NCBI GenBank assembly: GCA_013374835.1 | Contig: CP055307.1 | Span: forward strand, 279,315-343,314 | Length of the DNA stretch: 64,000 nt | Direction of reading: 5' to 3' | Source of the DNA: Candidatus Woesebacteria bacterium | GTDB lineage: Bacteria; Patescibacteriota; Microgenomatia; UBA8517 | In this document: positions 1-64,000 of the stretch, piece by piece | Numbering within the stretch: position 1 is the first letter of the stretch | Layout: every line of letters starts with the position of its first letter | Program-made: the position numbers and the translations under genes | Notes under the pieces: model-generated | Databases searched by the model: none | What the model was told of the DNA's origin: nothing | What the model saw: the letters and a program-made list of their open reading frames with translations, nothing else

Positions 1-1149
1 AGGCCAAAGAAAGTGTCCATGGACAAAAGTGGAAACGCGGGTTATTTTGTCCCAGAAAGACATACCCGGAGTGACAAAAAAGTTATAGAGAATCCAGGAA
101 GAGTCGGATACACCCCATGCCCAGCGTTTTACTTGGGTGTATTGGCCTTTGAGAGTTTTGATGGTTGTGGTAGATTCCATGGCATCTGCATAGAGGGGCA
201 GGTAAAGAGGTTCTACTTCGATTTTTCCTTTGTTTTTGAAAAAAGCTTTGAAGAAAATGCCCCAGTCTTCCGGAATTCTATCCGGATCCCAGTAGCCTGT
301 TTTGTCTAATAGTTTGAAAGAGAGTGAGTAGTTTTGTTGGTTTATTAATCTATCTTTTCTTGGAAGCATTGAGAGTATAAAGATGGAAGCTAGAATATTT
401 GGCACGCGCGTTATTGCAGGCAAACGCCATATATTATTGTAAAGAAGTACTGCCGGTTGCCAGAATTTTTTGTAGCGATTTGGGTCGTCAAGGAATTTGT
501 AGGTTAGGACAGAAAAATGCTTGGGATGAAATACATGATCGGCGTCACAACTGGTAGCTGTTGTATAGTTCATGTCGATTTTTATTCTTTTTTTGGCGGT
601 TATAGCAGCATAGCGTTCGTTTGATGCTTTTCCAACTACTTCACCCGGAGCTAGCTTGTGAACGGTTACTAAAAAATTTGCAAAAATATTTCCAAATTTT
701 TTTTGTAGAAAATTTACTTTTTTCTCTCTTTCTTTTGAATCTTCTTTAAATTCCATTGCAAGAACTACGGAGATTTGTTTTTTGGAGATTTCTTGATTGG
801 CTAGTGAGTTTATTGTTCGGTCGAGAATGTGAATTGGTTCTTTGTATGTTGGGATAATAACTATGTGGTGAACTTTTTTGTAATCGGGGAATTTTTTGAT
901 ATCTGATATCCAATTGTAGTGTTTTGTTGCTTCAATTCTGAAGTGGGATATTGTTGCTGTTATTGCGATTCCGAAAGCTTGATAGAACCAATAGACGTTA
1001 AAAAGTAAAATAAAATAGGCGACTATTTCCGGAATTATAAATATCCCCCAATATGGAAAAAGTATTAGATTCCAAGAAACAAACCCGGGCAAAATTTCAA
1101 AGAATCTAAGAGATTTAGATTTGTGTTTGATTAAAAATTTTCTGAGCAT
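1..1149 (-). CDS. Family 2 glycosyltransferase, processive cellulose-synthase-like type. Partial: the C-terminus runs off the window edge.
   Basis: Hand translation of the minus strand from the ATG at 1149-1147 gives MLRKFLIKHKSKSLRFFEILPGFVSWNLILFPYWG... with no stop through position 1. It has N-terminal transmembrane helices, a DxD-like SCDADHVF and a QVKRWAWG (QxxRW) motif typical of processive GT2 enzymes. It is not in the ORF track because it is open at the window edge. Confidence 0.55.
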   Translation of the reverse strand, partial: MLRKFLIKHKSKSLRFFEILPGFVSWNLILFPYWGIFIIPEIVAYFILLFNVYWFYQAFGIAITATISHFRIEATKHYNWISDIKKFPDYKKVHHIVIIPTYKEPIHILDRTINSLANQEISKKQISVVLAMEFKEDSKEREKKVNFLQKKFGNIFANFLVTVHKLAPGEVVGKASNERYAAITAKKRIKIDMNYTTATSCDADHVFHPKHFSVLTYKFLDDPNRYKKFWQPAVLLYNNIWRLPAITRVPNILASIFILSMLPRKDRLINQQNYSLSFKLLDKTGYWDPDRIPEDWGIFFKAFFKNKGKIEVEPLYLPLYADAMESTTTIKTLKGQYTQVKRWAWGVSDSSWILYNFFVTPGMSFWDKITRVSTFVHGHFLWP

Positions 1150-1161
1150 ATTGGAATAGGT

Positions 1162-2589
1162 TTATTTTAATCTAGGAAATAGGACTAAGCCAGACAGTTT
1201 TTCTTTGGATATTAGTCTTGATATAATTTTTTCCGATGTTTCGGGTAGGAATGCACTAAGTGCCTCTGAGATGAAGTAGATATTTGTAAGTGAGTTTAAG
1301 ATGACAAGTTTTTTGTTTTTGGATTTTTTTTCCCACGGCTTGTTTTCATTAAGATATTTATCAGTTTTTTTAATTAAAGTCCATATAGATTTGGTTGCAA
1401 GATCAAATCTATAGATTTTAAGATGTTTTTTAAGTTCGTCTATAATTGGGTTTTTAGTTTTGTTTTTTTTGAACTTGATTTTGTTTTGATCTGCGAGTTT
1501 AAAGATTCTGGACACGAGGTTTCCGAGTCCGTTTGCAAGATCTGCTTGATATGTGTTTTCAAATTTTTTTATTGTAAAGTCGCTATCTAGGTAAGGATTG
1601 AGTTTGGCAAGCAGATAATACCTTACTGCATCGGTTCCATATTTTTGTACTAGATCGTATGGACTGATTGTGGTTCCTTGACTTTTGCTGATTTTTTGCC
1701 CATTTTGTGTGACGAAGCTATGGATAAATATTTGTTTTGTATTCGGTATATCTGCTGCCATAAGCATTGCTTGCCATATTGCTGATTGTTGGCGAAGATT
1801 GTCTTTGCCTGCTATTTGTATTCCGGGCCACCAATCGGAGATTTTTTTGTCCGGCCAGCCGAGGGTTGAAATATAGTTTATCAATGCGTCAAACCAAACG
1901 TACATGACATGATCTTTATCGTTTGGCACCTCGATTCCCCATGGCATTTTGGATTTTAGGCGAGAAATGCTGAAGTCTTTGATACCCGATTCTACAAATT
2001 TTATGACTTCGTTGTATTTTTCTTTTGGTAAAACAAAGTCTGGATTTTTTTTATAAAATTCCAAAAGAGGTCTTTGAAACTTGGAAAATTTAAAGAAATA
2101 GTTTTCTTCATGCCTTAACTCTATTTTTTTATCCGGGTGCAGTGGACAGCGCCCGTTTATAAGCTCCGAATCGGTTATCTCCATTTCGCATCCGACGCAA
2201 TATTTAGTTTCATATGTTTTTTTATCGATGAGTCCTTTTTGGTCACATATTTCCCAAAATTTTTGTGCAGCTTTTATGTGGTTTTGATCTGTTGTTCTTA
2301 TGAATTTGTTGTAACTTAAGTTTAGAGCTTTTTTGAGATTGTTGAATTTTTTGGCGTATTCATCGACATATGCTTTAGGGTTTTGATTTTTCTCAAGTGC
2401 TTTTTGGTATATTTTTTGGCCGTGTTCGTCGGTTCCGAAATTGAATATTACCTTATATCCGAGAAATCGGTGAAAACGAGCTAAGCAATCTGCCTCAACT
2501 ATTTCCATAGCGAAACCGATATGCGGATCTGCATTGACGTAAGGAAGCGTCGTTGTTATGTAGTAGCGCATGTGAGGATATTGTATCAA
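1162..2589 (-). CDS. metG: Methionyl-tRNA synthetase, short form
   Basis: Class I HIGH-type motif PYVNADPHIGFA, Cys knuckle CVGCEMEI...CPLHP, KMSKS-type KISKSQG, anticodon-binding C-terminus. 475 aa. Confidence 0.85.
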   Translation of the reverse strand: MIQYPHMRYYITTTLPYVNADPHIGFAMEIVEADCLARFHRFLGYKVIFNFGTDEHGQKIYQKALEKNQNPKAYVDEYAKKFNNLKKALNLSYNKFIRTTDQNHIKAAQKFWEICDQKGLIDKKTYETKYCVGCEMEITDSELINGRCPLHPDKKIELRHEENYFFKFSKFQRPLLEFYKKNPDFVLPKEKYNEVIKFVESGIKDFSISRLKSKMPWGIEVPNDKDHVMYVWFDALINYISTLGWPDKKISDWWPGIQIAGKDNLRQQSAIWQAMLMAADIPNTKQIFIHSFVTQNGQKISKSQGTTISPYDLVQKYGTDAVRYYLLAKLNPYLDSDFTIKKFENTYQADLANGLGNLVSRIFKLADQNKIKFKKNKTKNPIIDELKKHLKIYRFDLATKSIWTLIKKTDKYLNENKPWEKKSKNKKLVILNSLTNIYFISEALSAFLPETSEKIISRLISKEKLSGLVLFPRLK

Positions 2590-2595
2590 GAAGGT

Positions 2596-2949
2596 TTATC
2601 TTTTAACAAATTTTTTAATTTTTACAGACCATTTATTTGCCCACTCTTCGGCTTCGAGTTTTTTTAGTACTATTTGAAACCCCCCTTTTTTAAAATTTTC
2701 TTGAACAGAGGCTATGGTTGCGCTTGATACTTTAAGGTTTTGTTTTATATTTTCGTAGCTTCTGCCCTTTTTTAACCAATAAGCTACTGCCAATCTTTTG
2801 GACAAAGTTTCAAACTCTGATTTTGTTAGAAAATCCGTGAGAAAGTGTTTTGATTCATTAATTGTTTTTATATCAGCAATACTTTGAATAAAAGCTTTTT
2901 CGATTTCTTTTTTTAAAGAGATATTTATTTTTTTTTGAGAGATTTTCAT
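2596..2949 (-). CDS. TrpR-like YerC/YecD family DNA-binding protein
   Basis: The C-terminal half, FLTDFLTKSEFETLSKRLAVAYWLKKGRSYENIKQNLKVSSATIASV...GGF, resembles the YerC/YecD Trp-repressor-like helix-turn-helix. Confidence 0.45.
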   Translation of the reverse strand: MKISQKKINISLKKEIEKAFIQSIADIKTINESKHFLTDFLTKSEFETLSKRLAVAYWLKKGRSYENIKQNLKVSSATIASVQENFKKGGFQIVLKKLEAEEWANKWSVKIKKFVKR

Positions 2950-2985
2950 TTGTTTGTTTCTTTAATTGAAGTATAACAGAGTATG

Positions 2986-3306
2986 TCAATTATGTTTTGA
3001 AATATAAAGATTGAAAGCTATGGTTGATCCAAAAAGCAGGAGAATATTGAGAAGGTTGCCTATGCCAAAATATCTAAGGATGAGTGCAAAAACTATGGAT
3101 AAGCTAAATAGAAAGCCTTTTTTGGAGTTTGTGAATATTACTGAAAGAGTGAAGAAAAGGGCGAGAAAAAGAACTAAAAAAAATACTGGGATGGCGCCAA
3201 AGTCTTTGGGGCTTGTAAAGACTATAATAACCGAGAGCAGTGTCCAGAGAATTATAATTATTAAAGAAAGTATTAAACCACTTGAGTGGCTTTTTTTTGA
3301 TTTCAT
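2986..3306 (-). CDS. Small polytopic membrane protein, hypothetical
   Basis: 106 aa with 3-4 hydrophobic helices. Co-directional with its neighbours. The overlapping plus-strand ORF 3011-3319 is highly basic, as expected for the antisense of a hydrophobic gene. Confidence 0.4.
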   Translation of the reverse strand: MKSKKSHSSGLILSLIIIILWTLLSVIIVFTSPKDFGAIPVFFLVLFLALFFTLSVIFTNSKKGFLFSLSIVFALILRYFGIGNLLNILLLFGSTIAFNLYISKHN

Positions 3307-3350
3307 TATTTTATTTTAGACTAAGAGGATGCTAAAATGCTTGTTGAAAC

Positions 3351-4346
3351 ATGGATCCGATTATAATTCTGATATTAATTTTGGGCGGGATTTTGATTTT
3401 GGGATTGTGGGTAAATAAGAAACTTAATGATATTTTTGAAAAACAAAAGCCTTCTAACGAATTGATGGAAATAGTAAAGCTTCTTCAGGAGGGTTCTAAG
3501 GAGGATAGAAGGACACTACTTGAGTCTTTACAGAAAAATACTCAATCTCTTAACGAGAGGCTTGATAATGCTGCTAAGGTGATAGGAGAAGTTCAGAGAA
3601 ACATCGGTGAGTTTAGTGAGATCGGAAGAGGAATGAAGGAGCTTCAAGAATTTCTTCAGAGCCCGAAGCTTAGAGGAAATATTGGAGAGCAAGTTTTGAA
3701 GGATTTGATTGCCCAGATGTTTCCGAAGAGTAGTTTTTTTCTTCAGTACACTTTTAAATCCGGTGAAAAGGTTGATGCTGCCATAAAGACTGGTGCCGGT
3801 ATACTTCCTATTGATTCTAAATTTCCAATGGAAAATTTTCAGAAAATGTCTAAAGCCGAGAGAGAAGATGTAAATTTATATCGAAAAGCTTTTATAAGAG
3901 ATATCAAAAAGCACATAAAAGATATTAGTCGCAAGTATATATTGCCCGATGAAGGAACTATGGATTTTGCGCTTATGTATGTGCCTAGTGAAGCGGTTTA
4001 TTACGAGCTTGTGAGAGAGCAAGAGCTTTTAGAGATGGCACAAAGAGCGAGGGTTTATCCGGTCTCCCCTACTACTTTATATTCACATCTTCAAACTATT
4101 CTTTTGTCGTTTGAAGGAAAGAAAATAGAAACACAAGCTCGTGAGGTGTTTGGGATGCTTAGGGCTATAAGAAAGGATTATTCAAGAGTAGAAGAAAGTT
4201 TGACTACTCTTCAGAGGCATATAAATAATTCTTATAATATGATGGGTAATGTTTTGACTTATTTTAGTCATTTGGGGAGAAAAATAGACGCTACTAATAA
4301 TTTGAAGGAAGGTGGGGAAAAATTTCTTGACGAGCAGAAATCTTAA
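3351..4346 (+). CDS. rmuC: DNA recombination protein RmuC
   Basis: N-terminal transmembrane helix, coiled-coil region and the RmuC-type core LRGNIGEQVLKDLI...YILPDEGTMDFALMYVPSEAVYYE. Confidence 0.7.
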   Translation: MDPIIILILILGGILILGLWVNKKLNDIFEKQKPSNELMEIVKLLQEGSKEDRRTLLESLQKNTQSLNERLDNAAKVIGEVQRNIGEFSEIGRGMKELQEFLQSPKLRGNIGEQVLKDLIAQMFPKSSFFLQYTFKSGEKVDAAIKTGAGILPIDSKFPMENFQKMSKAEREDVNLYRKAFIRDIKKHIKDISRKYILPDEGTMDFALMYVPSEAVYYELVREQELLEMAQRARVYPVSPTTLYSHLQTILLSFEGKKIETQAREVFGMLRAIRKDYSRVEESLTTLQRHINNSYNMMGNVLTYFSHLGRKIDATNNLKEGGEKFLDEQKS

Positions 4347-7245
4347 TAAGCAGCAAATTGACGCGGTTGAACATAAAAAGGGTCCGCTTCTTATTATTGC
4401 GGGGGCAGGTACGGGTAAGACAACTGTAATAACAGAAAGAATTAAATATCTTATTTCTTCCGGTTTGGCGAAGCCTAATGAGATACTTGCTTTGAGTTTT
4501 ACCGAAAAGGCGTCTTTTGAGATGGTTGAGCGCGTTGATCAGGAGATGCCATACGGATATACCCAGATGTGGATATCTACTTTTCATTCTTTTTGTGACA
4601 AAGTTTTGAGGGCAGAAGCTTTGGAGGTTGGGCTTAATCCAAGATATAGATTGTTAACAGAAGCAGAGTCTATCGGGCTTTTGAGAGAAAATATTTTTGA
4701 GCTTGGTTTGTCTTATTTTAGACCACTTGGGAATCCAAACAAATTTTTGGACGCTATTTTGAAGCATTTTTCCAGACTTCAGGATGAGGATATAGCTCCG
4801 GGTGAATATATTGCCTGGGTAAATTCTAAAATAAAAACATTAAATTCTAAACCGGATAATGGAGAAAAGTTGGAGATTGAAAAATGGAGCGAACTTGCGC
4901 AGGCTTATAAAAAATTCGACGAGATAAAGATTCGTAAGGGTTTAATGGATTTTGGCGATTTGATAGTAAAGACTCTTGATCTTTTTAGAAAACGGCCAAA
5001 TATACTCTCGAGGTATAGGGAGCAGTTTAAGTATATACTTGTTGATGAGTTTCAGGATACTAATTTTGCTCAAAACGAGCTTGCAATTTTGCTTTCTGGG
5101 AATCAAGCTAATATTACTGTTTGTGGAGACGATGACCAAAGCATATATAGATTTAGGGGTGCTGCTGTTAGTAATATTTTTCAGTTTCGCAGAACTTTTC
5201 CTAAGGCTAAGGTTGTGGTTTTGACTAAAAATTACAGGTCAATACAGAAAATTTTGGATGCATCGTATAAATTGATTCAAAATAACAATCCGGATAGGCT
5301 CGAGGTTATTGAAGGGATCGATAAAAAGCTTTCCTGTGATTTAGAAAATGATTCCGGTGGAGTATTTTTTATACATGCGCAAAGGGGTGAAGAAGAGGCT
5401 GAGCTTGTGGCAAAAAAGGTTTTAGAACTTGTGGATTCGGAAAATTTTGATTTTAGAGATTTTGCAGTACTTGTCCGAGCAAATAATCAGGCTGAGTCTT
5501 TTGTTCGCGCCTTTTCAAGAGCAGGGGTACCCTATCAGTTTTTGGGGCCGGGGCGTCTTTTTAGACAGCCCGAGGTGGTAGATTTTATTTCGTATCTAAA
5601 GGTGCTTTATGATCCTACCGATTCAGTTTCTTTTTACAGGGTTCTTTCTTTGGATCATTTGAAGATTGATTCTAGAGATGTTTCGTTTATTGGTAGTTAT
5701 GCAAAGAAAAATAATATGTCTTTATATGAGGCTGCAGAGTGTGTTGGGGAGATAAATAATATAAGCGAACAATCCAAAGAAAAGGTTTTAAATTTGGTTA
5801 GAATTATTAAGCACCATTTGGGTTTGATAAAAAAAGAGACTGCGGGGCAGATATTGTATTATTTTTTGGAAGAAACCGGTATTATCAAAAATTTAGTTGA
5901 TCCATCCAGTGAAAAAGCGGAAAACGAAGCGAAGAATATATCTAAGTTTTTTGATAAATTAAAATCTTTTGAAACAGATTATGAAAGAGCCGATGTTTAT
6001 AGCGTTGTTGACTGGATAGATTTGTCCATGGAGCTTGGTGAGTCTCCTTTGGCTTCGACAGAAGATTGGGGTGAGAATAATGCTGTAAATATATTGACTG
6101 TGCATTCGAGTAAGGGACTTGAGTTTCCTGTTGTTTTTTTAGTAAATCTTGTTGAGCAGAGGTTTCCTTCGATTGAGAGGCGTGAGCTTATACCGATTCC
6201 CGATGAACTTATAAAAGAGACTCTGCCTTCGGGTGATTATCATCTTCAGGAGGAAAGAAGACTTTTTTATGTGGGTATGACAAGAGCTCAGAAGTATTTG
6301 TTTTTTAGTGCAGCCGACTATTATTCTGATGGTAAAAGGCAAAGGCGATTGTCTCCTTTTTTGTTTGAAGCTTTGGGCGAGGATATTTCTTTTTTGGAGC
6401 AAAAAAATGCAAAGCAGCTATCATTTCTTGATTATTCAGGAGAAAATAAGGCAGGTTTGTCTAGTTCCCGGGTAAAGCATGTGGTTTACTATCTTTCGTA
6501 TTCCCAGATAAGAACGTTTGAGATTTGTCCGCTTCATTATAAGCTTTCTTATGTTTTGAAGATTCCTACTTCTCCGTCACCTTCAATGAGTTTTGGTACA
6601 AGCGTTCATGAAACATTGAAAGATTTTTATAATCTAGTAAAGTCGGGCAGAAAGCCTGGTAAAAAGTTGCTTGAAGAGATTCTTAAGGATGATTGGATTA
6701 GAGCTGGATATAAAAGCAAAAGACATGAAAAAGAGGCTTTTGAAAAAGCGCTTATATTTTTGAGAGAGTATTATGATAAAGAGTTTGATTATGCAAATTT
6801 GCCCATATTAGTTGAACAGGATTTTTCTATCCCGCTTTATGAAGAAACGGAAAGCGGACGGGAGAAGGTAAGAATTGGTGGAAAGATGGATAGGGTTGAT
6901 TTATTAAGCAATGGGGGAATAGAGATTGTTGACTATAAAACAGGAGAAGAAATTCCGACCCAAAAGGAGGCTGATAAAGACCTCCAGCTTAGTATTTATG
7001 CTTTGGCTGCAACCTGTATAAATACAGAACCGTTTGGTAAGAATGTTGAGGATATCAAGTTATCGCTTTATTATTTTGAGGATCAGACAAAGATAGTTAC
7101 CAAAAGAAGTAAAGCTCAGCTTGAAGAGGCAAAAAAGAAAATATTTGAGGTTAAAAAAGAAATCGAAAACAGCGATTTTAGGTGTAGCGGAAGTTATATT
7201 TGTCGAAATTGTGAGTATTCTATGTTTTGTAAAACAGATTTTTGA
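4312..7245 (+). CDS. UvrD/PcrA-like superfamily 1 helicase fused to a C-terminal Cas4/AddB-like PD-(D/E)xK nuclease with an Fe-S Cys cluster
   Basis: Walker A GAGTGKTT, DEFQDTN (motif II), TVHSSKGLEFPVVFLV and YVGMTRAQ helicase motifs. After about 650 aa comes a nuclease module with an early Cys (EICPLHY), IVDYKTG (D/ExK), QLSIYALA (QxxxY) and a terminal cluster CSGSYICRNCEYSMFC. The start is uncertain: the ORF overlaps rmuC by 35 nt. Confidence 0.7.
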   Translation: MGKNFLTSRNLNKQQIDAVEHKKGPLLIIAGAGTGKTTVITERIKYLISSGLAKPNEILALSFTEKASFEMVERVDQEMPYGYTQMWISTFHSFCDKVLRAEALEVGLNPRYRLLTEAESIGLLRENIFELGLSYFRPLGNPNKFLDAILKHFSRLQDEDIAPGEYIAWVNSKIKTLNSKPDNGEKLEIEKWSELAQAYKKFDEIKIRKGLMDFGDLIVKTLDLFRKRPNILSRYREQFKYILVDEFQDTNFAQNELAILLSGNQANITVCGDDDQSIYRFRGAAVSNIFQFRRTFPKAKVVVLTKNYRSIQKILDASYKLIQNNNPDRLEVIEGIDKKLSCDLENDSGGVFFIHAQRGEEEAELVAKKVLELVDSENFDFRDFAVLVRANNQAESFVRAFSRAGVPYQFLGPGRLFRQPEVVDFISYLKVLYDPTDSVSFYRVLSLDHLKIDSRDVSFIGSYAKKNNMSLYEAAECVGEINNISEQSKEKVLNLVRIIKHHLGLIKKETAGQILYYFLEETGIIKNLVDPSSEKAENEAKNISKFFDKLKSFETDYERADVYSVVDWIDLSMELGESPLASTEDWGENNAVNILTVHSSKGLEFPVVFLVNLVEQRFPSIERRELIPIPDELIKETLPSGDYHLQEERRLFYVGMTRAQKYLFFSAADYYSDGKRQRRLSPFLFEALGEDISFLEQKNAKQLSFLDYSGENKAGLSSSRVKHVVYYLSYSQIRTFEICPLHYKLSYVLKIPTSPSPSMSFGTSVHETLKDFYNLVKSGRKPGKKLLEEILKDDWIRAGYKSKRHEKEAFEKALIFLREYYDKEFDYANLPILVEQDFSIPLYEETESGREKVRIGGKMDRVDLLSNGGIEIVDYKTGEEIPTQKEADKDLQLSIYALAATCINTEPFGKNVEDIKLSLYYFEDQTKIVTKRSKAQLEEAKKKIFEVKKEIENSDFRCSGSYICRNCEYSMFCKTDF

Positions 7246-8050
7246 AATAAGTTTTACTGAGGCTTTGCGGAAAAATAACTTCTTTGTCTCCGAAACTTTT
7301 TTTGAAATGGGTAAAGCCGAGCCAGCTTTTGTTTGGGTAACGGTTATCGTAGATGCCTTCGAAATCGAATGTTTTGGCTTTTTTCTCTTTTGCCCAGAGG
7401 ATTCCCTGCCAGACAATTTGGTACTGGATTAATGATTTTTTGGCTTTATTGCTTGTGAATGCCTGCCAGTAATAGGCTGTGGGGCCTGCTTTTAGAAAAA
7501 TAGCGCCTGCTGTAAAGTCCTGTGTAGTTAAAAAAAGGGAGTTTTTTTTAAACGATTTTTTAAGGTTTCTTAGATTTTTACGAGAGGGGACGTAGCGAGT
7601 GAAGGGTACAGAGCTTTTCCAGGCTTTATGAAATTCGTAAATTTTAGGAAGTAAGGAGAGGTTGGTAAGATGTGAGTTTTTTGTTTTGCGCAGGGCATAG
7701 CGGCAGTTTTTTTTAAAATTAGAATAGAGCTTTTCTTCCATTTGGGTGAGATCAATAGTTAAGGTTTTTGACGGCAGGTAAGGAGATTTTGTTTTACGAA
7801 ATCCGTAATCAGTAAGAAGGAAATTGTAATCGGTATTTAATGAGGGTTCGATGAGGATTTGGAAGGGGTGGTATTTGTCTTCGAGTGTTTTGATTAGTTT
7901 GGGGGTGATGACAGCAGGGCGCTGGATTTTTATAAAATGGCCGATGAGGGGGAACTTTTTGATGTAGGAGTATGTGCCTTCGGTTTTATCGACAGTCCAG
8001 CCTTCTAGGGACATGAAGCGGGCATAGGATGAGGATTGGCGAATATCCAT
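7220..8050 (-). CDS. FemAB-family peptidyltransferase (FemX-like), paralog 2
   Basis: C-terminal motif AYYWQAFTSN...QIVWQGILWAKEKKAKTFDFEGI matches the FemABX aminoacyl-transferase fold. 276 aa. Confidence 0.6.
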   Translation of the reverse strand: MDIRQSSSYARFMSLEGWTVDKTEGTYSYIKKFPLIGHFIKIQRPAVITPKLIKTLEDKYHPFQILIEPSLNTDYNFLLTDYGFRKTKSPYLPSKTLTIDLTQMEEKLYSNFKKNCRYALRKTKNSHLTNLSLLPKIYEFHKAWKSSVPFTRYVPSRKNLRNLKKSFKKNSLFLTTQDFTAGAIFLKAGPTAYYWQAFTSNKAKKSLIQYQIVWQGILWAKEKKAKTFDFEGIYDNRYPNKSWLGFTHFKKSFGDKEVIFPQSLSKTYFKNLFYKT

Positions 8051-8051
8051 A

Positions 8052-8996
8052 TTAGAATTTTGGCTTGATAAAGCGGGATTTGGTGCGCAGGAAACTCCAA
8101 CGGAGAAAATCTATAGTGCGGTAGGTGTAGTAGAGAGGTTTGTTAATGACTAGATCCCAAGTGCCGATGAATTCGACGACTTTGGGATTGTAGCCTTCTT
8201 TGAAACGGGTAAAACCCTTGCCTTCTTCCCTGCCCCAGAGATCGAATATTTTAAGGTTTCTTTTTTTTCCAAAGCGGATTGCCTCCCACATCATAAGGTT
8301 ATTGGCCATGACATTTTTATATTTATCGGAGGAAGCGCCGTAGGGATAATACAGGAATCCTTTATAAGCGAATAATATCCAAGCAGTTATTATTTTTTTT
8401 TGGTAAGTCGCGGTTAGAAGGAAGGCTAAAGGCTTGTGGTTTGTGGCTTGGGGTTTGGTGTGAAGGTGGTTCCACATGAGGCGGTGGTAACGCTCGGAGT
8501 GGGCGTAGAAGCCTTGCCTTTGAACGGTTTCGCGGGTTAGTTTAAGATAGTTTTCAAAAGCTTGATCTGAATTATTAAGTTGAACTTTTACGCCGCGTTT
8601 TTGGGCAAGACGGATATTGTATCTAGTTTTTGAGGAAAAGCTTTTTAAAAGTTCATCTTTGGTTTTTGTAAGGTCGATCCAGAATGAGGTTGAAGTAAAG
8701 AGGGTTTTGCCTGGCACGCAATTATTTTTTTTGAGGAGGTCTTCAAGTCCTTGCTCTTTGGGGGTAAAAGGCTCGATTTTGATAAAAATCAGATTGTTTT
8801 CTTTAGCAATTTTTTTAAGGTCGGTGAGCATTGGTTGAGTGGGTTTGGGGCCTCGGATAAACATACCTACTTTGTAGCTGGTAACCGGTAACTTGTGACA
8901 AGTAATATATCCATATTTGGTTTTGATAACTTCGTTGCCCCAAGTACGCCTAAAGTCCGCCCAAAATTTGGATTGAAGGGGGTGTTGCGGTAGCAT
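8052..8996 (-). CDS. FemAB-family peptidyltransferase (FemX-like), paralog 1
   Basis: ILFAYKGFLYYPYGASSDKYKNVMANNLMMWEAIRFGKKRNLKIFDLWG...FKEGY has the same pattern as the FemX C-terminal half. Its stop lies 1 nt from the start of paralog 2. Confidence 0.65.
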   Translation of the reverse strand: MLPQHPLQSKFWADFRRTWGNEVIKTKYGYITCHKLPVTSYKVGMFIRGPKPTQPMLTDLKKIAKENNLIFIKIEPFTPKEQGLEDLLKKNNCVPGKTLFTSTSFWIDLTKTKDELLKSFSSKTRYNIRLAQKRGVKVQLNNSDQAFENYLKLTRETVQRQGFYAHSERYHRLMWNHLHTKPQATNHKPLAFLLTATYQKKIITAWILFAYKGFLYYPYGASSDKYKNVMANNLMMWEAIRFGKKRNLKIFDLWGREEGKGFTRFKEGYNPKVVEFIGTWDLVINKPLYYTYRTIDFLRWSFLRTKSRFIKPKF

Positions 8997-9022
8997 GAGC
9001 TTATTATAACAGCATTAATTTT

Positions 9023-10879
9023 TTAGAGTATGTCGTTAATATCGTTAAAGTCGTATCTATGGGAATAGCCAGAATTATCTGATGTGTTTAATAGGTTTTC
9101 TGGTATATCCGAAAGAAAACGACTTGGAGGATTGCTTGTTTTTTGTCCGAAATAGAGCCTTTGTTGAGCGTATGTGAGAAATAAGATTTCTTTTGCTCTT
9201 GTTATACCTACGTATGCGAGCCTTCTTTCCTCTTCCAATTGTGCTGGGTCAAAAAGCGACCTTGAGTGTGGGAAAAGGCCTTCTTCAAGACCAGTTATGA
9301 ATATAACGGGAAATTCAAGTCCTTTTGCTGCGTGTAGAGTCATGAGAGTGATTAATGATTGATGTTTTGTATCTGATGATTGATGGAGTGATTTGGAGGT
9401 CGAGAGTTGTTCGGCCTCAACTAAGGCTACGTTTTCCAAAAACTCATCGATGTTTTGAAATTCAGCCGCAACAGAACGCAGCTCCTTTATATTTTCCAGC
9501 CTAGCAAAATTTTCATCCGTTTCTTGGGCAAATTTTGAAAGATAATCAGTTTTGTTAAGTGTTTTGTCCATAATTTCCAGAGTAGTTAATTTTTGTGTAT
9601 CTAGACTTTTTTGGAGCAAGAGAAGGTTTTGTGTCCTTTTTTTCCCAGTTTTGAGTGCTCTTTTTAGGGACACAGGATCTTTAGGATTAATTATTAGTCT
9701 TAAATAAGAGATGATATCTTTTATTTCTGTTCTATCGTAGAATCGTATTCCTCCAATTAATCTATAAGGAATTCCATTTTGAAGAAGTGCTTCTTCTATT
9801 GTGCGGGACTGAGCATTGGTTCTATAAAGAATTGCAATGTCGCTGTAATTGTAGCCTGTGCGCGTGAGTTCGTTAATTTTGTCTACAATATAGCGGACTT
9901 CATCTTGTCCACTGTTTGCCCTAAAAAGTTTTATTTTTTCTCCTTTGGCGTTACGAGTCCAGAGTTTAAGAATTGGATGCGTGGTATTTTTGGATATTAC
10001 CGAGTTTGCGGCATTTAATATTGTTTGGGTGGAGCGGTAATTTTGTTCAAGATTTATTATTTGTATGTCGGGAAAATCTTTTATGAGATAGTTGATGTTT
10101 CTGTAATCTGCTCCTCTCCAACTATATATTGATTGCGAGGCATCACCTACTGCTGTGATATTTTTTCTGTTTCCAATTAGTAGTTTTGTAAGTTCATACT
10201 GAATTTTGTTTGTGTCTTGCCATTCGTCAATTAGAACTTGAGCTATTTTTTCCTGCCAAATATTTAGTACTTCTGGTTTTTCTTGAAACAGAGCTACTGT
10301 TTTGAGAAGTAAATCATCAAAATCTAACCCTCCTGCTTTTTTAAGATATTTTTCATATTCTACATATATTGTGAATACTTTTTCTTGTAATTCTCCATTT
10401 GCAATTTCAGCGTAACGAACCGGACTTAGCATTTGGTTTTTTGCGTCAGATATCTGTGATAGAAAGGTCTCGGGTTTGAAGTTGTCTTTGTTGAAATTGT
10501 GCTTTTCAAGGATGCTTTTAATAATTTCTTTTTGATCGGTTTGGTCGTAGATTATGAAATTTTTTGGAATATCGATTTTTTGACCGTCTGTTCTTAATAC
10601 TTTGGCGCAAAAGCTGTGAAATGTGCCCGAATATTTGGGTACATTTCCTGATAGTTTTGCTATGCGAAGTTTCATTTCATCTGATGCCTTATTTGTGAAT
10701 GTCAGAAGGAGGATCTGATCTGGGTTTATTTTTTTGTTTTTGATAAACCAAGCGGCTCTGTGTGTTAGGACCTTTGTCTTGCCGGAACCGGCACCTGCTA
10801 AAACAAGAAGCGCTTTTCCGTCGAAGGTAACTGCTTTGATTTGTTCCTTGTTAAGATTATTAATTAGCTTGTCTGTCAT
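9023..10879 (-). CDS. pcrA: ATP-dependent DNA helicase PcrA/UvrD
   Basis: N-terminus LNKEQIKAVTFDGKALLVLAGAGSGKTKVLTHR plus the later superfamily 1A motifs DEWQDTN, TLHAAKGLEFPVIFI and YVGITRAKE. 618 aa. Confidence 0.8.
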   Translation of the reverse strand: MTDKLINNLNKEQIKAVTFDGKALLVLAGAGSGKTKVLTHRAAWFIKNKKINPDQILLLTFTNKASDEMKLRIAKLSGNVPKYSGTFHSFCAKVLRTDGQKIDIPKNFIIYDQTDQKEIIKSILEKHNFNKDNFKPETFLSQISDAKNQMLSPVRYAEIANGELQEKVFTIYVEYEKYLKKAGGLDFDDLLLKTVALFQEKPEVLNIWQEKIAQVLIDEWQDTNKIQYELTKLLIGNRKNITAVGDASQSIYSWRGADYRNINYLIKDFPDIQIINLEQNYRSTQTILNAANSVISKNTTHPILKLWTRNAKGEKIKLFRANSGQDEVRYIVDKINELTRTGYNYSDIAILYRTNAQSRTIEEALLQNGIPYRLIGGIRFYDRTEIKDIISYLRLIINPKDPVSLKRALKTGKKRTQNLLLLQKSLDTQKLTTLEIMDKTLNKTDYLSKFAQETDENFARLENIKELRSVAAEFQNIDEFLENVALVEAEQLSTSKSLHQSSDTKHQSLITLMTLHAAKGLEFPVIFITGLEEGLFPHSRSLFDPAQLEEERRLAYVGITRAKEILFLTYAQQRLYFGQKTSNPPSRFLSDIPENLLNTSDNSGYSHRYDFNDINDIL

Positions 10880-10935
10880 TTTGGTATAAAATACAATAAT
10901 TAAAAGCGTTTTGGCTTTGCAAGACTTATTCTAGC

Positions 10936-12048
10936 ATGGAAAAAAGGAGGCATAAATTTTTATCTGAGAGAAGAAAAAGATTTTTGGCGAGAGTAAAAAG
11001 AAAAATTTTGGCAAGACATATTTTGCTTGTTCGTTTCGGCGTTTTTTTATCTATATTTATTTTTTTGAGTCTTATTGTGTCTGTAGGTGTTTTTTTTCTG
11101 AAATTCAGCGGTTATTATAAATACGCTGAATTGGGTTTTACATTTATTTTTGCAAGTAATAAAAAAGTAAAATCTACAGACGGAAGAACCAATTTGCTTT
11201 TTCTCGGTTTGTCGGGTGACGGAGAAAAAAACCCAATTTTATCAGATACTATGATAGTTGCTTCTTTTGATATTTACGGCTCTGGCGTGGATTTAATACC
11301 TATTCCTCGTGATATATGGATTGAGGAGATTGGAGACAAGCTTAATGGGGCTTATCGTTTGGGTAATGAAAAAAGGGTGGGTGGTGGAATTGTTCTTGCC
11401 AAGTCTTATGTTGAGGAGATATTGGGAATACCTATTCATTACGGTTTTTCTATGAATTTTGACGGATTTAAGGAGGTAGTTGATTATTTTGGTGGGGTGG
11501 AAGTTGATGTACCAAGGAGCTTTGAAGATAAAAAATATCCCATTGAGGGGAGAGAGGAAGATTTATGTGATGGAGACCCTGAGTATGCTTGCCGGTATGA
11601 GACGATTAGGTTTGAAAAAGGTCTGACAACTATGGATGGAGATACTGCTTTAAAGTATGTGCGTTCGAGGCATTCGGAGGATTTAGAAGAGGGCACTGAT
11701 TTTGCAAGGACAAGACGAGCACAGCTTGTGATGTTGGCGATTAAAGATAAGTTAATAAGTCGTGATTTTTTGTATCATCCGCGTAAACTTTTTGGTTTTT
11801 GGGATTTAATAAAATCTATTTCGGAGACTGATATGGATGAATATGCCCAGGTTTTTTTGGCACGGAAAGTTTTTGATTTTAGGGATAAGATAAAGATGCA
11901 TGATTTTGACGAGAGTTTACTTAAAAACCCGCCATTTTCTGATTATAATAATTTGTATGTTTTAGTTCCTACTGCAGGAGATTGGAGCGGAATCCATGAG
12001 TGGGTTGGCAAGATTATTGGGGAGAATTCTCGTAAGACAGGGGGGTAA
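10936..12048 (+). CDS. LytR-CpsA-Psr (LCP) family cell-wall glycopolymer ligase
   Basis: N-terminal transmembrane anchor followed by an LCP core: TNLLFLGLSGDG...SDTMIVASFD...GAYRLG...ALKYVRSRH.... Confidence 0.75.
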   Translation: MEKRRHKFLSERRKRFLARVKRKILARHILLVRFGVFLSIFIFLSLIVSVGVFFLKFSGYYKYAELGFTFIFASNKKVKSTDGRTNLLFLGLSGDGEKNPILSDTMIVASFDIYGSGVDLIPIPRDIWIEEIGDKLNGAYRLGNEKRVGGGIVLAKSYVEEILGIPIHYGFSMNFDGFKEVVDYFGGVEVDVPRSFEDKKYPIEGREEDLCDGDPEYACRYETIRFEKGLTTMDGDTALKYVRSRHSEDLEEGTDFARTRRAQLVMLAIKDKLISRDFLYHPRKLFGFWDLIKSISETDMDEYAQVFLARKVFDFRDKIKMHDFDESLLKNPPFSDYNNLYVLVPTAGDWSGIHEWVGKIIGENSRKTGG

Positions 12049-13441
12049 ATTGATAGAGGTGTTCTTTGTGTATTAGTTTGAAGGAAGGATTTTTAAGATC
12101 GATGTAATCGATCAAGAAAATTTCTTTTTTTGAATAAAGATTAAGTGCAATTTGTTCCCATTCGTTTGGTGGTGCGTTAATTATTAAGACGTCTTGCCTT
12201 TTCCCTTCGACTTTTTGTAGATACCAAAGCGGTGTAGAATAACTCCACCAAGAGATAATTATCGAATTTTTCGGAAGTAGATCCATGGTTTTTTCGGCAA
12301 AAGCGCGTGCTGAGTTTGATCTTTCTTGATTTACTAAGGGAAAGTTTGTTTTTATGTTTTTTGCTGTTTGGACTGCGATTATAAGTGTAAAACTAAGGAG
12401 AACTATAAATTTGAATTTTTTAGAGAGACGTAATATTGTGTTGATTGATGAGGATATCCAGATAAGAATAACAACAAAAGAGGATGCGAAATATCTTTCT
12501 ATAACAGCATTTTGATATCTAAGACTGAAAAGGAGTGTACCGAGAAAAATAAATGATAGTGAAAAGTTTAGGATGCGATTTTCTTTTTTAAGAGAGACAA
12601 TTCCAATTAAAGCAAGAGGCAGAAAAACGATTGATATAAATCGTTTTAGTTGAATCGAATAAAATTGAATGCTTGAGAACACGCTTCCTCCGATCCATTT
12701 TCCGGAGTGGGGAGTAAAATCTCTGCCGAAGACGTGACGGCTAAAGGAGTCAAGACTATTTATCGGATAATTGGTAGTTAGGGGAGGTTTAAAGTAAGAA
12801 ATTATTGGTAGTAGTACATAGACGCTTAGACCAAGAAAGAATAAAAGAATTGATTTTATTATAAAAGGCCGGTTTTTTTTGACTTTTGTTGCCAGAATTA
12901 AAAAAAGAGGCAATAAGAAGAAAATTGATAATAAGTGATTTCCGAGCGATAGCCCTGTAATAAGAAAAATAGTTGGAAGAAAATTTATTTTATTTTGGAT
13001 TAATATTTTGGTGGATAGATATATAAAAAGAGATGTAAAAAGAAAGTGGAGTGCGTGAGGGTCTGCAGCTGTTGAGAGCGACCAAACGACGTAGGAAGTC
13101 ATTATTAAAAGGGGTGTGAGTATGGAGACGAATCTATTTTTGGTGATTGTGAATATTGAATTTGAAATAAAGTATAATCCTAGAGAGATAAAAATACTTG
13201 AGAGAAAATTGATTTGAAGCGCTACATTTTTTAGCGGGAGTAAAAAAAGAAACAGTTTTCCTAAAAGTATGTAAGTTGGGTAGCCTGTGGGGTGTGCGAT
13301 ATCGAGCGTGTAGAGGACGGTTTGGAATTCTGCCGTGTCCCAAAAGCCGACGTCTTTTAGTAAAGTCAAGGAATATAGTACCAAAGATGTGGGTATTAGA
13401 AGGACACCCAGCCAAATTTGTTTATCCACAGTACTCCCCAT
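12014..13441 (-). CDS. DUF2723/TMEM260-like GT-C fold glycosyltransferase
   Basis: Polytopic membrane protein. The N-terminal motif FWDTAEFQTVLYTLDIAHPTGYPTY matches the DUF2723 signature (WGDSGEF...HPPGYPL). Its start overlaps the upstream gene by 46 nt. Confidence 0.55.
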   Translation of the reverse strand: MGSTVDKQIWLGVLLIPTSLVLYSLTLLKDVGFWDTAEFQTVLYTLDIAHPTGYPTYILLGKLFLFLLPLKNVALQINFLSSIFISLGLYFISNSIFTITKNRFVSILTPLLIMTSYVVWSLSTAADPHALHFLFTSLFIYLSTKILIQNKINFLPTIFLITGLSLGNHLLSIFFLLPLFLILATKVKKNRPFIIKSILLFFLGLSVYVLLPIISYFKPPLTTNYPINSLDSFSRHVFGRDFTPHSGKWIGGSVFSSIQFYSIQLKRFISIVFLPLALIGIVSLKKENRILNFSLSFIFLGTLLFSLRYQNAVIERYFASSFVVILIWISSSINTILRLSKKFKFIVLLSFTLIIAVQTAKNIKTNFPLVNQERSNSARAFAEKTMDLLPKNSIIISWWSYSTPLWYLQKVEGKRQDVLIINAPPNEWEQIALNLYSKKEIFLIDYIDLKNPSFKLIHKEHLYQFTPLSYENSPQ

Positions 13442-14553
13442 GTGTTAACTATTACCGAAATTGTAAGAAGAGTCCAGTGGATGAAGTTTAGATTTGTTTT
13501 TTTAAGATAGATGATGATTAAAAAAATTAGTACCGGATAGAAGTCAACGGCAAAGCGGTATCCGAATTGACTGAATCCTACTGTTCCGTGCATAAATATA
13601 ACTGCTGTCATTAGAAAAATTACCAGCCAAGAAAAAGCTACCTCAGCTTTTTTGAGAGGCGCGAATAGAGAAAATATAAATGCAGGTGTTGTGATCCAGA
13701 TAGCAAGTCCAGTCCATGACGGCCATATGAATGGTGGTTTTTTTGAGAATTTGGGCAATTCCAGCAGAATTGTTTTGACATGTCTTGGTATGTAGCTTGG
13801 GTGGAAAAGCCCTTTGGAGTACCAGTGTTCATTTAAAACTCCGGGGATTAGTATATATGCTTTATCAAGAATTGATCCGAAGCGAATGAAATTATACCCG
13901 AAGTTTATTGATAGAAAAATACTTAGTATGATTAAAATTTTTGGCCAAGTACTAAATCTTTTTTTATTGGTAAGGTAAAGTATAAGAGGCAGAGTAAGTA
14001 TTGTTTGGAGTCGAGAAAGATAGGCTGCTCCGATGAAAAGTCCTATTGCAATTGGTCGTTTTTTTGAGGCTGTTTCGTAAATTGCAGCTGTTATAAAAAA
14101 ACACGCTGATATTTGTCCCAAATACCAAGCGGAGCCTGTAGCCGAGAGAAACCATATAATTGTTCCAAATCCTGTCAGTGTGGATACCCAAAGTGCTTTT
14201 TTTGTCGACTTCAATTTTTTTTGAGCTATTTGGTATGTTAAGGTAACTGTACCAGCTCCCAATAGATGTGCCAGAATTTGTTGTGGAAAGGCGGTACCGA
14301 AGAACAGGACGAAGGGTATAAGAAGGATAGAAGGCATTGGCGGATAGACAAGATAGTAGTGTCCCCTGCCGTTGGGTACGAGTTCATTTAGCCAGGGGGG
14401 CGCTGACTCGATCCAGTATTTTCCTTTTGTGAAACTTTCCGCGAAAAGTACAAAATAGTTATAGGGAGTGTTCCCTCCCGAGGTTAATAGATAGATTAAA
14501 AAAGTAAAAATAAAAATGATCTGCGGCAGTTTTGTTTTGGCCTGAAGACTCAT
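13396..14553 (-). CDS. GT-C fold glycosyltransferase, GT39/GT83 ArnT/PMT-like
   Basis: 385 aa with about 10 transmembrane helices and an N-terminal loop with YWIESAPPWLNE. Its start codon overlaps the receiver-gene stop (ATGA at 14550-14553). Confidence 0.5.
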   Translation of the reverse strand: MSLQAKTKLPQIIFIFTFLIYLLTSGGNTPYNYFVLFAESFTKGKYWIESAPPWLNELVPNGRGHYYLVYPPMPSILLIPFVLFFGTAFPQQILAHLLGAGTVTLTYQIAQKKLKSTKKALWVSTLTGFGTIIWFLSATGSAWYLGQISACFFITAAIYETASKKRPIAIGLFIGAAYLSRLQTILTLPLILYLTNKKRFSTWPKILIILSIFLSINFGYNFIRFGSILDKAYILIPGVLNEHWYSKGLFHPSYIPRHVKTILLELPKFSKKPPFIWPSWTGLAIWITTPAFIFSLFAPLKKAEVAFSWLVIFLMTAVIFMHGTVGFSQFGYRFAVDFYPVLIFLIIIYLKKTNLNFIHWTLLTISVIVNTWGVLWINKFGWVSF

Positions 14554-14942
14554 TGTGGAAGATTTAGGTATTTTTTGACTTTTTCTACTACTTCTTCGGG
14601 TGTTTGCATTGCTTTTACAAGATATTCTTTTACTCCGAGGTTTAGTGCTTTTTGAGCGCTTTCTTTTTGAGGGTGATTTGTGAGTGCTAATATAACAGTG
14701 TTTTTGATTTTGGGGTTTGATTGGAAGCTTGAGAGAAGATCCAATCCTGAATATACGGGAAGCATGATGTCGAGGAGTATCGCGTCAGGGCTTTCCTTAT
14801 TTAGAATATCCATACCGCTTTTACCGTCTTTTGCAACTATTGGATTGAATCCTTCCATTTGGAATTTTGTCGAATACATTTTTGCCAAGGTTTGATCGTC
14901 TTCTATTATTAACACCGTTGGGTTTTTTGAGTTTGTGTACAC
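14550..14942 (-). CDS. Stand-alone CheY-like response regulator receiver domain
   Basis: LIIEDD...ILLDIMLP (phospho-acceptor Asp)...ALTNH...K. There is no output domain. 130 aa. Confidence 0.8.
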   Translation of the reverse strand: MYTNSKNPTVLIIEDDQTLAKMYSTKFQMEGFNPIVAKDGKSGMDILNKESPDAILLDIMLPVYSGLDLLSSFQSNPKIKNTVILALTNHPQKESAQKALNLGVKEYLVKAMQTPEEVVEKVKKYLNLPQ

Positions 14943-15002
14943 TTTATTTATTATATTATATAGTCCAATCGGTCAGTATGGGTTATATTTTATATATAAA
15001 AC

Positions 15003-17439
15003 AATGGTTGGCAAAATGAAAAAATTAGAGTATGAAATATTATTTTTTCTTGCTGTTGGGTTTTTATTGAGAATTTTTCTTTCTCCTTTTGGTACTTTAG
15101 AGCTTGATTTTAATACTTTTATTTCTTGGAGCAGAACGCTTTCGGAGCATGGGTTTAGCGAGTTTTATAACGGCTGGTCTGATTACTTGCCTGGATACCT
15201 TTATGTGCTTTACTTTTTGGGAAAAATAAGCGTTTGGTTTAGCTTCTTAGATCCTCATTTAGTTTATAAATTGCCCGCGATAATTGCTGATATGGCAACC
15301 GCTTATTTGATTTATAAAATTGTCAGAAGATACAAAAGTAAAAATTTTTCTTTAATGATTGTAAATTTTTATATTTTTAATCCGGCGGTTTTTGCAAATT
15401 CTTCTTTGTGGGGACAGGTGGATTCGCTTACTTCGTTTTTTTCGATTGCAGCTTTGTACTTTTTAGATAAGAATTCGTTTTTTATATCAAGTTTTTTATT
15501 TTCTTATGGGGTGCTGGTTAAACCCCAGACTTTGTTTATCCTGCCTGTTATTTTTTTTGTTTTTTGGAAGAAGAAATGGAGAGTTAAAAATATTTTTTTA
15601 TATATTTTATTTTCTGCTATTTTTTTCTTTTCGATGTTTATTCCCTTTTCATCGGGGAATTTGATTGAGTTTGTTTTTCGGCGGGTGTTTTTGTCTTTGG
15701 AGCAGTATCCTTATACAAGTGTAAACGCTATTAATTTTTGGAGTATTTTTGGATTTTGGAAGAGTGATACAAGTGGGATTATCCCTCCTTTTTTAATAGG
15801 TTATTTTATTAGTTTTATTATTCTTTCGGGTATTTTTTTTAAAGCTTGGAGGAGGAGTTCTTTGCTGGTTGAAAAAGATAAATATTATTACGCTTCGATT
15901 GTGTTTTTTACTTTATATCTTTTTATGACACGAATGCATGAGAGACATCTTTTGCCTGTTATTGCCCCTTTGCTTATAGCCGTCGCGTTTAGCCCTTTTT
16001 TGATGATCGTTTATGTGGGGCTTTCTTTTTTATATGTTGTGAACCTTTACTATTCTTACGTTTGGATAACCGACGGCTTTAGAGAGGTGTTTAATACACC
16101 CGCAATTATTCTTTTTTCGTTGTGTAGTATTTTCCTTTTTGTTTTTTCTTTAATGAGGGAGAGTTTTGGAGACTTTGACATTAATAATTTGTCAGACTTA
16201 TTTAAAGAGCGTGGGAGAGCTGTAAAAACTACCCTTTTTAAGGGAAAAGATCTTGATTCAAGAAAGGCTAGGCGAGTATTGATAGCGATAATTTTGTTTC
16301 TTTTGGTTTCGAGAATTTACGGGATTGGCACCCCAGAACATGAATATTTTGATGAGATTTATCATGCTTTTACTGCAAAGCTTATACTTCATGGTGATCC
16401 TAAGGCTTGGGAGTGGTGGAACCCTCACCCTGAAGGATTTGCTTATGAATGGACTCACCCGCCATTGGCGAAAGAAATTATGGCTGTGGGGATGTATTTA
16501 ATGGGTGAGAGTTCTTATGGTTACAGAGTACCTGCTGTTATTTTTGGGGTCGGAGTAGGAATATTGGTTTATTTTATTTCTTATGAAATATTTAAGGACA
16601 GAAAGACGTCGCTTTTTTCGGTGGGTGCGCTTTCGCTTGAGGGTCTGTTTTTGGTTATGAGCAGGATTGGGATGAACGATATTTATTTTTTGTTCTTTAT
16701 GCTTTTGAGTTTATATATGTTTTTAAGATCAAAGTACTTTTTTTCATCTTTAGCTTTTGGATTTTCTTTGGCATCGAAATGGACGGCTTTTTGGTTTTTT
16801 CCGCTTCTTGTTGTTGCTCATTTTTCTTTTAAAAAGAAATTTTCTTTAGGTTATTTTTGGTATTTATTAATTCCGGCTACCCTTTATGTTGCTAGTTACA
16901 CCCCGATGTTTTTGACAGGACATGATTTTAGTATATTTACTGGTATGCAAAAGCAGATGTGGTGGTACCACACCAATTTGGAGGCGGAGCATGCGTACAC
17001 TTCGCCATGGTGGAGCTGGCCTTTGCTTATTAGGCCTGTTTGGTTTTATACGAGTTCGAATGATTCCGGATTAGTAGCAAATATTTATGCGATGGGTAAT
17101 CCTGTTGTTGTTTGGTTTGGGCTTTTAAGTATTGCTTACATTTCTTTTTATTCGTTTAGGATTAAAAGTAAAAGATTAGGATTTGTTGTGCTATCTTATT
17201 TAATGTTTTTTGTACCTTGGGCCTTTTCCCCAAGAATAATGTTTTTTTATCATTATTTGCCTTCTATTCCATTTCTTTCGATGGGTATAGGTGTTTTTTT
17301 ACGAATGAGACCTAAGTATATTTTTGTATTTTTTTTCCTTGGAGTGCTGGCTTTTTTGTACTTTTATCCACATTGGACAGGAATTTTTGTTCCACGATGG
17401 ATTAATAAGAGTTATTATTGGATAGAATCTTGGCGATAA
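15003..17439 (+). CDS. Large membrane glycosyltransferase: N-terminal GT-C-like polytopic module plus C-terminal PMT/GT39-like module
   Basis: The second half contains FDEIYHAFTAKLILHG...NPHPEGFAYEWTHPPLAKEIMAVG, which matches the PMT/GT39 DE...HPPL signature. The first half is a separate polytopic module (YLPGYLYVLY...). The start is moved to 15003 (MVGKMKK) because the track ORF start at 14935 would overlap the divergent receiver gene. Confidence 0.55.
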
Positions 17440-17456
17440 GTTTTTGTTTTTTTGGA

Positions 17457-18812
17457 TTAAACTGCCAGAAAGATTCCTAAGAATAGAAATACGGTTCCGA
17501 ATAAAAGCATTATTATTGTTGGTATGGGGTTTCCTGCTATTGGTGTAGCCGAGTCGGTTGATGGGATACTAACTCTGGGCGTGCTTGTTGGTGAGGTAGT
17601 TACTTTGGGCGTGGCTGTTGCCGTGGGTTTAGGAGTTTGCGTTGGCTTGATGGTGGGGGTTGGTGAAGGCTCGTTGCCTGACGGTGTAGATTCAAATGCA
17701 GGTTCGTTTTCCGCAGCCTGAACGATAAAAGTTCTTGTGAGTGTTCTTAATATTCCTGTTTTATCAACCCAAGAGATGGTTATCTTGTGTTCTCCGGGTT
17801 CTAATTCTTTGGGCGGGCTCCATTTCCACGCACCCGAGCTGGGGATTGTTAATTCATCGCTTATGAGGTCTGATTCAACAGTTATTTTAATTGAGTTTCC
17901 TGATGGGCCTTTTCCAAAGAATTCCGGGTCATTTGTGAATATTATTTCGCCATCTTCGATACTATCTAGGGTAACCGAGCTTGTTTCTTCCTCTTTTTCA
18001 ACTGCCGGGACGACAAATTTTGATTTGATATCTTTTTCCGTTTCCTCCGGAAGATTTATTTGTGATGCGGGGATTTCTTCTTGGTGGCTTCCTGTTTCCG
18101 ATCTAAAGTCGTGGATTTTTCCAAGGGTTATCGGTGGAGTTGGATTTGCTGCTTTTAAATAAATTTGCGCTGAGGCGATTCCACTTGGTCCTCCTTGAAT
18201 AAGAATTTCAAGAAGTGTATTTTCATCGATGTTTGCATATGAATTAAGTGAGTTTGATCTTGCATTTGATATTGCTATCACCCAGTCACCATTTGAGGAG
18301 GTTAGCGTTGATAGTGGTGATATACCAGCTGCGTTTAGATATACAAGTTTATTTGATGCAGGCTGTCCAGTTGGAAGTATGACTTTTCCTGAGATAATAT
18401 TTGTTTTTTGAGGAGGAGGAAGTGGTGGGCCTGTTTTTACTTGCCAGGGAATATTGTTATTATCGTGGTCTTTGCCGTCTGAGTTGATTATAAAGGAATA
18501 GTTTGTATTTGGCTCTAGGTTATGAAGTGATATTTGATGTATATTTTTTGCTGTTTTTTCGGCTTGATATGAGTTATTTTCGTTAGGCTTTTTTTTGCCC
18601 CATTTAAGATATCCTATAGTCTCTTTGTCTGTCGTCCAAGAAACTGTAAAAGACTCACTTGTTATATTGGTTATTTCTATATTTTTGGGAGATGCCTCGG
18701 GAGATGCACCTAGTTTAAAGGTTTGCTGTTGTTGAAGTATGAAAACGCCCACGGCAACACCGGTAATAAGTATTAGTATGCCTAATATTGTCGGAATTTT
18801 CGATTTATTCAT
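17457..18812 (-). CDS. Surface protein: N-terminal signal/anchor, fibronectin type III domain, Pro/Thr-rich stalk, C-terminal transmembrane anchor
   Basis: N-terminal hydrophobic segment; ITNITSESFTVSWTT...NTNYSF is FN3-like; C-terminus is PTPTIKPTQTPKPTATATPKVTTSPTSTP followed by a hydrophobic segment at the end. There is no LPXTG at the C-terminus. Confidence 0.55.
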   Translation of the reverse strand: MNKSKIPTILGILILITGVAVGVFILQQQQTFKLGASPEASPKNIEITNITSESFTVSWTTDKETIGYLKWGKKKPNENNSYQAEKTAKNIHQISLHNLEPNTNYSFIINSDGKDHDNNNIPWQVKTGPPLPPPQKTNIISGKVILPTGQPASNKLVYLNAAGISPLSTLTSSNGDWVIAISNARSNSLNSYANIDENTLLEILIQGGPSGIASAQIYLKAANPTPPITLGKIHDFRSETGSHQEEIPASQINLPEETEKDIKSKFVVPAVEKEEETSSVTLDSIEDGEIIFTNDPEFFGKGPSGNSIKITVESDLISDELTIPSSGAWKWSPPKELEPGEHKITISWVDKTGILRTLTRTFIVQAAENEPAFESTPSGNEPSPTPTIKPTQTPKPTATATPKVTTSPTSTPRVSIPSTDSATPIAGNPIPTIIMLLFGTVFLFLGIFLAV

Positions 18813-19140
18813 TTGTCGATCCCTCTATTTCTTCTTGTGCAGAATTTGTTGCTTCTTCGGATTCAACTGCATTTTCTTTTTTTTCTTCTTGTGATTTTTG
18901 CGTGTTTGAAACAATGTTTATAGGTGCTATGTTTTCCTCATTTATGTATATTCTTTGTTGAAGTGAGCCCATTTCATTAATATCCAAGTTTGGCTCGACT
19001 TTTGCGAGTGTTTCTTCAGATACGATTGGTTCAGGCTCAATACTTAATGCTCTATAGACCTCGAAACCTATCCAGATAAAACTCGTTATCACAGTAAGAA
19101 TTCCTAGCTTGACTATGGTGGGTGAGTTTTTTTTATTCAT
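18805..19140 (-). CDS. Small single-pass membrane protein with an acidic C-terminus, hypothetical (a PilP-like position)
   Basis: 111 aa with one transmembrane helix and an E/S-rich tail. Translationally coupled to the PilO-like gene. Confidence 0.35.
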   Translation of the reverse strand: MNKKNSPTIVKLGILTVITSFIWIGFEVYRALSIEPEPIVSEETLAKVEPNLDINEMGSLQQRIYINEENIAPINIVSNTQKSQEEKKENAVESEEATNSAQEEIEGSTNE

Positions 19141-19798
19141 TTTTATTTATATATACTATCCTTCCTGTTATGTTTGCAGTAAGAGAAAAAGCTGTTTCTT
19201 CATTAGAGATGCTTACTAATGATATATCAAAAAAGATTGGTCTTTTTAGTATTTGAAGATCGGAAATAAATGAAAAGAGAGAGGAATAATCCCCGGTTGC
19301 TCCTATTATGACGGGAATGTTTTGTGCGTTTTCAGGAATGATTACTAAATCATCATCGAGTTCTTCTTGTGTATCCTCTGTGCCGACAATGGTGGCGTCA
19401 GATATTGAAAGTTCGGTTAGATTTACACCGTTTTTTTGTGATAAACCTTCAATTTGTCTAATAAATTTGTGAACTTCGGGTTCGGCTGGGACTGCTTCGT
19501 TTAGGAGATTAATGTTTTGGGTTTGAGAGTCGTAGAGCTCTTTTGCTTTTATGAGATTACTTATTTTTTGATCCATTGTTTTTATTGTTTCTTCTTTTTC
19601 GGTCATTTGTCTATATAGTTTGGCTATTGTGACAAGGGTGGGTTTAATTGCAAAAAGTCCGAAGATTATTACGGTTGCCATCGAAAGCAAAAGCTCGATA
19701 AACATTTTTAAGTCTTGCCGAGTTTTATAAAGCGTAGCGACGTTTCTTAGATATTTTTTGTAAACTTCGTAGTTTTGTTGCCACTTTGTTTGTTTCAT
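19133..19798 (-). CDS. PilO-like type IV pilus inner-membrane assembly protein
   Basis: Short cytoplasmic N-terminus, one transmembrane helix, a coiled coil and then a periplasmic domain. It lies immediately downstream of the PilN-like gene. Confidence 0.45.
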   Translation of the reverse strand: MKQTKWQQNYEVYKKYLRNVATLYKTRQDLKMFIELLLSMATVIIFGLFAIKPTLVTIAKLYRQMTEKEETIKTMDQKISNLIKAKELYDSQTQNINLLNEAVPAEPEVHKFIRQIEGLSQKNGVNLTELSISDATIVGTEDTQEELDDDLVIIPENAQNIPVIIGATGDYSSLFSFISDLQILKRPIFFDISLVSISNEETAFSLTANITGRIVYINKNE

Positions 19799-19811
19799 TT
19801 TTTTATTTTAA

Positions 19812-20420
19812 CTAAGTTTCATTTTTTGCGTTTTCCGAAAAGATTGGTCTAATGTTGATTGTAAAATCTATGAAGATAGATTCTTTGTTTGATTCTATTT
19901 GAGATATTGTGATGTTTTCGAATTCCTCTTCGGCTTTTAAGTTTGCTACGAATTGAGATATATTTTGTTCCACTAGGCTTTGTCCTTTAATTATTATTTC
20001 CTCGGGTTTTTTGGAATAAGAAGTAAGCGTTACTTCTTGCGGCAGCCTTTTGACTATTTTTTCTAAGCTTGGTGCTGGTTTGTATTTCTCATCGTTTAGA
20101 AATTTATAAATGGCGAGTTTTTTTTGGGTAAGTTTAAACTCTTTTTCGAAATTGGAGTAAGACTTTATTAGGTTTTCTTTTTGTTCTATCTCGTCGTTTA
20201 GGTTTGAGTGCTTAATATCTAGCCAGAAGCGTGCAATAAAGCCCATTATAACTATTAATTCTACGAATATAACTATAAACCTAAATGTTGTTAAAATCCA
20301 CTTTAATATTCGTCCCGTTGGCGATGATTCGAATTCGCTTTGTGGGAGAAGATTTATTTGTCTTTTTTTAGAACGGACAGGCATATCCTTTGCTTTTTGT
20401 GCTTTATGTAAATATAACAC
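19812..20420 (-). CDS. PilN-like type IV pilus assembly protein
   Basis: Hallmark INLLP motif (RQINLLPQSEFE) followed by a single transmembrane helix and a periplasmic domain. Confidence 0.55.
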   Translation of the reverse strand: MLYLHKAQKAKDMPVRSKKRQINLLPQSEFESSPTGRILKWILTTFRFIVIFVELIVIMGFIARFWLDIKHSNLNDEIEQKENLIKSYSNFEKEFKLTQKKLAIYKFLNDEKYKPAPSLEKIVKRLPQEVTLTSYSKKPEEIIIKGQSLVEQNISQFVANLKAEEEFENITISQIESNKESIFIDFTINIRPIFSENAKNET

Positions 20421-20442
20421 AGAATAAGTCTACTCTGGTAGA

Positions 20443-20691
20443 TTATTTTTGTTTTTTAGAGATTTGAAGTTTGGAGAGAGTGCTTTTGATGCGTGAAGCT
20501 TTGTTTTTGTGAATTATTTTCTTTTTAGCTGCTTTATCGGCTTGGGATATTGCTTTTGAGATATCTTTTAGCTTTTTGCTTTTTTTAGCAATGCGTAACG
20601 AAGCCTCCATTGAGGATAATATTTTTTTATTTATTTTTGCTTTTCTTTTTGAGCTTCTGAGGGCTCTTTTGGCTGTTTTTGTTATAGGCAT
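20443..20691 (-). CDS. rpsT: 30S ribosomal protein S20
   Basis: MPITKTAKRALRSSKRK...KIIHKNKASRIKSTLSK. 82 aa. Confidence 0.8.
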   Translation of the reverse strand: MPITKTAKRALRSSKRKAKINKKILSSMEASLRIAKKSKKLKDISKAISQADKAAKKKIIHKNKASRIKSTLSKLQISKKQK

Positions 20692-20769
20692 AAATTATAA
20701 ACTTTAATAGCAATTTGTTGCGGATTGTTGATTGTGAGTATAAAGCATGCGATATAAAATATCAAATAG

Positions 20770-22500
20770 ATGATAATAAAAATACCAAGAGGAATCGTTT
20801 TGAGGGGCAAAAGACTTATTTTTTCTGAGCAGAATTCGATACTTTCTGCCGCGAGCATTATTATGGTGATGATTGTTTTTTCAAAGATTTTGGGGTTAGT
20901 TAGACAAAGGGTGCTTTTGAGTTTTTTTGTTCCGGATGAGCTTAGCCTTTTTTTTGCTGCATTTAGATTTCCCGACCTTGTGTTTGAGGTGCTTACGATG
21001 GGTACTTTATCTAGTGCTTTTATACCTGTTTTTACAAAACTTTTTAAGAAAGATCAGCAGCTTGCTTGGAAAACTGCTGGAAGGATGCTTAATCTTGGGC
21101 TTTTAATATTTGCTTTGATATCTATAGTGTTTGGTATATTTGCAGAAGATTTATATAGAATAGTAGCTCCAGGATTTAGTCCAGAGCAAACGGAGAAGAT
21201 TGGATATTTGGCACGAGTTTTGTTTGCTGCTCAGGGGTTTTTTGTAATTAGTTATATTTTAACCGGAGTTTTGGAGTCGTTAAGGCGGTTTTTGATCCCG
21301 GCGTTGGCTCCTCTTTTTTATAATCTCGGAATTATAGCGGGAACCGTGCTTTTTTCGAGCAGATTTCATCTTCTTGCTCCTTCGCTGGGCGTACTTATGG
21401 GTGCATTTGCTCACTTTTTAATACAGCTTCCTTTGTCATATAAGCTTGGGTTTAGATTTGAGATTTCGTTAAGACCCACAAAAGAAGTAAAAAAGATTGG
21501 TAGGCTTGCAATGCCTAGGATATTTGAGCTTTCGGTTTTGCAGATTTCGAAAACTGTAGAGCTTTTTTTAGCCTCTCTTATTTCTACTGCATCGTATACT
21601 TATTACACTCTTGCAAATTCCGTGCAACTTATACCTGTGGGACTTTTTGGAGTGAGTTTGGCAAAAGCTGCACTTCCTACTTTGACCAGCCAATCGGATG
21701 ATCTTGCCAAATTTAAAAGCACTTTTTTCTCGACTTTGTATCAGGTGGTTTTTTTAGTGATGCCTATCGCGGGTGGATTGATTGTGTTTCGAATACCAAT
21801 TGTCAGATTGTTATTTGGCACGGATATCTTTGATTGGGAGGCTACGGTGCAGACCGGATTGGTTTTATCTGCCTTTGCATTGGGAGTTCCTTTTCAAGCT
21901 GCCGTAATGCTTCTTAATAGGGCGTTTTATGCGCTGAATGATACAAAGACTCCTGTTTTTATTTCTCTTATTGGTACGACAATTGCAATTATTTTTTCTT
22001 TTATCGGTATACTGCTTTTAGACCTTCCAACTTGGGCGCTGTCCGCATCCTTTTCTTCGGGGGTAATTGTCCAATCCATTCTACTTTTTTATATATTGAG
22101 TAACAGGATAAACGGTGGAGTATTGATAAATTTATATCCTTTTTTCAAGACGATTGTTTCAAGTTTGGTATCAAGTGGAGTGATGTACTTTATTCTTAAG
22201 TTTTTTGATAGATCGGTTTGGGTTAAGCGATTATCTTTTTTGGGGAGTTTGGATGCGCATAAAAGGCTTGATTTTGAGAAATTTGTATTGGATACACGAT
22301 ATACTACAAATTTATTAATTCTTACTTTGGTAACCTTTTTAGTGGGTGGTGTTTTTTACTTTTTGGCAGGTTATTTACTGAGATCACAAGAACTGTTTAC
22401 TTTAACAAGCCTTATCAAAAGGAGAAAAAAAATATCTTCTCCGCCTATTCGAGAATCCGAAACAGTATCTCCTTCTGTAAAGGATAATACGGAATTTTGA
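20770..22500 (+). CDS. murJ: Lipid II flippase MurJ
   Basis: N-terminus AASIIMVMIVFSKILGLVRQRVLLSFF...FFAAFRFPDL and 14 transmembrane helices, typical of MurJ/MviN. Confidence 0.85.
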   Translation: MIIKIPRGIVLRGKRLIFSEQNSILSAASIIMVMIVFSKILGLVRQRVLLSFFVPDELSLFFAAFRFPDLVFEVLTMGTLSSAFIPVFTKLFKKDQQLAWKTAGRMLNLGLLIFALISIVFGIFAEDLYRIVAPGFSPEQTEKIGYLARVLFAAQGFFVISYILTGVLESLRRFLIPALAPLFYNLGIIAGTVLFSSRFHLLAPSLGVLMGAFAHFLIQLPLSYKLGFRFEISLRPTKEVKKIGRLAMPRIFELSVLQISKTVELFLASLISTASYTYYTLANSVQLIPVGLFGVSLAKAALPTLTSQSDDLAKFKSTFFSTLYQVVFLVMPIAGGLIVFRIPIVRLLFGTDIFDWEATVQTGLVLSAFALGVPFQAAVMLLNRAFYALNDTKTPVFISLIGTTIAIIFSFIGILLLDLPTWALSASFSSGVIVQSILLFYILSNRINGGVLINLYPFFKTIVSSLVSSGVMYFILKFFDRSVWVKRLSFLGSLDAHKRLDFEKFVLDTRYTTNLLILTLVTFLVGGVFYFLAGYLLRSQELFTLTSLIKRRKKISSPPIRESETVSPSVKDNTEF

Positions 22501-22502
22501 TA

Positions 22503-22539
22503 TTGACACGGCTTAGCACTCATGGTATTTTACTGCTAA
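22503..22539 (+). promoter_or_regulatory. Sigma70-like -35 box (TTGACA, 22503-22508) plus a CIRCE inverted repeat (HrcA operator) at 22513-22539
   Basis: TTAGCACTC-atggtattt-TACTGCTAA compared with the CIRCE consensus TTAGCACTC-N9-GAGTGCTAA. The left arm is 9/9, the right arm 7/9 and the spacer exactly 9 nt. It ends 3 nt before the hrcA ATG. Confidence 0.75.
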
Positions 22540-22541
22540 TA

Positions 22542-23270
22542 ATGGAAGCTTTATCTGCAAGACAGACACAGATTTTAAAGGCTTTAATTGATGAGTATAT
22601 TGAAACCGCTTTGCCAGTTGGATCTTTGGCATTGGAAAAAAAATATAACCTTGGAGTTTCTCCAGCTACCATAAGAAACGAGATGGCAGCGCTAACAAAA
22701 GCGGGTTTTCTTAAACAGCCCTATACGTCTGCTGGACGGGTGCCTACTCCGTCGGCGATGAAGTTTTATATAAATCAATTAATGGAGGAAAAGAAATTGT
22801 CTGTTGCCGATGAGGTACGAGCAAAAGAGGGTGTTTGGGAGGTAAGAAATGATTTTGATGTATTGATGGATAAGGCAACAAGGGCGCTTTCTCAGAAAAC
22901 CAAAACTTTGTCCGTAGCGGCTACGGTTGACGGTTCGACTTGGAGCCATGGGTATTCGCAGGTATTTAATAATCCGGAATTTAATAATTTTCAGGTTTGT
23001 CAAAATCTTTTTTCTTTGATAGAACAAGAAAAAAGGCTCGTTGAGCTGTTCTTTGGCAAGTTTACCGGCTTGAGTCAGATTGAAGTTTTGTTTGGAGAAG
23101 AGTTGGGTTGGGAATATTTTGATCCTGTGGGTATAGTGGCCACACGCTTTAACGTGAGAGGCAATGAAGGTGCTATTGGTGTAATTGGTCCTTTTAGACT
23201 TAATTATTCTGCGGTGATTCCTGTGGTAAGATATTTTGGTGATCTGGTCGAGCAAGTTGCTAAAAAATAG
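22542..23270 (+). CDS. hrcA: Heat-inducible transcription repressor HrcA
   Basis: MEALSARQTQILKALIDEYIETALPVGSLALEKKYNLGVSPATIRNEMAAL...TSAGRVPT. The start is set at 22542 rather than the track start at 22497, which would contain CIRCE. Confidence 0.8.
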   Translation: MEALSARQTQILKALIDEYIETALPVGSLALEKKYNLGVSPATIRNEMAALTKAGFLKQPYTSAGRVPTPSAMKFYINQLMEEKKLSVADEVRAKEGVWEVRNDFDVLMDKATRALSQKTKTLSVAATVDGSTWSHGYSQVFNNPEFNNFQVCQNLFSLIEQEKRLVELFFGKFTGLSQIEVLFGEELGWEYFDPVGIVATRFNVRGNEGAIGVIGPFRLNYSAVIPVVRYFGDLVEQVAKK

Positions 23271-23271
23271 T

Positions 23272-23730
23272 ATGGCTAAACAAAAACAGCAAAATAAAAA
23301 TAAGACAAAAGAATTAGAGGAACTTAAAAATCAGCTTGCAAGGGCGCTTGCAGATTATGATAATTTGAGAAAACGCACTGAAAAGGAGAAAGAGAGTTTT
23401 GAAAAGATGTTGAACGCAAGATTTGTTAGCAAGTTGTTACCTGTTTTTGATATGATTGAAAATGCACAGAATCATCTTAATGATTCTGGGCTTGCCATTG
23501 CGATTGATGAGCTTTTTTCTAGATTAAAGGAAGAGGGTGTTGTCAGAATTGAACCTAAAAAGGGTGATCAGTTTAACGGAGAATTGCACGAAGCTGTTGA
23601 TTCTTTAGTGCAGGATAAATTATCAGAAGGACAAATATTGGAGACAGTGTTAAAGGGGTGGATTATGAACGATTTTGTTTTGAGACCTGCTAAGGTTGTT
23701 GTTGCAAAAAGGAGGAATAAAGATGAGTAA
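23272..23730 (+). CDS. grpE: Nucleotide exchange factor GrpE
   Basis: [28 protein letters not shown] and a C-terminal beta domain. The start is at MAKQKQQ, 1 nt after the hrcA stop. Confidence 0.85.
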
Positions 23731-25627
23731 AATTATTGGGATAGATTTGGGTACAACAAATTCCGTAGTTGCTGTGATGGAGGGTGGGCAGACAAAGGTT
23801 ATTCCAGCCTCCGATACGGGGAGAAATATTACTCCGTCGGTGGTTGAGCCTGTTAAAAATCTGGTTGGTGATGTTGCAAAGCGGCAGATGATACTTAATC
23901 CTAAAAAAACAATATACTCCGTTAAGAGATTAATGGGAAGAAGATTTGACTCCGAGGAGGTTAAAAAAACTCAAAAAATGGTTTCATACGAAATTGTTAA
24001 AGGAAAAGATGGTGGTGCTGTAGTCGAAGTTGAAGGCAAAACTTATACTCCACAGGAGATTTCTGCAAGGATACTGATGAAGCTTAAGAAAGACGCAGAG
24101 ACTTATTTGGGAGAGAGCGTTGAAAAGGCTGTAATTACAGTGCCTGCCTATTTTGACGATTCTCAAAGACAGGCTACGAAGCAGGCCGGTGAGATAGCTG
24201 GACTTACAGTTGAGAGAATCATAAACGAGCCCACGGCTGCTTCGCTTGCTTATGGACTTGATAAGAAAAAAAATGAAAAAATCGCAGTCTATGATCTTGG
24301 GGGAGGCACTTTTGATATATCTATTCTTGAACTTGGCGATGGCGTTTTTGAGGTGAAGGCGACGAATGGGGACACACATCTTGGAGGGGATGATTTTGAC
24401 GAAAGACTGGTTGATTATATAGCCGAGGAATTTAAGAAAGAGCATGGAGTTGATTTAAGAGATGACAAGCAAGCTCTTCAGAGAATTCGAGATGCGGCTG
24501 AAAAGGCTAAAATTGAGCTTTCAAGTGCTTCAGAAGTTGAAGTAAATCAGCCCTATATAACCCAGAAAGATGGTACACCGCTTCATCTTACACTGAAGAT
24601 AACAAGGGCGAAGTTTGAGTCTTTGGTTGATGATTTGATCGAAAAGACCATGAAGCCTGTGAATGAATGCTTAAAGGATGCCAAACTAGATCCAAAAGAT
24701 ATAGACGAGGTTATTATGGTGGGTGGTATGACAAGGATGCCGAAGATTGTCGAGGTGGTAAAAGGGTTTTTTGGAAAAGAACCGAATAAGAGTGTAAATC
24801 CTGATGAGGTTGTGGCTATAGGGGCTGCTATTCAAGGTGGGGTTTTGGCGGGTGAGGTAAAGGATATTTTGCTTTTAGATGTGACTCCACTTACCTTAGC
24901 TATTGAAACGTTGGGTGGCGTGGCTACCCCGATGATTCCTCGAAATACGACTATTCCTACTTCTAAAACTGAGGTCTTTTCCACCGCTTCCGATAATCAG
25001 ACTCAAGTACAGATAGTAGTAACTCAAGGTGAAAGACCGATGAGTGCAGACAACAAAGTTTTGGGGACATTTACGTTGGACGGAATTCCGCCTGCTCCTC
25101 GCGGTGTTCCACAAATTGAGGTAACTTTTGATATTGACAGTAATGGCATATTGAAAGTGACCGCTAAAGACAAGGCAACAGGTAAAAGCCAGGATATTAC
25201 TATAACGGGAGCGGTGGGATTGAGCGATGAGGAAATTGAAAAGATGAAGAAGGAAGCTGAAGCGCATAAAGAGGAGGATAGACGAAAGGCTGAAGAGATT
25301 GAGATAAGAAATAGGGCTGATGGTTTGGTGGCCGCTGCAGAAAAGGCTCTAAAAGATGCTGCCGGAAAAGTTCCTTCTGATATTGTTGAGAAGGTGAACG
25401 AAAAGATTAAAGCGGTAAAAGACGAGTTGGCAAAAACGGAGTTGAATAAGGAAGACCTAGAGAAAAAGACACAAGAATTATCAGAGGAGCTTTCGAAAGT
25501 AGGTCAGGCAATGTATGGGAGCCAGGATAAGAGCAAGGGGGAGAAGACTTCTGAGTCTGGTGATAAAAAAGATGATGATAAAAAGAATCCGGATGGCCAG
25601 GTGGAAGAGGGAGAGATAGTTGAGTAG
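23723..25627 (+). CDS. dnaK: Chaperone DnaK (Hsp70)
   Basis: [18 protein letters not shown]...DLGGGTFD...[14 protein letters not shown] Shine-Dalgarno 8 nt upstream. Confidence 0.95.
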
Positions 25628-25734
25628 GGTTGAAAGAGTTTTTGACGATGGCGCTTAAATTGATAGATTGCGAGGCTTTTCTTCATTGGTAATTGCTTGG
25701 GAGATTTTTATTTTTCTTTTGATGAGTGATTATG

Positions 25735-25787
25735 TTAGCAATCATATTGATTGAGTGCTTAACAGGTGTGCATGAATTTGATACAAT
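25735..25787 (+). promoter_or_regulatory. Second CIRCE element (25735-25761) with an overlapping promoter-like TTAACA-17-TACAAT upstream of dnaJ
   Basis: TTAGCAATC-atattgatt-GAGTGCTTA: 8/9 and 8/9 to the CIRCE consensus with a 9-nt spacer. The -10-like TACAAT is at 25782-25787. Confidence 0.65.
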
Positions 25788-25795
25788 TTTAAATT

Positions 25796-26662
25796 ATGGC
25801 TAATGGAAAAGCTGATTATTACGATATTTTAGGGATTGATAAATCTGCGAGTGCGGAAGAAATAAAAGCTGCTTATAAAAAACAAGCTCTTTTGTGGCAC
25901 CCGGACAGACATAAAGACGATAAGGAGGTTGCAGAAAAGCGTTTTAAGGAAATTAATGAGGCTTATCAGGTTTTGTCCGACCCAGATAAAAGAAGGGCTT
26001 ATGATAATTTTGGGCATCAGGCTTTTTCACCCGGAGGACAGCCTTTTGGTTCTGCTCAGAGTAAATGGGGGCCTTTTACATATACTTATTCGACAAATAT
26101 GGGAGGAGAGAGCCCTTTTTCTGGATTTGATTTTGGTGACCCTTTTGAAATATTTGAGCAATTTTTTGGCGGCGGATCCCCTTTTGGTACCCGTTCTACT
26201 CGTATCCCTCGCTATAGCATAGATATTGATTTTATGGAAGCTGTTTTTGGTGCAGAGAAGGAGGTAGTTATTGGAGGTAAAAAACATAAAATTAAGATCC
26301 CCGCCGGAGTTGATGATGGAAGCAGGATCAGATTTGACGATTTTATTTTATCCATTAATGTTAAGCCACATTCCCTTTTTGAAAGAGACGGATCTGATGT
26401 TTTTGTAAAAATTTTTATTCCTTTTTCAACTGCTTGTTTAGGGGGGGAGATTTTAGTGCCTACTTTAGATGGAGAAATAAAGATAAAAGTTAGAAAAGGT
26501 GTTCAGTCCGGAACGATGATTAGACTTAGAGGAAAGGGAATACCTGTTCTTCATGGACGCGGGAGGGGAGATCAGTATATAAGGTTAATAGTTGATGTGC
26601 CAAAGGAATTGAATCGTGAGCAAAGGATGCTTCTTGAGCAGTTGAGCAAAAAAGGCCTTTGA
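25796..26662 (+). CDS. dnaJ: J-domain co-chaperone, DnaJ/CbpA-like type II with no Cys-rich zinc-finger
   Basis: DYYDILGIDKSASAEEIKAAYKKQALLWHPDRHK J-domain with HPD, G/F-rich region and C-terminal substrate-binding domains. No CxxCxGxG repeats. Confidence 0.8.
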   Translation: MANGKADYYDILGIDKSASAEEIKAAYKKQALLWHPDRHKDDKEVAEKRFKEINEAYQVLSDPDKRRAYDNFGHQAFSPGGQPFGSAQSKWGPFTYTYSTNMGGESPFSGFDFGDPFEIFEQFFGGGSPFGTRSTRIPRYSIDIDFMEAVFGAEKEVVIGGKKHKIKIPAGVDDGSRIRFDDFILSINVKPHSLFERDGSDVFVKIFIPFSTACLGGEILVPTLDGEIKIKVRKGVQSGTMIRLRGKGIPVLHGRGRGDQYIRLIVDVPKELNREQRMLLEQLSKKGL

Positions 26663-26723
26663 GCGACTCTTGTTGACTTCATTGTGGCGTTATCTTAAAA
26701 TATAAAGTAAGTTTAGTAGTTTT

Positions 26724-26754
26724 GGGGTGGGACGAAATGCCCACCTTATTTTTT
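26724..26754 (+). terminator. Rho-independent terminator downstream of dnaJ
   Basis: GGGGTGGGAC-gaaatg-CCCACC hairpin followed by TTATTTTTT. Confidence 0.6.
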
Positions 26755-26771
26755 AATGAAAAATTAGATAT

Positions 26772-27788
26772 ATGGCGGGACAGATGACAAAAAGGACAGA
26801 GTTTAGTCAAGCCCTTAAGGCAATAGCGACCGAGCGTGGGCTTGATCTTGACGTGGTTATGGATGCTATAAAGCAGGCCTATGTGGCGGCATATAAAAAA
26901 GACGCGAAAGAGCTTGGAGAGAAAGTTGAAGGTTTAGAATATGATGCGGAAATAGATCCTGTTACTGGTGAGGCAAGAATTATGGTTTGGTCAGAGGATA
27001 AGCCTGATGAAAAAAAGGATGTTACCCCACCGGGATTTGGAAGGATAGCAGCTCAGACTGCTAAGCAGGTTATTCATCAGAAAATTAGGGAAGCCGAGAA
27101 GAGCGCGATTATGGATGAGTTTAGCGGAAAGATAGGAAGTTTGATTTCTGGGATTGTTTTAAGGTTTGATGGACCGAATGTACGAGTGGATTTGGGAAGG
27201 ACGGAGGGACTTATGCTTGCTTCGGATAGGATACCTAACGAGAGGCTTAATCCAGGACAGAGGTTGACTTTTCTTTTGAAAGATATAGAGGATACTCCGA
27301 GAGGAAAGCAGGTTTTGTTATCGAGAGCCGATACTGAGTTTGTGAGAAAAGTATTTATGAGGGAAGTGCCTGAAATTGCGACCGGCAGCGTTGAGATTAA
27401 AGGCATTGCAAGAGAGCCGGGGGTAAGAACAAAGATTGCTGTTGCTTCTTCGTCGCAAACCGGGGTTGATCCGGTAGGATCTTGCGTTGGCCAAAAGGGG
27501 GTGCGTGTCCAAGCTGTGACTAATGAGCTTGGTGGCGAAAGAGTTGATATTATTGCTTGGACGGAGGATAAGAAGGAGTTTATAAAAGCTTCTTTGTCAC
27601 CTGTAAATATTTTGTCTATTAAAATTAATGAAGATGCAAAAGTTGCTGTTGTAAGTGTAAGCGAAGATGATCTTTCACTTGCAATAGGCAGAGAGGGACA
27701 AAATGCAAGACTTGCCTCTGAGATTACAGGCTATAAAATTGAGGTTGAAAAAGCGAACAAGAGTGAAGAGTCTCAAAAAGAGGATTAG
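26772..27788 (+). CDS. nusA: Transcription termination/antitermination factor NusA (short form with no C-terminal acidic repeats)
   Basis: N-terminal domain ALKAIATERGLDLDVVMDAIKQAYVAAYKK, then S1 and two KH domains. 338 aa. Confidence 0.85.
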   Translation: MAGQMTKRTEFSQALKAIATERGLDLDVVMDAIKQAYVAAYKKDAKELGEKVEGLEYDAEIDPVTGEARIMVWSEDKPDEKKDVTPPGFGRIAAQTAKQVIHQKIREAEKSAIMDEFSGKIGSLISGIVLRFDGPNVRVDLGRTEGLMLASDRIPNERLNPGQRLTFLLKDIEDTPRGKQVLLSRADTEFVRKVFMREVPEIATGSVEIKGIAREPGVRTKIAVASSSQTGVDPVGSCVGQKGVRVQAVTNELGGERVDIIAWTEDKKEFIKASLSPVNILSIKINEDAKVAVVSVSEDDLSLAIGREGQNARLASEITGYKIEVEKANKSEESQKED

Positions 27789-27814
27789 CATGGGACTTAG
27801 AAAGGTGAATAATT

Positions 27815-29212
27815 ATGTTAAAGACGAGAAACCCGATTGTAACTGTTTTGGGTCATGTGGATCATGGAAAGACTACGCTTCTTGATGCCATCAGAAAGAC
27901 AAATGTGGCTAATCGGGAAGCCGGAGGAATAACTCAGAGCATAGGAGCTTCAAAGGTTAATACTAAGCAGGGTGAGATAGTATTTATAGATACTCCTGGA
28001 CACGCCGCTTTTTCCGAGATGAGGCAACGGGGTGTGAAGATTGCCGATATAGCTCTTTTAGTCGTGGCATCGGATGATGGGGTTAAACCTCAAACGCAAG
28101 AAGCTTTAAGTTATATTAAAGAATCAAAAACGCCTTTTTTGGTTGTATTTACAAAAACTGATTTACCTACAAGCAATATTGAAAAATCTTTGGTTGAACT
28201 TGAGAAGTTGGGAGTATTTTTTGAGGGGCGAGGTGGAGATACTCCTTATATTTCTGTTTCAGCTAAAAGGCAAGAGGGTATTGAGGATCTTTTGGAACTT
28301 ATTAATTTGTTTGCGCAAGTAAATGAAATTAAAGGAGATCCCGATGGTGAGCTTGAAGGCGTTGTTATAGAGACTAGAAAGGATAAGCGTGGCCTTTTGG
28401 TTTTCGGTGTTATTAGAAACGGTACTTTAAGAAGAGGGGATGATATTGAATCTGGGGGTATACAAGCTAGAGTGAGAGGGCTTTTTGATGAGGGAAATAG
28501 GGCGGTTGAAAGAGCCGGTCCGTCTGATCCTGTTGCGATAATGGGTTTTTCTGTTTTACCAAGTGTGGGAAGCGAAATTAAAAAAGTTGATTTGATCGAC
28601 GAGAGGGAGAAGTATGTAGAAAATTTTAGCGGCAATGTCTTTGCTAAAGCTAAAGAGGAGCAAATAGCGGTGGTGATTAAAGCCAGCAGTGCAGGATGCC
28701 TTGAAGCAGTATTGGGAAGTTTGCCTGAGGACGTGATAGTTATTCGTGCCGATGTGGGTGAGATTAATGATGCCGATATTTTTTTTGCTAAAGCAGCTGG
28801 GGCAATGATATTCACTTTTGATGTAAAAGTGGGTTCTTTGGTAAAGAAGCTAGCTGAAACAGAAGGCGTTAAGATTGAGAGCTTTGAGATAATTTATGAG
28901 CTTATTAAGAGACTTGCTGAGATTGTTGATTCTAAAAAAAAGAAAATTTTGGGAAAGGGTGAGGTTCTTCAGGTTTTTCCTTATGAAAATAAAAAGGTTG
29001 CCGGAATTAAAGTTAAGGAGGGAAGAATTGCTTTAGGAGATACCGTCAAAATTTTAGAGGGTGAAAAACAGATTGGTATTGCCAAAATTATTTCTATGAG
29101 AAAACAAAAAGTCGAGGTGAAAGAGGTTTTTGTGGGTGAGGAGTGTGGATTAATATTTGTTCCACAGCTTGATTTTGATAGGGGAGATGTGATACTATCA
29201 TTAGGATCTTAA
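27815..29212 (+). CDS. infB: Translation initiation factor IF-2, minimal form (G domain to C2 only)
   Basis: [39 protein letters not shown]...DTPGH. Only 465 aa: the protein starts directly at the G domain. Confidence 0.85.
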   Translation: MLKTRNPIVTVLGHVDHGKTTLLDAIRKTNVANREAGGITQSIGASKVNTKQGEIVFIDTPGHAAFSEMRQRGVKIADIALLVVASDDGVKPQTQEALSYIKESKTPFLVVFTKTDLPTSNIEKSLVELEKLGVFFEGRGGDTPYISVSAKRQEGIEDLLELINLFAQVNEIKGDPDGELEGVVIETRKDKRGLLVFGVIRNGTLRRGDDIESGGIQARVRGLFDEGNRAVERAGPSDPVAIMGFSVLPSVGSEIKKVDLIDEREKYVENFSGNVFAKAKEEQIAVVIKASSAGCLEAVLGSLPEDVIVIRADVGEINDADIFFAKAAGAMIFTFDVKVGSLVKKLAETEGVKIESFEIIYELIKRLAEIVDSKKKKILGKGEVLQVFPYENKKVAGIKVKEGRIALGDTVKILEGEKQIGIAKIISMRKQKVEVKEVFVGEECGLIFVPQLDFDRGDVILSLGS

Positions 29213-29224
29213 TCCGATAGTAGT

Positions 29225-30085
29225 ATGGAAAATTCGTTTGGTAATTTTATTAAAAATTATAAATCAGCGCTGATTTTATTACCCCAGAATCCACAGCTTG
29301 ATTTTGTTGCCTCGGGGTTATCACTTTTTTTAGCCCTTAAAAAAGAGTACGAAGTTAATATATCTTGCTCAAGCCCTATGACGGTTACTTTTAATAGGCT
29401 TGTCGGTGTTGATAAGATTAGGGAAAGTTATGGAAACAAAAATTTGGTGATTAGTTTTGAAAACTATGATGCTACGGCAATAGAGCGTGTTTCGGCCGAT
29501 AGTGATGATGGTTTGTTTAGATTAACAGTAGTCACGAAAGAGAATTATGACCCACCGCTTGATGAGAATTTGAAAATTTCGTATTCAGGTGTGTCTTCTC
29601 AGCTTGTTATTTTGATAGGTGGGAGAGATCAGAAAGATTTTCCACAGATAACTTCTAGTGAGTTTGAGGGTGTAAAAATTGTACATATTGGAGTGACTGA
29701 AATTTCTCTACCCTCCTCTTTAGAGATAATTTCTTTTGCCAGGCCTTCTTCATCTGTATCGGAGCTTGTCGCCTTTTATATTAAAGAATTTACAGAATTT
29801 GATTCTGATATTGCCTCAAATTTGTTGATAGGGATTTATAGCGGAAGCAGAAACTTTACAAGTTCTAGAGTTAGCGTTGATACTTTTAAAATTAGTGGAG
29901 AGCTTTTAGGTGCTGGAGGCAGAATTCCTTCAACAAACGAACTCGCAAGGCGGCAAACGGGGTTTAACCCAGCTGATCTAAGGAGTGCTTTTTCTATGGA
30001 GAAACCTGATGTTGAGAGTACAAATCCACCTTCCGAGTGGATGCAAACTCCAAAGATTTATAAAGGAACTAAAAATATTTCTTAA
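29225..30085 (+). CDS. Hypothetical protein in the rbfA/truB position of the nusA-infB operon. Possibly a degenerate DHH/DHHA1-like fold.
   Basis: 286 aa. There is a weak resemblance to the NrnA-type N-terminus (ILLPQNPQLDFVASGLSLFLALKK) and a GGR in place of the DHHA1 GGGH motif, but no clear catalytic motifs. Confidence 0.3.
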   Translation: MENSFGNFIKNYKSALILLPQNPQLDFVASGLSLFLALKKEYEVNISCSSPMTVTFNRLVGVDKIRESYGNKNLVISFENYDATAIERVSADSDDGLFRLTVVTKENYDPPLDENLKISYSGVSSQLVILIGGRDQKDFPQITSSEFEGVKIVHIGVTEISLPSSLEIISFARPSSSVSELVAFYIKEFTEFDSDIASNLLIGIYSGSRNFTSSRVSVDTFKISGELLGAGGRIPSTNELARRQTGFNPADLRSAFSMEKPDVESTNPPSEWMQTPKIYKGTKNIS

Positions 30086-30105
30086 AAAGGTGAAGAAATT
30101 TGTGT

Positions 30106-30133
30106 TTGACAAGGGTTTTTTGTATGCTATTAT
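30106..30133 (+). promoter_or_regulatory. Sigma70-type promoter TTGACA-16-TATTAT for rpsO
   Basis: TTGACA at 30106-30111 and TATTAT at 30128-30133, about 60 nt upstream of the rpsO ATG. Confidence 0.55.
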
Positions 30134-30194
30134 AAGTTTCGCGGTGCATGACTGGGAGTTGGCATAAGACCTCATCTCGGCTTGGCATGACAAT

Positions 30195-30461
30195 ATGGCA
30201 TTAACTACTAAAGAAAAACAGATCATAATTAAAAAGTTTGCAAGAGAAAAGGGAGATACAGGATCTCCTGAGGTACAAATAGCCTTGTTGACAGAAAGAA
30301 TTAATAAACTTTCCGAACATCTTAAGCTACACAAGAAAGATTTTCACTCAAGACGCGGACTTTTAAGTATGGTTGCAAAGAGAAGGAGACTCTTGAGTTA
30401 TCTTCAAAAACGCGACGAAAATCGCTTTGTTGCTCTTAAGAAAATTTTGGGTCTGAAGTAA
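30195..30461 (+). CDS. rpsO: 30S ribosomal protein S15
   Basis: [57 protein letters not shown]. Confidence 0.95.
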
Positions 30462-32705
30462 ATGGGCAAGAAAATAGAGAAGACAATTGAATTGGGGGGG
30501 AGAAAATTAACTCTTTCTACTGGATATTTAGCTGGACAGGCGGATTGTAGTGTTCTTGCTCAGTATGGTGAAACGGTGGTACTTGTGACTGTTACCAGTT
30601 CAGATTTGTTTGAAGACCGTGGCTATTTTCCATTGAGCGTTGAGTATCAAGAGAGGCTTTATGCGGGTGGTCGTATAAAGGGTAGCAGATGGGTAAAAAG
30701 GGAGGGTCGTCCTTCAGATGACGAAGTTTTGAAGGGAAGGCTTATTGATAGATCCATAAGACCATTATTCCCAAAGGATTACAAAAAGGAAGTACAAATT
30801 ACCGTTACTGTTTTATCGGTTGATTTGGAGAATGATCCAATCTATCCTGCTTCTATTGCTGTCTCAGCGGCTTTGGCGGCGTCGAAGCTTTATTGGATGG
30901 GACCTGTGGGAGTTGTTTCCGTTGGAGTAAAGGACAAGGCTTATTTTTTGAACCCGCGTGAATCGGAAAGGGCTTATTCGGATATGGATTTGGTAGTTGC
31001 GACGACGCGAGATTCGGTAGTAATGATTGAAGCCGGTGCGAATGAAGTATCTGAAAAGGACATTTTGGGTGGAATTGAGTTTGCACAAAAAGAACTAGTT
31101 CACATAATTAATTTTATTGAAGAATTTGCAAAAGCGGTAGGAAATAAAAAAGAAAAGGTCGAAAAAGCGTCTTATAACGTTTCTTTAGAGAATCAGATTA
31201 AGAAAATTGTTGAGAAGGACCTTGACTCTTTGATTTTGAGAATGTCTTTAAAGGAGGGTGAATTTGCCGATTTTTTGAATCTTCAACAAGCGGTTTTTGA
31301 GTCCGTTGGTGAAGAGAGTAAAAAAGAGGCTGCTGAAATTCTTGATTTATTGGTGAAGCGGAGAGTAAGGGAAATGATTCTATCAGGCAAAAGACCAGAC
31401 GGACGGAAATTGGATGAAATTAGAAAGCTATCTTCCGAGGTTGGTGTGCTTCCCAGAACTCACGGGTCTGCCATTTTTACAAGAGGAATGACACAGGTTC
31501 TTACTGTGACTACATTGGGTTCACCTTCTTTGGGACAACTTATTGAGTCTGCAGAGGGGGAAGAGGAGAAGCGTTATATACATCACTATTCAATGCCTCC
31601 TTATTCGACCGGTGAAATCGGTAGAATCGGTTCTCCGTCAAGACGAGAAATCGGTCATGGGGCTTTGGCCGAGCGCGCATTAGAGCCTGTTCTTCCACTT
31701 GAGTCTGAGTTTCCTTATGTTATACGTGTTGTATCCGAGGTTTTAAGCTCGAATGGATCTACCTCGATGGCTTCGGTGTGCGGGTCTACCTTGTCCCTTA
31801 TGGATGCGGGAGTACCTATTAAATCGCCGGTTTCGGGGATAGCTATGGGTCTTGTGATAAATAACGAGAAGGAATATTCGATAATTTCTGATATTGCTGG
31901 GATTGAGGACTTTAACGGTGATATGGATTTTAAGGTTGCTGGTACTAAGAATGGAATTACCGCTTTACAGTTAGATGTGAAGACGCTTAATTTAACTTTG
32001 CCAATATTATCTAAAGCAATGGAGCAGGCAAAACAGGGAAGAGCTTATATTTTAGAATCTATGCTTAAGACTATTTCGGAACCAAGAGCAAAGGTTTCTA
32101 CATATGCTCCAAAAATTAAAACTTTGAAGATTGATGTGGAGAAAATAGGTGAAGTAATAGGGCCAGGAGGAAGAGTTATAAAAAAGATAATTGCCGATAC
32201 GGGAGCGGAGGTTGAGGTAGAGGACGATGGGACTGTAAACATAACCGGCATGACGGATGAATCAGTTAACAGCGCCTTGGAAAAAATTGAGGGATTGACG
32301 AAGGATGTTGTTATAGGTGAGATATATAACGGTACAGTGAGAAGAATACAGCCTTTTGGCGTATTTGTGGAAATATTGCCTGGCAAGGAAGGGCTTGTAC
32401 GCATTGGCGATATGTCAACAGAATTTGTTAAAGAACCGTCGGATCTTGTAGATGTAAATGATAAAGTGGACGTTCGGGTAAAAGAAATTGATGACATGGG
32501 ACGAATTAATCTTTCGATGATACTTGATCCTTTAAAAGAAAAAAGCAATAACTCGCGGGGTAATAGAAACGACAGAAGTTTTGACAGACGAGATTTGGGT
32601 AGAAACAGGAGAAGCGGGGGAAGATCGACACAAAGATCCGGCCCTCATTTTCCAGCAAGTAGACTAGTTTCTTCTGATAATAAAAAAGGTGGCTTTAGAC
32701 GTTAA
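30462..32705 (+). CDS. pnp: Polynucleotide phosphorylase with a C-terminal Arg/Gly-rich tail
   Basis: Two RNase PH domains, then KH and S1 domains. Tail is RGNRNDRSFDRRDLGRNRRSGGRS. Confidence 0.9.
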   Translation: MGKKIEKTIELGGRKLTLSTGYLAGQADCSVLAQYGETVVLVTVTSSDLFEDRGYFPLSVEYQERLYAGGRIKGSRWVKREGRPSDDEVLKGRLIDRSIRPLFPKDYKKEVQITVTVLSVDLENDPIYPASIAVSAALAASKLYWMGPVGVVSVGVKDKAYFLNPRESERAYSDMDLVVATTRDSVVMIEAGANEVSEKDILGGIEFAQKELVHIINFIEEFAKAVGNKKEKVEKASYNVSLENQIKKIVEKDLDSLILRMSLKEGEFADFLNLQQAVFESVGEESKKEAAEILDLLVKRRVREMILSGKRPDGRKLDEIRKLSSEVGVLPRTHGSAIFTRGMTQVLTVTTLGSPSLGQLIESAEGEEEKRYIHHYSMPPYSTGEIGRIGSPSRREIGHGALAERALEPVLPLESEFPYVIRVVSEVLSSNGSTSMASVCGSTLSLMDAGVPIKSPVSGIAMGLVINNEKEYSIISDIAGIEDFNGDMDFKVAGTKNGITALQLDVKTLNLTLPILSKAMEQAKQGRAYILESMLKTISEPRAKVSTYAPKIKTLKIDVEKIGEVIGPGGRVIKKIIADTGAEVEVEDDGTVNITGMTDESVNSALEKIEGLTKDVVIGEIYNGTVRRIQPFGVFVEILPGKEGLVRIGDMSTEFVKEPSDLVDVNDKVDVRVKEIDDMGRINLSMILDPLKEKSNNSRGNRNDRSFDRRDLGRNRRSGGRSTQRSGPHFPASRLVSSDNKKGGFRR

Positions 32706-32725
32706 GAGAGTGTTATATTAGAAGT

Positions 32726-33766
32726 GTGGAAGGAAATGAATTAATTACTTCATTGGAAGAAAAAATAAAGGCAGGTGATATCCCTGAGGATTTAGCTGAA
32801 AGTGTTTTGGCAAGACTTGAGCAGTTGGCTAAATTAACGCAGTCCCCTACCTTTTTGCCGGAGCTAGACAGACTTAACAGATATGTTGATTGGATTACAG
32901 ATCTTCCTTGGAATAAGAAAACGGAGGATTCACTAGATTTATCCCATGCTTCTGAGATTATGAATAAGAATCATTATGGCTTAAACCAGCTTAAAGATCG
33001 CGTGCTTGAATACTTGGCTGTTATGAAATTAAAAAAGAAAAGTGGTCAAAATATTGCTCGTGCTCCGATTCTTTGTTTTGTAGGTCTTGTGGGGACAGGA
33101 AAGACAACTTTTGCTTATTCGGTGGCAGAAGCTTTGGGGAGGAAAATCGCGCGAATTCCTTTTGGCGGTATGGGAGACCCCCTTGACTTGAGGGGTCAGT
33201 CGAAGCTTCATCCCGAGGCTGAGCCTGGAAAGATAATAAAATCACTAAGATCTACCCAGAGCAAAAATTGTGTTATTCTTCTTGATGAGATTGATAGAGT
33301 AACAGATGAAGGCAGGGCTTCGATAATGGGAGTTTTGGTGGAACTTTTGGATCCTGAGCAAAATAACGCTTTTACGGATCACTATATTGACTATCCTTTT
33401 GATTTGAGTGAAACGATATTTATTGCCACTGCCAATAATACGACAAATATTGCTACTGCTGTTATGGATAGAATTGAGCCAATACAAATGCCTTCTTATG
33501 TTGATGAGGAAAAAATAGTAATCGGACGCGATTACATTTTGCCAAAAGCTCTTTCGGAATCCGGCATTTCTAATGATGTTATTGAGATAGATGACACTGT
33601 TTGGTCACAGTTTGTGAGGCCTTTGGGATACGATGCGGGTATAAGAACTCTTGAGAGGACAATTAAGGGAATGGTTAGAAAAATTGCCAGAATGATAGTA
33701 GAGGGCAGGGGAGAAAAGTTTAAGATTACCAAGGATAATGTAAAAGAGTATTTGCCCACTTGGTAA
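32726..33766 (+). CDS. Lon-like AAA+ ATPase module with no S16 protease domain
   Basis: Near-collinear match to the Lon segment that runs from just before the AAA+ domain to its end: YVDWITDLPWNKK...HYGLNQLKDRVLEYLAV...ILCFVGLVGTGKTT...ILLDEIDR...LLDPEQNNAFTDHY...IATANN...AGIRTLER. The ORF stops where the protease domain would begin; the next gene (rnj) starts 13 nt later. Confidence 0.7.
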   Translation: MEGNELITSLEEKIKAGDIPEDLAESVLARLEQLAKLTQSPTFLPELDRLNRYVDWITDLPWNKKTEDSLDLSHASEIMNKNHYGLNQLKDRVLEYLAVMKLKKKSGQNIARAPILCFVGLVGTGKTTFAYSVAEALGRKIARIPFGGMGDPLDLRGQSKLHPEAEPGKIIKSLRSTQSKNCVILLDEIDRVTDEGRASIMGVLVELLDPEQNNAFTDHYIDYPFDLSETIFIATANNTTNIATAVMDRIEPIQMPSYVDEEKIVIGRDYILPKALSESGISNDVIEIDDTVWSQFVRPLGYDAGIRTLERTIKGMVRKIARMIVEGRGEKFKITKDNVKEYLPTW

Positions 33767-33778
33767 AAGGAGTGAATA

Positions 33779-35434
33779 ATGGATAGATTAAAATTTATAG
33801 CGCTATCAGGGACTACTGCTGTTACCGAAAACTTTTATGTTTATGAGTATGGCGGTGATATGATTGTAATTGATTGTGGGGTAGGTTTTCCGGATCCTGA
33901 AATGTATGGGGTGGATTTGGTGATTCCTGATTTTTCCTACATTAAGGAGAATTCTTCAAAATTGAGAGGAATTGTTGTTACACACGGTCATGAGGACCAT
34001 TTTGGTGCATTGCCTTTTTTGTTGCGGGAGGTAAAAGCTCCGATTTACGCTTCGAAACTAACTGCTGGATTTATTAAAGATAAGCTTGCCGATTATAATA
34101 TAAAAGATTTCGAAATTAATGAGGTTGATCCTGAGAAAGATACCCCTTTAGAGTTTGGAGTTTTTAAACTTACTTCTTTTCGAGTTTCCCACTCGGTGCC
34201 AGATTCTATTGCTTTTTTTATAGAAACTCCTGTTGGGAATATACTTCATGTATCGGATTATAAATTTGACTGGACTCCTGTTGATAATAAGCCGTTTAAT
34301 GTAAATAAAGCCGCATATCTTTCATCAAAGGGTGTGATGTGCTTGATGTCGGATTGTTTGGGCTCGACAAGTCCTGGATATACTGAGAGTGAGAGAAGGA
34401 TTGAGGATCGGATTGAGGATATTGTTGAAAAAGCTGTTGGGAGAGTATTTTTTACCACAATTTCTTCGAATATTTCAAGGATGCAGCAGGCCATAAACGT
34501 TGCAAGTAGGTTAAATAGAAAGGTTTGTATGGTGGGAAGGTCTGTAGTTGCCAAGAGCGATATTGCTAAGAATTTGGGTTATTTGCACTACCCTAATGAT
34601 TTAATGATTAGTCCTAAAGAAATCGGGAAATTCGCTAAAGATCGCATGCTTTATATTATTTCTGGATCTTACGGACAGCCTGGGAGTGCTTTATATAGAA
34701 CCGCCATGGATGAGCATCAGTTTTTAAAGATAGAGGAGGGCGATACAGTGATATTTTCCGGTGACCCTGCTCCTCCAGGGTCAAAAGCAAATGTGGACTT
34801 TGTAGTTGATAGGCTTTTTGAGCTAAATGTGGATGTTCATTATTACGATATGCAGGAGGACCTTCATGTTTCCGGACATGGAAGTCAGCAGGATATTCAA
34901 ATGCTTTTTGGTATAGTTAAGCCAAAATATTTTGTACCGATTGGTGGAACAATTAGGCATATGAGAGCTTACAGGCGTTTGGCTGTTGATATGGGGGCGA
35001 AAGAAAGCGATGTTTTTGAGCTTCTTTCAGGGGATGTTATTGAATTTACCCAGAATGGAGCGCGTCTTGGTAAGCGAGTTTGGGTGAAGAATGTCCTTGT
35101 TGATGGGCTTGGTATTGGCGATGTTGGCAATGTCGTGCTTCGCGACAGAAGGATACTTTCGCAAGACGGGATAGTAGTGGCTATAGTTCAGATAGATAAA
35201 GCAAAGGAGAAGCTTTTTGTAAATCCAGAGATAATAAGCCGCGGTTTTGTTTTTGAAAAGCAGACTAAGAATTTTCTTAACGACGCTTCGAAATTATTGG
35301 CTAAAAAACTTTCTTTAGTAAGAGCACGGGATATAAGACAGATAAAAAATGAGACAGTTGAAATTTTGGAACAGTTTTTTTTCCGCGAGACTGGAAGAAG
35401 GCCAATGATACTTCCTGTTGTTATTGATATTTAA
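33779..35434 (+). CDS. rnj: Ribonuclease J
   Basis: Metallo-beta-lactamase motif VVTHGHEDHFGALPFLL, beta-CASP and a C-terminal domain. 551 aa. Confidence 0.85.
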   Translation: MDRLKFIALSGTTAVTENFYVYEYGGDMIVIDCGVGFPDPEMYGVDLVIPDFSYIKENSSKLRGIVVTHGHEDHFGALPFLLREVKAPIYASKLTAGFIKDKLADYNIKDFEINEVDPEKDTPLEFGVFKLTSFRVSHSVPDSIAFFIETPVGNILHVSDYKFDWTPVDNKPFNVNKAAYLSSKGVMCLMSDCLGSTSPGYTESERRIEDRIEDIVEKAVGRVFFTTISSNISRMQQAINVASRLNRKVCMVGRSVVAKSDIAKNLGYLHYPNDLMISPKEIGKFAKDRMLYIISGSYGQPGSALYRTAMDEHQFLKIEEGDTVIFSGDPAPPGSKANVDFVVDRLFELNVDVHYYDMQEDLHVSGHGSQQDIQMLFGIVKPKYFVPIGGTIRHMRAYRRLAVDMGAKESDVFELLSGDVIEFTQNGARLGKRVWVKNVLVDGLGIGDVGNVVLRDRRILSQDGIVVAIVQIDKAKEKLFVNPEIISRGFVFEKQTKNFLNDASKLLAKKLSLVRARDIRQIKNETVEILEQFFFRETGRRPMILPVVIDI

Positions 35435-35482
35435 TCCTTACTTTTAAGCTTTTAGACCCTGGTTTATAATGGTAGTTAGTAA

Positions 35483-37636
35483 ATGGCCAGAAGACGAAAG
35501 AGGAAAACCAAAAGCGAAAGAACAAAAGGCCTAAAATTAAGGCTGTCTTTTAAAAAACATACTGTTTTGGGGATTATCCAGATCAGCCTCATTTCATTAT
35601 CGGGTTTAGTTCTTTTGTCTTTTTCTAGGCAAGGAAACGTACTGGTAAGGCTTAATGATTATTTGGTTTTATATTTTGGTTGGTCTTCTATTTTTATACC
35701 TTTTATATTGTTGTCACTGGGTTTTTCTTTTACAAAGCTCGTAAGAGTACCTTTGGGTGAGCCAAATGTTATAGTCGGATCGATACTTTTTTTTGTTTCG
35801 GTTGCTACTTTGACTAGAGCAGGATTTTTTGGCCGGTCTTCGTGGGATGGTGTCGTAACTTTGATAACGGCACCGGGTGCAGCCGTTGTTTTAGCGGGGA
35901 CTTCATTGACCGGAATAATAATATTTTTTAATACTTCGTTTGATAGAGTTCTTCTTGTTTTTGCGGCGTTTCTTAAGCTTTTGAGGAAGTATTTGGTGGG
36001 TGAGCCCGGGACAGCTTCGGTTAGTAGTAAAAGTATTTTTCAGAGGCGAAGAAGTGAGTTAAGGGTTGTGGGTGGAGGGCGGAATTATAACCAGCAGGAT
36101 GAGAAATCTATTGATTCTATTCAGGCAAGGCAAGTTAAAGAAGAAGGAAGCGACGAGCTTAGCCAGAAGCTTGTTAGTAATATGCCTGGGGAAGAGAGAC
36201 TTTGGAGTTATCCACCATTGAGTTTGCTTAGCGATACTCAAGTGGGTAAGGCCGATAGGGGGGATATTAAAGGAAACGCGGATACAATAGAGGAGACTTT
36301 GGGATCTTTTGGAATAAAGGCTAATGTAGTAGAGGTAAATTTAGGGCCGGCAGTTACTCAGTATGCGTTGGAAGTGGCTTTGGGCACAAAGCTATCCAAA
36401 ATTACAGCTCTTGAGCGAGATTTGGCGCTTTCTTTGGCTGCTCCCACAGGGACGGTACGAATTGAGGCTCCGATACCCGGAAGAAATTTGGTGGGTATTG
36501 AACTTCCGAATAGATCGCCCGAGTTTGTTCCTATGAAAAAGATGTTGACTTCAAGCGCAATGGGTAGTGATAAGTCTAAGCTTACTGTTGCTTTGGGTCT
36601 TGATGTCGCCGGCAATCCTATAGCTGCCGATATTTCAAAAATGCCTCATGTTTTAATTGCTGGGCAGACGGGATCGGGAAAGAGTGTGTGTTTGAACGCA
36701 TTTTTGTCGTCCATTCTTTTTAGGGCATCTCCTAGTGAGGTTAAATTAATATTGGTCGATCCAAAGCGTGTTGAGCTTACAGGGTACAATGATATCCCAC
36801 ACATGCTTGCTCCTGTAATTGTTGAGCCCGAGAAGGTTGTTTCGGCGCTTCGTTGGATTTTGAGTGAAATGGATAGAAGGTATAAGCTTTTTGCTCAAGC
36901 CGGCGTGAGAAATATTGCTGGATATAATGAAATGAGCGGATTTCAGGCTCTTCCTTACATTGTTTTGGTTGTTGATGAGCTTGCTGATGTGATGCTTTTT
37001 TCTCCGGTTGAGGTAGAGGATTCTGTTACCAGGATCGCACAGATGAGCCGTGCTACCGGTATTCATATGGTTCTTGCTACACAGAGGCCTTCGGTTGATG
37101 TAATAACAGGACTTATAAAAGCTAATATTCCTTGTAGAATTGCTTTTGCTGTGTCGAGCCAGGTTGATTCAAGAGTTATTCTTGATACACAAGGAGCCGA
37201 AAAGCTTTTGGGACGGGGAGACATGCTTTATCTTGCTCCTGATCAGGCAAAGCCAATAAGAATACAGGGTGCTTTTATTTCTGATAAAGATACACAGGCA
37301 TTAACTTCTTTTTTGAAAAATCAAGGTGTTGGGCCGCAATATACAGATGAGGTGGTTTCGATGCCAAAACCGGGGTCAACGTCTATATCTGGTGTAAATG
37401 CGGATGTAGATGAGCTTTTTAAAGAAGCGGTTGAAATAGTTTGTCAGTATGAAAAAGCGTCTGCGTCTCTTCTTCAGCGAAGGCTTGCGATAGGCTACTC
37501 TAGGGCGGCCAGAATAATTGACCAGCTTCAAGAAGCGGGTGTTGTTGGTGCTGCGGATGCCTCTAAGCCAAGGGAAGTGCTTATTAAATCTCCTTCTGAG
37601 ATATTTGGCTCTTCTGGTGAATCCGGTATATCTTAA
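35483..37636 (+). CDS. ftsK: DNA translocase FtsK/SpoIIIE
   Basis: N-terminal transmembrane segments, linker, motor domain with LIAGQTGSGKSVCLN (Walker A) and VVDELAD, and a C-terminal gamma winged helix. Confidence 0.85.
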   Translation: MARRRKRKTKSERTKGLKLRLSFKKHTVLGIIQISLISLSGLVLLSFSRQGNVLVRLNDYLVLYFGWSSIFIPFILLSLGFSFTKLVRVPLGEPNVIVGSILFFVSVATLTRAGFFGRSSWDGVVTLITAPGAAVVLAGTSLTGIIIFFNTSFDRVLLVFAAFLKLLRKYLVGEPGTASVSSKSIFQRRRSELRVVGGGRNYNQQDEKSIDSIQARQVKEEGSDELSQKLVSNMPGEERLWSYPPLSLLSDTQVGKADRGDIKGNADTIEETLGSFGIKANVVEVNLGPAVTQYALEVALGTKLSKITALERDLALSLAAPTGTVRIEAPIPGRNLVGIELPNRSPEFVPMKKMLTSSAMGSDKSKLTVALGLDVAGNPIAADISKMPHVLIAGQTGSGKSVCLNAFLSSILFRASPSEVKLILVDPKRVELTGYNDIPHMLAPVIVEPEKVVSALRWILSEMDRRYKLFAQAGVRNIAGYNEMSGFQALPYIVLVVDELADVMLFSPVEVEDSVTRIAQMSRATGIHMVLATQRPSVDVITGLIKANIPCRIAFAVSSQVDSRVILDTQGAEKLLGRGDMLYLAPDQAKPIRIQGAFISDKDTQALTSFLKNQGVGPQYTDEVVSMPKPGSTSISGVNADVDELFKEAVEIVCQYEKASASLLQRRLAIGYSRAARIIDQLQEAGVVGAADASKPREVLIKSPSEIFGSSGESGIS

Positions 37637-37651
37637 AGGGCGGAATAAAAG

Positions 37652-38278
37652 ATGAAAACAATAGGGAAATATCTAAAAGAAATTCGAATTAAAAAGGGGA
37701 TAAGCCTTGATAGACTTTCGGAGGAAACAAAAATTAAAAAGGAATTTATAAAAGCCTTGGAAAATGAAGATTGGGATAAACTTCCCGAGATGGCTGTTAC
37801 TATGGGCTTTGTAAAAAACATAGCGTCACATTTTGAGATTGATAAAGGTAAGGCGGCTGCTTTTTTGAGACGAGACTATCCACCTGAGCATGAGAGTTTG
37901 AATCCTAAACTAGATGCAACTGGAGGTTTTAGGTGGAGTCCTAGATTTACCTTTTTTTTGGGAGTAATTTTGATTGTAAGCGCTGCTGTTTTTTATTTGA
38001 TATTTCAGTATGTGCGTTTTAATTTGCCGCCGGAGCTTGTGATAGATACTCCAAAGGAAGGTGAGATTGTTGTGCAAAGGGTTGTAAAGGTTTCGGGAAA
38101 GACAGATTCCGGATCAAGCGTTGTGGTGAATAATCAGCCTGCGTTTGTTGATGATGAGGGTAATTTTGAAACAGAGGTTGAGGTTTCACCGGATACAGAT
38201 AAAATAAACGTTAGGGCTGTTTCGCGATCGGGAAAGTCCGTTTTGGTCGAAAGGAATATAGATGTTGTTTTAGAATAA
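37652..38278 (+). CDS. RodZ-like HTH (XRE) membrane protein
   Basis: N-terminal HTH (YLKEIRIKKGISLDRLSEETKIKKEFIKALE), a single transmembrane helix and a C-terminal extracytoplasmic domain. Confidence 0.55.
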   Translation: MKTIGKYLKEIRIKKGISLDRLSEETKIKKEFIKALENEDWDKLPEMAVTMGFVKNIASHFEIDKGKAAAFLRRDYPPEHESLNPKLDATGGFRWSPRFTFFLGVILIVSAAVFYLIFQYVRFNLPPELVIDTPKEGEIVVQRVVKVSGKTDSGSSVVVNNQPAFVDDEGNFETEVEVSPDTDKINVRAVSRSGKSVLVERNIDVVLE

Positions 38279-38280
38279 CT

Positions 38281-38541
38281 ATGGGGGATATTCAAACAGT
38301 TTTAATTTTAGTTGTGGTTGCACTTACTTTGCTTTTGATAATTGTTGGGATTCAGGTTGTTTTGATTATTGCCGATATGAGAAGGGCGCTTAAGAGATTA
38401 AACAGCATTCTTGATGATGCGATACTTGGTGGAGGGCTGATCAGCCCGGGAAGACTTACTGGGATTGTTGAAATGTTTAGAAGAAAAAAACATAAGAAAA
38501 TGAAGCAACATGGAGTTTCGGATAAAAGTTTGATTGAATAG
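38281..38541 (+). CDS. Small membrane protein, hypothetical
   Basis: 86 aa with one N-terminal transmembrane helix and a basic C-terminus. Confidence 0.35.
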   Translation: MGDIQTVLILVVVALTLLLIIVGIQVVLIIADMRRALKRLNSILDDAILGGGLISPGRLTGIVEMFRRKKHKKMKQHGVSDKSLIE

Positions 38542-38554
38542 TTTATAATTTGGC

Positions 38555-40351
38555 ATGAAAGTAGATGAGGTAAGAGCTTTATATCTTAATTATTTTAAAG
38601 CTCCACCCAGAAATCACAAGGAAATATCTGCATTTCCTTTGGTGATTGAAAATGATCCAACTACACTTTTTACATCGTCCGGGATGCAGCCTTTAGTTCC
38701 TTATCTTATGGGTGAAGCACATCCTTTGGGCAGAAGACTTGTGAATTCGCAACCTTCATTGCGTACTCAAGATATTGAGGAGGTTGGAGATAATAGGCAT
38801 ACTACTTTTTTTGAAATGCTTGGAAACTGGTCATTGGGGGATTATTTTAAGGAAGAGCAGCTTTCTTGGTTTTGGGAATTTTTGACCAAAAAGCTAAATT
38901 TGCCTAAAGAGAAGTTGTGGGTTAGTGTATTTGAGGGTGACGGAAAAATACCGAAAGATGAGACATCGTATTTTTTGTGGCGTAAGCTTGGGGTACCTTC
39001 TCGGCGCATATTTTATTATAAAGATAATTGGTGGAGTAGATTCGGAAAACCAGATGATATGCCTATTGGGGAGATGGGAGGACCCGATAGTGAGGTTTTT
39101 TTTGAGTTTGACGAAGTTAAGCACGATTTAAAGTACGGGAAAGAGTGCCACCCAGCATGTAGTTGTGGCAGGTTTCTTGAAATTGGAAATAACGTTTTTA
39201 TGCAATATTTAAAAAAGGATGATGGAGTTTTTTCAGAGTTGCCGCAGAAGAATATCGATTTTGGAGGAGGTCTTGAGAGGCTGACGGCTGCTTTTAACAA
39301 TAATCCGGATATATTTAAGATTGATGTTTTTGAGAAAATTATTAACGCTATTGAAAAGTATTCAGGCAAAAGTTATGGGGATAATTCTCGAGAGATGAGA
39401 ATAATGGCAGATCATTTAAGGGCGTGCGTGTTTTTGGCGGATTCGGGCATTACTCCTTCTAATAAACTTCAGGGATATGTTATGAGGAGGCTTTTGAGAA
39501 GGGCGGCTTTGATGGGGATGAATCTTAATCAAGATTTGTTTAATACTAAGCTTTTTTCAGATATTGTATTAACTGTTTATCAAACTTATGGAGGGGTGTT
39601 TCTTGATGAGACTAAAAAGGAAAACGCTGTTGAAATAATTTATGTAGAGATTGAGAAGTTTTCCAAAACTCTTTCGCGAGGGTTAAAAATAGTTGAAAAG
39701 CTTGAAAGAGTGGATGCAAAGACGGTATTTGATTTATATCAATCTTTTGGGTTTCCTTTCGAATTGATACAGGAGATTTTTGAAAAAAAGGGCTTGAATT
39801 TGGAAAGGAGTGCTTTTGATAGAATGCTTGCGGAACATAAAGAGAAAAGTAAAACTTTGAGTGCCGGAGTTTTTAAGGGGGGGCTGGCAGATTCAAAAGT
39901 GGAGAGCTTAAAGCTTCATACGGCTACTCATTTATTACATGAGTCCTTAAGGAGGGTTTTAGGGAAGGAAGTAGTTCAGAAAGGCAGTAATATTAATTCG
40001 AGCCGGTTGAGATTTGATTTTACTTATCCGACTTCCTTGAGCCGTGAGCAGATAAAAAAAATTGAGGCAATGGTTAATAAACAGATTGATAAAAATCTTG
40101 TAGTAACGTGTAAATTAATGCCTATTGAAAAGGCACAAAAGCAGGGTGCTTTGGCTTTTTTTAAGCATAAATATGGTGAATTAGTAAAGGTTTATTTTAT
40201 CGAAGATGAAAAAAGCGGAGAAGTGTTTTCAAAGGAGGTTTGTGGTGGTCCTCATGTTAAAAGGCTTTCGGAGATCGACGGACGTGTTAAAATTATTAAG
40301 GAAAAATCCGTTTCTCACGGAGTACGAAGGATATATGCTATTATTGAATAA
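38555..40351 (+). CDS. alaS: Alanyl-tRNA synthetase, truncated form (catalytic, tRNA-recognition and editing domains; no C-Ala/DHHA1 domain)
   Basis: FTSSGMQP...HTTFFEMLGNWSLGDYFK class II core. Editing-domain HTATHLLH and CGGPH motifs near the C-terminus. 598 aa. Confidence 0.8.
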   Translation: MKVDEVRALYLNYFKAPPRNHKEISAFPLVIENDPTTLFTSSGMQPLVPYLMGEAHPLGRRLVNSQPSLRTQDIEEVGDNRHTTFFEMLGNWSLGDYFKEEQLSWFWEFLTKKLNLPKEKLWVSVFEGDGKIPKDETSYFLWRKLGVPSRRIFYYKDNWWSRFGKPDDMPIGEMGGPDSEVFFEFDEVKHDLKYGKECHPACSCGRFLEIGNNVFMQYLKKDDGVFSELPQKNIDFGGGLERLTAAFNNNPDIFKIDVFEKIINAIEKYSGKSYGDNSREMRIMADHLRACVFLADSGITPSNKLQGYVMRRLLRRAALMGMNLNQDLFNTKLFSDIVLTVYQTYGGVFLDETKKENAVEIIYVEIEKFSKTLSRGLKIVEKLERVDAKTVFDLYQSFGFPFELIQEIFEKKGLNLERSAFDRMLAEHKEKSKTLSAGVFKGGLADSKVESLKLHTATHLLHESLRRVLGKEVVQKGSNINSSRLRFDFTYPTSLSREQIKKIEAMVNKQIDKNLVVTCKLMPIEKAQKQGALAFFKHKYGELVKVYFIEDEKSGEVFSKEVCGGPHVKRLSEIDGRVKIIKEKSVSHGVRRIYAIIE

Positions 40352-40359
40352 ATTACTTC

Positions 40360-42546
40360 ATGGATAGCAAAAAACAAGAATATTATTGGTCGCTTGCAAT
40401 TGAACCAGGGTGGATTCAAGCTGCAATTTGGACAATTGAAGAAAGGCGGGCAAAAGTAATGATTATTAGTTCTTCTGTTGCCTGGGGTGATGATACCGAG
40501 CTTATTGAGGCATGTAATTCAGCGCTTTCGTCCGCTTCACAGAATTATCCAGAAGAATTGATTGAGCCAAGTAAGACCGTTTTTGGTGTGGCTCCTTTTT
40601 GGGTTTCTGATGGGCAGATTAAAAAAGAGTATTTGGAGAAGATAAAAGAGGTATGTTCGAAACTTTCTTTGGAGCCATCGGGTTTTGTGGTTTTACCGGA
40701 GGCAATTTCTCATGCGATTAAGCTTGATGAGGGAACACCTTTTTCTGGGATTGTAATTGGTTATGGCAAGGAAATGCTTGATGTAACTTTGTTTAAGCTT
40801 GGAAATATTGCAGGTACTGTAAATATCGGAAGAAGCGTTTCTTTTGCAGATGATGTTATCGAGGGGCTTGCAAGGTTTTATACAGGCGAGAATTTTCCTT
40901 CAAGAATAATTATTTACAATGGAAAAGAAGCCGAGCTTGAGGAAGCAAGGCAGCACATTATTGATGTAGATTGGTTTGAAAAGAGTGAGGGTAAAGTGAA
41001 ATTTTTACATACTCCTAAGATTGAGATATTTTCTCCAGAGAAAAAATTAACAGCGGTTTGTCTTGCTGGAGCATCTGAATTCGGAGAGATAGAAGGCCTT
41101 GTGAAAGCGGAAAATGAAGAGAAAGAGAATTTACAAGTCGATGAGGATGTGGAAGACAGTAAAGAGATGAATTTTTCTCAAATAAACTCAGTTGATCCAC
41201 GGGATGTAGGATTTGTTTTTGGTGGTGATGTATCGAAAATAGAAAAAATAACTGCCGAGTCTGAAGAAGCGGGTGTGGAGCAGGAGTATATGTCTGAAAA
41301 GAAAAATGGTTTTTTAAAAAGAGTTGCAGGTTTTAACCATTTGCTGAGGTTTAAAAAACCTGTTTTAAGATTCCGAAGTTTTCCTAGGAAGGTGCTGCCT
41401 TTTGAAGGTTTGGGTAGGATTTTATTTATTGTATTGGTTTTGAGTCTTATAGGATTTTTTACGGCTTGGTGGTTTTTGCCGAAGGCTAGTGTTGTTATTT
41501 TTGTTTCTCCAAAGCTTCTTTCAGAGAGTGTCGGCGTTACTTTTGAGAAAGGTTTGGCTCAGGCTAATTATGATAAGTTTTTGTTGCCTGCAGAGACTGT
41601 AATTGTTGAGGTTAGTGGAAAAAAGACAAAAAATGCAAGCGGGACTAAGACGGTTGGCGATAAGGCAAAGGGTGTTGTAAAAGTTAGAAATGGAACCTCA
41701 TCCACTATCAAGCTTTCTGAGGGGACTGTTTTGATTGGCCCTGGAGAATTAAAATTTAGTTTAGATGAATCGACGTCGGTTTCTGCTGCCGAGAGCCCCT
41801 CGTCGCCCGGGACTGAGGATGTAAATGTTACTGCAGAAGATATTGGTGCAGAATACAATCTTGCAAAAGATGAATCTTTTTCGGTTGGCAATTATCCCAA
41901 AAGCGAAGTTGATGCTGTGGCAAAAGAAGATTTCAGCGGTGGCTCGAGTAAAGACATTGTGGCGGTATCACAAGACGATATTGATAAGTTGAAAGAGGAT
42001 CTTATAGATGAGCTTAAAAAACAGGGTATGGATAAAATTAGTGGACAGATAGGGAAAGATAAGATTTTTATTGAAGAAGATGGGGCTTTTGAGTACGAAA
42101 TTGTGTCAGAGGAGTATAGTCACAAGGTGGGAGAGGAGAGTGGAAGCGTGGAGTTATTGATGACTTTGAAACTTGAAGGACTGGTAATTTCAAAGAGCGC
42201 TATGAATGAGCTCTCAAAAAGACGGCTTGAGTCGCAAGTGCCTGAAGGATATACTTTGAAAGAGGAACAGCTTAATATAAGTTATTCTTTTCAAGGCTCT
42301 GGGTCTTCTTATTGGGATTTTGATGTTACTATTAAAGCAAATCTTCTTCCGCGAGTTGAACCTGATGAAATAAAGAAGAATATAGCTGGTAAAAGTTTTG
42401 ATAGAGTTAATGAGTATTTAGAGACGATACCTGGGTTTACGCGTTCCGAGATTAGTGTGAAGTACAAATTTCCTTGGATTTTTGGAGTTATCCCAAGGAT
42501 GCATAAGAATATAAATATAGAGACAATAGCTGATAGAAATGTTTAA
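40360..42546 (+). CDS. FtsA/PilM-like actin-fold ATPase domain fused to a transmembrane helix and a large extracytoplasmic domain
   Basis: The N-terminal ~330 aa show the actin-like pattern: WSLAIEPGWIQAAIWTI..., VLPEAISHAIKL...SGIVIGYGKEMLDVTLFKLGNIAGTVNIGRS. A transmembrane helix follows (LGRILFIVLVLSLIGFFTAWWFL), then a ~350-aa domain of unknown type. Confidence 0.4.
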   Translation: MDSKKQEYYWSLAIEPGWIQAAIWTIEERRAKVMIISSSVAWGDDTELIEACNSALSSASQNYPEELIEPSKTVFGVAPFWVSDGQIKKEYLEKIKEVCSKLSLEPSGFVVLPEAISHAIKLDEGTPFSGIVIGYGKEMLDVTLFKLGNIAGTVNIGRSVSFADDVIEGLARFYTGENFPSRIIIYNGKEAELEEARQHIIDVDWFEKSEGKVKFLHTPKIEIFSPEKKLTAVCLAGASEFGEIEGLVKAENEEKENLQVDEDVEDSKEMNFSQINSVDPRDVGFVFGGDVSKIEKITAESEEAGVEQEYMSEKKNGFLKRVAGFNHLLRFKKPVLRFRSFPRKVLPFEGLGRILFIVLVLSLIGFFTAWWFLPKASVVIFVSPKLLSESVGVTFEKGLAQANYDKFLLPAETVIVEVSGKKTKNASGTKTVGDKAKGVVKVRNGTSSTIKLSEGTVLIGPGELKFSLDESTSVSAAESPSSPGTEDVNVTAEDIGAEYNLAKDESFSVGNYPKSEVDAVAKEDFSGGSSKDIVAVSQDDIDKLKEDLIDELKKQGMDKISGQIGKDKIFIEEDGAFEYEIVSEEYSHKVGEESGSVELLMTLKLEGLVISKSAMNELSKRRLESQVPEGYTLKEEQLNISYSFQGSGSSYWDFDVTIKANLLPRVEPDEIKKNIAGKSFDRVNEYLETIPGFTRSEISVKYKFPWIFGVIPRMHKNINIETIADRNV

Positions 42547-42548
42547 AG

Positions 42549-43217
42549 ATGAAGAAAAAGTCAATAAAGTTTTTGGGAATAGTGTCTTTTTTATCTGGGA
42601 TTGGCTTGCTTTTTTATGTTTTATATCCTATTTTTTCTTATGAGATAGTAAGTAGTTTAAAATATCCTACTTATTTATCTCCGGTTCCTGAAGGACAGGT
42701 TTATGGGGCTGGTAAGCAAGATGTCGATTTTACAAAAGCAAGCAACTGGTTGCCCTTGAAAGAAACGAATTTTGATGAAGCAAGTGCTAAATATTATACT
42801 TTATCAATACCTTCATTGGATATAAAGAATGCAACTGTTTCTATAGGCGGGGAGGATTTATCTAAGTCGTTGATACAGTATCCAGGCACTGCTTATCCAG
42901 GTAGGCGTGGTAATGCTGTGGTATTTGGGCATTCTGTGCTTCCCCAATTTTTTAATCCCGAGGATTATCTTACAATATTTTCAACCTTACCTACTATTAA
43001 GAAGAATGATTCTATTTTTATTGAACATGACGGGATTACTTATGAATATAAAGTGGAAAGTTCGTTTGAGGTGCTGCCTACTGACATTCAGATACTTGAG
43101 CAGAATACAAGTGATTCGTTTTTAACGCTTGTAACCTGTGTGCCGCCTGGGCATCCGCTTCGTCCCAAAAGATTAATTGTGCGTGCAAGAGTTGTTCCTT
43201 TTGGCGAGAGGATATGA
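42549..43217 (+). CDS. Sortase family transpeptidase
   Basis: N-terminal transmembrane anchor, His in VVFGHSVL, catalytic Cys in LTLVTCVPP and Arg in RLIVRA. Confidence 0.75.
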   Translation: MKKKSIKFLGIVSFLSGIGLLFYVLYPIFSYEIVSSLKYPTYLSPVPEGQVYGAGKQDVDFTKASNWLPLKETNFDEASAKYYTLSIPSLDIKNATVSIGGEDLSKSLIQYPGTAYPGRRGNAVVFGHSVLPQFFNPEDYLTIFSTLPTIKKNDSIFIEHDGITYEYKVESSFEVLPTDIQILEQNTSDSFLTLVTCVPPGHPLRPKRLIVRARVVPFGERI

Positions 43218-43603
43218 TGAGAAATTATTTGGGTATTGATTATGGTGAGAAAAGAACGGGTGTGGCTTTGTCTTTTGGGAAATTTGGAGAGCCTTATTGC
43301 GTGTTGGAGCATAAAGATGATTTAGAACTTATCACAAAGATAATAGGTATTATAAAAGAAAAGAAAATTGATGAGATTGTGGTGGGTGTATCCGAGGGTG
43401 AGATGGGTGGAAAACAGAGGGAGTTTGCTAATTTACTAAAGCGTAAAAGTGGCAAAAAAGTTCATCTTGTTGATGAGACTTTAAGTAGTGTTGAGGCTTT
43501 AGATAAGGCTATTAAAGCCGGTAAGAGTAGGAAAAAAAGGAGAAATTTTTTGGATGCATATTCTGCCTCATTGATTTTGGAGAGGTTTTTTGATTATAAT
43601 TAG
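43214..43603 (+). CDS. ruvX: Putative pre-16S rRNA nuclease / Holliday junction resolvase-like RuvX (YqgF)
   Basis: YLGIDYGEKRTGVALS...IDEIVVGVSEGEMGG...VHLVDETLSS...DAYSASLILERFF. Confidence 0.8.
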   Translation: MMRNYLGIDYGEKRTGVALSFGKFGEPYCVLEHKDDLELITKIIGIIKEKKIDEIVVGVSEGEMGGKQREFANLLKRKSGKKVHLVDETLSSVEALDKAIKAGKSRKKRRNFLDAYSASLILERFFDYN

Positions 43604-43610
43604 ATAATTT

Positions 43611-43817
43611 ATGATTAAAAGCGTAATTGCTCCAATTCAAGCTTGGCTTTTGAGTCAAGGAAAGTGTGTAGGATGCGGGCGTGAGCTTAGTAAGGGAAAG
43701 CTGGAAAATTTTAAAAAGGGATACAAAAAGGTTACTTGCAAAAAATGCGGCAGGATTTTTATTTTTGATGAAAAAAAGAAAACATATCGCAGGGCGCTTC
43801 TTGATGAAGTTTCTTAA
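43611..43817 (+). CDS. Small zinc-ribbon protein (2x CxxC), hypothetical
   Basis: CVGCGRE...CKKCGR in 68 aa. It overlaps the mltG start by 14 nt. Confidence 0.35.
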   Translation: MIKSVIAPIQAWLLSQGKCVGCGRELSKGKLENFKKGYKKVTCKKCGRIFIFDEKKKTYRRALLDEVS

Positions 43818-44802
43818 ATTATTAATAATAGTTATTTTATTTTTTGTTTTATTTGTTAGTGGTTTGGTGTTTTGGTGGACAAATGCTACAGAAGCACCGA
43901 GTGTAGAACCTATTGAAAAACGATTTATTATTGTTAAGGGTTCTTCTGCTAAAGAAATAGCCGAAGATCTTTATGATCAGGGCTTAATTAAGAGTAAATT
44001 GGCGTTTAAAATTTATGTACAGTTTAAAGGTTTGTCAAAAAGTATACCCCCAGGTGAGTTTGATTTGAAGAATAATCTCTCTCTTTTTAGGCTTGTAAAC
44101 GAACTTTTATCTGGGCCAAGTGAGTTTTGGGTAACTATTCCCGAAGGATTGAGGCGTGAACAGTACCCAATGCTGTTTATCAAATCTTTGGGTATTAAGG
44201 GAGAGCGCGCAGAAGAGTTTGTTGAGAGCTTTTTGGAGGCTTCTGCCGGAATGGAGGGATATTTGTTTCCTGATACTTATCTTTTTCCCGGTGATGTTCA
44301 GGCTTTTCAAGTGGTCGAAGTTTTAAGAAATACTTTTGACAAAAAGTTTGACATAGGTACGCGTCCAACGGAGCTTAGTTTAGATGAAGTTGTTATTCTG
44401 GCTTCTATTATCGAAAGAGAGACCCGGAATTCTGACGAACGGGAGGATGTTGCTGGTGTTTATATGAAAAGGATTGAATCCGGCTGGACTTTGGATGCTG
44501 ATGCGACCGTTCAATATGCCGTTGCCAGCGAACGTTGTAGCGGGCGGGAATTAGAAGATTGTGATTGGTGGCCAAGGCCATTAACCAAAGAAGATTTGGA
44601 TTCTTTGTCGATTTACAATACTTATAAATATGTAGGGCTTCCTCCTTCTCCGATTGCGAATCCCGGTCTTTCTTCTTTGGAGGCGGTTTTAAATTATAGA
44701 GATAATGAGTATTGGTTTTATGTTCATGATTTAGAGGGAAATATACATTTTGCAAAGACGCTTAAAGAGCATAATGACAATGTAGACAAATATTTACGTT
44801 GA
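43804..44802 (+). CDS. mltG: Endolytic murein transglycosylase MltG (YceG family)
   Basis: N-terminal transmembrane anchor, then VTIPEGLRREQ, EGYLFPDTY, ASIIERET and TVQYA motifs. The start is set at MKFLKLLII rather than the track start at 43681. Confidence 0.8.
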   Translation: MKFLKLLIIVILFFVLFVSGLVFWWTNATEAPSVEPIEKRFIIVKGSSAKEIAEDLYDQGLIKSKLAFKIYVQFKGLSKSIPPGEFDLKNNLSLFRLVNELLSGPSEFWVTIPEGLRREQYPMLFIKSLGIKGERAEEFVESFLEASAGMEGYLFPDTYLFPGDVQAFQVVEVLRNTFDKKFDIGTRPTELSLDEVVILASIIERETRNSDEREDVAGVYMKRIESGWTLDADATVQYAVASERCSGRELEDCDWWPRPLTKEDLDSLSIYNTYKYVGLPPSPIANPGLSSLEAVLNYRDNEYWFYVHDLEGNIHFAKTLKEHNDNVDKYLR

Positions 44803-44822
44803 TGGTAACTTATAGTTTATAC

Positions 44823-44850
44823 TTGACATGTAATTTGTCTTTAGTATAAT
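44823..44850 (+). promoter_or_regulatory. Consensus sigma70 promoter TTGACA-16-TATAAT driving rpoBC
   Basis: Perfect hexamers at 44823-44828 and 44845-44850, about 85 nt upstream of the rpoBC ATG. Confidence 0.65.
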
Positions 44851-44935
44851 TCAGACTAGGCGTACTGGAGTAGGCTAAATTGGCTCGCGACAGCGGGCAT
44901 TTTATTTACTCCCAAAAAAGGAATTTATATACCTC

Positions 44936-47900
44936 ATGGCGGATAACAATAAGCGGCGTAATTTTGGTAAAGAGGAGAAAAACCTGCCAGAGCTTGATTT
45001 ATCTCTTATTCAGAGAGAAAGTTGGCAGTGGTTTTTGTCGGAGGGAATTGCTTCTGAAATTTCTCAGATAAGTCCTATTGATGATTTTACCGGCAAGAAT
45101 TGGCAGCTTGTTTTGGGCGAGCATACTCTTGAGGAGCCTGAAATTAATCCAAAGAGTGCTATTGAAAAAGGTTTAACATATTCGGCTCCGTTTAAGATTC
45201 AGACAAGTCTGATTAATAAAAATACCGGTGAGAGAATTGACCAAGAGGTGTTTTTGGGCAATCTTCCCCAAATGACGGCTTCCGGGACGTTTATTATAAA
45301 CGGTATAGAAAGAGCCGTCATTAATCAGCTTGTAAGATCATCCGGTGTTTATTTTTCGGGAGAACAGGATACAACTTCCGGGCGGATGCTTTATATGGCT
45401 GAAGTAAGGCCTCTTCGTGGCAGTTGGCTTGAGTTTGAAATAAATAAAAACGATGTTATATGGGCAAGAATTGATAAAAGAAGAAAAATAAATGCGGCTA
45501 CAATTCTTCGTGCACTTGGTTATGAAAATAATAAGGATATTTTGAATTTATTTACGGATGTAGATACAGACAAAGAACATCAGTATATAAAAACAACTTT
45601 GGCAAAAGATTTATCTTCGACTCGTGAAGAAGCGCTTTTGGAAATTTATAGGAAGTTAAGGCCAGGGGAGCCGGCTGTCTTGGAAAATGCCGAGGGTTTG
45701 TTTAATAGTTTGTTTTTTGATCACAGAAGGTATGACTTGGGTCGTGTGGGGAGATATAAGATAAACAAGAAGCTTGGGCAGGATGTTCCGAACGATGAAC
45801 AAAATTGGGTTTTGATAAAGGAGGACTTTGTAAACACGATATCTTATCTGATTGGTCTTCAAAACGGTGTGGGTGAAATTGACGATATTGATCATCTTGC
45901 GAATAGAAGATTAAGAAGAGTCGGTGAGCTTGTAGCTACTCATGCATTTAGGGTGGGGCTTTTGAGACTCGAAAGATCCGTTAAGGAGAAGATGAGCCTT
46001 ATCTCACCAGATGATAAACCTCAGCCTCAGAATCTTATTAATGCAAGGCCTTTGATTGCTTCAATTAACGAGTTTTTTAGGTCAAATCAGCTTTCGACAA
46101 TACTTGATGATACAAACCCTTTAAGCGAGATTGATAATCTAAGGCGCGTAACGGTTTTGGGTCCTGGAGGTATAAATCGAGAAAGGGCTTCGTTTTCAAT
46201 ACGTGATATTAATTCTTCCCAGTATGGAAGGATTGATCCTGTAAGAAGTCCTGAGGGTCCGAATATTGGACTTGTTACTTATCTTGCTTTATATGCTCAT
46301 ATAAATGAGTATGGTTTTATTGAATCTCCTTATAGAAAAGTAGAAAAGGTAAAGGTAAAAGGAAAAACAGAGGTAAGGGTAACTGATGAGACGGTTTATT
46401 TAACGGCCGATGATGAAGAGAATTATCATATTACACACTCGGATGTGACGCTTGATAAGCGCGGATTTATCCAAGAAAAAAGACTTGCTTATAGATATAA
46501 AGGAGCTTTTATGGAGGGACCGTCTAGTTTGGTTGATTTAATTGATTTGACTCCCAGGCAGGTGTTTGGCGTTTCTGCGGCCTTAATTCCATTTTTGCCA
46601 AATGACCATGGGAATAGAGCTCTTATGGGTAGCAATATGCAGTGTCAGGCTGTTCCTTTGATCAAACCTTCTTCGCCAGTTATTGGCACAGGTATGGAGG
46701 AGATTGTGGCTGGAGCGATGGGTAGAGTAATAAGAGCTTTTTATCCTGGAACAGTAACGTATGTTGATGCCGAGCGGATTGATGTGGAGCTTGAAAAGAA
46801 AATTGAGAGTAATGGAAATTATGGAGCTAATATTGAGATAAGCGACGGTGGTAAAAAGATAACTTATTTTTTGACTAAGTTTAAGAGGACTTCGCAGTCA
46901 ACGTCTTATAATCAGAAGGCAGTAGTAAATGTTGGAGCTAAGGTTAAAAAAGGAGATCTTTTAGCAGACGGACCTTCTTGTGAATTAGGAGAGCTTGCTT
47001 TGGGGCAGAATTTGGTTATAGCTTATGCAAGTTTTGAAGGATATGGATTTGAGGATGCAATTTTGGTTTCCAGCAGACTTGTAGAGGATGATCTTTTGAC
47101 ATCGGTTCATATTAAGGAATATCAAGCAGATGTTGTAGAAACTAAATTGGGTCCTGAGGAGTTGACTCGGGATATTCCAAACGTTGCCGAGCAGGAGCTC
47201 GCTAATCTTGCCGAGGACGGGATTGTTGTGATAGGTGCTGAAGTGGGGCCGAATGATATTCTGGTTGGAAAAATTGCACCTAAAGGCGAAACGGAATTAA
47301 CCTCGGAAGAGAGGCTTCTAAGAGCTATTTTTGGAGAAAAGGCTCGTGAAGTTAGGGATACTTCTTTGAGAGTTCCACACGGAGAAGGTGGTATAGTTGT
47401 TGATGTGAATATTTTAGATAAAGATAAGGGTGACGAGTTGGGTCCAGGAGTGATAAAAAGCGTGATCGTAAAAGTTGCGCAGCTTAGAAAGGTGATGGTT
47501 GGAGATAAATTAGCCGGTAGGCATGGAAATAAAGGTGTGATTGCACGTATTCTTCCTGAGGAGGATATGCCATATTTGGAAGACGGAACTCCGGTTGACA
47601 TAATTATTTCTCCATTATCTGTGTTGGCTCGTATGAATTTGGGACAGCTTCTTGAAGTTCATCTTGGATGGGCTTTGAGTAAAAAGGGCGAGAAAGGTGC
47701 AATTCCTGTTTTTGATCGTATATCTGAGGATGTAATTACAAAGGAGCTTAAATCAGCGGGGCTTCCGGTTGACGGTAAAGCAAAGCTTTTTGATGGTAGG
47801 ACGGGTGAAGCTTTTGAGGAGAATACAGTGGTTGGTGTGGGTTATATCCTTAAACTTAAGCATATGATTGAGGATAAAACCCATGCTCGTTCGACTGGGC

Positions 47901-50900
47901 CTTATTCGTTAGTTACACAACAGCCCTTAGGCGGAAAGGCACAAATGGGCGGACAAAGACTTGGAGAGATGGAGGTATGGGCGCTTGAAGCTCATAGGGC
48001 AGCTTATACATTGCAAGAGATGCTGACAATTAAGTCTGATGATATTATTGGGCGCGCCCAGGCTTTTGGTGCGATAGTGAAGGGCGAGCCTATTCCTGAG
48101 GCACGGGTTCCTGAAAGTTTTAAGGTATTGATTAGGGAGCTAAACTCTCTTGGATTATCTGTAAATATTGAAGGAAGAGTTGCAATAAAAGATGAAGGTG
48201 AAGAGGAAAACGGTCGTGAATCGGAAAGTATGGAGATAAAAAGTGACCAAAAAATGGATCCTTTGGCTGTACTTAAGAGTTTGGATGATATTACTTCTTT
48301 ACAGATTAAACTTGCTTCACCTGAGGAAATAAGAGCTTGGTCCAAGGGTGAAGTTATAAAACCCGAGACTATTAACTATAGAACGTTAAAGCCTGAAAAG
48401 GACGGTCTTTTTGACGAAAGAATATTTGGTCCTACAAAGGATTATGAGTGTTATTGCGGCAAATATAAAAGGATTAGATATAAAGGTGTTGTGTGCGATA
48501 AGTGCGGTGTTGAAGTAACAGAGTCTAGGGTTAGAAGAGAAAGAATGGGCCATATTGAACTTGCGGCACCAGTTGTCCATGTTTGGTACTTTAAAGGTGC
48601 ACCGTCGAAAGTTTCACTTCTTCTTGGGCTTCCGCCTCGGGCGGTTGAGCAGGTTGTTTATTTTGCTAGGTATATGGTTATGAGTGTTGATGAAGAATTG
48701 AGAAAGGAAGCGCTTAAGAATATTGAAAATATTCATGTTGAGAAAATAAAGGAGATAAAAGAGATATACCGAGATCAAAAGCAGATCGTAGAAACAGATG
48801 CAAAAGAGCGAAAAGAGCGTGTTAAGTCCAGAGTTAAAGACAAGGACCAGCTGGCTTTGGCTTTGAGCGAGGTGGATCTTGGGTTGCGAAAGAAGATAAC
48901 TTCGATTACCGAAGAAGAAAAAAGCTCGATTGAAAAGACAGATGATCTTTTTCAGAAGATTAAGCAGTTAATTAAAGATATTAAAAAGTATGGTTTTTTA
49001 ACCGAGGATGAATATGACAAGCTTTATGGGTATGGCGTTGCCGATTTTGTTGAGGTAAAGATGGGTGCGGAGGCTGTACTTGAAGTGCTTAAAAGCATTA
49101 ATCTTGAGGAACTTTCAAAGGAAATAAGAAAAGAGCTCAAAGAAATTAAGGGCAAGGGCCCAAGATATGTGAAATTAACGAAACGGCTTAAGATAATTGA
49201 CGGGATGAGGGATGCAAAGATAGATCCGTCTTGGATGGTTCTTAAGGTTCTTCCTGTTTTACCTCCCGATTTGAGGCCCATGGTTCAGCTTTCAGGTGGG
49301 AGATTTGCGACGAGTGATTTGAATGATCTTTACAGAAGGGTGATTAATAGGAACAATAGACTTAAGCACCTTATTTCTCTTGGAGCGCCCGAGATTATTT
49401 TGAGAAATGAAAAGAGGATGCTTCAGGAATCTGTAGATTCTTTGATTGACGCGTCACAGAGAAAAGCAACCAGAAGAGGTAGGGGAAGGCAACCTTTGAG
49501 ATCTTTATCTGATATGCTTCGCGGTAAGCAAGGAAGATTTCGACAAAATCTTTTGGGTAAGCGCGTTGATTATTCCGGCAGAAGCGTGATTGTCGTGGGT
49601 CCTGAGCTTAAACTAAATCAGTGCGGTATCCCAAAAGAGATGGCTTTGGAGATAGCTAAGCCTTTTGTTCTTCGTGAAATGATTTCAAGAGGCATGGCTC
49701 CTAATGTGAAAAGTGCAAAAAATATGCTTGAGAGAAGACCTTCCGAAGTTTTTGATATTCTTGAGGAAATAACGAAAAATCATCCTGTTCTTTTGAATAG
49801 GGCACCGACTCTTCATAAGCTTGGTTTTCAATCTTTTTATCCGGTTCTTATTGAGGGTAACGCGATACGTCTGCATCCAGCGGTCTGTAAGGGTTACAAT
49901 GCTGATTTTGATGGTGATCAAATGGCAGTTCATCTGCCGTTATCTACGAATGCCATACGAGAATCTATTGAGCTTATGATGTCGGACAAGAATCTATTAA
50001 GGCCTGCGGACGGATCCCCGATGGCTGCTCCTGCTTCAAAAGAAATAGCTCTTGGGCTTTATTTCTTGACCATTATTGATGAGCGAATTGCAAAATCTGA
50101 TGTTATTTTTTCTGATTTCAACGAGGTGATTTTAGCTTATGGGCTTTCGAAAATTAATCTTAGACAGAAGATATCAGTAAGATATAACGGAAAGATTATT
50201 GAAACTACGCCCGGAAGAATTTTGTTTAACGAGATATTACCGCCTCAATTTGATTATATTAATGAAAATGTAAGTTCAGACGTTATTAAAAAAATTATTG
50301 ATGATGCCTTTAGTAAGGTGACTCACGAGGAGCTTGTTAGAATGATCGATGATATTAAAGACCTTGGTTTTATGGGAGGGACAGTATCTGGACTTTCTTT
50401 TGGAGTTACTGATGCGATAGTCCATCCAGAAAAGGACAAAATTATTGAAAGGGCAAATAAGCGAGTTTCAGACGTGGAGAACAATTTTGCTCAGGGACTT
50501 ATAACCCTTGAGGAGAAAAAGAGGTTGACAAAGGATATTTGGATTGAGACTACAGAGGAGATAGTCGATAAAACTTGGGATCTTCTTGATCCTATTGGAT
50601 CTATTAGAATGGTGATTGACGCTAAAGTGGGCAGAACTTCTAGGGACCAGATTAAACAGCTTTCCGGAATGATCGGTCTTGTTGTAGATCCTTTGGGAAA
50701 GGTGGTTGAGCTTCCTGTTAAGTCTAATTTTAGAGAGGGACTTTCTGTGTATGAGTATGTAAACGGAAGTCGTGGAGCGAGAAAAGGGCTGACTGATACT
50801 GCTCTTAAGACTGCTGATGCAGGATATCTTACCCGCCGGCTTGTAGATGTTGCCCACGATGTTATTGTAAGGGAGGAAGATTGTGGTGTTGAAGAGGGAC

Positions 50901-51964
50901 TTTTGGTCACAAGATCTTCTAGACCAAAGATGTTTTTGAGAAGGATCGTTGGAAGAGTGGCTGCTAATGATATAAAGGATGCAAAAGGTAAAGTTATAGT
51001 TGCAAAGGGTGAAATTATTGAGGAAACAAAGCTTTCGGATATTGAAAAGGCTGGTATTTCACAGGTTTCTATTCATTCTCCATTGACTTGTAATACAAGA
51101 TATGGAGTTTGTAGAAAATGTTACGGATGGGATTTGTCTACCAAGAAGCTTGTTGATATTGGTACTCCAGTGGGAGTTCTGGCGGCTCAATCTATCGGTG
51201 AGCCTGGTACACAGCTTACTATGAGAACTAAACATAGCGGTGGTGTAGTGGGAGTTGACGTTACACAAGGTTTGCCTAGAGTTGAAGAGCTTTTTGAATC
51301 GAGAAGTCCTAAGATTCAATCTTCTTTGGCTGAAATTTCTGGGAAAGTTAAGATTGAGGAGACAGAAGTCGGGTGGAATGTGATTATTAGGAATTCCGGT
51401 ACAAAGCCACCTGAAGAGAGAGCGTATTTTGTTCCTAAGACCCAGAAGTTAATGGTAGAGGACGGAGAGAGTGTGGAAGTGGGAGCTCAGCTTTCAAGTG
51501 GATACCTTGATATTAAGGAAATTTTGTTAATTAAAGGGCTCAAGGCGGCACAGGAATATTTAGTAACAGAGCTTCAAACTGTTTATGAATCACAGGGAAT
51601 ACCAATTAACGACAGACATTTTGAGGTGATAGTTAGAAAAATGAGTGATGAGGTTAAGATAATTACTGCGGGAGATACTGATCTTCTTCCCGGTGAACAA
51701 ATTGAGAAGGCAAAATTTGAAGAGGAAAACGAGAGAGTTTTGGCGGCAGGAGGAGAGGCTGCTACTGCTTCGCAGATAATTCTTGGGATTACCAGAAGGG
51801 CGATGTATACAGAGAGCTGGCTTTCTGCAGCAAGTTTTCAGCAAACGACAGATGTACTTTCTGATTCGGCATTAATGGGTAGAACTGATAAGCTTATTGG
51901 CTTGAAAGAAAATGTAATTATTGGTAGGCTTATACCTGTTTCGCCTGATAGGGTGATGCTTTAA
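44936..51964 (+). CDS. rpoBC: Fused DNA-directed RNA polymerase beta-beta' subunit (RpoB-RpoC single polypeptide)
   Basis: One uninterrupted 2342-aa ORF. The RpoB N-terminus (LDLSLIQRESWQWFL) runs to a beta C-terminus (ESFKVLIRELNSLGLSVNIE). A ~20-aa acidic linker (GRVAIKDEGEEENGRESES) leads in frame into the beta' N-terminus (LASPEEIRAWSKGEVIKPETINYRTLKPEKDGLFDERIFGP...CGKYKR...CDKCGVEVT...NADFDGDQMAVH). Confidence 0.85.
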   Translation: MADNNKRRNFGKEEKNLPELDLSLIQRESWQWFLSEGIASEISQISPIDDFTGKNWQLVLGEHTLEEPEINPKSAIEKGLTYSAPFKIQTSLINKNTGERIDQEVFLGNLPQMTASGTFIINGIERAVINQLVRSSGVYFSGEQDTTSGRMLYMAEVRPLRGSWLEFEINKNDVIWARIDKRRKINAATILRALGYENNKDILNLFTDVDTDKEHQYIKTTLAKDLSSTREEALLEIYRKLRPGEPAVLENAEGLFNSLFFDHRRYDLGRVGRYKINKKLGQDVPNDEQNWVLIKEDFVNTISYLIGLQNGVGEIDDIDHLANRRLRRVGELVATHAFRVGLLRLERSVKEKMSLISPDDKPQPQNLINARPLIASINEFFRSNQLSTILDDTNPLSEIDNLRRVTVLGPGGINRERASFSIRDINSSQYGRIDPVRSPEGPNIGLVTYLALYAHINEYGFIESPYRKVEKVKVKGKTEVRVTDETVYLTADDEENYHITHSDVTLDKRGFIQEKRLAYRYKGAFMEGPSSLVDLIDLTPRQVFGVSAALIPFLPNDHGNRALMGSNMQCQAVPLIKPSSPVIGTGMEEIVAGAMGRVIRAFYPGTVTYVDAERIDVELEKKIESNGNYGANIEISDGGKKITYFLTKFKRTSQSTSYNQKAVVNVGAKVKKGDLLADGPSCELGELALGQNLVIAYASFEGYGFEDAILVSSRLVEDDLLTSVHIKEYQADVVETKLGPEELTRDIPNVAEQELANLAEDGIVVIGAEVGPNDILVGKIAPKGETELTSEERLLRAIFGEKAREVRDTSLRVPHGEGGIVVDVNILDKDKGDELGPGVIKSVIVKVAQLRKVMVGDKLAGRHGNKGVIARILPEEDMPYLEDGTPVDIIISPLSVLARMNLGQLLEVHLGWALSKKGEKGAIPVFDRISEDVITKELKSAGLPVDGKAKLFDGRTGEAFEENTVVGVGYILKLKHMIEDKTHARSTGPYSLVTQQPLGGKAQMGGQRLGEMEVWALEAHRAAYTLQEMLTIKSDDIIGRAQAFGAIVKGEPIPEARVPESFKVLIRELNSLGLSVNIEGRVAIKDEGEEENGRESESMEIKSDQKMDPLAVLKSLDDITSLQIKLASPEEIRAWSKGEVIKPETINYRTLKPEKDGLFDERIFGPTKDYECYCGKYKRIRYKGVVCDKCGVEVTESRVRRERMGHIELAAPVVHVWYFKGAPSKVSLLLGLPPRAVEQVVYFARYMVMSVDEELRKEALKNIENIHVEKIKEIKEIYRDQKQIVETDAKERKERVKSRVKDKDQLALALSEVDLGLRKKITSITEEEKSSIEKTDDLFQKIKQLIKDIKKYGFLTEDEYDKLYGYGVADFVEVKMGAEAVLEVLKSINLEELSKEIRKELKEIKGKGPRYVKLTKRLKIIDGMRDAKIDPSWMVLKVLPVLPPDLRPMVQLSGGRFATSDLNDLYRRVINRNNRLKHLISLGAPEIILRNEKRMLQESVDSLIDASQRKATRRGRGRQPLRSLSDMLRGKQGRFRQNLLGKRVDYSGRSVIVVGPELKLNQCGIPKEMALEIAKPFVLREMISRGMAPNVKSAKNMLERRPSEVFDILEEITKNHPVLLNRAPTLHKLGFQSFYPVLIEGNAIRLHPAVCKGYNADFDGDQMAVHLPLSTNAIRESIELMMSDKNLLRPADGSPMAAPASKEIALGLYFLTIIDERIAKSDVIFSDFNEVILAYGLSKINLRQKISVRYNGKIIETTPGRILFNEILPPQFDYINENVSSDVIKKIIDDAFSKVTHEELVRMIDDIKDLGFMGGTVSGLSFGVTDAIVHPEKDKIIERANKRVSDVENNFAQGLITLEEKKRLTKDIWIETTEEIVDKTWDLLDPIGSIRMVIDAKVGRTSRDQIKQLSGMIGLVVDPLGKVVELPVKSNFREGLSVYEYVNGSRGARKGLTDTALKTADAGYLTRRLVDVAHDVIVREEDCGVEEGLLVTRSSRPKMFLRRIVGRVAANDIKDAKGKVIVAKGEIIEETKLSDIEKAGISQVSIHSPLTCNTRYGVCRKCYGWDLSTKKLVDIGTPVGVLAAQSIGEPGTQLTMRTKHSGGVVGVDVTQGLPRVEELFESRSPKIQSSLAEISGKVKIEETEVGWNVIIRNSGTKPPEERAYFVPKTQKLMVEDGESVEVGAQLSSGYLDIKEILLIKGLKAAQEYLVTELQTVYESQGIPINDRHFEVIVRKMSDEVKIITAGDTDLLPGEQIEKAKFEEENERVLAAGGEAATASQIILGITRRAMYTESWLSAASFQQTTDVLSDSALMGRTDKLIGLKENVIIGRLIPVSPDRVML

Positions 51965-51976
51965 ATTTTTATTGAT

Positions 51977-52432
51977 ATGCCAACAGTTTCTCAATTAGTA
52001 CGAAAACCCAGAAAAAAACAAATTAAAAAGGCCAGAAGTGTAGCCTTGAAGAAGTGGTTTAACGCGAAGGATAGAATTTATAAGGTTTATTCTTCGCCAT
52101 TTAAGCGGGGTGTTGTTTTGTCTGTAAGGACAATGACGCCAAGAAAGCCAAACTCCGCTTTGCGTAAAGTTGCTCGTGTAAGGCTTTCGAATAAACAGGA
52201 GGTAACAGCATATATTCCGGGTGAGGGACATGAGATATCGGAGCACTCGATTGTTTTGGTTAGATCGGGACGCGTTAAGGACTTGCCGGGAGTAAGGTAT
52301 CAGGTTGTTAGAGGTAAATATGATGCAAGAGGAGTGGTAGGAAGAAAAACTTCCAGATCAAGATATGGTACTAAAAAGCAGGGAATAGCAACAGGTGGGG
52401 TGAGCTCTAGTGCTGAAGGAGGAGAGGAGTAA
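51977..52432 (+). CDS. rpsL: 30S ribosomal protein S12
   Basis: [14 protein letters not shown]...[17 protein letters not shown]...[15 protein letters not shown]. Has a short C-terminal extension. Confidence 0.95.
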
Positions 52433-52441
52433 AGAAATATT

Positions 52442-52921
52442 ATGCCTAGACGAGGTTATATAAAACAAAAAAGAGTTGAACTTGATCCTTTATACAATGA
52501 TTTTATGGTGGCGAAGCTTATTAATAGATCGATGAAGGACGGAAAAAAGTCTGTTTCTCAAAAACAAGTTTATAGAGCTTTTGAGATTATAAAGGAGCAG
52601 ACCAAAGAGGATCCTTTGGAAGTATTCAAAAGGGCGCTTGAGAATATGAGGCCTACTATGGAGGTGCGTCCGAGAAGAGTAGGAGGCGCTGCTTATCAGG
52701 TACCTATGCCTGTGAGGGGTAGTCGTCAGGATTCGCTTGCTATACGTTGGTTAATTGCTGCTGCAAGAAGCAGGCCGAATAGTGAGTTTCATACTTATGC
52801 AGAAAAGCTCGCAACCGAGCTTGTTGAAGCCTCAAAAGGTGAGGGTGTTGCTATCAAAAAGAAGCAGGAGGTAGAAAGGATTGCTGAAGCGAATAAGGCT
52901 TTCTCGCATTTTAGGTGGTAA
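52442..52921 (+). CDS. rpsG: 30S ribosomal protein S7
   Basis: MPRRGYIKQKRVELDPLYN...AIRWLI. Confidence 0.95.
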   Translation: MPRRGYIKQKRVELDPLYNDFMVAKLINRSMKDGKKSVSQKQVYRAFEIIKEQTKEDPLEVFKRALENMRPTMEVRPRRVGGAAYQVPMPVRGSRQDSLAIRWLIAAARSRPNSEFHTYAEKLATELVEASKGEGVAIKKKQEVERIAEANKAFSHFRW

Positions 52922-52927
52922 ATTTTT

Positions 52928-55093
52928 ATGGCTGTACAACAAACTAAGAAAAAGGCTTCTCTTGCGTCTATTGTAACTGAAAATCGTGAGGTTCCTTTAG
53001 AAAGAATTAGAAATATTGGAATTATTGCGCATATTGATGCAGGAAAGACCACGACTACAGAGAGAATTCTTTTTGAAACAGGAAAAACTTATAAGCACGG
53101 TTCGGTAGATGAGGGGACTACGGTAACTGATTGGATGGAGCAGGAAAGGGAGCGAGGGATTACTATTGTGAGCGCTGCAATAACAACTTTTTGGGATCTT
53201 CAATCCGATTCTTCTGTAGAGAATGGACATTATCGCGTTAATATTATAGATACTCCGGGACATATTGATTTTACTGCCGAGGTTGAAAGGTCTTTGAGGG
53301 TGTTGGATGGGGCGGTAATGGTTTTTGACGGTAGAACCGGAGTTGAATCGCAATCAGAGACCGTTTGGAGACAGGCCGATAGGTATCAAGTGCCTAGAAT
53401 TTGTATTTTAAACAAGCTTAATTTAATAGGTGCTGATTTTGAAGGAAGTATTAAATCTATAAGAACCAGGCTTGGTGCAAATGCGCTTCCTATACAGATG
53501 CCTGTCGGTATTGAGCATGATTTACGAGGTGTAGTTGATGTTATAAACATGAAGGCTTACACATATAAGGGTGTGGATGACAATAAGCTTACTGAGGAAG
53601 AAATTCCTGCTGATTTGAAGGAAAAGGCCAAATCTTATAGAGATGAACTTATTGAGGCGGTTGCAGAGTATGATGATGGTGTGCTTGAGAAATATCTTGA
53701 AGGTCAGGAGCTGGAGCCTAAAGATATAAAAAAAGCCATACGTGCGGGAGTGATTATGGGTAAATTTTTCCCAATTCTTGGGGGGGATAATAGAACTGTG
53801 ACTGTAAGAACGCTTCTTGATAGCGTAGTTGAATATTTACCCTCTCCTATTGATCTTCCACCCGTTGCTGGTGTAAATCCTAAAACAGGAAAAGAGGAAA
53901 CTCGGGAGAAAAATTTGGAAACACCGCTTTCTGCTCTTGCTTTTAAGGTAGTTACTGATCCGCATGTGGGGAGGCTTGTATATGTAAGAGTTTATTCAGG
54001 TAAGCTTAAGGCAGGAGAATCGGTTTATAACTCGAGTAAACAAACAACTGAAAGAATAGGAAAGCTTGTGCTTATGCATGCTGATCAAAGAGAGCTTATT
54101 GACGAAGCTTATTGTGGAGAGATTGTGGCTGTGGTGGGAAGCCGTGATTTAACAACGGGAGACACGATATGTGATCCGCGCAACCCAATAGTGCTTGAGT
54201 CGATTTCTTTTCCGGATCCTGTTATATCCCTTGCGATTGAACCTGCGACAAAGGCCGATCAAGAGAGAATGAGTCTTGCTTTAAATAAGCTTTCGGATGA
54301 AGATCCTACTTTTAGGATAAAAACAAACCATGAAACCGGTCAAACGATTATATCCGGGATGGGCGAGCTTCAGCTTGAAATTCTTGTTGATAGAATGAAA
54401 AGAGAATTTAATGTTGATGCAAAGACAGGAGCTCCACAGGTTGCTTATAAAGAGACTGTTAAGAGAGTTGCGACTGGTGAGGGTAAATATATAAGGCAGA
54501 CGGGCGGGCGTGGACAATATGGTCATTGTTTTCTTAGAATTGAGCCTTTGGGAAGGGGCGAGGGGGTAGTTTTTGTGTCTGAGATAAAGGGTGGCGCAAT
54601 TCCTTCCGAATTTATACCTGCTATTGAAAAAGGTGTTAAGGAGAAGCTTGAGTCAGGTATACTTGCGGGATATCCTGTGGTTGATTTGAAGGTTGCTGTT
54701 TACGACGGAAGTTTCCATGAGGTAGATTCTTCCGAGATTGCCTTTAAGATTGCTGGATCTTTAGCACTTGAGGAGGCTGCGAAAAAGGCGGACTTAGTGC
54801 TTTTGGAGCCTATTGTTAAGGTTGAAGTTACTACACCGGATGAATTTATGGGAGATGTGATTGGAGATCTTTCGAGTAGGAGAGCTCAAATACAGGGTAC
54901 TGAAGAAAGAGCGGGTTTGTCTGTAATAAATGCAATGGCTCCTTTGGCTGAGCTTTCGGGTTACGCAACAAGACTTAGGTCGCTATCGCAAGGAAGGGCG
55001 AGTGCTTATATTGAACCAAGCCATTATGAAGAAGTGCCGGCAAATATTTCTGAAAATATTGTTTCCCAGTCCGGCAGGGGATCTGTCTCTTGA
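52928..55093 (+). CDS. fusA: Elongation factor G
   Basis: IRNIGIIAHIDAGKTTTTERILF...DTPGHIDF and domains II-V. Possibly has a ~15-aa N-terminal extension. Confidence 0.95.
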   Translation: MAVQQTKKKASLASIVTENREVPLERIRNIGIIAHIDAGKTTTTERILFETGKTYKHGSVDEGTTVTDWMEQERERGITIVSAAITTFWDLQSDSSVENGHYRVNIIDTPGHIDFTAEVERSLRVLDGAVMVFDGRTGVESQSETVWRQADRYQVPRICILNKLNLIGADFEGSIKSIRTRLGANALPIQMPVGIEHDLRGVVDVINMKAYTYKGVDDNKLTEEEIPADLKEKAKSYRDELIEAVAEYDDGVLEKYLEGQELEPKDIKKAIRAGVIMGKFFPILGGDNRTVTVRTLLDSVVEYLPSPIDLPPVAGVNPKTGKEETREKNLETPLSALAFKVVTDPHVGRLVYVRVYSGKLKAGESVYNSSKQTTERIGKLVLMHADQRELIDEAYCGEIVAVVGSRDLTTGDTICDPRNPIVLESISFPDPVISLAIEPATKADQERMSLALNKLSDEDPTFRIKTNHETGQTIISGMGELQLEILVDRMKREFNVDAKTGAPQVAYKETVKRVATGEGKYIRQTGGRGQYGHCFLRIEPLGRGEGVVFVSEIKGGAIPSEFIPAIEKGVKEKLESGILAGYPVVDLKVAVYDGSFHEVDSSEIAFKIAGSLALEEAAKKADLVLLEPIVKVEVTTPDEFMGDVIGDLSSRRAQIQGTEERAGLSVINAMAPLAELSGYATRLRSLSQGRASAYIEPSHYEEVPANISENIVSQSGRGSVS

Positions 55094-55127
55094 CAAAGCT
55101 TGGTGGTATTGTAATAATACCCTTAAT

Positions 55128-55153
55128 TTCCGCAAAAAGCGGAAGTTATTTTT
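55128..55153 (+). terminator. Hairpin plus U-tract (terminator or attenuator) between fusA and tuf
   Basis: TTCCGC-aaaaa-GCGGAA followed by gTTATTTTT. A second hairpin, GGTATT-gtaat-AATACC, lies at 55105-55121. Confidence 0.45.
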
Positions 55154-55205
55154 CGCCTAAAATTAGGGCTTGAAAAAGTTTGAAAGATATAATAAATTAA
55201 CTATC

Positions 55206-56405
55206 ATGGCATCAGATACAAAACAAAAGTTTGAAAGAAACAAACCGCATGTAAATGTTGGTACTATAGGTCATGTTGACCACGGTAAAACTACTTTAAC
55301 TGCTGCAATTACTAATGTTCTTTCAAAACAGCCCGGTAATAATACAAAGCCTTTTAAGTTTGAAGATATTGATAACGCTCCTGAGGAGAGAGAAAGAGGA
55401 GTAACAATAAATATATCTCATATTGAATACGAAACGGAAAAGAGACATTATGCTCATATCGATGCTCCTGGTCACGCCGATTATATTAAAAACATGATTA
55501 CGGGTGCGGCTCAGATGGATGGAGCTATTTTGGTTATATCTGCTGCGGATGGACCCATGCCTCAAACGAAGGAGCATGTTATTCTGGCAAGACAAGTTAA
55601 TGTTCCTGCTTTGATTGTGTTTCTAAACAAGGTTGATACTGTTGATGACCCTGAGATTATTGATTTAGTTGAAGATGACGTACGGGAGCTTCTTAAGAAA
55701 TACGAATATCCAGGTGATGAAGTTCCTGTTATTCGCGGATCTGCGCTAAAAGCTTATGAGGGTGACCCCGAGGCTGAAAAGCAAATTTTAGAGCTTATGA
55801 AGGTAGTTGATGAGTATATTCCCGAACCCAAGAGAGAGGTTGATAAGCCTTTTTTGATGCATGTTGAAGACGTATTTTCTATTAAAGGACGAGGAACAGT
55901 AGCTACGGGGCGTGTTGAAAGAGGAAAACTTACGGTTAATGAGGAAGTTGAGATTGTCGGTATAAGGGATACTCAAAAGACTGTCGTTACTGGACTTGAG
56001 ATGTTTAGGAAAACTTTGGATGAAACCCAAGCGGGAGACAATGTAGGGGTTTTACTAAGAGGAATTGAGAAAGATCAGATTGAGAGAGGTCAGGTAATTG
56101 CAAAACCTGGATCTGTAACTCCTCATACCGAGTTTGAGGCGGAAGTTTATATTTTATCCAAAGATGAGGGGGGAAGGCATACACCATTCTTTACTGGATA
56201 TAAGCCACAATTCTTTGTGAGAACGGCAGACGTTACTGGTGAAGTTAACCTCCCTGAAGGAATTGAGATGGTTATGCCGGGTGATAACGCTAAAATGAAG
56301 GTTAAGCTTATTACTCCGGTTGCAATGGAGGAGGGGCTAAGATTTGCGGTTCGTGAGGGTGGAAAGACGGTTGGTGCAGGAGTAATCACCAAAATAATAA
56401 AATAA
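55206..56405 (+). CDS. tuf: Elongation factor Tu
   Basis: [36 protein letters not shown].... The start is moved from the track start at 55170 to the conserved N-terminus. Confidence 0.95.
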
Positions 56406-56426
56406 AATCTTCGCACTTTAATTAAA

Positions 56427-56735
56427 ATGGCTATAGGACGTATTAGGGTGAAACTTAAGAGTTATGATCATCGATTAATTGATGAAGCTGCTTCTAGGAT
56501 ATTGGATACGGCCATGGCAAGTGGGGCAAAGATAGCAGGCCCTACGCCGCTTCCTACAAAAAGAACTATTATACCTGTTCTTGAATCTCCATTTAAGCAT
56601 AAAGACGCACAGGAGCATTTTGAAATTTTGGTTCATAAAAGGCTTATTGATATTCTTGAACCTACAGAAAGAACTATCGATTCTTTGTCTAATTTAGATC
56701 TTCCAGCGGGAGTTTCCGTTGAGATTAAGATGTAA
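56427..56735 (+). CDS. rpsJ: 30S ribosomal protein S10
   Basis: RIRVKLKSYDHRLIDEAASRILDTA...HKRLIDILEPT. Confidence 0.95.
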   Translation: MAIGRIRVKLKSYDHRLIDEAASRILDTAMASGAKIAGPTPLPTKRTIIPVLESPFKHKDAQEHFEILVHKRLIDILEPTERTIDSLSNLDLPAGVSVEIKM

Positions 56736-57283
56736 TGAGGAGTTTTGTCTCAAGAGGTGGAGAAAAGCTTCAAGCGGCTTTGGAAGCTTTTAATATCAAT
56801 CCTGATGGTTTAATAGCTGCTGATTTTGGTGCTTCGACTGGTGGGTTTACAGATTGCCTTTTGCAAAATGGCGTTTTACGAGTATATGCGGTTGATACTT
56901 CTTATGGTGAGCTTCACTGGAAGCTTAGAAATGATCCGCGAGTTGTTGTGAAGGAGAGGACTAATGCAATGCACGTAATTTTACCTGAAAAAGTAGATAT
57001 AATTGTGATTGATACCGGTTGGACTAGGCAAGAAAAAATTATTCCAAATGCTCTAAAGAATTTGAAAAAGAATGGGTTGATTATAACTTTGATTAAACCT
57101 TATTATGAAGCTAATCCCAGCTTGATTCGTAAAGGTAGGCTTTCTGATGAGAGCGTTGACCAAGTGCTTTCTGTTGTAAAACTCAAAGTTGAAATGCTTG
57201 GAATTTGTGTTTCTAAGATTATTGAATCTCCGATTACTGGAGGACGCGCTGGTAATCGGGAGTTTTTAGCTCTTCTTGCTTGA
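56735..57283 (+). CDS. TlyA-like rRNA ribose-2'-O-methyltransferase (FtsJ fold; no N-terminal S4 domain)
   Basis: SRGGEKLQAALEAFNI...AADFGASTGGFTDCLLQNGVLRVYAVDTSYGELHWKLRNDPRVVVKERTNAMH closely matches the TlyA core. The ATG overlaps the last base of the rpsJ stop. Confidence 0.7.
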   Translation: MRSFVSRGGEKLQAALEAFNINPDGLIAADFGASTGGFTDCLLQNGVLRVYAVDTSYGELHWKLRNDPRVVVKERTNAMHVILPEKVDIIVIDTGWTRQEKIIPNALKNLKKNGLIITLIKPYYEANPSLIRKGRLSDESVDQVLSVVKLKVEMLGICVSKIIESPITGGRAGNREFLALLA

Positions 57284-57365
57284 TTAACGGCTATTTGATA
57301 TAATCAGCCTCACATGGAGGTGGTATTGATATAGACCTCTAGAAACTGGTCGGAGAGCCGAGATT

Positions 57366-57387
57366 GGGCGCCTCTGGCGCTTTTTTT
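57366..57387 (+). terminator. Short GC hairpin plus T7 tract (terminator/attenuator-like) just upstream of rplC
   Basis: GGGCGCC-tct-GGCGC followed by TTTTTTT. The stem is only 5-6 bp. Confidence 0.35.
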
Positions 57388-57399
57388 AATGTAAAAAGC

Positions 57400-58077
57400 A
57401 TGTTAAATACTATTTTGGGACAAAAAACAAAAATGTTACAGGTATTTGTTGAGAATGCTAGAGTTCCCGTGACTGTGGTGAAAGCAGGACCTTGTGTGGT
57501 TACGCAGATAAAAAACTTAAAGCGGGATGGTTATTGGGGTGTTCAGCTTGGTTTTGGTGAAAAGAAGGTAAAAAATATTACAAAACCAATGAAAGGGCAC
57601 TTAAAAGGCGTTTTTCAAGGCAAGAAAGCGCCTTCTTTTTTGGTGGAGATAAGAGTTGATGATGAGCCAGAATTTAAAGTTGGTGACAAGATAGAGTTAA
57701 ATCAAGTGCTTTCAGAGGGAGATTTGGTTTCCGTAACAGGCAAATCTAAAGGAAAAGGTTTTGCAGGAGTAGTAAAAAGATGGGGATTTGCGGGAGGTCC
57801 TAAAACTCACGGGCAGTCTGACAGACATCGTGCGCCGGGATCTATCGGACAGGGAACAGACCCGGGTCGTGTGAGAAAGGGCAAGAAAATGGCCGGAAGA
57901 ATGGGACAGGATAGGGTTACCGTTAAAAATCTGAGGGTTATTAAAATTGATTCTGAAAAGAGAGAGGTTTATTTATCAGGTTCTCTTCCCGGTTCAAAAA
58001 CGACTCCTTTAATAATTAAAAAGATTTCATCGGGTGGGGGTGTTCCCAAGAAAGGAGAGGAAAATGCCGAAAGTTGA
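57400..58077 (+). CDS. rplC: 50S ribosomal protein L3
   Basis: MLNTILGQKTKMLQVFVENARVPVTVVKAG.... The start is set at 57400 rather than the track start at 57364. Confidence 0.9.
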   Translation: MLNTILGQKTKMLQVFVENARVPVTVVKAGPCVVTQIKNLKRDGYWGVQLGFGEKKVKNITKPMKGHLKGVFQGKKAPSFLVEIRVDDEPEFKVGDKIELNQVLSEGDLVSVTGKSKGKGFAGVVKRWGFAGGPKTHGQSDRHRAPGSIGQGTDPGRVRKGKKMAGRMGQDRVTVKNLRVIKIDSEKREVYLSGSLPGSKTTPLIIKKISSGGGVPKKGEENAES

Positions 58078-58696
58078 TAAATACACTGTTGGCGTAAAAG
58101 CAAAGTCAATAGGCGAGATCCCTTCGGACTTATTCGAAAAGGAAGAAAACGATTATTTAGTTGCTCAAGCTATGCGTATTTATATAAATAGGGCCTATAA
58201 AGCTTTGTCTAAAGTTAAAACAAGAGGTGAGGTATTACTGACTAAATCCAAGTGGTATAGACAGAAAGGGACTGGTAGAGCAAGACATGGGGCAAAATCA
58301 GCCCCTATATTTGTGGGCGGTGGTAAGGCGCACGGCCCGAGAGGTATTAAGAGAGAGCTTGAACTGCCATTGAAGATGAAGAGAAAAGCTCTTTCAATTG
58401 TTTTAAATAAGAAACTGAAAGATAAAAAAATATTTCTTATTGACGGAGTAGCAAAGATTAAAAAGACAAAGGAGACGTATGAGCTTGTTCGACGAATAGC
58501 GGGAGATAAAATGACAAGAACAACCGTAGTTTTATCGATGAAAAATAAGGATAAAGCAAAATTTTTTAGAAATATTGATAATTTATCTGTTTTGTTTTTT
58601 GAAAGTCTTAATGCATATAGTGTATTTTATGGCGGTTTGCTTTTGTTTGATGTCGATGTGTTTAAGGCAGTAAATAAGGAGGAAAAGAAGAAATGA
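58064..58696 (+). CDS. rplD: 50S ribosomal protein L4
   Basis: MPKVDKYTVGV...QKGTGRARHG...GGGKAHGP. Confidence 0.9.
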   Translation: MPKVDKYTVGVKAKSIGEIPSDLFEKEENDYLVAQAMRIYINRAYKALSKVKTRGEVLLTKSKWYRQKGTGRARHGAKSAPIFVGGGKAHGPRGIKRELELPLKMKRKALSIVLNKKLKDKKIFLIDGVAKIKKTKETYELVRRIAGDKMTRTTVVLSMKNKDKAKFFRNIDNLSVLFFESLNAYSVFYGGLLLFDVDVFKAVNKEEKKK

Positions 58697-58986
58697 TAAA
58701 AATAAAGCCGGTTTTAACAGAAAAGAGTATTGCTGATGCGAAGAACGGCAAATATACATTTTGGGTTCCCCGCGGTCTTAATAAGCCGAAGATAAAGAAA
58801 GTTATTGGGGAGATTTTTGGAGTTTCTGTTAAGACTGTTTCGGTAATGAATTATAAAAGTGTTGTTAAAACTAGTATATGGAGAAGGAGAAAGACGGTCC
58901 AACCCGCTAGAAAAAAAGCGGTTGTTGTGTTAAAGGGTAAGGACAAAATTGACCTTTTTGCAGGGGAGGAGAAGAAGAAAAAATGA
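58693..58986 (+). CDS. rplW: 50S ribosomal protein L23
   Basis: IKPVLTEKS...YTFWV...KIKKVIGEIFGVSVKTV. Confidence 0.9.
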   Translation: MIKIKPVLTEKSIADAKNGKYTFWVPRGLNKPKIKKVIGEIFGVSVKTVSVMNYKSVVKTSIWRRRKTVQPARKKAVVVLKGKDKIDLFAGEEKKKK

Positions 58987-59735
58987 GTAAGTTGATTCAA
59001 ATTTTACCAAAAAAATCGGGGCGATCTCGTGGTAAAGTTACTGTAAGACATCAAGGCGGGAGACATAAAAGGTATTTGAGAAAAATAGATTTTAAACGTG
59101 ATAAGAAAGATGTTTGGGCTACTGTTGAACGCGTTGAATATGATCCAAACAGGAATGCGAATGTGGCCTTGCTTCTTTATAAGGACGGGGAGAGAAGATA
59201 TATAATTGCACCGGTTGGTTTAATTAAAGGACAGAGGGTGATTTCATCTGCTGAGGCTCCTATTGAAGTTGGTAATGCGTTGCCACTTTCGAAGATACCT
59301 GTGGGTACGAGCATACATAATATAGAAATAAGGCCTGGTAAGGGTGCTCAAATTGTAAAGAGTGCCGGTTCTTCGGCTGTAGTTCAAGGTAAGGAGAAAG
59401 ATTTTGTATTAGTTCGGCTTCCTTCAAGTGAGATAAGAAGATTTGATCCATTGTGTTATGCTACTATTGGACAAGTTGGTAATGCCGATTTCCGAAGTAT
59501 AAGAATCGCGAAAGCAGGTATAAAAAGAAGGCGTGGTATTAGACCTACGGTCAGGGGGACTGCACAGCACCCTGGTTCTCATCCGCATGGAGGAGGGGAA
59601 GGAAGAAGCGGAGTTGGTCTTAAATATCCCAAAACTCCTTACGGTAAGCCTGCTGTTGGAAGAACGCGAAAAAAGGGAAAATATTCGGATAGATTGATTG
59701 TTCAGAGGCGAAAGCCCGGGAAACATGGTAGTTAA
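58983..59735 (+). CDS. rplB: 50S ribosomal protein L2
   Basis: GRSRGKVTVRHQGGRHKR...HPGSHPHGGGEGR. Confidence 0.95.
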   Translation: MSKLIQILPKKSGRSRGKVTVRHQGGRHKRYLRKIDFKRDKKDVWATVERVEYDPNRNANVALLLYKDGERRYIIAPVGLIKGQRVISSAEAPIEVGNALPLSKIPVGTSIHNIEIRPGKGAQIVKSAGSSAVVQGKEKDFVLVRLPSSEIRRFDPLCYATIGQVGNADFRSIRIAKAGIKRRRGIRPTVRGTAQHPGSHPHGGGEGRSGVGLKYPKTPYGKPAVGRTRKKGKYSDRLIVQRRKPGKHGS

Positions 59736-59738
59736 AAA

Positions 59739-60020
59739 ATGAGTAGAAGCATTAAAAAAGGACCGTATGTAGATGAGAGAATATTAAAGAAGGTTGCCAG
59801 TGGAATGGGTGAAAAAGCAAGCCCCATAAAAACTTGGGCACGAAGTTCTCAGATAGCACCTGAATTTGTGGGTAAATACTTTAAGGTCCATAACGGCAGG
59901 GTGTTTATAGATGTTTTTGTGTCAGAAGATATGGTTGGCCATAGATTTGGTGAATTTGCGCCAACAAGAACTTTTAGAGGACATGGTCAAGTGGTTAAGA
60001 GGATTATAGAGAAAACTTAA
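59739..60020 (+). CDS. rpsS: 30S ribosomal protein S19
   Basis: [19 protein letters not shown]...[23 protein letters not shown]. Confidence 0.95.
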
Positions 60021-60021
60021 T

Positions 60022-60372
60022 ATGGAAGTCATTGCGAAAGAAAAATTTATTCGAATAGCACCGAGGAAGATAAGACTTGTTGCGGATGTTGTACGGGAGA
60101 TGACTCCCGTACAAGCTTTGGAGATGCTGCCTTTTTTGAGAAAGAGGGCAGCTAAGCCTTTATATAAGGCGATAAAAAGCGCGGTTGCAAATGCTAAAGT
60201 TAAGGGGCTTGAGGAGAAAGATTTGGTTTTTAAAGAGATAGAGATAAACGAGGGGCCGACGCTTAAGCGTGGCAGGGCTGTTTCAAGAGGGCAATGGCAT
60301 CCTATCTTAAAAAGGACAAGTCATATAAGAGTGGTTCTGAAAGGAGAGAAAAATAATGGGACAAAAAGTTAA
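60022..60372 (+). CDS. rplV: 50S ribosomal protein L22
   Basis: IRIAPRKIRLVADVVREM...LKRGRAVSRG. Confidence 0.9.
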   Translation: MEVIAKEKFIRIAPRKIRLVADVVREMTPVQALEMLPFLRKRAAKPLYKAIKSAVANAKVKGLEEKDLVFKEIEINEGPTLKRGRAVSRGQWHPILKRTSHIRVVLKGEKNNGTKS

Positions 60373-61012
60373 CCCAGTAGGTTTTAGGACAGGAAGATTT
60401 GTTAATTGGAAATCAAGATGGTTTTCGGATGATAAGCGATTTAAAGACTATTTGATAGAGGATGTTAAAATCCGCGTATTTTTAATGGAAAGACTCAAAA
60501 CTGCCGGTATAAGTAGAGTTGATATTGAAAGGTTGCCAAAAAGTATAGCTATTTCTCTTTCTGTTTCAAGACCCGGTGTAGTGATTGGAAGGGGTGGAAC
60601 GGGTATAGAAGATTTAAAGAAAAAAATAGTTGAAATAATAAAAAATGTTAGAGGAGAGTATCCAAAAGATTTAAGGGTAGATTTGCAGGTTATAGAGATT
60701 AAGAATCCGGAGCTGTCTGCTCATTTGGTTGCCGGAAGAATAGCGTCAGAGCTTGAAAGAAGGCTTCCCCACAGGAGGGTGGTTGCCAAAAGCATAGAGC
60801 GGGTTATGCAATCTGGAGCTTTGGGAGTAAAGATTGTACTTTCCGGAAGGATAGGGGGGGCTGAAATAGCGCGATCCGAGAAATATTATGAGGGTTCTAT
60901 GCCTACGCAAACTTTGAGAAAGAATGTTGATTATGCTCAAGTTCCGGCACTTTTGAAAAGAGGTTATGTTGGAGTGAAGGTCTGGATTTATAAATCCGAA
61001 GATAAGGAGTAA
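60356..61012 (+). CDS. rpsC: 30S ribosomal protein S3
   Basis: MGQKVNPVGFRTG...KH domain...LSGRIGGAEIARSEKY. Confidence 0.95.
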   Translation: MGQKVNPVGFRTGRFVNWKSRWFSDDKRFKDYLIEDVKIRVFLMERLKTAGISRVDIERLPKSIAISLSVSRPGVVIGRGGTGIEDLKKKIVEIIKNVRGEYPKDLRVDLQVIEIKNPELSAHLVAGRIASELERRLPHRRVVAKSIERVMQSGALGVKIVLSGRIGGAEIARSEKYYEGSMPTQTLRKNVDYAQVPALLKRGYVGVKVWIYKSEDKE

Positions 61013-61017
61013 ATAAA

Positions 61018-61437
61018 ATGTTGCAACCAAAAAGAAGAAAATACAGAAAAGATTTTAGAGGAAGAAGAAAGGGTCTTTCTCAAAGAGGAAGTAGTCTTAG
61101 TTTTGGTGAATTTGGCCTTAAGGCTATGGGACGGGGATGGCTTAAGTCTAAGCAGATCGAGGCGGGAAGGCGAGCAATAACAAATACTTTGAAAAGAAAA
61201 GGCAGGGTGTGGATTAGGGTATTTCCTGATAAGCCCATAACGTCTCGTCCAGCAGGACAAAGAATGGGTCAGGGAAAAGGCGATATTGATACTTATGTTG
61301 CCGTGATTAAGCCTGGGAGGATAATTTATGAGGTAACAGGGCCTAATGAAGAAGTTGTAAAAAGCGCGATTTCCAAAGCGGGAGACAAAATGCCTTTTAA
61401 AACAATGATTATTGCAAAAGAGGATAGACTTAGATGA
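61018..61437 (+). CDS. rplP: 50S ribosomal protein L16
   Basis: MLQPKRRKYRK...GEFGLKA...KQIEAGRRAI. Confidence 0.95.
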   Translation: MLQPKRRKYRKDFRGRRKGLSQRGSSLSFGEFGLKAMGRGWLKSKQIEAGRRAITNTLKRKGRVWIRVFPDKPITSRPAGQRMGQGKGDIDTYVAVIKPGRIIYEVTGPNEEVVKSAISKAGDKMPFKTMIIAKEDRLR

Positions 61438-61664
61438 AGAAAAGAGAACTTAGCGATATTAGAAAAAGCACGATTAAAGAGCTTAAAGAAAAAGTTTCTA
61501 AGCTTAAGAAGGATGTTTTGGAAAGAAGTATTAAAATATCATCCGGTGAGGAGAAAAATCTGAAATCGAAAAAAGCGCTCTCTTTAGATATTGCCCAAAT
61601 TATGACTATAATATCAGAAAAGCAAAGACAAAAAGAGGGTGAGAAAAAGAAAGGGGAAAAATGA
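61434..61664 (+). CDS. rpmC: 50S ribosomal protein L29
   Basis: 76 aa, helical and K/E-rich, at the conserved position between rplP and rpsQ (ELKEKVSKLKKDVLE). Confidence 0.8.
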   Translation: MKKRELSDIRKSTIKELKEKVSKLKKDVLERSIKISSGEEKNLKSKKALSLDIAQIMTIISEKQRQKEGEKKKGEK

Positions 61665-61918
61665 AAATATTTACAGGTAAAGTTGTATCAACCAAGATGG
61701 CTAAGACTGCATGTGTAAGTGTAGATCGTGTGTTTGTGCATCCTGTTTATAAAAAAAGGTATAGAAGGATAAAAAAATATTTTGTACATGATGACATTGG
61801 GGTATCTGAGGGAGATATTGTTAATTTTTCTGACAGCAGACCTTATAGTAAAACAAAGAAATGGAAAATACTTGAGGTTGTTAGAAAGGATAAAAAAGAT
61901 GATACAGCTAAGAAGTAA
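61661..61918 (+). CDS. rpsQ: 30S ribosomal protein S17
   Basis: [33 protein letters not shown]. Confidence 0.9.
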
Positions 61919-62264
61919 TTTGAATCTAGCAGATAACTCTGGAGCTAAAATGCTTCATGTAATTGGGGTTTCTACAAAGATCGGTAAAAAGGCAACCATT
62001 GGTGATGTTGTGCGTTGTGTTGTAAAAAAGGCTGATCCTGCAGGTGTTGTTTCAAACCGTGAAATTGTGAATGCTGTGATTGTTCGAACAAAGAAAGAAG
62101 TAAGAAGAAAGGATGGAAGTTATATAAGGTTTGATGATAATGCTGCCGTAATTATTGACAAGCAAGGTCTTCCTCGAGGAACGCGAATCTTGGGGCCTAT
62201 TGCAAAGGAAGTAAGAGATGCTGGATATACAAAAATAGTTTCGTTAGCGAAGGAGGTAGTTTAA
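61899..62264 (+). CDS. rplN: 50S ribosomal protein L14
   Basis: [24 protein letters not shown].... The start is set at 61899; the track ORF extends upstream into rpsQ. Confidence 0.9.
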
Positions 62265-62265
62265 T

Positions 62266-62586
62266 ATGTTGAAGTATAAGACTGGAGATAAAGTGGTAGT
62301 AATTAGCGGAAAAGATAAGGGGCGTGAGGGTACTATTGAAAGAATTTATCCAAAAAAAGGAGTTGCTATTGTGAGTGGTGTAAATATTTACAAAAAACAT
62401 ATTAAGAAAGCTTTGGCAAGAGATGGAAAGGGAGGTATTTATGAGGTACCAAGACCTATTGATTTATCAAAGTTAATGATAATTGATCCCAAGATCGGTA
62501 AACCAACAAGGGTGGCTTTTAAAGTGGAGGGTGGAAAAAAACTGAGAGTTAGTAAAAAGTCTGGTGTGATTGTAGATAAAGAATAA
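62266..62586 (+). CDS. rplX: 50S ribosomal protein L24
   Basis: KTGDKVVVISGKDKGREGTI (KOW motif). Confidence 0.9.
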   Translation: MLKYKTGDKVVVISGKDKGREGTIERIYPKKGVAIVSGVNIYKKHIKKALARDGKGGIYEVPRPIDLSKLMIIDPKIGKPTRVAFKVEGGKKLRVSKKSGVIVDKE

Positions 62587-62590
62587 AAAT

Positions 62591-63145
62591 ATGGAGCAAA
62601 ACAAATTAAATTTAAAAAATGTTTATGAAAGCGAAGTGCGTCCTAAGTTGATGGATGAGTTTGGAATTAAAAATAAAATGGCTACACCATATATTTCAAA
62701 AATAGTTGTAAATATGGGAACGGGTGAACTTTTAAAAAATAAGGAGGTTATGGATAAGCTTGTGAAAGATATTTCTTTGATGTGCGGGCAAAAACCACAC
62801 ATAAGACGAGCCCGGATATCGGTTGCTGGTTTTGGTATCAGGCAGGGGAATCCTGTTGGCTTGAGTGTTACTTTAAGAAAACAGAAGATGTATGATTTTT
62901 TGGCAAGGCTTATAACCATAGTTCTGCCAAGACTTAGGGATTTTAAGGGATTATCTAAAGGCAGTTTTGATGGAGATGGAAATTACACAATAGGACTTGA
63001 AGATTATTCTGTTTTCCCCGAGATTGGCATTGGGAGGACAGATAAAATGCAGGGGATAGAAATAACAGTTGTTATCAAGAATTCCAACAAGGAAAAGTCA
63101 GAGAGGATGCTTTCTTTAATAGGTATGCCTTTTGAAAAGGAGTAA
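62591..63145 (+). CDS. rplE: 50S ribosomal protein L5
   Basis: [18 protein letters not shown]...[11 protein letters not shown]...RDFKGLS. Confidence 0.95.
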
Positions 63146-63147
63146 AT

Positions 63148-63333
63148 ATGGCAAAGAAATCAAAAGTCGTAAGAGAGACAAAAAAATTAAAATATAAGAC
63201 AAGATATAGAAATAGATGTCGAAAATGTGGACGACCGCGCGGATATATGAGAAAATTTGGTCTTTGCAGGATCTGTTTTAGGGAGTTGGCACATAAGGGT
63301 GAAATTCCCGGTGTTAAGAAAGCGAGTTGGTAA
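63148..63333 (+). CDS. rpsN: 30S ribosomal protein S14, zinc-binding type Z
   Basis: 61 aa with [23 protein letters not shown]. Confidence 0.95.
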
Positions 63334-63334
63334 A

Positions 63335-63712
63335 ATGACAAATTATCCAATAGGAGATTTTTTGATAAGAATTAAAAATGCTGCAATGGCAGGCAATCGT
63401 GAGGTAGAAGTGAATGCGACCAATTTTATCGTGTCTGTTGCTGGCGTATTAAAAAAACTTGGATATTTAGAAAAGGTCGAGAAAAAGGATAATGTTTTAC
63501 GGGCGGTTCTTGCCTTTCATAAAAAGGAACCTGTGCTTATTAATCTTAAACTTGTTTCTAAGCCAGGCCTTCGGGTTTATATTAATTTGGATGAGCTCTC
63601 TAAGAGAAAGGGGGCGTCTTTTTTGATAATTAGTACGCCGAAAGGGGTAATGTCCTCAAAAGAGGCGTTAAAATCTGGGGTAGGAGGCGAAGTGATAGCA
63701 GAAGTTTGGTAA
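63335..63712 (+). CDS. rpsH: 30S ribosomal protein S8
   Basis: MTNYPIGDFLIRIKNAAMAGNREVEV.... The start is set at 63335. Confidence 0.9.
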   Translation: MTNYPIGDFLIRIKNAAMAGNREVEVNATNFIVSVAGVLKKLGYLEKVEKKDNVLRAVLAFHKKEPVLINLKLVSKPGLRVYINLDELSKRKGASFLIISTPKGVMSSKEALKSGVGGEVIAEVW

Positions 63713-63721
63713 ATTTAAAAA

Positions 63722-64000
63722 ATGGGAAGATTTGGTAGATTACCAGTTAAATTTGGAGAGAACGTTAAGGTCGATATTAAAGGCTCTGAGATCTTGATTA
63801 GTGGGCCGAGAGGGAGTATTGCCCGAAGTATTCCAAGTGGGGTTGAAGTAAAAATAATTGACAATAATTGTATAGTTGTTGAAAAGCGAAAGAAAGGTAA
63901 ATTTTTTGACGCGTTGCAAGGTACTGTGAAGGCTCATATAAGAAATATGGTTCATGGAGTAACTGAAGGGTGGAAAAAATCTTTAGAGGTCGTAGGTGCT
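63722..64000 (+). CDS. rplF: 50S ribosomal protein L6. Partial: the 3' end lies beyond the window.
   Basis: MGRFGRLPVKFGENVKVDIKGSEILISGPRGSIAR... continues open to position 64000. Confidence 0.85.
   Translation, partial: MGRFGRLPVKFGENVKVDIKGSEILISGPRGSIARSIPSGVEVKIIDNNCIVVEKRKKGKFFDALQGTVKAHIRNMVHGVTEGWKKSLEVVGA

Follow-up and report, generated by a model that had tools for sequence, protein, structure and literature searches.

A single-chain UvrD-type helicase with a Cas4/AddB-type iron–sulfur nuclease domain, encoded beside rmuC in Patescibacteria, and its proposed role in recombinational repair

Analysis of a 64,000-nt stretch of Candidatus Woesebacteria DNA (hereafter the window) confirmed that one of its genes encodes, in a single polypeptide chain, a DNA-unwinding motor and a Cas4/AddB-type iron–sulfur DNA-cutting domain. 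This gene is the Patescibacteria (CPR) form of a fusion that is already known, published as the 'UvrD-Cas4' clade in 2017 (PMC5704561) and as ZomB in 2022 (PMC9453066), and the architecture is therefore not as unusual as an earlier sequence-only reading of this DNA had taken it to be. We suggest, with slightly better than even confidence, that Patescibacteria inherit this chromosomal helicase-nuclease vertically and use it to process DNA ends or stalled forks in the course of recombinational repair. Due to the conserved housekeeping setting of the gene beside rmuC, trimming of broken or stalled DNA for repair is the most likely function. The relevant features, in window coordinates, are as follows.

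3351..4346, + strand: rmuC-like gene, 331 aa (Pfam PF02646, 3.3e-51)
4312-7245, + strand: helicase-nuclease ORF, 977 aa from GTG 4312
4342..6315, + strand: SF1A UvrD/PcrA-type helicase core, aa 11-668 (Pfam PF00580, PF13361)
4402-4425, + strand: Walker A motif GAGTGKTT, aa 31-38
5044-5064, + strand: helicase motif DEFQDTN, aa 245-251
Within the helicase core, + strand: motif III DDDQSIYRFRGA; motif V TVHSSKGLEFPVVF, aa 596-609; motif VI YVGMTRAQ, aa 653-660
6316..6492, + strand: flexible tether, aa 669-727, with ~55 aa disordered
6415-6435, + strand: QLSFLDY, aa 702-708, short conserved tether motif
6493..7233, + strand: Cas4/AddB/AdnA-type PD-(D/E)xK nuclease domain, aa 728-974
6526-6528, + strand: C739, in EICPLHY; further nuclease residues are H766 and E835
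6889-6891, + strand: D860
6931-6939, + strand: D874-Y-K876, in IVDYKTG
6985-6999, + strand: Q892...Y896, in QLSIYALA
7201-7230, + strand: C964-x2-C967-x5-C973, cluster cysteines, in the terminal cysteine cluster CSGSYICRNCEYSMFC (C958, C964, C967, C973)
7220-8050 and 8052-8996, − strand: two FemAB-family genes (Pfam), convergent with the helicase-nuclease
9023..10879, − strand: PcrA/UvrD-type helicase without nuclease, 618 aa (TIGR01073, 699 bits)

The rmuC ORF runs 35 nt past the GTG start of the helicase-nuclease gene. If translation began instead at TTG 4327, which AAGGTGG precedes, the protein would have 972 aa and the overlap with rmuC would shrink to 20 nt. A public protein that is 100% identical (P0001, 972 aa) was called from TTG 4327, and another (P0002, 94% identical) was called at 977 aa. 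All helicase and nuclease motifs quoted in the sequence-only reading were present in the translation of ORF 4312..7245. To judge from alignments of homologues (116 close homologues, and 20 sequences with 35–52% identity to the query), this pattern of motifs is not a chance one, since the cysteines and catalytic residues are invariant.

Pfam models matched both parts of the helicase half, UvrD-helicase at aa 11-297 (5e-74) and UvrD_C at aa 302-668 (1.3e-56), and the helicase motifs are intact and invariant in the alignment of homologues. The nearest relatives of this half are PcrA, UvrD and Rep; in a search of PDB sequences, PcrA (1pjr) matched aa 10-669 at 3e-92, and UvrD1, UvrD and Rep were also matched. 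Nevertheless, in agreement with the sequence-only reading, the protein is not the housekeeping PcrA, because it scored 470 bits against a PcrA cutoff of 911 and its helicase half is only 30% identical to the separate helicase at 9023..10879, 2 kb away, which is presumed to be the housekeeping enzyme and is a conserved neighbour. By the same kind of comparison the protein was ruled out as an orthologue of AddA (182 bits, cutoff 708), AddB (28–34 bits, cutoffs 487–904), RecB (152 bits, cutoff 696) and cas4 (TIGR00372, 34.9 bits, cutoff 65).

The assignment of the C-terminal region to Cas4/AddB-type iron–sulfur PD-(D/E)xK nucleases was borne out by Pfam, residue conservation, structure and profile. 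PF12705 (PDDEXK_1) matched aa 728-974 at 2.4e-37 (129.6 bits, cutoff 22), and Cas_Cas4 matched aa 850-974 with 26 bits (cutoff 22.7). D860, D874-x-K876, Q892-x3-Y896 and the four cysteines C739, C964, C967 and C973 are invariant in the alignment at 35–52% identity, and the catalytic residues and cysteines are likewise invariant in the 116 close homologues; C958 is an extra cysteine conserved in the close clade only. These cysteines are predicted to bind a [4Fe-4S] cluster. The AF2 model of the domain is confident (pLDDT 92.1, pTM 0.86) and has the PD-(D/E)xK fold, with Foldseek matches to ACE1 (1e-10), AdnA (3.6e-10), AddB (6e-7) and Cas4 (1e-5), and also to Dna2 and Exo5. When the nuclease profile was compared with PDB sequences, AdnA came out on top (3.8e-13).

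The two domains are joined by the tether, for which AF2 gave a pLDDT <50 at about aa 670-719 of the 977-aa protein (residues 665-674 and 684-714 of the model, whose sequence begins five residues later, at TTG 4327). The full-length AF2 model has a pTM of 0.37, and hence does not establish the spatial relation of motor and nuclease. Within the tether, all 112 close homologues with landmarks have QLSFLDY, and 54/131 distant homologues have a relaxed form, against 1.3 expected from shuffled linkers; the motif is missing in some Woesebacteria sublineages. Sliding-clamp-binding peptides of the beta-clamp type follow the consensus QL[SD]LF, and by its resemblance to this consensus QLSFLDY is a candidate beta-clamp-binding motif.

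The adjacency to rmuC noted earlier is real and extends well beyond the source genome. Of 63 evaluable loci, 49 have an RmuC gene on the same strand no more than 3.5 kb upstream, and RmuC is kept in 19 of the 25 loci without any other neighbour in common with the window. The RmuC protein has an N-terminal hydrophobic helix and a coiled-coil, followed by the RmuC PD-(D/E)xK-type nuclease domain, and orthologues in related loci (n=60) share a conserved IDSKFP / MYVPSE core. The gene context is a housekeeping one: MetRS, YerC-like, FemAB (two genes), PcrA and LytR flank the gene here and in relatives, and the same neighbourhood surrounds it across classes of Microgenomates. The FemAB genes are conserved downstream neighbours in Woese- and Gottesmanbacteria loci and belong to the context, outside the system. 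The rest of the window holds genes for DnaK, PNPase, RNase J, FtsK, AlaRS, RpoBC and EF-G, and no methyltransferase, RM, BREX, Argonaute or cas gene and no CRISPR array was found nearby in the window.

Among GTDB species representatives at least 509 related stretches were confirmed, and the best 80 related loci all belong to Patescibacteria. Mean pairwise identity was 0.55 for the helicase-nuclease and 0.575 for the adjacent PcrA, with correlated distances (r = 0.64). Plasmids and phages carry no close relatives, and the nuclease-domain relatives found there reach at most ~30% identity; a distant homologue of the same architecture adjoins BREX on a Hymenobacter plasmid.

In the mechanism that we propose, the UvrD/PcrA-type SF1A motor would bind to the 3'-ended strand, move along it 3'-to-5' and unwind the duplex with ATP, while the ~55-residue tether would position the C-terminal [4Fe-4S] PD-(D/E)xK nuclease at the fork. 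There the displaced 5'-ended strand would be threaded into the nuclease and cleaved, so that a 3' single-stranded tail would remain for RecA, and QLSFLDY might anchor the enzyme to the beta sliding clamp. Such a protein would unite an active motor, as in AddA/AdnB, with a 5'-strand nuclease, as in AddB/AdnA, in one chain, and with neither a Chi-scanning subunit nor a dedicated 3'-strand nuclease it could represent a minimal end- or fork-resection enzyme. RmuC, a second PD-(D/E)xK nuclease, is a probable participant in this pathway. Alternatively, the nuclease of a single motor-nuclease chain could just as well receive the 3' strand along which the motor itself tracks, as in RecB and AddA. A primary role in resection would become less compelling if the same genomes have AddAB, RecBCD, AdnAB or RecJ.

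The suggestion of a one-polypeptide AddAB/AdnAB-type resection enzyme is plausible as an analogy, since the nuclease has its closest counterparts among AdnA/AddB-type 5'-strand nucleases and the ZomB fusion has been characterised as an ATP-dependent dsDNA nuclease, but membership in these families did not stand, with models far below their cutoffs. The protein might still be one subunit of a canonical AddAB/AdnAB-type heterodimer, with the gene for the other subunit located elsewhere in the genome, given that its nuclease domain resembles AdnA and AddB most and that AddA, AddB, AdnB and RecB models or structures give significant partial matches. We consider this very unlikely: the AddA, AddB and RecB scores are all far too low, the motor carries an AddB/AdnA-type iron–sulfur nuclease, a pairing found in neither AddA/AdnB nor AddB/AdnA, no second UvrD/PDDEXK_1 gene apart from the nuclease-less PcrA occurs within 10 kb in ~80 loci, and none of the 150 closest nuclease-domain representatives is AddB-like (long, with a degenerate helicase). 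The enzyme could instead act in replication-coupled strand excision or in flap or fork processing rather than in double-strand-break resection, tethered to the clamp, unwinding from nicks, gaps or reversed forks and degrading the displaced 5' strand, much as UvrD plus RecJ do in mismatch or gap repair or as Dna2 does in 5'-flap removal. The placement of the helicase in the UvrD/PcrA clade and not in the AddA/RecB clade, the fold matches to the 5'-flap and 5'-end nucleases Dna2 and Exo5, the conserved QLSFLDY-type motif in a disordered tether, as expected of a clamp-binding peptide, and the lack of a Chi-scanning domain or second subunit are consistent with it. However, the clamp motif is a candidate missing in some lineages, linkage to RmuC favours recombination over replication, the ATP-dependent ZomB digests duplexes from their ends and the neighbourhood contains no replication gene; we regard this role as unlikely.

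A defence module, in which RmuC and the helicase-nuclease would unwind and shred invading linear DNA of phages or plasmids, has several hints in its favour and yet is rather improbable. Most members of the published UvrD-Cas4 clade neighbour Type III RM or Dcm-Vsr genes (PMC5704561), the distant plasmid homologue directly adjoins BREX, and ACE1, an Argonaute-associated nuclease, heads the structural matches. Moreover, RmuC-domain proteins protect Pseudomonas from phage (Shield, PMC10270631), the window RmuC matches a DRT-associated RmuC model at 6.5e-12, and in one relative toxin-antitoxin pairs have been inserted close by. Against these points stand the constant housekeeping neighbourhood across Microgenomates classes, a divergence rate like that of the adjacent PcrA, the absence nearby of the defence genes listed above, the low identity of the nuclease-domain relatives on plasmids and phages, and the confinement of Shield to Pseudomonas, with different partner genes (PMC10270631). 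The protein is not an Nhi or GajB orthologue. Its PADLOC matches are only to generic UvrD/GajB models and weaker than those of the neighbouring PcrA paralogue; together with the housekeeping context and the lack of close relatives on plasmids and phages, this left the proposed Nhi-like immunity without support.

Among known systems, the UvrD-Cas4 clade of pfam12705 (Hudaiberdiev et al. 2017, PMC5704561) has the same order, an SF1 UvrD-like 3'-5' helicase followed by a Cas4-like iron–sulfur nuclease. Its authors predicted a role analogous to RecB/AddB nucleases, described stand-alone genes in non-conserved contexts and made no mention of linkage to rmuC. That clade was found mainly in Proteobacteria and Firmicutes, beside Type III RM or Dcm-Vsr genes and with a defence reading, whereas the window clade, which we liken to it by architecture, is Patescibacteria-wide, rmuC-linked and in a housekeeping context. 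ZomB of Streptococcus pneumoniae ICESp23FST81, an ATP-dependent dsDNA nuclease, has two Cas4-like domains, resides on a conjugative element and is tied to pneumolysin regulation (PMC9453066); compared by description, the window protein differs in its single nuclease domain and in being the product of a core chromosomal gene.

AdnAB of mycobacteria and AddAB of Bacillus share with the fusion a UvrD-like motor and PD-(D/E)xK nuclease. In these enzymes the iron–sulfur nuclease at the fork cuts the displaced 5' strand, and the AdnA nuclease, which carries the cluster, does so at a Y-junction (PMC13000450); the window domain is nearest to AdnA by profile and to AdnA/AddB by structure. They are built of two subunits, with two nucleases and two motors, of which one is active and the other degenerate, and carry the iron–sulfur nuclease on the inactive-motor subunit, whereas the window chain joins this nuclease to an active PcrA-clade motor and lacks a partner gene, a 3'-strand nuclease and a Chi-recognition domain. 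PcrA, UvrD and Rep share all SF1A motifs with the fusion and give its best sequence match (aa 10-669), and the fusion adds a tether and nuclease domain of ~300 aa. ACE1, an Argonaute-associated Cas4-family protein (TM 0.66–0.69), and CRISPR Cas4 have the four-cysteine cluster arrangement of the window nuclease, but they are stand-alone proteins of ~200–270 aa that work with Argonaute or Cas1-Cas2, and no such genes lie near the window gene. Dna2 and the Dna2-like Bad also place an iron–sulfur PD-(D/E)xK nuclease and an SF1 helicase in one chain with 5'-strand logic; their nuclease is N-terminal and their helicase SF1B (5'-3'), whereas the fusion has the opposite order and an SF1A motor.

The sequence-only reading had placed an open reading frame (ORF) at 4312..7245 on the forward strand, and it is present exactly so. 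The architecture claimed for its product was likewise recovered, with UvrD-helicase, UvrD_C and PDDEXK_1 all above their Pfam cutoffs, as follows (residues are counted from the GTG at 4312):

4312..7245, forward strand: helicase-nuclease ORF, 977 codons, GTG start, every previously quoted motif found in the translation
aa 11-297: UvrD-helicase (PF00580), 5e-74, 249.8 bits against a gathering cutoff of 23
aa 302-668: UvrD_C (PF13361), 1.3e-56, 193 bits against a cutoff of 25.6
aa 728-974: PDDEXK_1 (PF12705), 2.4e-37, 129.6 bits, the gathering cutoff being 22
aa 850-974: Cas_Cas4 (Pfam), 26 bits against 22.7
3351..4346: RmuC gene (PF02646, 3.3e-51), overlapping the helicase-nuclease ORF by 35 nt from its GTG start

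A TTG at 4327, which is preceded by AAGGTGG and would reduce the overlap with rmuC to 20 nt, is as plausible a start as the GTG at 4312; public gene calls use one start each, an identical protein being called with 972 aa and a 94%-identical protein with 977 aa. The promoter and terminator scan returned 18 sites against 12 ± 3.7 expected, i.e. not beyond chance; two promoter-like sites lie in the 3′ end of rmuC (4200-4238) and no terminator was found between rmuC and the helicase-nuclease gene.

In 116 close homologues, five cysteines (C739, C958, C964, C967 and C973) are 100% conserved, and among the other cysteines only C95 in the helicase core (99%) approaches this level. In an alignment of 20 nuclease domains chosen for diversity, with 35-52% identity to the query, the catalytic D, (D/E)xK and QxxxY residues (D860, D874, K876, Q892 and Y896) are invariant together with C739, P740, Y743, G762, H766, E835, F838, G857, R861, Y875, T877, L893, C964, C967 and C973, and these columns are the RecB/Cas4 nuclease motifs and the predicted ligands of a C...CX2CX5C cluster. 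The N-terminal cysteine and the C-terminal CX2CX5C occur in all 116 close and all 20 diverse sequences, a pattern from which we infer that the helicase-nuclease probably binds a [4Fe-4S] cluster. The fifth cysteine, C958 (nt 7183-7185), stands six residues ahead of the CX2CX5C cluster; its conservation within the close Microgenomates clade is 100%, more distant fusions lack it, and it might act as an alternative ligand of the cluster or respond to redox state.

When modelled alone, the nuclease domain was predicted by AF2 with pLDDT 92.1 and pTM 0.86. Foldseek against the PDB placed it closest to ACE1, a Cas4-family enzyme that is associated with Argonaute (E 1e-10, TM 0.66-0.69), followed by AdnA of mycobacterial AdnAB (3.6e-10, TM 0.65), AddB (6e-7) and type I-C Cas4 (1e-5), with Exo5, Dna2, RecE and the RecB-family domain of RecC further down; the probability was 1.00 for ACE1, AdnA, AddB, Cas4, Dna2 and Exo5. 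The profile of the diverse alignment, searched against PDB sequences, gave AdnA (3.8e-13), the AdnB nuclease (2.6e-11), ACE1 (2.4e-8) and AddB (2.4e-6). The proposal of a Cas4/AddB-type Fe-S PD-(D/E)xK module had named the lack of such a fold on structure prediction as the finding that would speak against it; the fold is present in the AF2 model and matched in the PDB, so that this objection falls away, and the module is further supported by the PF12705 score and by the invariant motifs and cysteines.

Among the 150 nearest nuclease-domain representatives, 17 are helicase-free proteins (including P0121, P0126, P0131, P0165, P0167, P0151, P0157, P0164, P0198 and P0200), most of which carry 2 to 5 tandem full-length Fe-S PDDEXK_1 copies, for example 5 copies in 1297 aa or 2 in ~550 aa. 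Two others, P0231 and P0238, have a single nuclease domain interrupted by an insertion of ~640 aa.

By its Pfam scores and its intact motifs I, Ia, II, III, IV, V and VI, the N-terminal half belongs to the SF1A UvrD/REP helicase superfamily. Across 54 full-length homologues no SF1A motif varies, and this extends to the motif III aromatic residue (YRFRGA), the counterpart of the ratchet pawl described for AdnB, AddA and RecB (PMC13000450). The protein scores far below the NCBIfam equivalog cutoffs for a PcrA, UvrD or Rep orthologue (pcrA 470 against 911, rep 405 against 951, uvrD 378-386 against 965-1144 bits). A separate PcrA/UvrD-like gene lies at 9023..10879 on the reverse strand, whose product has no nuclease and shares only 30% identity with the fusion's helicase half; the statement that the fusion is not the housekeeping PcrA is thus upheld. 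Motif III (~aa 276-278) is also the site of an insertion of ~190-360 aa in some orthologues (P0049, P0096, P0100, P0110, P0122, P0136, P0183 and a 1316-aa ORF of locus L024). Four of these (P0049, P0096, P0100 and P0110) match Pfam Intein_splicing and Hint, the insertion point was mapped to motif III on P0122, P0136 and P0183, and in one relative the adjoining PcrA paralogue has an intein as well (L087:12656-15634, 992 aa).

The two halves are joined by a disordered segment of about aa 670-719 (AF2 model residues 665-674 and 684-714, the model beginning at TTG 4327). The full-length model was mediocre (pLDDT 73.6, pTM 0.37), and we took it as evidence of a flexible tether only, not of interdomain geometry or as input for fold search. 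Inside this tether, at aa 702-708, is the heptapeptide QLSFLDY, which is retained in 112/112 close homologues in which both landmarks are present. When the pattern is relaxed to Q[LM]x[LIFM][LFIVM][DESNG], 54 of 131 distant fusions match, where shuffled tethers would give 1.3, and many of the remaining ones have near-variants such as QLSLTE or QIPLFEW; one representative reads QLSLFDL, and a few Woesebacteria sublineages have no tether motif. The consensus for beta-clamp binding is QL[SD]LF or QLxLxL, and by resemblance to it QLSFLDY is a candidate clamp-binding motif, which we offer as a lead.

Relatives in the protein search numbered in the thousands. Each of the best 120 measures 950-1000 aa and has the same architecture, at ~60% identity; the named ones come from Woesebacteria, Microgenomates or Patescibacteria, and their annotation goes no further than "ATP-dependent helicase" or "PcrA". 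When the nuclease-domain alignment was run against a single genome for each GTDB species, at least 509 relatives were confirmed. Every one of the best 80 loci reads as patescibacterial, the named taxa being Woese-, Gottesman-, Levy-, Roizman- and Shapirobacteria, Saccharimonadales, and Parcu-, Nomura- and Peregrinibacteria, with generic or placeholder titles for about 30 others. Many GTDB-representative MAG contigs titled 'uncultured Gammaproteobacteria bacterium' (loci L009, L010, L016, L017 and L021 among them) carry the Patescibacteria-type locus, some as near-complete chromosomes of 600-840 kb; evidently this title either serves as a placeholder or names the wrong taxon.

To analyse the neighbours, ORFs were called in the 20-kb loci of relatives and searched with the neighbours of the window. 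RmuC lies upstream on the same strand within 3.5 kb in 49 of the 63 loci with enough upstream sequence, immediately adjacent in 14 of these 49; elsewhere small unrelated genes, a cupredoxin-like protein and an FAD/NAD oxidoreductase, are inserted. In 25 loci none of the other window neighbours is shared, yet 19 of these keep RmuC, and the rmuC link therefore outlasts general synteny. Woese- and Gottesmanbacteria share a conserved block of MetRS, YerC-like, orf106, RmuC, helicase-nuclease, FemAB, FemAB, PcrA and LytR genes, of which one Woesebacteria relative retains the downstream part and is missing RmuC. Mean pairwise identity is 0.55 for the fusion, 0.575 for PcrA and 0.54 for RmuC, and distances of the fusion correlate with those of PcrA (r = 0.64) and RmuC (r = 0.56). 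The correlation with the MetRS neighbour was ~0, and was set aside because the MetRS query also catches other class I synthetases. The 106-aa ORF at 2986-3306 (reverse strand) has no Pfam or NCBIfam match; as more than 20 related loci keep it in its place between the YerC/TrpR-like gene and rmuC, we regard it as a real gene. In one relative (L087:1-1238), ~7 kb upstream of rmuC, an RVT_1 reverse transcriptase gene adjoins a bAvd/23S_rRNA_IVP-family gene, a pair that is a diversity-generating retroelement signature.

The rest of the window encodes core machinery (DnaK, PNPase, RNase J, FtsK, AlaRS, MurJ, RpoBC and EF-G). A single ORF of 2342 aa at 44936-51964 (forward strand) is a fused rpoB-rpoC gene, with complete sets of Rpb2 domains 1-7 at aa 65-1078 (RpoB) and Rpb1 domains 1-5 at aa 1376-2264 (RpoC), directly upstream of rpsL/rpsG-sized ORFs and then EF-G and a 411-aa ORF; such fusions occur in Helicobacter and Wolbachia. 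Two further ORFs sit among housekeeping genes, one of 728 aa at 40360-42546 (forward strand) with no Pfam or NCBIfam match, and one of 385 aa at 13396-14553 (reverse strand) with only a weak glycosyltransferase-subfamily match. GC skew, (G-C)/(G+C), is +0.17 to +0.41 in every 2-kb bin from 1 to 64000 with a monotonic cumulative rise, an unusually strong asymmetry that persists even in the first 20 kb, where both strands carry genes, and the 64-kb window contains no skew switch marking an origin or terminus.

The protein had been likened to an AddAB/AdnAB-type enzyme. As a function this is plausible by analogy; as a family assignment it fails, since scores are far below the NCBIfam equivalog cutoffs for AddA (addA_Gpos 182 against 708, addA_alphas 150 against 861 bits), AddB (addB_alphas 34 against 487, addB_Gpos 28 against 904) and RecB (152 against 696), and the operon, where the neighbours are RmuC and FemAB, holds no partner gene (addB, adnA or recC/recD). 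In AdnAB the Fe-S nuclease of AdnA is sited at the Y-junction and cleaves the displaced 5′ strand, and the AdnB motor tracks 3′ to 5′ on the opposite strand (PMC13000450). On this model, the PcrA-clade motor would pull on the 3′-ended strand and the tethered AdnA/AddB-type nuclease would cleave the displaced 5′ strand, leaving a 3′ tail for RecA; RmuC probably works in this pathway too, and recruitment to the sliding clamp may be the task of the tether motif. On balance we favour a housekeeping end- or fork-processing enzyme.

Three other explanations were weighed against this one. A role in replication-coupled excision or flap processing would have most of its chemistry in common with end or fork processing, and we consider it rather unlikely. 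That an AddB- or AdnA-like partner is hidden elsewhere in the genome seems very improbable: the ~80 loci contain no second PDDEXK_1 or UvrD-nuclease gene within 10 kb, and the 150 nearest nuclease-domain representatives include no long AddB-like protein with a degenerate helicase, the long ones being intein-bearing fusions or tandem nuclease arrays. The literature yielded nothing usable on whether CPR, Patescibacteria, Saccharibacteria or Parcubacteria encode AddAB/RecBCD. A defence role, to which we give a low probability, is favoured by the distant relatives and disfavoured by the core-genome behaviour of the gene. Plasmid and phage databases contain only remote nuclease-domain relatives, at ~30% identity or less; the nuclease domains of plasmid-borne fusions are 24-26% identical. 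Two such fusions of 1015-1065 aa, from Hymenobacter (L090:5628-8825, NZ_CP095057.1) and Methanomethylovorans (L089:5664-8711), were inspected and both stand in defence-type contexts, one directly beside a BREX-1 operon (brxL, pglZ, pglX) and the other near csa3 and a helicase/HSP90-like gene pair, in contrast to the core-machinery setting of the window.

Returning to the housekeeping end- or fork-processing reading, a bolder extension, which we think rather unlikely, is that RmuC and the helicase-nuclease form an ancestral two-gene, two-nuclease, clamp-tethered module for end and fork resection, the sole one in Patescibacteria in place of AddAB, RecBCD and AdnAB. If so, these complexes would have been replaced throughout a radiation to which a large part of bacterial diversity belongs, and RmuC, whose function to our knowledge has been obscure since 2000, would gain its first defined biochemical partner; the conserved linkage is in any case a testable lead to RmuC function. 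The genomes of Patescibacteria are tiny, and how they repair DNA is poorly understood. Should the protein be what resects their double-strand breaks or forks, no simpler bacterial resection machine would be known, with one motor, one 5′-strand nuclease and no Chi reader, and a convenient minimal model of motor-nuclease coupling.

Comparison with known systems separates the protein from several defence families. In Nhi the nuclease is N-terminal to the helicase. The order here is the reverse of that in Nhi and Dna2, no Nhi model is among the best 25 of 64 matched PADLOC families, and the Nhi-like immunity protein suggested as an alternative by the sequence-only reading is not supported. The PADLOC matches among those best 25 are generic UvrD-type models (GajB, DRT-associated helicase) that score lower on the helicase-nuclease than on the PcrA paralogue (for example PDLC00132, 255 against 360 bits), and they reflect the common helicase fold, not defence-family membership. 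Gabija was rejected on these GajB scores and for want of a GajA-like (OLD/TOPRIM) neighbour, and CRISPR-associated Cas4 on TIGR00372 (34.9 bits against 65), with no CRISPR-like array in the 64-kb window and no cas genes among the neighbours. Shield, an RmuC-domain (ShdA) defence reported only from Pseudomonas (PMC10270631), was rejected as well; it differs in its ShdB-E partners and narrow range, and the RmuC of the window matches only the DRT-associated RmuC model in PADLOC.

The closest published counterpart is the fusion of a UvrD-like helicase with a Cas4-like pfam12705 nuclease, the largest branch of that family and monophyletic, with a predicted role analogous to RecB/AddB nucleases (Hudaiberdiev et al. 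2017, PMC5704561). Both have a UvrD-like SF1 helicase N-terminal to the nuclease in one chain. Most of the published fusions neighbour Type III RM or Dcm-Vsr genes, the others being stand-alone, whereas neither this locus nor its relatives have Mod/Res, Dcm or Vsr neighbours; in the part of the tree examined the Cas4-UvrD leaves are non-CPR taxa, and the supplementary files searched contain no mention of RmuC (PMC5704561). ZomB of S. pneumoniae, in which two Cas4-like Fe-S domains come after a UvrD-like helicase, provides a biochemical precedent. The architecture and likely chemistry are thus already published and the gain is incremental; what is new is a Patescibacterial, rmuC-linked member of this helicase-nuclease kind, whose conserved rmuC linkage and tether motif are the leads worth following.

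Follow-up and report, generated by a model that had tools for sequence, protein, structure and literature searches.

Positions 12014-17439 of the 64,000-nucleotide stretch of DNA analysed here (the window), which comes from Candidatus Woesebacteria, an uncultured, ultra-small bacterium belonging to the Patescibacteria, code for three polytopic membrane proteins that together contain four GT-C modules. The question raised by this locus is whether these proteins form one glycosylation system and, if they do, which acceptor they serve. Two readings had been offered by the first-pass annotation, namely an O-glycosylation pathway dedicated to an adjacent surface protein or an Emb/Aft-like synthesis of wall glycopolymer.

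Organization of the locus

The genes of the first-pass annotation are all found where it placed them, with the single correction that P4 starts at 15004 instead of 15003, and the architecture of three polytopic GT-C proteins is confirmed. P1 (12014-13441, minus strand; ORF of 475 aa, 471 aa in the public gene call) is a TMEM260/DUF2723-like GT-C glycosyltransferase. P2 (13396-14553, minus strand) is a core member of the locus, a minimal GT-C-fold protein of 385 aa. The stop codon of a stand-alone response-regulator receiver domain (14550-14915, ORF up to 14942, minus strand; 121 aa by the public gene call) shares 4 bp (ATGA) with the start codon of P2. P4, on the plus strand, is composed of an N-terminal GT-C module related to GT87, PIG-M (GT50) and PIG-U (aa 1-390, 15004-16173), a Lys/Arg-rich linker predicted to be disordered (aa 391-418, 16174-16257), and a C-terminal module similar to PMT-type (GT39) protein O-mannosyltransferases (aa 419-811, 16258-17439).

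Genes related to the cell envelope flank this group. An LCP (LytR-CpsA-Psr) glycopolymer ligase gene (10936-12048, plus strand; PF03816, 1.1e-27; TIGR00350) is convergent with P1 and overlaps it by 35 bp, and two FemAB genes lie at 7220-8996, as had been noticed in the first pass. MurJ is another wall gene found close by. On the other side, P4 is convergent with the gene of an FN3/Big_13 surface protein (17457-18812, minus strand), from which it is separated by a 17-bp gap.

P4 fuses a GT87-like and a PMT module

The C-terminal module of P4 scores above the gathering thresholds of both PF02366 (PMT; 41.3 bits versus 22.7) and PF16192 (PMT_4TMC; 57.5 bits versus 32.4), two models that match 30 out of 30 P4 homologues. 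The Asp-Glu motif of its first extracytoplasmic loop, D450-E451 (YFDEVYHAF), is invariant in the 30 sequences, and its fold superposes on solved PMT structures. The PMT likeness first proposed from the DE signature holds. No MIR domain is matched in P4, where the corresponding loop has merely ~40 residues; a MIR domain in the large lumenal loop is a feature of eukaryotic PMT members only. Actinobacterial PMTs likewise have none (PMC12757957; bioRxiv 10.64898/2026.07.15.738315), so its absence does not argue against membership of the bacterial type. The module is assigned to the PMT (GT39) family, whose members are defined by the transfer of mannose from polyprenyl-P-mannose to Ser/Thr of proteins.

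The N-terminal module is more divergent. In the window protein it gives no match to PF09594 (GT87) at E <= 0.01, below the Pfam threshold, and only relatives are matched by the GT87 model: PF09594 is found in 6/30 P4 homologues (best 2.6e-8), and a homologue of this module encoded by a separate gene in locus L055 reaches 25.8 bits for a cut-off of 25. PIG-U is matched in 4/30. Searched against the PDB, the profile of the family finds GPI mannosyltransferase I (PIG-M) at 7.6e-7, while PimE is not matched. Candidate catalytic residues are conserved in a set of 61 members that includes stand-alone genes of other phyla: D96, D140, K89, K173 and H312-E313-R314 are invariant (61/61), D35 is present in 60 and D60 in 59. 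In PimE the catalytic aspartate, D58, is found at the tip of the first juxtamembrane helix and Lys and His residues bind the phosphate (PMC12041525).

Residues 391-409 of the linker have pLDDT below 50 and the linker sequence carries ~10 K/R. The positive-inside rule and this Lys/Arg-rich disorder indicate that the linker is probably cytoplasmic, which would place both modules in an N-in orientation with their first loops outside.

P2 is an undescribed small GT-C

P2 had been taken for an ArnT/PMT-like GT39/83 enzyme. Its polytopic GT-C architecture stands, whereas the family attribution finds no support: none of 20 members has a Pfam match, and the positions of the PMT DE motif are non-acidic in the P2 alignment (V35-L36). 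The hit to NCBIfam NF047440 (LA_3751/LA_3752), with 32.5 bits, is far below the cut-off of 200. The sole conserved acid of the first loop is at position 57, Glu in 83/90 members and Asp in 7/90. The P2 family is an undescribed small GT-C. Some of its homologues carry an N-terminal carbohydrate-binding module, CBM_4_9.

P1 is accessory, the receiver a lineage-specific insertion

P1 matches PF11028 (TMEM260-like) with an E-value of 4e-19 and 69.5 bits for a cut-off of 24.2, which upholds its initial description as DUF2723/TMEM260-like; DUF2723 is PF11028 and not PF10034, the accession given in the first pass. Precomputed annotation lists PF11028 and PF28495. P1 shares with metazoan TMEM260 the N-terminal GT-C domain, but the family profile search reports none of the TPR family of the metazoan C-terminus in P1, whose 475 aa end in a C-terminal tail of ~118 aa. 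To our knowledge, bacterial members of the TMEM260 family are uncharacterised. The family is one of protein O-mannosyltransferases (PMC11292533).

P1 is present in just 4 of 54 seeded loci. Its slot, downstream of P2 and facing LCP, is occupied by P1 in L002, L025, L027, L085 and L086, and in L084, a rearranged locus, P1 adjoins both P2 and P4. P1 is an accessory member that occupies a variable slot after P2. The receiver (PF00072, 2e-21) displays the acidic pocket (EDD) and the aspartate of LLDIMLP in its translation and has no output domain. Its co-transcription with GT-C genes, suggested in the first pass, holds here, but only 7/54 related loci have a receiver, adjoining P4 only in L002, L012 and L013. 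It is a lineage-specific insertion translationally coupled to P2.

Genetic linkage of the GT-C genes

All 54 Microgenomates loci have P2 and 48 of them P4, side by side; most of the six loci that have no full-length P4 call keep a fragment of its N-terminal type or a copy that is interrupted, in many cases where a contig ends. The genes of the locus are found jointly in dozens of genomes, and their grouping is not due to chance. Outside Microgenomates, GT87-like and PMT-like proteins are encoded by separate genes that adjoin a single P2 gene or two of them; such clusters come from Thermodesulfobacteriota, Armatimonadota, a MAG labelled Dadabacteria and a single Bathyarchaeia MAG. The fullest of these non-CPR clusters add two GT2 genes (AglJ-, ArnC- and Dol-P-hexose synthase-like), a GtrA gene and an FG-GAP propeller, the set of GT2, GtrA and GT-C being complete in L050, L055-L057 and L066. 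Neither a GT2 polyprenyl-phosphate-sugar synthase nor GtrA is detected by tblastn in the window, and both are missing from all 54 Microgenomates loci.

The GT-C genes could also code for enzymes that work independently on unrelated acceptors and have only a conserved neighbourhood in common, a view to which the class-wide synteny of the whole region, the different GT-C types held from genome to genome by the slots flanking P2 and P4, and the rarity of P1 lend some weight. We consider it very improbable in face of the fusions, one joining the N-module, PMT and P2 in a single 2012-aa protein (P0331) and another joining GT2 to P2 in L050, of the association of P2 with PMT-like and GT87-like genes, plus GT2 and GtrA, across phyla, and of L084, where P2, P1 and P4 have moved as a unit to an unrelated genomic context. 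Side-by-side conservation, co-localisation with GT2 and GtrA, fusions and this joint move argue for a coherent, poorly described system, as first proposed.

The conserved neighbourhood of LCP leads to a different reading, that the GT-Cs build or decorate a lipid-carried polysaccharide outside the membrane and that LCP ligates the product to peptidoglycan. Models for such an activity are the mycobacterial Aft/Emb and Mpt/PimE enzymes, and YfhO for teichoic acids. LCP adjoins the set in 49/54 Microgenomates loci, in the window through its convergent overlap with P1, and the FemAB and MurJ wall genes are near. The variable slots around P2 and P4 hold YfhO-, PMT_2- and chlor_Arch_YYY-type proteins, the kind of variation that typically goes with diverse surface polysaccharides; the YfhO-type fillers, with the CBM_4_9 of P2 homologues, hint at glycan or teichoic acid-like acceptors rather than proteins. 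The mycobacterial GT87 enzyme PimE works on glycolipids (PMC12041525). However, the LCP linkage is confined to the Microgenomates lineage, with no LCP in L084 or in the non-CPR clusters, and the likeness to mycobacterial Emb/Aft with Lcp1 (arabinogalactan ligation) is one of generic fold: the window proteins have no Emb/Aft family match in Pfam or NCBIfam and no large C-terminal carbohydrate-binding domain. We attribute to this explanation a minor share of probability, about one chance in five.

The FN3 protein and the pilus operon

The surface protein convergent with P4 has an N-terminal TM or signal segment, fn3/Pur_ac_phosph_N and Big_13 domains according to Pfam, a Pro/Thr stalk (nt 17577-17672) and an LPXTG-like C-terminus. 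The Pro/Thr richness noticed in the first pass is real, with 63% Pro+Thr across 30 aa. The C-terminus (nt 17460-17546) consists of TPIAG and a TM segment without a basic tail. The FN3 gene is the only Pro/Thr-rich ORF of the window and the only one with a sorting-like signal; a sortase gene 24 kb away (42549-43217, plus strand; PF04203, 5.4e-23) codes for a candidate processor of this signal. In all 44 FN3 homologues a TM segment comes after a stalk rich in P/T/S, and most have [LIVT]P.[TSA]G ahead of that segment and a basic K/R tail behind it. The FN3 gene is the last of an operon on the minus strand that comprises PilN (19812-20420; PF05137, 1.8e-12), PilO (19133-19798; PF04350, 1.4e-5) and the 111-aa membrane protein sm111 (18805-19140), with 8-bp overlaps between PilO and sm111 and between sm111 and FN3. 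This order is kept in 44 loci.

The first-pass annotation preferred a pathway in which the GT-Cs specifically O-glycosylate the FN3 stalk, to which other products of the PilN-PilO operon can be added as targets. P4 and FN3 are neighbours in 44 loci, and in the Levybacteria-type loci L078 and L079 FN3 is followed by P2 on the same strand with overlaps of 4 and 11 bp. The P/T/S-rich stalk of all homologues is reminiscent of the Pro-rich Ser/Thr regions preferred by an actinobacterial PMT (PMC12757957). Another argument is that TMEM260 targets the Ig-like (IPT) domains of plexins and MET. Against such dedication, the adjacency is indistinguishable from a lineage-wide block synteny that spans the housekeeping genes MurJ, S20, UvrD and FemAB as well as FN3, and the same holds for the adjacency of LCP. 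Most relatives have two more operon genes between FN3 and the convergent P4; L084 keeps P2, P1 and P4 but has neither FN3 nor Pil genes up to a distance of 7 kb; and FN3 homologues are missing from the non-CPR clusters, of which only 2/9 contain a Pro/Thr-rich ORF at 10 kb or less. Wall-anchored proteins, furthermore, commonly have a Pro/Thr-rich spacer ahead of an LPXTG-like signal. A pathway devoted to FN3 appears unlikely, and the stalk is a plausible target that the evidence does not single out.

A putative protein O-glycosylation module

We favour, with middling confidence, the hypothesis that the locus codes for an outer-face module dependent on polyprenyl-phosphate-sugars which most likely O-glycosylates, in an O-mannosylation type of reaction, secreted or wall-associated proteins. 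Between the two initial readings protein O-glycosylation fits better because the characterised GT39 PMT and TMEM260 members are all protein O-mannosyltransferases and because the pairing of GT39 with a GT87-like protein is that of the actinobacterial machinery. Several observations go in the opposite direction: the missing GT2 and GtrA genes, the non-acidic V35-L36 of P2, the sub-threshold GT87 score of the P4 N-module with PimE unmatched, and the LCP adjacency. No biochemical or glycoproteomic data for CPR organisms were found in the literature.

We infer donor, acceptor and order of steps as follows. P4 and P2 would be the core, P4 coupling PMT and GT87/PIG-M-like modules in a single polypeptide. 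Glycosylation would begin with the PMT module, which would attach a hexose taken from undecaprenyl-phosphate-hexose to Ser/Thr, and the N-module could extend the glycan, as the mycobacterial PimE-type GT87 does, or serve as partner to the PMT module in a pseudo-dimer like that of Pmt1-Pmt2. P2 and P1 may add further sugars or serve other classes of acceptors. The donor synthase (GT2) and a GtrA-type flippase would be encoded elsewhere in the genome.

This logic, in which GT2 loads Und-P, a GtrA-type protein flips it and a GT-C transfers the sugar outside, is that of GtrA/GtrB/GtrC, ArnC/ArnEF/ArnT and CsbB/GtcA/YfhO. These three-component systems use one GT-C, whereas the system described here has three to five and the CPR window contains GT-C components only. 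In actinobacteria the donor is made by Ppm1 (GT2), initiation is the task of PMT (GT39) and elongation that of PimE, a GT87 enzyme (PMC12757957); a GT87-like protein and a periplasmic beta-propeller are recovered together with mycobacterial Pmt on purification (bioRxiv 10.64898/2026.07.15.738315). The Woesebacteria locus has in common with them a MIR-less PMT module with the DE motif paired to a GT87-like GT-C; its homologous clusters of other phyla also share the GT2 synthases, the flippase and the propeller protein. It differs in that both GT-C modules are in one polypeptide, that P2 and a TMEM260-like enzyme are added, that the donor genes are unlinked in a host that is a Patescibacterium and not an actinobacterium, and that the P4 N-module retains conserved acids whereas its mycobacterial counterpart has reportedly lost the catalytic residues (bioRxiv 10.64898/2026.07.15.738315). 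The closest architecture is an uncharacterised Paenibacillus protein (UniProt V9WAU2), mentioned in the same preprint, in which a GT87 module is fused to GT39; the likeness is one of domain architecture, and the protein has no reported P2 or TMEM260 partners. The GT87-GT39 fusion as such has already been noted; P2, as a third co-conserved GT-C, is undescribed.

Gene organisation of the locus

The region around the GT-C genes starts with the longer of two UvrD-like helicase genes, whose product carries a C-terminal PDDEXK/Cas4-like nuclease domain (4312-7245, + strand). It is followed by two FemAB genes (7220-8996, -), the second UvrD-like helicase gene (9023-10879, -) and the LytR-CpsA-Psr (LCP) ligase gene (10936-12048, +). 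The UvrD/PcrA-type helicase pair thus brackets the FemAB pair, an arrangement kept across Microgenomates loci. Next come P1 (12014-13441, -), a GT-C protein whose match to the TMEM260-like domain PF11028 (4e-19) is well over the cut-off, the 385-long GT-C-fold protein P2 (13396-14553, -), a receiver (14550-14915, -; PF00072, 2e-21) and the 811-long fusion protein P4 (15004-17439, +). The opposite flank holds genes for an FN3 surface protein (17457-18812, -), the 111-long membrane protein sm111 (18805-19140, -), PilO (19133-19798, -), PilN (19812-20420, -), ribosomal protein S20 (20443-20691, -) and MurJ (20770-22500, +), followed by HrcA, GrpE, DnaK and DnaJ in that order.

Gene calls and Pfam matches bear out, with small corrections, the genes for P1, P2, P4, the receiver, the FN3 protein, LCP and FemAB listed in the first-pass annotation. 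P4 is indeed a two-module protein, but the start given at 15003 is in the wrong frame and 15004 agrees with the public gene call. The longest ORF starts at 14935; an exact look-up of its product gave no match and this start was rejected. A promoter/terminator scan of 10800-20900 found promoter-like sites at chance level (29 versus 28.2 expected), so operon structure is argued solely from gene overlaps. Kyte-Doolittle counting of transmembrane segments is too crude for topologies and was relied on for single-segment proteins only. The window also matches part of a 67.6-kb Logan assembly contig from run SRR6186653. The nearest genome locus is L002 of Candidatus Woesebacteria UBA1430, with a P2 protein 96% identical, which places the organism in the Microgenomates of the Candidate Phyla Radiation (CPR; Patescibacteria).

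The window has two other features of note. GC skew is strongly positive in all 2-kb bins of 1-64000 (0.17-0.41; GC 34-43%) and persists over 7-20 kb, where minus-strand genes predominate. A single 2342-codon ORF (44936-51964, +) encodes all RpoB and RpoC Pfam domains; rpoB and rpoC appear from this sequence to be fused into one gene, and gene calls on another assembly, independent of the first (SRR7008310), give the identical product.

GT-C modules of P4, P2 and P1

The predicted structure of P4 has helical membrane modules at residues 1-390 and 419-811, separated by a disordered Lys/Arg-rich linker. The linker fits a cytoplasmic location, which would place the first loops of both modules outside. 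The C-terminal module is assigned by sequence and structure tests to bacterial-type GT39 (PMT), its activity being predicted only. For the N-terminal module, the GT87 model is matched by 6 of 30 homologues and PIG-U by 4 of 30, and a PDB search with its family profile picks up GPI mannosyltransferase I (PIG-M) at 7.6e-7 (1.8e-4 with a full-length profile). Judged on these matches it is a second GT-C-type module, which makes four GT-C modules in three proteins at the locus, two of them falling in the PMT (GT39) and TMEM260 families. It would act like a GT87/GT50-type module, its family membership being borderline, and may serve either in elongation or as a scaffold. Residues K89, D96, D140, K173 and H312-E313-R314 are invariant in 61 members from several phyla, and D35 and D60 are kept in 60 and 59 of them, respectively. 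In kind and rough position these residues bring to mind D58, D160, K195 and H321/H322 of PimE (PMC12041525). The mycobacterial GT87-like partner of Pmt is reported to have lost its catalytic residues (bioRxiv 10.64898/2026.07.15.738315), whereas the P4 N-module family is well conserved.

P2 has no Pfam model. It is weakly related to the NCBIfam LA_3751/LA_3752 model and otherwise belongs to no described family; a sequence search of its profile against the PDB gave chance-level matches only (E > 0.5). The family, of about 3,300 representative clusters, keeps E/D at position 57, within the first loop, and its R333...D337 motif is invariant; the positions corresponding to the PMT DE motif are not acidic. 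Some members bear CBM_4_9 modules at their N-terminus, which suggest a sugar acceptor and would suit an elongating step. P1 is TMEM260-like by family tests. NCBI labels homologues as 'glycosyltransferase family 39 protein' and 'protein O-mannosyl-transferase family'. An Emb/Aft-like identity of the GT-C proteins was rejected, the similarity being that of the generic GT-C fold alone.

The receiver is a complete stand-alone PF00072 domain, and its gene ends within the start of P2 (ATGA). A role as a conserved regulator was rejected, since it is present in only 7 of 54 Microgenomates loci.

Gene neighbourhoods in Microgenomates

A P2 alignment used as seed, with one genome per species, yielded 80 loci with 10-kb flanks, whose ORFs were labelled by match to the window proteins. 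The 54 Microgenomates loci have the near-invariant order MurJ - S20 - PilN - PilO - sm111 - FN3 - (two further operon genes) -> <- P4 - (slot) - P2 -> (slot) <- LCP - UvrD - FemAB - FemAB - UvrD. P2 is found in 54/54, LCP in 49/54, P4 in 48/54 and FN3 in 44/54, missing genes mostly reflecting loci cut by a contig end. This conserved block tells little on function because unrelated housekeeping genes are equally conserved there. More informative are the two slots around P2, occupied genome by genome by differing GT-C-type proteins: a 630-655-long family whose C-terminus is of the chlor_Arch_YYY type (16 loci, or 18 including two DUF2298-like-labelled copies), P2 paralogues, PMT_2 proteins, YfhO-type proteins and, in 4 loci, the TMEM260-like P1.

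The two operon genes that follow FN3 (about 400-500 and about 190 codons, no Pfam family) are present in 42 of the 54 loci. Both are absent from the window and from L002, with no homologue elsewhere in the 64 kb, and FN3 abuts P4 in the window because they are missing. In L078 (labelled Levybacteria; 8604-11140) and L079 (8530-11140), P2 comes directly after FN3 on one strand with overlaps of 4 and 11 bp, the sole hint of their co-transcription; the GT87-like and PMT-like proteins are encoded there by separate adjacent genes, not fused.

The chlor_Arch_YYY (TIGR03662) membrane family has no Pfam model and is absent from the window; an example from the Microgenomates loci is L039:11103-13070. 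It adjoins P2 homologues in Woesebacteria and also in five archaeal MAGs labelled Bathyarchaeia or Methanocella (L058, L060, L062, L065, L074) and, from this proximity, may be another P2 partner.

Rearranged loci, clusters and fusions

Among the loci encoding P1 homologues, L085 and L086 have P1 in the usual slot and L084 (GCA_040960625.1) is rearranged. In L084, P2 (-) is followed by P1 (+) and P4 (+), the neighbours being RadA-like, S1, Rho and LysM-peptidase genes; a span of 7 kb contains no gene for FN3, Pil proteins, LCP, UvrD or FemAB. Thus the GT-C trio remains together in a changed neighbourhood; FN3 and LCP do not.

P2 homologues from outside Microgenomates (36-42% identity) are located in compact clusters of Thermodesulfobacteriota (L055-L057, L066), a Dadabacteria-labelled MAG (L050), Armatimonadota (L073), unclassified bacteria (L076, L080) and one Bathyarchaeia MAG (L067). 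The fullest, in L050, L055-L057 and L066 (e.g. L055:7978-18433), reads GT2 - P2 - P2' - GtrA - PMT-like - GT87-like - GT2 - FG-GAP/ASPIC protein - GMC oxidoreductase. Some copies of this type also hold an Rce1-like protease and a 359-long PMT_2 protein. Both GT2 proteins are similar to AglJ, ArnC, Dol-P-hexose synthases and PpgS, and in sequence resemble polyprenyl-phosphate-sugar synthases. In non-CPR clusters the GT87-like gene lies ahead of the PMT-like gene, matching the order of the P4 fusion. On the 12-kb contig labelled Candidatus Bathyarchaeia (L067:607-7021), P2, a PMT_2 protein, GT87-like, PMT-like and GT2 occur together; if not misbinned, it would mean that an archaeon has a PMT set of the GT39 type.

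A GT2-P2 fusion protein is encoded in L050, and P0331, a 2012-long protein of the representative library, joins P4 N-module-like, PMT and P2 regions, i.e. three GT-C types, in one chain. These fusions confirm the link among the GT-C modules. Together with the joint translocation of P2, P1 and P4, they make it very improbable that unrelated enzymes merely share a neighbourhood. A wall-glycopolymer pathway ending with LCP ligation is unlikely: LCP adjoins the GT-C genes, YfhO-type proteins are neighbours and P2 relatives include CBM fusions, but the LCP linkage is absent in L084 and outside Microgenomates, the window is without initiating, polymerising or export genes, and the family identities of the GT-C modules speak against it.

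The FN3 surface protein as a candidate substrate

From its N-terminus onwards, the FN3 protein comprises a hydrophobic segment, one FN3 and one Big_13 Ig-like domain, a stalk of 63% Pro+Thr, and a C-terminus in which TPIAG precedes a hydrophobic segment. The N-terminal segment is unlike a class III (prepilin) signal peptide, and a pilin identity was rejected. All 44 homologues have a P/T/S-rich stalk before a C-terminal hydrophobic segment, most with a clearer [LIV]P.[TS]G motif (e.g. LPETGSLTPT) and a basic tail. By its sequence features the C-terminus of the family is probably an LPXTG-type wall-sorting signal and, a sortase gene being present (42549-43217, +), the stalk would be a spacer that spans the wall, as is usual in anchored proteins. 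Analogy with the Pro-rich glycopeptides of actinobacteria (PMC12757957) makes the stalk a plausible PMT substrate.

The first-pass annotation had joined the GT-C proteins, the receiver and the FN3 protein in a candidate O-glycosylation or envelope glycopolymer system. A pathway dedicated to the FN3 protein finds no support: L084 has no FN3 gene within 7 kb and the non-CPR clusters have no FN3 homologue, only 2 of 9 of these clusters have any Pro/Thr-rich ORF nearby, and the adjacency in Microgenomates is part of a block synteny. We consider it improbable that the pathway is dedicated to FN3 or pilus-operon products.

The stretch 40360-43217 (+) also encodes a 728-long protein with a mid-protein transmembrane segment, a weak Baseplate_J-like match (3e-5) and no LPXTG-like C-terminus. 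Its gene ends 2 bp ahead of the sortase gene, a spacing that suggests an operon.

Proposed function and relation to known systems

To our knowledge, characterised CAZy GT39 members are all protein O-mannosyltransferases, and experimental work on PMT-type protein O-mannosylation in bacteria is confined to Actinobacteria. In the actinobacterial pathway, Ppm1 (GT2) serves PMT (GT39), which adds the first mannose, and the GT87 enzyme PimE elongates (PMC12757957). TMEM260 is likewise a protein O-mannosyltransferase family (PMC11292533). The multi-subunit nature of the actinobacterial PMT machinery was first proposed in 2026. According to a preprint of July 2026, three proteins come down with mycobacterial Pmt on purification: a GT87-like one (Rv0051 homologue), a beta-propeller of the periplasm and a small DivIVA-like one. 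The preprint models Pmt and its GT87-like subunit as a Pmt1-Pmt2-like heterodimer and mentions a Paenibacillus GT87-GT39 fusion (bioRxiv 10.64898/2026.07.15.738315). P4 has in Woesebacteria the same GT39 and GT87-like architecture as the mycobacterial complex and the Paenibacillus fusion. FG-GAP repeats fold into beta-propellers, and the FG-GAP/ASPIC protein found beside this pair in non-CPR clusters would thus be the natural counterpart of the mycobacterial propeller subunit.

With GT2, GtrA-type and GT-C genes present, the complete non-CPR clusters encode every part expected of a pathway that uses lipid-linked monosaccharides. In it, a GT2 enzyme would load polyprenyl phosphate with a sugar, a GtrA-type protein would flip the loaded carrier, and the GT-C enzymes would move the sugar to an acceptor outside the membrane. 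For the locus itself, the chemistry, donor and acceptors are predictions; with moderate confidence, we take protein O-glycosylation to be the most likely function. A bolder and rather unlikely possibility is that P2 and the GT87/PIG-M-like and PMT-like modules are three subunits of an ancient, widespread protein O-glycosylation machine. Outside CPR, a GtrA flippase, a pair of GT2 donor synthases and a beta-propeller would complete it, and it would range over Patescibacteria, Thermodesulfobacteriota, Armatimonadota and perhaps Bathyarchaeia. In that case P2 would be the first member of a GT-C family on which bacterial PMTs depend as an obligate partner, and the Woesebacteria version, streamlined by the two-subunit fusion, would glycosylate wall-anchored and pilus-associated surface proteins of host attachment.

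Literature searches found no paper joining GT-C, Patescibacteria and glycosyltransferase, and nothing on mannosyltransferases of Woesebacteria or Microgenomates; a 2026 'Pam pilus' preprint on CPR pili mentions neither glycosylation, PilN/PilO nor these genes. The GT87-GT39 fusion architecture is already known, with its published precedent in Paenibacillus. As far as these searches show, what is new is a third GT-C family conserved along with the other two, a cluster shared between phyla that parallels the mycobacterial Pmt complex, and the streamlined core of that cluster in CPR bacteria.

At this locus a lineage that is host-dependent and uncultured has the GT39 and GT87-like pairing built into one fused protein, and a third, unnamed GT-C family goes with this pairing in several phyla. 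If the predicted protein O-glycosylation is borne out, protein O-mannosylation-type chemistry reaches the Candidate Phyla Radiation, a function can be given to a membrane protein family that has no Pfam model, and P4 becomes a compact single-chain model for work on PMTs with partner GT-C subunits. Surface glycosylation could bear on host recognition by these episymbionts.

Follow-up and report, generated by a model that had tools for sequence, protein, structure and literature searches.

An intact open reading frame in the window, the whole 64-kb stretch of DNA analysed here, lies between the genes for PNPase and RNase J and encodes a Lon-type AAA+ module that ends where the Lon protease domain would begin. 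What is a Lon without a protease domain, and is it a working protein at all? The comparisons described below lead us to conclude that this gene, which we call short Lon, very probably encodes a functional, non-proteolytic paralogue of Lon.

Overall organisation and relationship to LonA

The reading frame has 346 codons and a GTG start, and specifies a protein of 346 aa that is collinear with LonA residues ~250–580, a region comprising the three-helix bundle and the AAA+ module. Its start corresponds to E. coli Lon residue ~247, and it ends in the linker where the LonA protease domain begins.

32726..33766, + strand: short Lon-type AAA+ gene (NTD3H three-helix bundle, AAA+ alpha/beta subdomain, Lon lid)
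32726..32935, + strand: residues 1–70, three-helix bundle equivalent to LonA NTD3H (helices 3–16, 21–36 and 43–58)

Pfam identifies an AAA domain (E 7e-18) and the Lon-specific lid PF22667 (Lon_lid, residues 278–329), with no match to PF02190 (LON_substr_bdg) in the protein. The TIGR00763 'lon' profile aligns over its positions 252–571 of 795 (E 3e-97) with a score of 326.9 bits, below the cutoff of 608 bits; divergent members of the same family score 293–302 bits. The closest solved structures are all LonA, headed by B. subtilis Lon (3m6a, E 3.5e-76) and followed by the Meiothermus, Yersinia and E. coli enzymes and human LONP1. E. coli Lon residues 253–579 align with short Lon at 37% identity. 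An AlphaFold2 model of the monomer, built from 18 family members (pLDDT 90.7, pTM 0.83), matches the E. coli Lon AAA+ construct 6n2i end to end in Foldseek, with TM-scores of 0.87/0.89, and also superposes on substrate-bound LonA and LONP1 protomers.

Searches of the window in all frames (tblastn, E. coli Lon queries) found no Lon N-domain and no S16 protease domain elsewhere in the 64 kb, and the same searches within ±10 kb of the short gene in 86 related loci found neither domain in detached form. The window-wide negative for S16 is meaningful, since the E. coli protease-domain query, used as a positive control, detects the protease domain of a CPR LonA (locus L092) at 3e-68. Nor does short Lon match the LonB/LonC/BrxL-type models TIGR00764, TIGR02902/3 and TIGR02653 at E <= 0.01; full-length LonAs match these models mainly over their protease domains. 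Membership of a defence system was also considered and dropped, PADLOC returning just weak generic AAA matches.

Four of the five defining features of LonA that we tested are absent from short Lon, namely the N-domain, the protease domain, the curated profile score and the pore-loop aromatic; the fifth, an AAA+ module with an NTD3H bundle and a Lon lid, is present. Databases at present call the protein either 'ATP-dependent Lon protease' or 'AAA family ATPase', the 'Lon protease' label being given by JGI and by one NCBI/UniRef record. That label is wrong: short Lon cannot be a protease and, with the peptidase domain absent, would be unable to degrade substrates. The original prediction, of an orphan Lon AAA+ module with intact Walker A and B motifs and no protease domain encoded nearby, is thus upheld by the profile, alignment and structural matches and by the empty searches of the window, and for the Walker motifs by the residue comparisons that follow.

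The ATPase motor

Residue roles are those defined for Yersinia/E. coli Lon (PMC7239648), and their conservation was surveyed in 215 short-family sequences and 120 canonical CPR LonAs. The elements of the motor lie as follows.

33083..33109, + strand: Walker A GLVGTGKTT, residues 120–128 (Lys126 = Lon K362)
33275..33295, + strand: Walker B ILLDEID, residues 184–190 (D187/E188 = Lon D423/E424)
33347..33412, + strand: pre-sensor-1 (PS1) beta-hairpin LDPEQNNAFTDHYIDYPFDLSE, residues 208–229, an HCLR-clade insertion and the most conserved stretch common to Lon
33434..33436, + strand: sensor-1 Asn237 (Lon N473)
33470..33472, + strand: trans-acting arginine finger Arg249 (Lon R484)
33644..33646, + strand: sensor-2 Arg307 (Lon R542), in the Lon lid

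In longer form the Walker motifs read VGLVGTGKTT (residues 119–128) and VILLDEID (residues 183–190). The equivalents of K362, T363, D423, E424, N473, R484 and R542 are each conserved in 100% of the 215 short-family members. All seven catalytic residues and the PS1 insertion, the marks of an HCLR-clade AAA+ protein, are therefore present in short Lon. The hairpin (LDPEQN..F.DHY.D.P.DLS) aligns without gaps to Lon 444–464 and is modelled with high confidence; the equivalent of the bridging Glu447 is conserved at 61%. Two aromatics of the NTD3H bundle, Lon Y294 and W297, which provide its coupling to the PS1 beta-hairpin (PMC7239648), have Y53 and W56 as their counterparts in short Lon and are kept in 97% and 94% of the short family respectively.

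Conservation of the trans arginine finger implies an oligomeric ring ATPase, and from these residues we infer that short Lon would assemble into a Lon-like hexameric ring and hydrolyse ATP.

Remodelled pore loops

The two loops that line the pore differ distinctly from those of Lon.

33191..33232, + strand: pore-loop-1 region RGQSKLHPEAEPGK, residues 156–169, equal in length to Lon RGHRRTYIGSMPGK
33296..33331, + strand: pore-loop-2 region RVTDEGRASIMG, residues 191–202, with Gly196 at the canonical aromatic position

In Lon, Y398 and I399 form the aromatic/hydrophobic pair of pore loop 1 that grips the substrate (PMC7239648). Pore loop 1 of the short family has the same length as in Lon (RG-x9-PG), and in short Lon Tyr398 is replaced by His162, Ile399 by Pro163, Gly400 by Glu164 and Met402 by Glu166. 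Across the two sequence sets the residues, as percentages, are:

Lon H394: CPR LonA H 100; short family Q 81
Lon R395: CPR LonA R 100; short family S 94
Lon Y398: CPR LonA Y 100; short family H 66, F 7, S 7, Y 5, R 5
Lon I/V399: CPR LonA V 98; short family P 72, A 19
Lon G400: CPR LonA G 100; short family E 75, D 21
Lon M402: CPR LonA M 92; short family E 99
Pore-loop-2 aromatic: CPR LonA F 96, Y 4; short family G 62, A 23, S 7
Lon G434-D435-P436: CPR LonA each 100; short family A, S and I

In these alignments both pore loops have lost their aromatic or hydrophobic grips, and two nearly invariant acidic residues have been gained. The replacements are themselves conserved within the short family (E402 in 99%, S395 in 94%, I436 in 94%), which argues that the loops are selected for a different function and are not decaying.

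Distribution, selection and phylogeny of the short family

In a collection of 5.8 billion proteins, the best 120 clusters all have lengths of 339–352 aa and 68–100% identity to short Lon and, where named, belong to Woesebacteria or Microgenomates. A scan of species-representative genomes gave 590 matches, with patterns that may also catch canonical Lons; the short form was verified in 80 of these loci. At least 80 species-representative loci thus carry it, from Woese-, Shapiro-, Gottesman-, Ames-, Curtiss-, Levy-, Davies-, Roizman- and Collierbacteria. All 80 have their stop codon −3 to +6 residues from the position of the short Lon C-terminus, and in none was protease-like sequence found near the short gene. 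More divergent members, with 37–59% identity, end at the lid or bear low-complexity tails only; Q/P-rich extensions occur at the N-terminus of some, and one carries a Dojkabacteria annotation.

Three independent assemblies whose proteins share 97% amino-acid identity give a dN/dS of 0.08 for short Lon, compared with 0.10 for PNPase and 0.05 for RNase J. Purifying selection on short Lon is as strong as on these two enzymes. A neighbour-joining tree of 331 columns recovers the short family as monophyletic in 20/20 bootstraps, on a long branch; its members have 37–39% identity to any LonA, and the CPR LonAs are 52% identical to other LonAs. The family is monophyletic and belongs to the CPR class Microgenomates, reaching Dojkabacteria.

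The truncated architecture, and nothing more, might suggest a lon pseudogene in decay, a frameshift or an artefact of assembly, but ends this constant would then not be expected. Identical boundaries recur across independent assemblies from many studies, the catalytic ATPase residues are invariant, and rnj begins 12 nt downstream with protease-like sequence in no frame. Together with the low dN/dS these observations refute such an origin, to which we attach next to no probability. The proposal that short Lon might be a degraded Lon remnant therefore falls, as does the concern that correction of sequencing errors might restore a protease domain downstream.

Coexistence with full-length LonA

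Two related genomes carry both forms. In one (L070), a full-length LonA of 820 aa (P0271) is encoded ~8 kb from the short gene on the same contig; it has the Lon N-domain, AAA+ module, lid and Lon_C, scores 878 bits on TIGR00763, above the cutoff, and has canonical pore loops (RGHRRTYVGAMPG and NDFRGDP). In the other (L092, a 699-kb contig), an 824-aa LonA lies ~7 kb from the rpsO-pnp-shortLon cluster, retains the catalytic Ser and Lys motifs DGPSAG and GGLKEK and likewise scores 878 bits; the short form here has 399 aa, and its AAA+ module shares 35% identity with that of the LonA. When the lists of short-form and LonA matches were compared, no contig beyond these two held both. Gottesman-, Pace- and Parcubacteria are further named sources of full-length LonA. 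Short Lon is thus a paralogue that coexists with genuine LonA in at least two related genomes, a point missed in the original prediction, of which the core claim holds.

The two genes also appear to be regulated differently. A CIRCE operator (2 mismatches) is found directly upstream of full-length lonA in both genomes. The window itself has 2 CIRCE matches against 0.03 expected, located upstream of hrcA and dnaJ. Control of the short gene by HrcA/CIRCE was considered and rejected, the operator being absent upstream of all short-Lon genes and from the groES<->short-Lon intergenic regions.

Proximity to LonA raises the question of whether short Lon could be a regulatory subunit that co-assembles with the canonical LonA hexamer, or caps it, and modulates its activity. 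The linkage of the two genes in both genomes and the retention of the trans arginine finger and PS1 beta-hairpin as interface elements are in keeping with this. The low identity between the co-resident AAA+ modules, the presence of CIRCE on lonA only, and the lack of a protease domain in short Lon speak against it, and we consider the idea improbable. The protease domain contributes much of the stability of the LonA hexamer.

A second possibility is that short Lon is the unfoldase half of a split protease and hands substrates to a peptidase whose gene lies at another place in the genome, as ClpX does for ClpP or HslU for HslV. The motor and the NTD3H portal are intact, and the protein ends exactly at the linker between the AAA+ and protease domains of LonA, as such a division would require. 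Set against this are the negative searches for S16 and N-domains in the window and beside the gene in 86 loci, the protease-domain query being one of proven sensitivity; the loss of the aromatic pore-loop residues used for Lon translocation; and the complete LonA already available in related genomes. A comparable split Lon was not found in the open full-text literature. A partnership with a separate peptidase, one of the options first raised for this gene, accordingly receives little credence from us.

Genomic context

On the + strand of the window the gene order is murJ, hrcA, grpE, dnaK, dnaJ, nusA, infB, a conserved gene of unknown function, rpsO, pnp, short Lon, rnj, ftsK and a RodZ-like gene. 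The immediate neighbourhood is:

30106..30133, + strand: sigma-70-like promoter match TTGACA-16-TATTAT with TG (11/12), just upstream of rpsO
30195..30461, + strand: rpsO (ribosomal protein S15)
30462..32705, + strand: pnp (PNPase, 747 aa, Arg-rich C-terminal tail), ending 20 nt before the short Lon gene
33779..35434, + strand: rnj (RNase J), starting 12 nt past the short Lon stop

The promoter match is the best in the region and, on its agreement with the consensus alone, is a candidate promoter for rpsO-pnp-shortLon-rnj. No terminator-like site was seen on the + strand from rpsO to the end of rnj, and an Rfam scan of the 64-kb window found no RNA families. The most likely arrangement in this genome is a constitutive transcript that short Lon shares with rpsO, pnp and rnj.

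Among the 80 species loci, 47 of the 61 with enough flanking sequence have pnp as the immediate upstream neighbour in the same orientation, and 50 of 62 informative cases have rnj no more than 3.6 kb downstream; the stretch between short Lon and rnj often contains an inserted uracil-DNA glycosylase gene (udg). The neighbours that could be identified are rpsO, pnp, rnj, udg, ftsK or groES/groEL. Even in a member of 42% identity an rpsO-pnp...X...ftsK-rodZ backbone is recognisable, with a 4.5-kb insertion and with rnj absent. The rpsO-pnp...ftsK backbone is ancestral synteny. Other divergent members adjoin M16 and M23 peptidases or unrelated genes.

In one subclade (11 loci and P0139/P0391) the short gene is instead head-to-head with groES-groEL, and in 6 of 10 such loci it is adjoined by a convergent gene for an RNase H-like protein (PF04308). 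We had considered the groESL adjacency as recurrent evidence for a chaperone role and dropped it, because the tree places these loci and P0139 in a single clade and the arrangement therefore counts as one rearrangement. The subclade also has a conserved TTGTCAAG...TCTGCTAA element, a candidate leaderless promoter or operator.

This context invites the view that short Lon is an accessory ATPase of RNA decay, working with PNPase and RNase J to remodel ribonucleoprotein substrates, or assemblies of the Arg/Gly-rich-tailed PNPase, in the role that DEAD-box helicases have in degradosomes. The frequent adjacency to pnp and rnj, the gaps of 20 and 12 nt with no terminator-like site between, and the RNase H-like neighbour in the groESL subclade are all consistent with it. 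So too is the pairing of acidic pore loops in short Lon with Arg/Gly-rich C-terminal tails on the PNPases of short-Lon lineages. The adjacency, however, looks inherited within one class and not the outcome of repeated convergence; udg and other genes frequently separate the short gene from rnj; the pnp/rnj context is wholly lost in the groESL subclade and in several divergent members; and an acidic pore is poorly suited to the threading of RNA. We regard a dedicated role in RNA decay as rather unlikely. What the context suggests is housekeeping co-expression with genes of RNA turnover and translation, with a secondary association with proteostasis; as evidence of function it is weak.

Comparison with related AAA+ machines

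The LonA enzymes (E. coli, Y. pestis and B. subtilis Lon, and human LONP1) have the NTD3H bundle, AAA+ module, PS1 hairpin and lid in common with short Lon, at 35–45% identity, and have the same kinds of Walker A and B motifs, sensor-1, arginine finger and sensor-2 at the same positions. They differ in possessing an N-terminal LON_substr_bdg domain, a coiled-coil and an S16 Ser-Lys protease domain (PF05362), all missing from short Lon, and in the pore-loop-1 Tyr/Ile and pore-loop-2 aromatic residues, whose places are taken in short Lon by small or acidic residues.

ClpX and HslU resemble short Lon as stand-alone HCLR-clade AAA+ proteins with no fused protease domain. They have aromatic pore loops and peptidase-docking elements and are usually encoded beside clpP or hslV, whereas short Lon has neither a linked peptidase gene nor aromatic grips. 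In spastin and katanin, basic pore loops meet the acidic tails of tubulin. Charge-complementary pore loops would be a feature in common with short Lon, by analogy only, as the polarity is opposite (acidic in short Lon) and these proteins belong to another AAA+ clade.

Mitochondrial Lon (LONP1/PIM1) offers a precedent for a Lon AAA+ ring that works without proteolysis. As reported (PMC8368198), LONP1 has a chaperone-like activity that is protease-independent and ATPase-dependent, its anti-aggregation function needing ATP hydrolysis and not protease activity. LONP1, however, is a complete protease whose pore loops are canonical and whose chaperone-like work comes as a second activity, whereas short Lon wholly lacks the protease domain and has rebuilt loops. 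LonC of Meiothermus taiwanensis retains its protease, has a degenerate, inactive ATPase and has been proposed to have a chaperone-type role (PMC13069640). Both are Lon-family members with one of two catalytic modules disabled, and LonC is the mirror image of the short family, which keeps the ATPase and is without the protease.

Proposed function

Taken as a whole, the explanation that we favour, and hold to be on balance probable, is that short Lon is a stand-alone non-proteolytic LonA paralogue that works as a remodeller or chaperone, driven by ATP and engaging its clients in a non-canonical way. The remodeller or chaperone mechanism, taken by itself, is offered more tentatively as something the protein may do. 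Of the roles first suggested for the gene, that of a stand-alone unfoldase or chaperone comes closest, with the reservation that the remodelled pore loops speak against an unfoldase of the canonical threading kind.

Generic unfolded polypeptides are probably not threaded hand over hand, because the grips provided in Lon by Y398, I399 and the pore-loop-2 Phe are lost and acidic residues are gained. Absence of the pore-loop aromatic does not in itself prove that threading is lost, since the NTD3H entry portal and the residues that couple it to the PS1 beta-hairpin are retained. Short Lon may instead engage particular clients in a different way, plausibly through charge, its acidic pore meeting basic segments. 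Given likely co-transcription with rpsO, pnp and rnj, as against the HrcA/CIRCE heat-shock operator borne by the canonical Lon of relatives, such clients may tentatively be sought in the RNA-turnover and translation machinery. Speculatively, the Arg/Gly-rich tail of PNPase would be charge-complementary to the acidic pore. A more specific extension, in which the Lon-derived pore, turned from a hydrophobic grip on polypeptides into an acidic one, would recognise disordered tails rich in Arg (the RGG-like C-terminal tail of the PNPase from the gene immediately upstream being an example), pull on them and so drive the ATP-dependent disassembly or recycling of RNA-decay or ribonucleoprotein assemblies, seems to us a doubtful one.

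Significance

Lon reviews (PMC9569914) describe all Lons as single chains that join an ATPase and a protease domain, a rule that the short family breaks. The open full-text literature yielded no description of a protease-less Lon from CPR or Microgenomates (subscription literature lay outside the search), and the short family appears, from its conserved motifs and architecture, to be a new and widespread non-proteolytic offshoot of Lon, with the biochemical function that we infer above. In at least 80 species-level genomes, this lineage has kept the Lon motor, discarded the substrate-recognition and protease domains and rewired the pore loops. It is a natural system in which the ATP-dependent, protease-independent (chaperone-like) activity of Lon is separated from degradation, and one that permits a test of what a Lon ring does without aromatic pore loops. 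For the CPR bacteria themselves, whose gene sets are very small, short Lon is one more conserved component, probably with a housekeeping role. If the acidic-pore reading is true, it would represent a previously undescribed kind of AAA+ machine in CPR bacteria, whose proteostasis and RNA-helicase repertoires are minimal.

Genes flanking the short Lon gene

In the window, the short Lon gene lies in the order rpsO-pnp-short Lon-rnj, and the following features precede it.

27815-29212, + strand: IF2, only 465 aa
29225-30085, + strand: conserved 286-aa ORF between infB and rpsO
~32517-32702: Arg-rich disordered C-terminal tail of PNPase (residues ~686-747), following the S1 domain

The first residues of IF2 already belong to the GTPase domain, and the protein is similarly short in relatives (461–478 aa); the usual bacterial IF2 N-terminal region is therefore missing throughout the group. 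The 286-aa ORF, which is found in most of the related loci, occupies the slot between infB and rpsO that is the usual place of rbfA/truB. It matches no Pfam family, and its PDB matches, to RecJ-like/NrnA DHH phosphoesterases, are all sub-threshold (E 0.2–0.6). Arg-rich disordered tails are also seen at the PNPase C-termini of related loci in other genomes (L011, L030, L032, L067, L070 and others), where they are often RGG-repeats, frequently have RR[FY] or RRPRR at their end, and in some Microgenomates reach about 100 residues in length. An Rfam scan of the whole window (1-64000) at the gathering threshold returned zero RNA families, with no tRNA, rRNA or riboswitch.

On the other side of the short Lon gene, many relatives carry an inserted gene for a uracil-DNA glycosylase (PF03167) before rnj, as in L008, L009, many other loci and the following two.

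L002:9051-9686: uracil-DNA glycosylase
L005:9164-9784: uracil-DNA glycosylase

No such gene separates short Lon from rnj in the window or its 97%-identical strains, in which the gap is 12–17 nt. A different neighbourhood surrounds P0148, a divergent 507-aa short Lon with a long N-terminal extension at locus L094. Its gene lies amid peptidase genes (L094:4779-7204 and 9529-10191): a pair encoding M16 peptidases comes before it, and one encoding an M23 peptidase follows after 5 nt. These peptidase neighbours, none of them S16, are a single observation.

The rpsO-pnp-short Lon-rnj-ftsK block, typical of Microgenomates, is also present in many third-party (TPA) MAG records labelled 'uncultured Gammaproteobacteria', 'Pseudomonadales', 'Bathyarchaeia' or 'Methanoperedens' (L009, L012, L017, L020, L022, L029, L075 and others). 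These taxonomic labels look wrong.

Regulatory elements

In the subclade in which short Lon is head-to-head with groES-groEL, a conserved element, TTGTCAAG(T/G)GGA-N9-(G/A)NCTGCTAA(C/T), lies between the two.

L061:9955-9981: conserved element, also present in L042, L044, L053, L058, L060, L068, L071, L074, L079, L085 and L095

The short Lon ATG begins 2–6 nt after its end, and in three loci its spacer is 14 nt longer. Its left part resembles a -35 box and its left arm has no match to CIRCE, the HrcA operator; its right arm is identical to that of local CIRCE variants (GACTGCTAA). Neither the window nor the loci with short Lon after pnp contain the element, which may be a leaderless promoter or operator.

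CIRCE itself was found with two mismatches at each of four sites.

22513-22539: window, at the hrcA start
25735-25761: window, upstream of dnaJ
L070:1781-1807: immediately upstream of canonical full-length lonA
L092:9949-9975: immediately upstream of canonical full-length lonA

The two window matches compare with 0.03 expected. That CIRCE stands directly before the full-length lonA of both L070 and L092, which are related CPR genomes, suggests that lonA is a member of the HrcA regulon in these bacteria.

Follow-up and report, generated by a model that had tools for sequence, protein, structure and literature searches.

Does a single gene of a Candidatus Woesebacteria bacterium encode both the β and the β′ subunit of RNA polymerase and, if so, how did it come about and what would it mean for the enzyme? 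The question is raised by a 64,000 nt stretch of contig CP055307.1 (assembly GCA_013374835.1, positions 279,315 to 343,314; the whole of this stretch is referred to below as the window), in the initial annotation of which rpoB and rpoC were described as one continuous ORF of 2342 aa. Natural fusions of these genes are named in the literature for Helicobacter and Wolinella (PMC1557499, PMC9696931) and for Wolbachia (PMC6403173), so that the citing of Helicobacter and Wolbachia as the classical cases was sound (PMC1557499, PMC6403173). The fused genes of Helicobacter and Wolinella are credited to Zakharova et al. (1998/1999) in PMC1557499 and PMC9696931. A synthetic rpoB–rpoC fusion of Escherichia coli is cited as functional in 10.1101/2021.11.05.467461, and Mycobacterium tuberculosis polymerase has been produced from a fused rpoBC construct, pMP61 (10.64898/2026.04.06.716786).

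A single ORF for two subunits

The ORF occupies positions 44936..51964 of the window (+ strand), begins with ATG and comprises 2342 codons followed by TAA, and both the ORF listing and the translation show no internal stop. As a 7-kb open frame is too long to be expected by chance, we regard the ORF as genuine. Its first part, aa 1–1080 (44936..48175, +), is a β module, with the Pfam domains Rpb2_1, 2, 3, 45, 6 and 7 at aa 65–1078, and it passes the curated equivalog cutoffs of two rpoB models with near full-length model coverage: NF001616 at 1403.7 bits (cutoff 896; aa 6–1079 corresponding to model positions 2–1095 of 1096) and TIGR02013 at 1406.2 bits (cutoff 801.15). The β′ module, aa 1107–2342 (48254..51961, +), follows on the same chain, with the Pfam domains Rpb1_1, 2, 3 and 5 extending up to aa 2264. 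It is assigned to rpoC by TIGR02386 on score (1516.4 bits against a cutoff of 963.5), on full-length coverage (aa 1122–2335, model positions 2–1138 of 1147) and on the presence in the translation of both the catalytic motif NADFDGD (YNADFDGDQMAVH) and the N-terminal zinc motif CxCx..CxxC. The description of rpoB and rpoC as one continuous reading frame is therefore borne out, with both modules complete. The TAA at 51962–64 is separated by the 12 nt originally reported from the ATG of rpsL (S12; 51977..52432, +) at 51977, and the fused gene is probably co-transcribed with rpsL, rpsG and fusA. Gene order across the region is sortase, ruvX, a small ORF, yceG, the promoter and leader, rpoBC, rpsL, rpsG, fusA, tuf and the S10 operon.

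When a fusion is read from a single assembly, it is important to consider that the linker may contain an overlooked stop codon or small indel, and that the organism has separate rpoB and rpoC genes after all. Consensus sequences of metagenome-assembled genomes may carry indels, and the linker DNA is A/G-rich and of low complexity. Against this, the Logan assembly of SRR7008310 (L081), which could have been built in part from the same reads as the source genome, is identical to the window over the gene (0 mismatches in 7029 nt) and over 3 kb upstream. Three proteins from JGI, ENA and NCBI that belong to the 90% cluster of the window protein (P0121–P0123) are 97.3% identical to it and likewise 2342 aa long, and their tether differs from that of the window by three substitutions and no indel. 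A search of 5.8 billion proteins yielded 66 full-length fused clusters of 2304–2366 aa with 59–78% identity and 100% coverage; these were drawn from NCBI, JGI, ENA and Logan assemblies, with some of the contigs being 0.6–0.94 Mb long, and their sources are named as Woesebacteria or Patescibacteria. In total, the diverged fused relatives number more than 70 protein clusters, including that of CP066693.1. At the DNA level, continuous ORFs of 2341, 2359 and 2331 aa were found in L082, L083 and L084, respectively, the last of which is the 916,571 bp NCBI record CP066693.1, and five further fused loci were recovered by an independent DNA-pattern scan that located them through the upstream leader and not through gene calls. 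The claim that no stop codon or frameshift lies between β and β′ is thus supported by the clean translation, by the base-identical Logan assembly and by the relatives: an alignment with close relatives, which had been proposed as a check, shows the frame kept through the junction in more than 70 fused relatives with linkers of differing length. We consider an assembly artefact effectively refuted and scarcely credible. By its architecture, one ORF with β preceding β′ that is reproducible across assemblies and relatives, the locus is a natural β–β′ fusion.

The junction between the modules

The linker had been described as acidic and about 20 aa long. Its acidic character was confirmed, and its extent required revision: 46 residues lie between the motifs SVNIE and LASPEE, of which the β′ N-terminal segment MDPLAVLKSLDDITSLQIK is conserved; the non-conserved part, which is also the variable part of the junction alignment, is the tether RVAIKDEGEEENGRESESMEIKSDQK at aa 1081–1106 (48176..48253, +). 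The peptide SDQKMDPLAVLK is an example of one that spans the junction of the fused chain. In the alignment of fused clusters the flanks are conserved as IRELNSLGL..IEG on the β side and DPLxxLxxLxDFxSLQIKLASPEEIR on the β′ side. The linkers of 69 relatives range from 5 to 57 aa (median 23) and fall into 25 distinct lengths, every one of them in frame, and they are rich in charged residues (E 19.6%, K 12%, D 9.5%) and poor in hydrophobic ones, their net charge averaging −3.3. A linker that varies freely and yet stays in frame is what selection would leave if it kept the frame open across a tether under no other constraint. Structure prediction with AlphaFold2 for a 301-aa junction fragment, using 15 sequences, gave a mean pLDDT of 45 and a pTM of 0.32, values too low to support any reading of the tether.

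The point of joining can be placed by comparison with unfused genes. Among 46 unfused loci from metagenomes, the rpoC ATG most often lies 36 codons before the invariant PETINYR, and in two unfused loci (L179 and L183) rpoC begins ATG GAT CCN TTA, i.e. MDPL. The window has M1107 followed by DPL at this same position, its ATG (48254..48256, +) lying 36 codons upstream of PETINYR as a relic of the ancestral rpoC start. The join is therefore between K1106 and M1107, and the linker is the acidic C-terminal tail of β itself; a comparable acidic tail is found at the end of β in unfused relatives (L001–L003, L085–L087). The β tail thus reads straight into the former rpoC start codon and, in our preferred explanation, acts as a flexible tether.

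Separate subunits might still be made, either by internal initiation at M1107 (or M1099), an ATG being retained at exactly the old rpoC start (48254–56), or by proteolysis of the tether, in which case the fusion would have no consequence at the protein level. The tether is charged, and with 20% hydrophobic residues as opposed to 34% in the whole protein it might be accessible to proteases. However, at seven of the eight further loci that are fused at the DNA level, a non-start codon occupies the old start (AAC, GTT, AGG, ACC, ACT, ATC and ACA), and among the fused proteins the residue preceding DPL is mostly other than Met. In the window itself no Shine–Dalgarno-like sequence is suitably spaced from the 48254 ATG: the best anti-Shine–Dalgarno pairing upstream is −1.5 kcal/mol and the nearest GGAG lies about 18 nt away. 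Fused and unfused loci did not differ significantly in Shine–Dalgarno strength ahead of the old rpoC start (p = 0.51). Furthermore, the product of the Helicobacter fusion has been described as one polypeptide of about 2900 aa (PMC1557499). Continued production of separate subunits is on this evidence improbable, and we prefer to regard the product as a single tethered chain.

Unfused relatives and the distribution of the fusion

How two genes could become one is suggested by the spacing of rpoB and rpoC in relatives that are not fused. A contig profile search with the junction alignment (in which the universal motifs PLGGKAQM and GGQRLGEM brought bacteria in general among the matches listed) identified gaps of 12 nt in a Woesebacteria UBA8517 contig (L001), 24 nt in a CPR-like contig (L002) and 69 nt in a Daviesbacteria contig (L003). 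Three loci within or beside the fused group are truly unfused at the DNA level: in L085, which carries the β′ protein P0130, the genes overlap by 4 nt (ATGA); in L087, which carries P0150, they overlap by 20 nt; and in L086, which carries P0147, they are in the same frame and separated by an in-frame TAG and one codon. Gaps in the 46 unfused metagenome loci are mostly between −22 and +14 nt; rpoB and rpoC share a frame in 19 of these, and in three TAA is directly followed by ATG. Since the genes abut or overlap in unfused relatives, one substitution or an indel of 1–2 nt would be enough for fusion. We therefore propose that loss of a single stop codon, or such an indel, between abutting rpoB and rpoC created the fused frame, which would then have been kept over most of the subclade while the tether drifted in length and sequence.

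Neighbour-joining trees of the β′ module were built from 198 sequences and then from 111 with 60 bootstraps. A wholly unfused Woesebacteria clade (bootstrap 100) is the sister of a clade of 85 tips (bootstrap 58) that is dominated by fused proteins: 73 of its tips are fused and 12 are not. One sister pair, with a bootstrap of 100, consists of unfused P0147 and fused P0148; the two have the sequence KQTDVVSEL in common immediately behind the join, a sign of a recent switch between the two states. Bootstrap values along the backbone are 1–58 and parsimony over the whole tree requires 5–8 state changes; with so weak a backbone, one fusion followed by reversions and several separate fusions fit the tree alike. 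Among the matches listed, the 52 loci that were found through the leader and reach the junction comprise 5 fused and 47 unfused cases. Three proteins taken at one stage for close unfused relatives (P0126, P0128 and P0139) were ruled out as such, as the corresponding DNA (L082, L083 and L084) has continuous ORFs; in these NCBI records the β′ product is called from an internal codon and the β product is absent.

The initial annotation had also suggested that the fusion marks the lineage. This is true of most of one Woesebacteria subclade but not of all of it, since 12 of the 85 tips are unfused, with three verified from DNA. In this large subclade of ultrasmall CPR bacteria the fusion is inherited, and it is usable, if imperfect, as a rare-genomic-change marker inside Woesebacteria. 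Taken together, we are confident that the locus is a natural β–β′ fusion that originated in a Woesebacteria ancestor and whose frame has since been kept across most of the subclade.

Relation to other fusions

Two NCBIfam models describe fused proteins, and the window protein falls well short of the cutoff of each: it scores 2113.2 bits against 5372 for the Helicobacter-type model NF007172 and 1974.3 bits against 4632 for the Wolbachia-type model NF011417. This failure in both models argues for an independent origin. All ten other fused proteins examined (nine from a HMMER scan, and P0071) also fail both. The HMMER search with the junction, over 1.84 billion cluster representatives, returned at least 13 full-length proteins of 2150–2812 aa that span both halves, and further fused groups are present in the tree (P0064–66, P0067/69/70, P0068 and P0071/72). 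With so many fused clusters, natural fusions are recurrent and under-recognized, and any single one is less surprising. The view that the fusion is notable is thus upheld in that it is real and of independent origin, but it is less exceptional than had been supposed, given the many other fused clusters in public data. Fusions of this type had been described before and recur, and the Woesebacteria case is a further independent instance. A PDB sequence search returned, among the best 60 matches, separate β and β′ chains only and no solved natural fusion.

In the Helicobacter/Wolinella protein (NF007172, about 2890 aa), as in the window, β is N-terminal to β′ in one ORF, and that fusion has served as a rare-genomic-change marker for its clade. 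However, it belongs to a different phylum and has an independent origin, and the window protein is only 2342 aa long because both of its modules lack the proteobacterial insertions; the window tether, moreover, is the acidic tail of β joined to the old start codon. The Wolbachia protein (NF011417, about 2839 aa) has the same architecture and comes again from a small-genome bacterium, but from an unrelated lineage; organisms of the window type come from environmental metagenomes. The engineered fusions of E. coli and M. tuberculosis (pMP61) resemble the window in having one rpoBC gene but are man-made with designed linkers, and are therefore uninformative on natural selection.

Expected consequences for the polymerase

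In bacterial RNA polymerase structures the C-terminus of β and the N-terminus of β′ are adjacent. For this reason we infer that the fused chain would fold into a normal core enzyme, in which tethering would enforce 1:1 stoichiometry and co-assembly and may help assembly, with an effect on the cell that would be close to neutral. Near-neutral tethering would account for the unfused state of neighbouring lineages. H. pylori in which the subunits were split by experiment is reportedly viable. The Helicobacter/Wolinella enzymes, the synthetic E. coli fusion and the M. tuberculosis construct show that tethering is tolerated in other systems.

The fusion might instead be an adaptive innovation that offsets a missing assembly factor, e.g. 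omega, in reduced genomes, rather than near-neutral compaction. Consistent with such a role, the frame has been maintained over a large and old subclade while the tether drifts freely, and engineered fusions serve for expression of the M. tuberculosis polymerase. Yet the fused clade has unfused members in it or next to it, a stop codon is all that distinguishes one sister pair, and genomes of the unfused sister clade are equally compact in style; we also found no literature on omega (rpoZ) in CPR bacteria. We consider an adaptive origin of this kind unlikely and retain near-neutral tethering as the preferred interpretation.

A conserved promoter and leader upstream of rpoB

The fused gene was said to lie behind a perfect promoter, and this proved accurate in both position and spacing. 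A sigma-70-type promoter is located at 44823..44850 (+), with TTGACA at 44823–28, a 16-nt spacer and TATAAT at 44845–50, and it is the only 12/12 match to the consensus between 43600 and 52600. Both hexamers and the 85-nt leader are conserved ahead of rpoB in relatives, whether or not these are fused. The pattern TTGACA-N16-17-TATAAT-N5-8-TAGGCGTAC, which combines the promoter with the first hairpin arm, has at least 120 matches in metagenomes, and among the matches listed rpoB lies behind it in all 52 loci with enough downstream DNA.

Two hairpins are discernible in the leader. The first (44859..44876, +; GGCGTAC, loop TGGA, GTAGGCT) is conserved in sequence in alignments A2 and A4; 94% of the cells of its helix are paired, and compensatory changes occur in three pairs (L084, L085 and L086 being among the sequences concerned). 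The second, identified by a terminator scan (44883..44908, +), consists of GCTCGC-GACA-GCGGGC and a U-rich tract, ATTTTATTTA, and shows compensatory changes in five of seven pairs. Across the 100 unique leaders of relatives, a GC-rich hairpin with a U tract is present in 80, compared with 4.4% of shuffled sequences, and it is formed by 50 different stems. Covariation was assessed on the trimmed alignment A4 with a hand-written structure: over both helices of the 47-sequence alignment 90.5% of cells are paired, compared with 34–54% when the structure is slid along the alignment, compensatory change is seen in eight pairs, and none of 500 shuffles reached the observed values. RNAalifold run on the raw MAFFT alignment of 100 leaders returned no structure, and Rfam assigned the leader to no family at gathering thresholds, with only chance-level matches (E ≥ 3).

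The element at 44883–44908 thus combines a GC-rich hairpin and a U tract, conservation of structure over sequence, and a location between promoter and start codon. It looks like an attenuator, and we regard it as a candidate regulatory element: the conserved consensus promoter would transcribe the unit through the two-hairpin leader, the second hairpin of which is terminator-like. The E. coli rplL–rpoB attenuator (10.1101/2021.11.05.467461) is likewise terminator-like and lies directly upstream of rpoB, in the same position as the window element, where it could set polymerase output; it has no sequence relationship to the window element, which follows its own promoter and not ribosomal protein genes. 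Of all that the locus has yielded, this conserved leader of rpoB offers the best prospect for further work.

Discussion

A broader reading of these observations would treat the rpoB/rpoC junction throughout Microgenomates as a labile switch that has flipped several times between spaced, abutting, overlapping and fused states, and would add to it an undescribed but widely conserved promoter–hairpin–terminator leader through which RNA polymerase synthesis in CPR bacteria would be attenuated and perhaps autoregulated. We put this forward tentatively, as an idea somewhat short of an even chance of being right in this combined form.

The Woesebacteria fusion is present in public records under inconsistent annotation, and the literature searched yielded no account of it, nor any mention of an rpoBC fusion in CPR bacteria. 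Both NCBIfam fused models are lineage-specific, and the fused proteins are named as either β or β′ in their source records. The three NCBI records that hold only an internally started β′ product may distort rpoB/rpoC marker-gene sets for Patescibacteria. As tethered polymerases are already known to work, the fusion opens no new mechanism. What it does is to extend the short list of natural β–β′ fusions, so far comprising Helicobacter/Wolinella and Wolbachia, by a CPR clade that is independent, large and old, and to show a route by which such a fusion can be reached, through loss of a stop codon between abutting genes, with the acidic tail of β serving as the tether.

Discussion

The fused rpoB-rpoC gene was found to be a single continuous ORF in each of three fused relatives of the window organism, at 1249-8274 in L082 (GCA_003599685.1), 1147-8226 in L083 (GCA_001792425.1) and 1300-8295 in L084 (CP066693.1), the full ORFs encoding 2331-2359 aa. 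The sole product listed in the corresponding NCBI records is a beta' subunit of 1241-1264 aa begun at an internal codon, and no beta product is recorded for the 3.3 kb upstream of it; the fused gene has therefore been mis-split, or annotated only in part, in all three. The cause is probably the specificity of the NCBIfam fused beta-beta' models, which describe the Helicobacter (NF007172) and Wolbachia (NF011417) types. Many further full-length beta-beta' fusions, of 2150-2903 aa, are present in public data (P0064-P0072, P0251, P0255, P0268, P0270, P0277-P0280, P0284, P0287, P0296, P0303 and P0314), and those members that were tested fall outside both the Helicobacter-type and the Wolbachia-type families. 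Two of them, P0071 and P0072, are encoded on 2.1-Mb contigs and have linkers rich in Ala, Pro and Gly.

Where the genes are unfused in Microgenomates, rpoB and rpoC are extremely close-packed, as judged from 46 unfused loci among the metagenome matches listed (L088-L207; for example L102, L121 and L171). The gap between them is mostly -22 to +14 nt, the two genes share a frame in 19 of the 46 loci, and in three the rpoB stop codon touches the rpoC start as TAAATG.

In the window, rpoB is preceded (44823-44935) by a consensus promoter, a 5' hairpin (GGCGTAC..GTACGC) and a GC-rich hairpin with a U tract, in that order. This arrangement precedes rpoB in many Microgenomates among the matches listed (L001-L003 and L082-L207), the first hairpin being kept in sequence and the second in structure; the leader matched no family in Rfam. 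It is a candidate transcription attenuator for the RNA polymerase genes. The GGCGTAC hairpin is present in L002 (CAYNMS010000008.1), a record entitled 'uncultured Pseudomonadales bacterium', whose short rpoB and rpoC products (1125 and 1235 aa) cluster with those of Microgenomates, beside the fused P0066. The MAG has probably been given the wrong name or contains contaminating sequence.

Every 2-kb bin of the window (1-64000) has a positive and very strong GC skew, of +0.17 to +0.41, and this persists at about 7-20 kb, where the long ORFs are mainly on the minus strand; a comparable one-directional G/C disparity has been reported in Microgenomates of the order UBA1400 (PMC7143001). Within 42549-57283, sortase, ruvX and yceG lie upstream of rpoBC, and the order yceG-rpoB(C)-rpsL is common to the window and L082-L087, the loci of fused and unfused relatives. 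Whereas rplKAJL precedes rpoBC in the E. coli operon (10.1101/2021.11.05.467461), it is not found ahead of the window rpoBC. The latter is separated by only 12 nt from rpsL-rpsG-fusA-tuf-rpsJ, and rpoBC is therefore probably the head of the str/S10 transcription unit in this organism.
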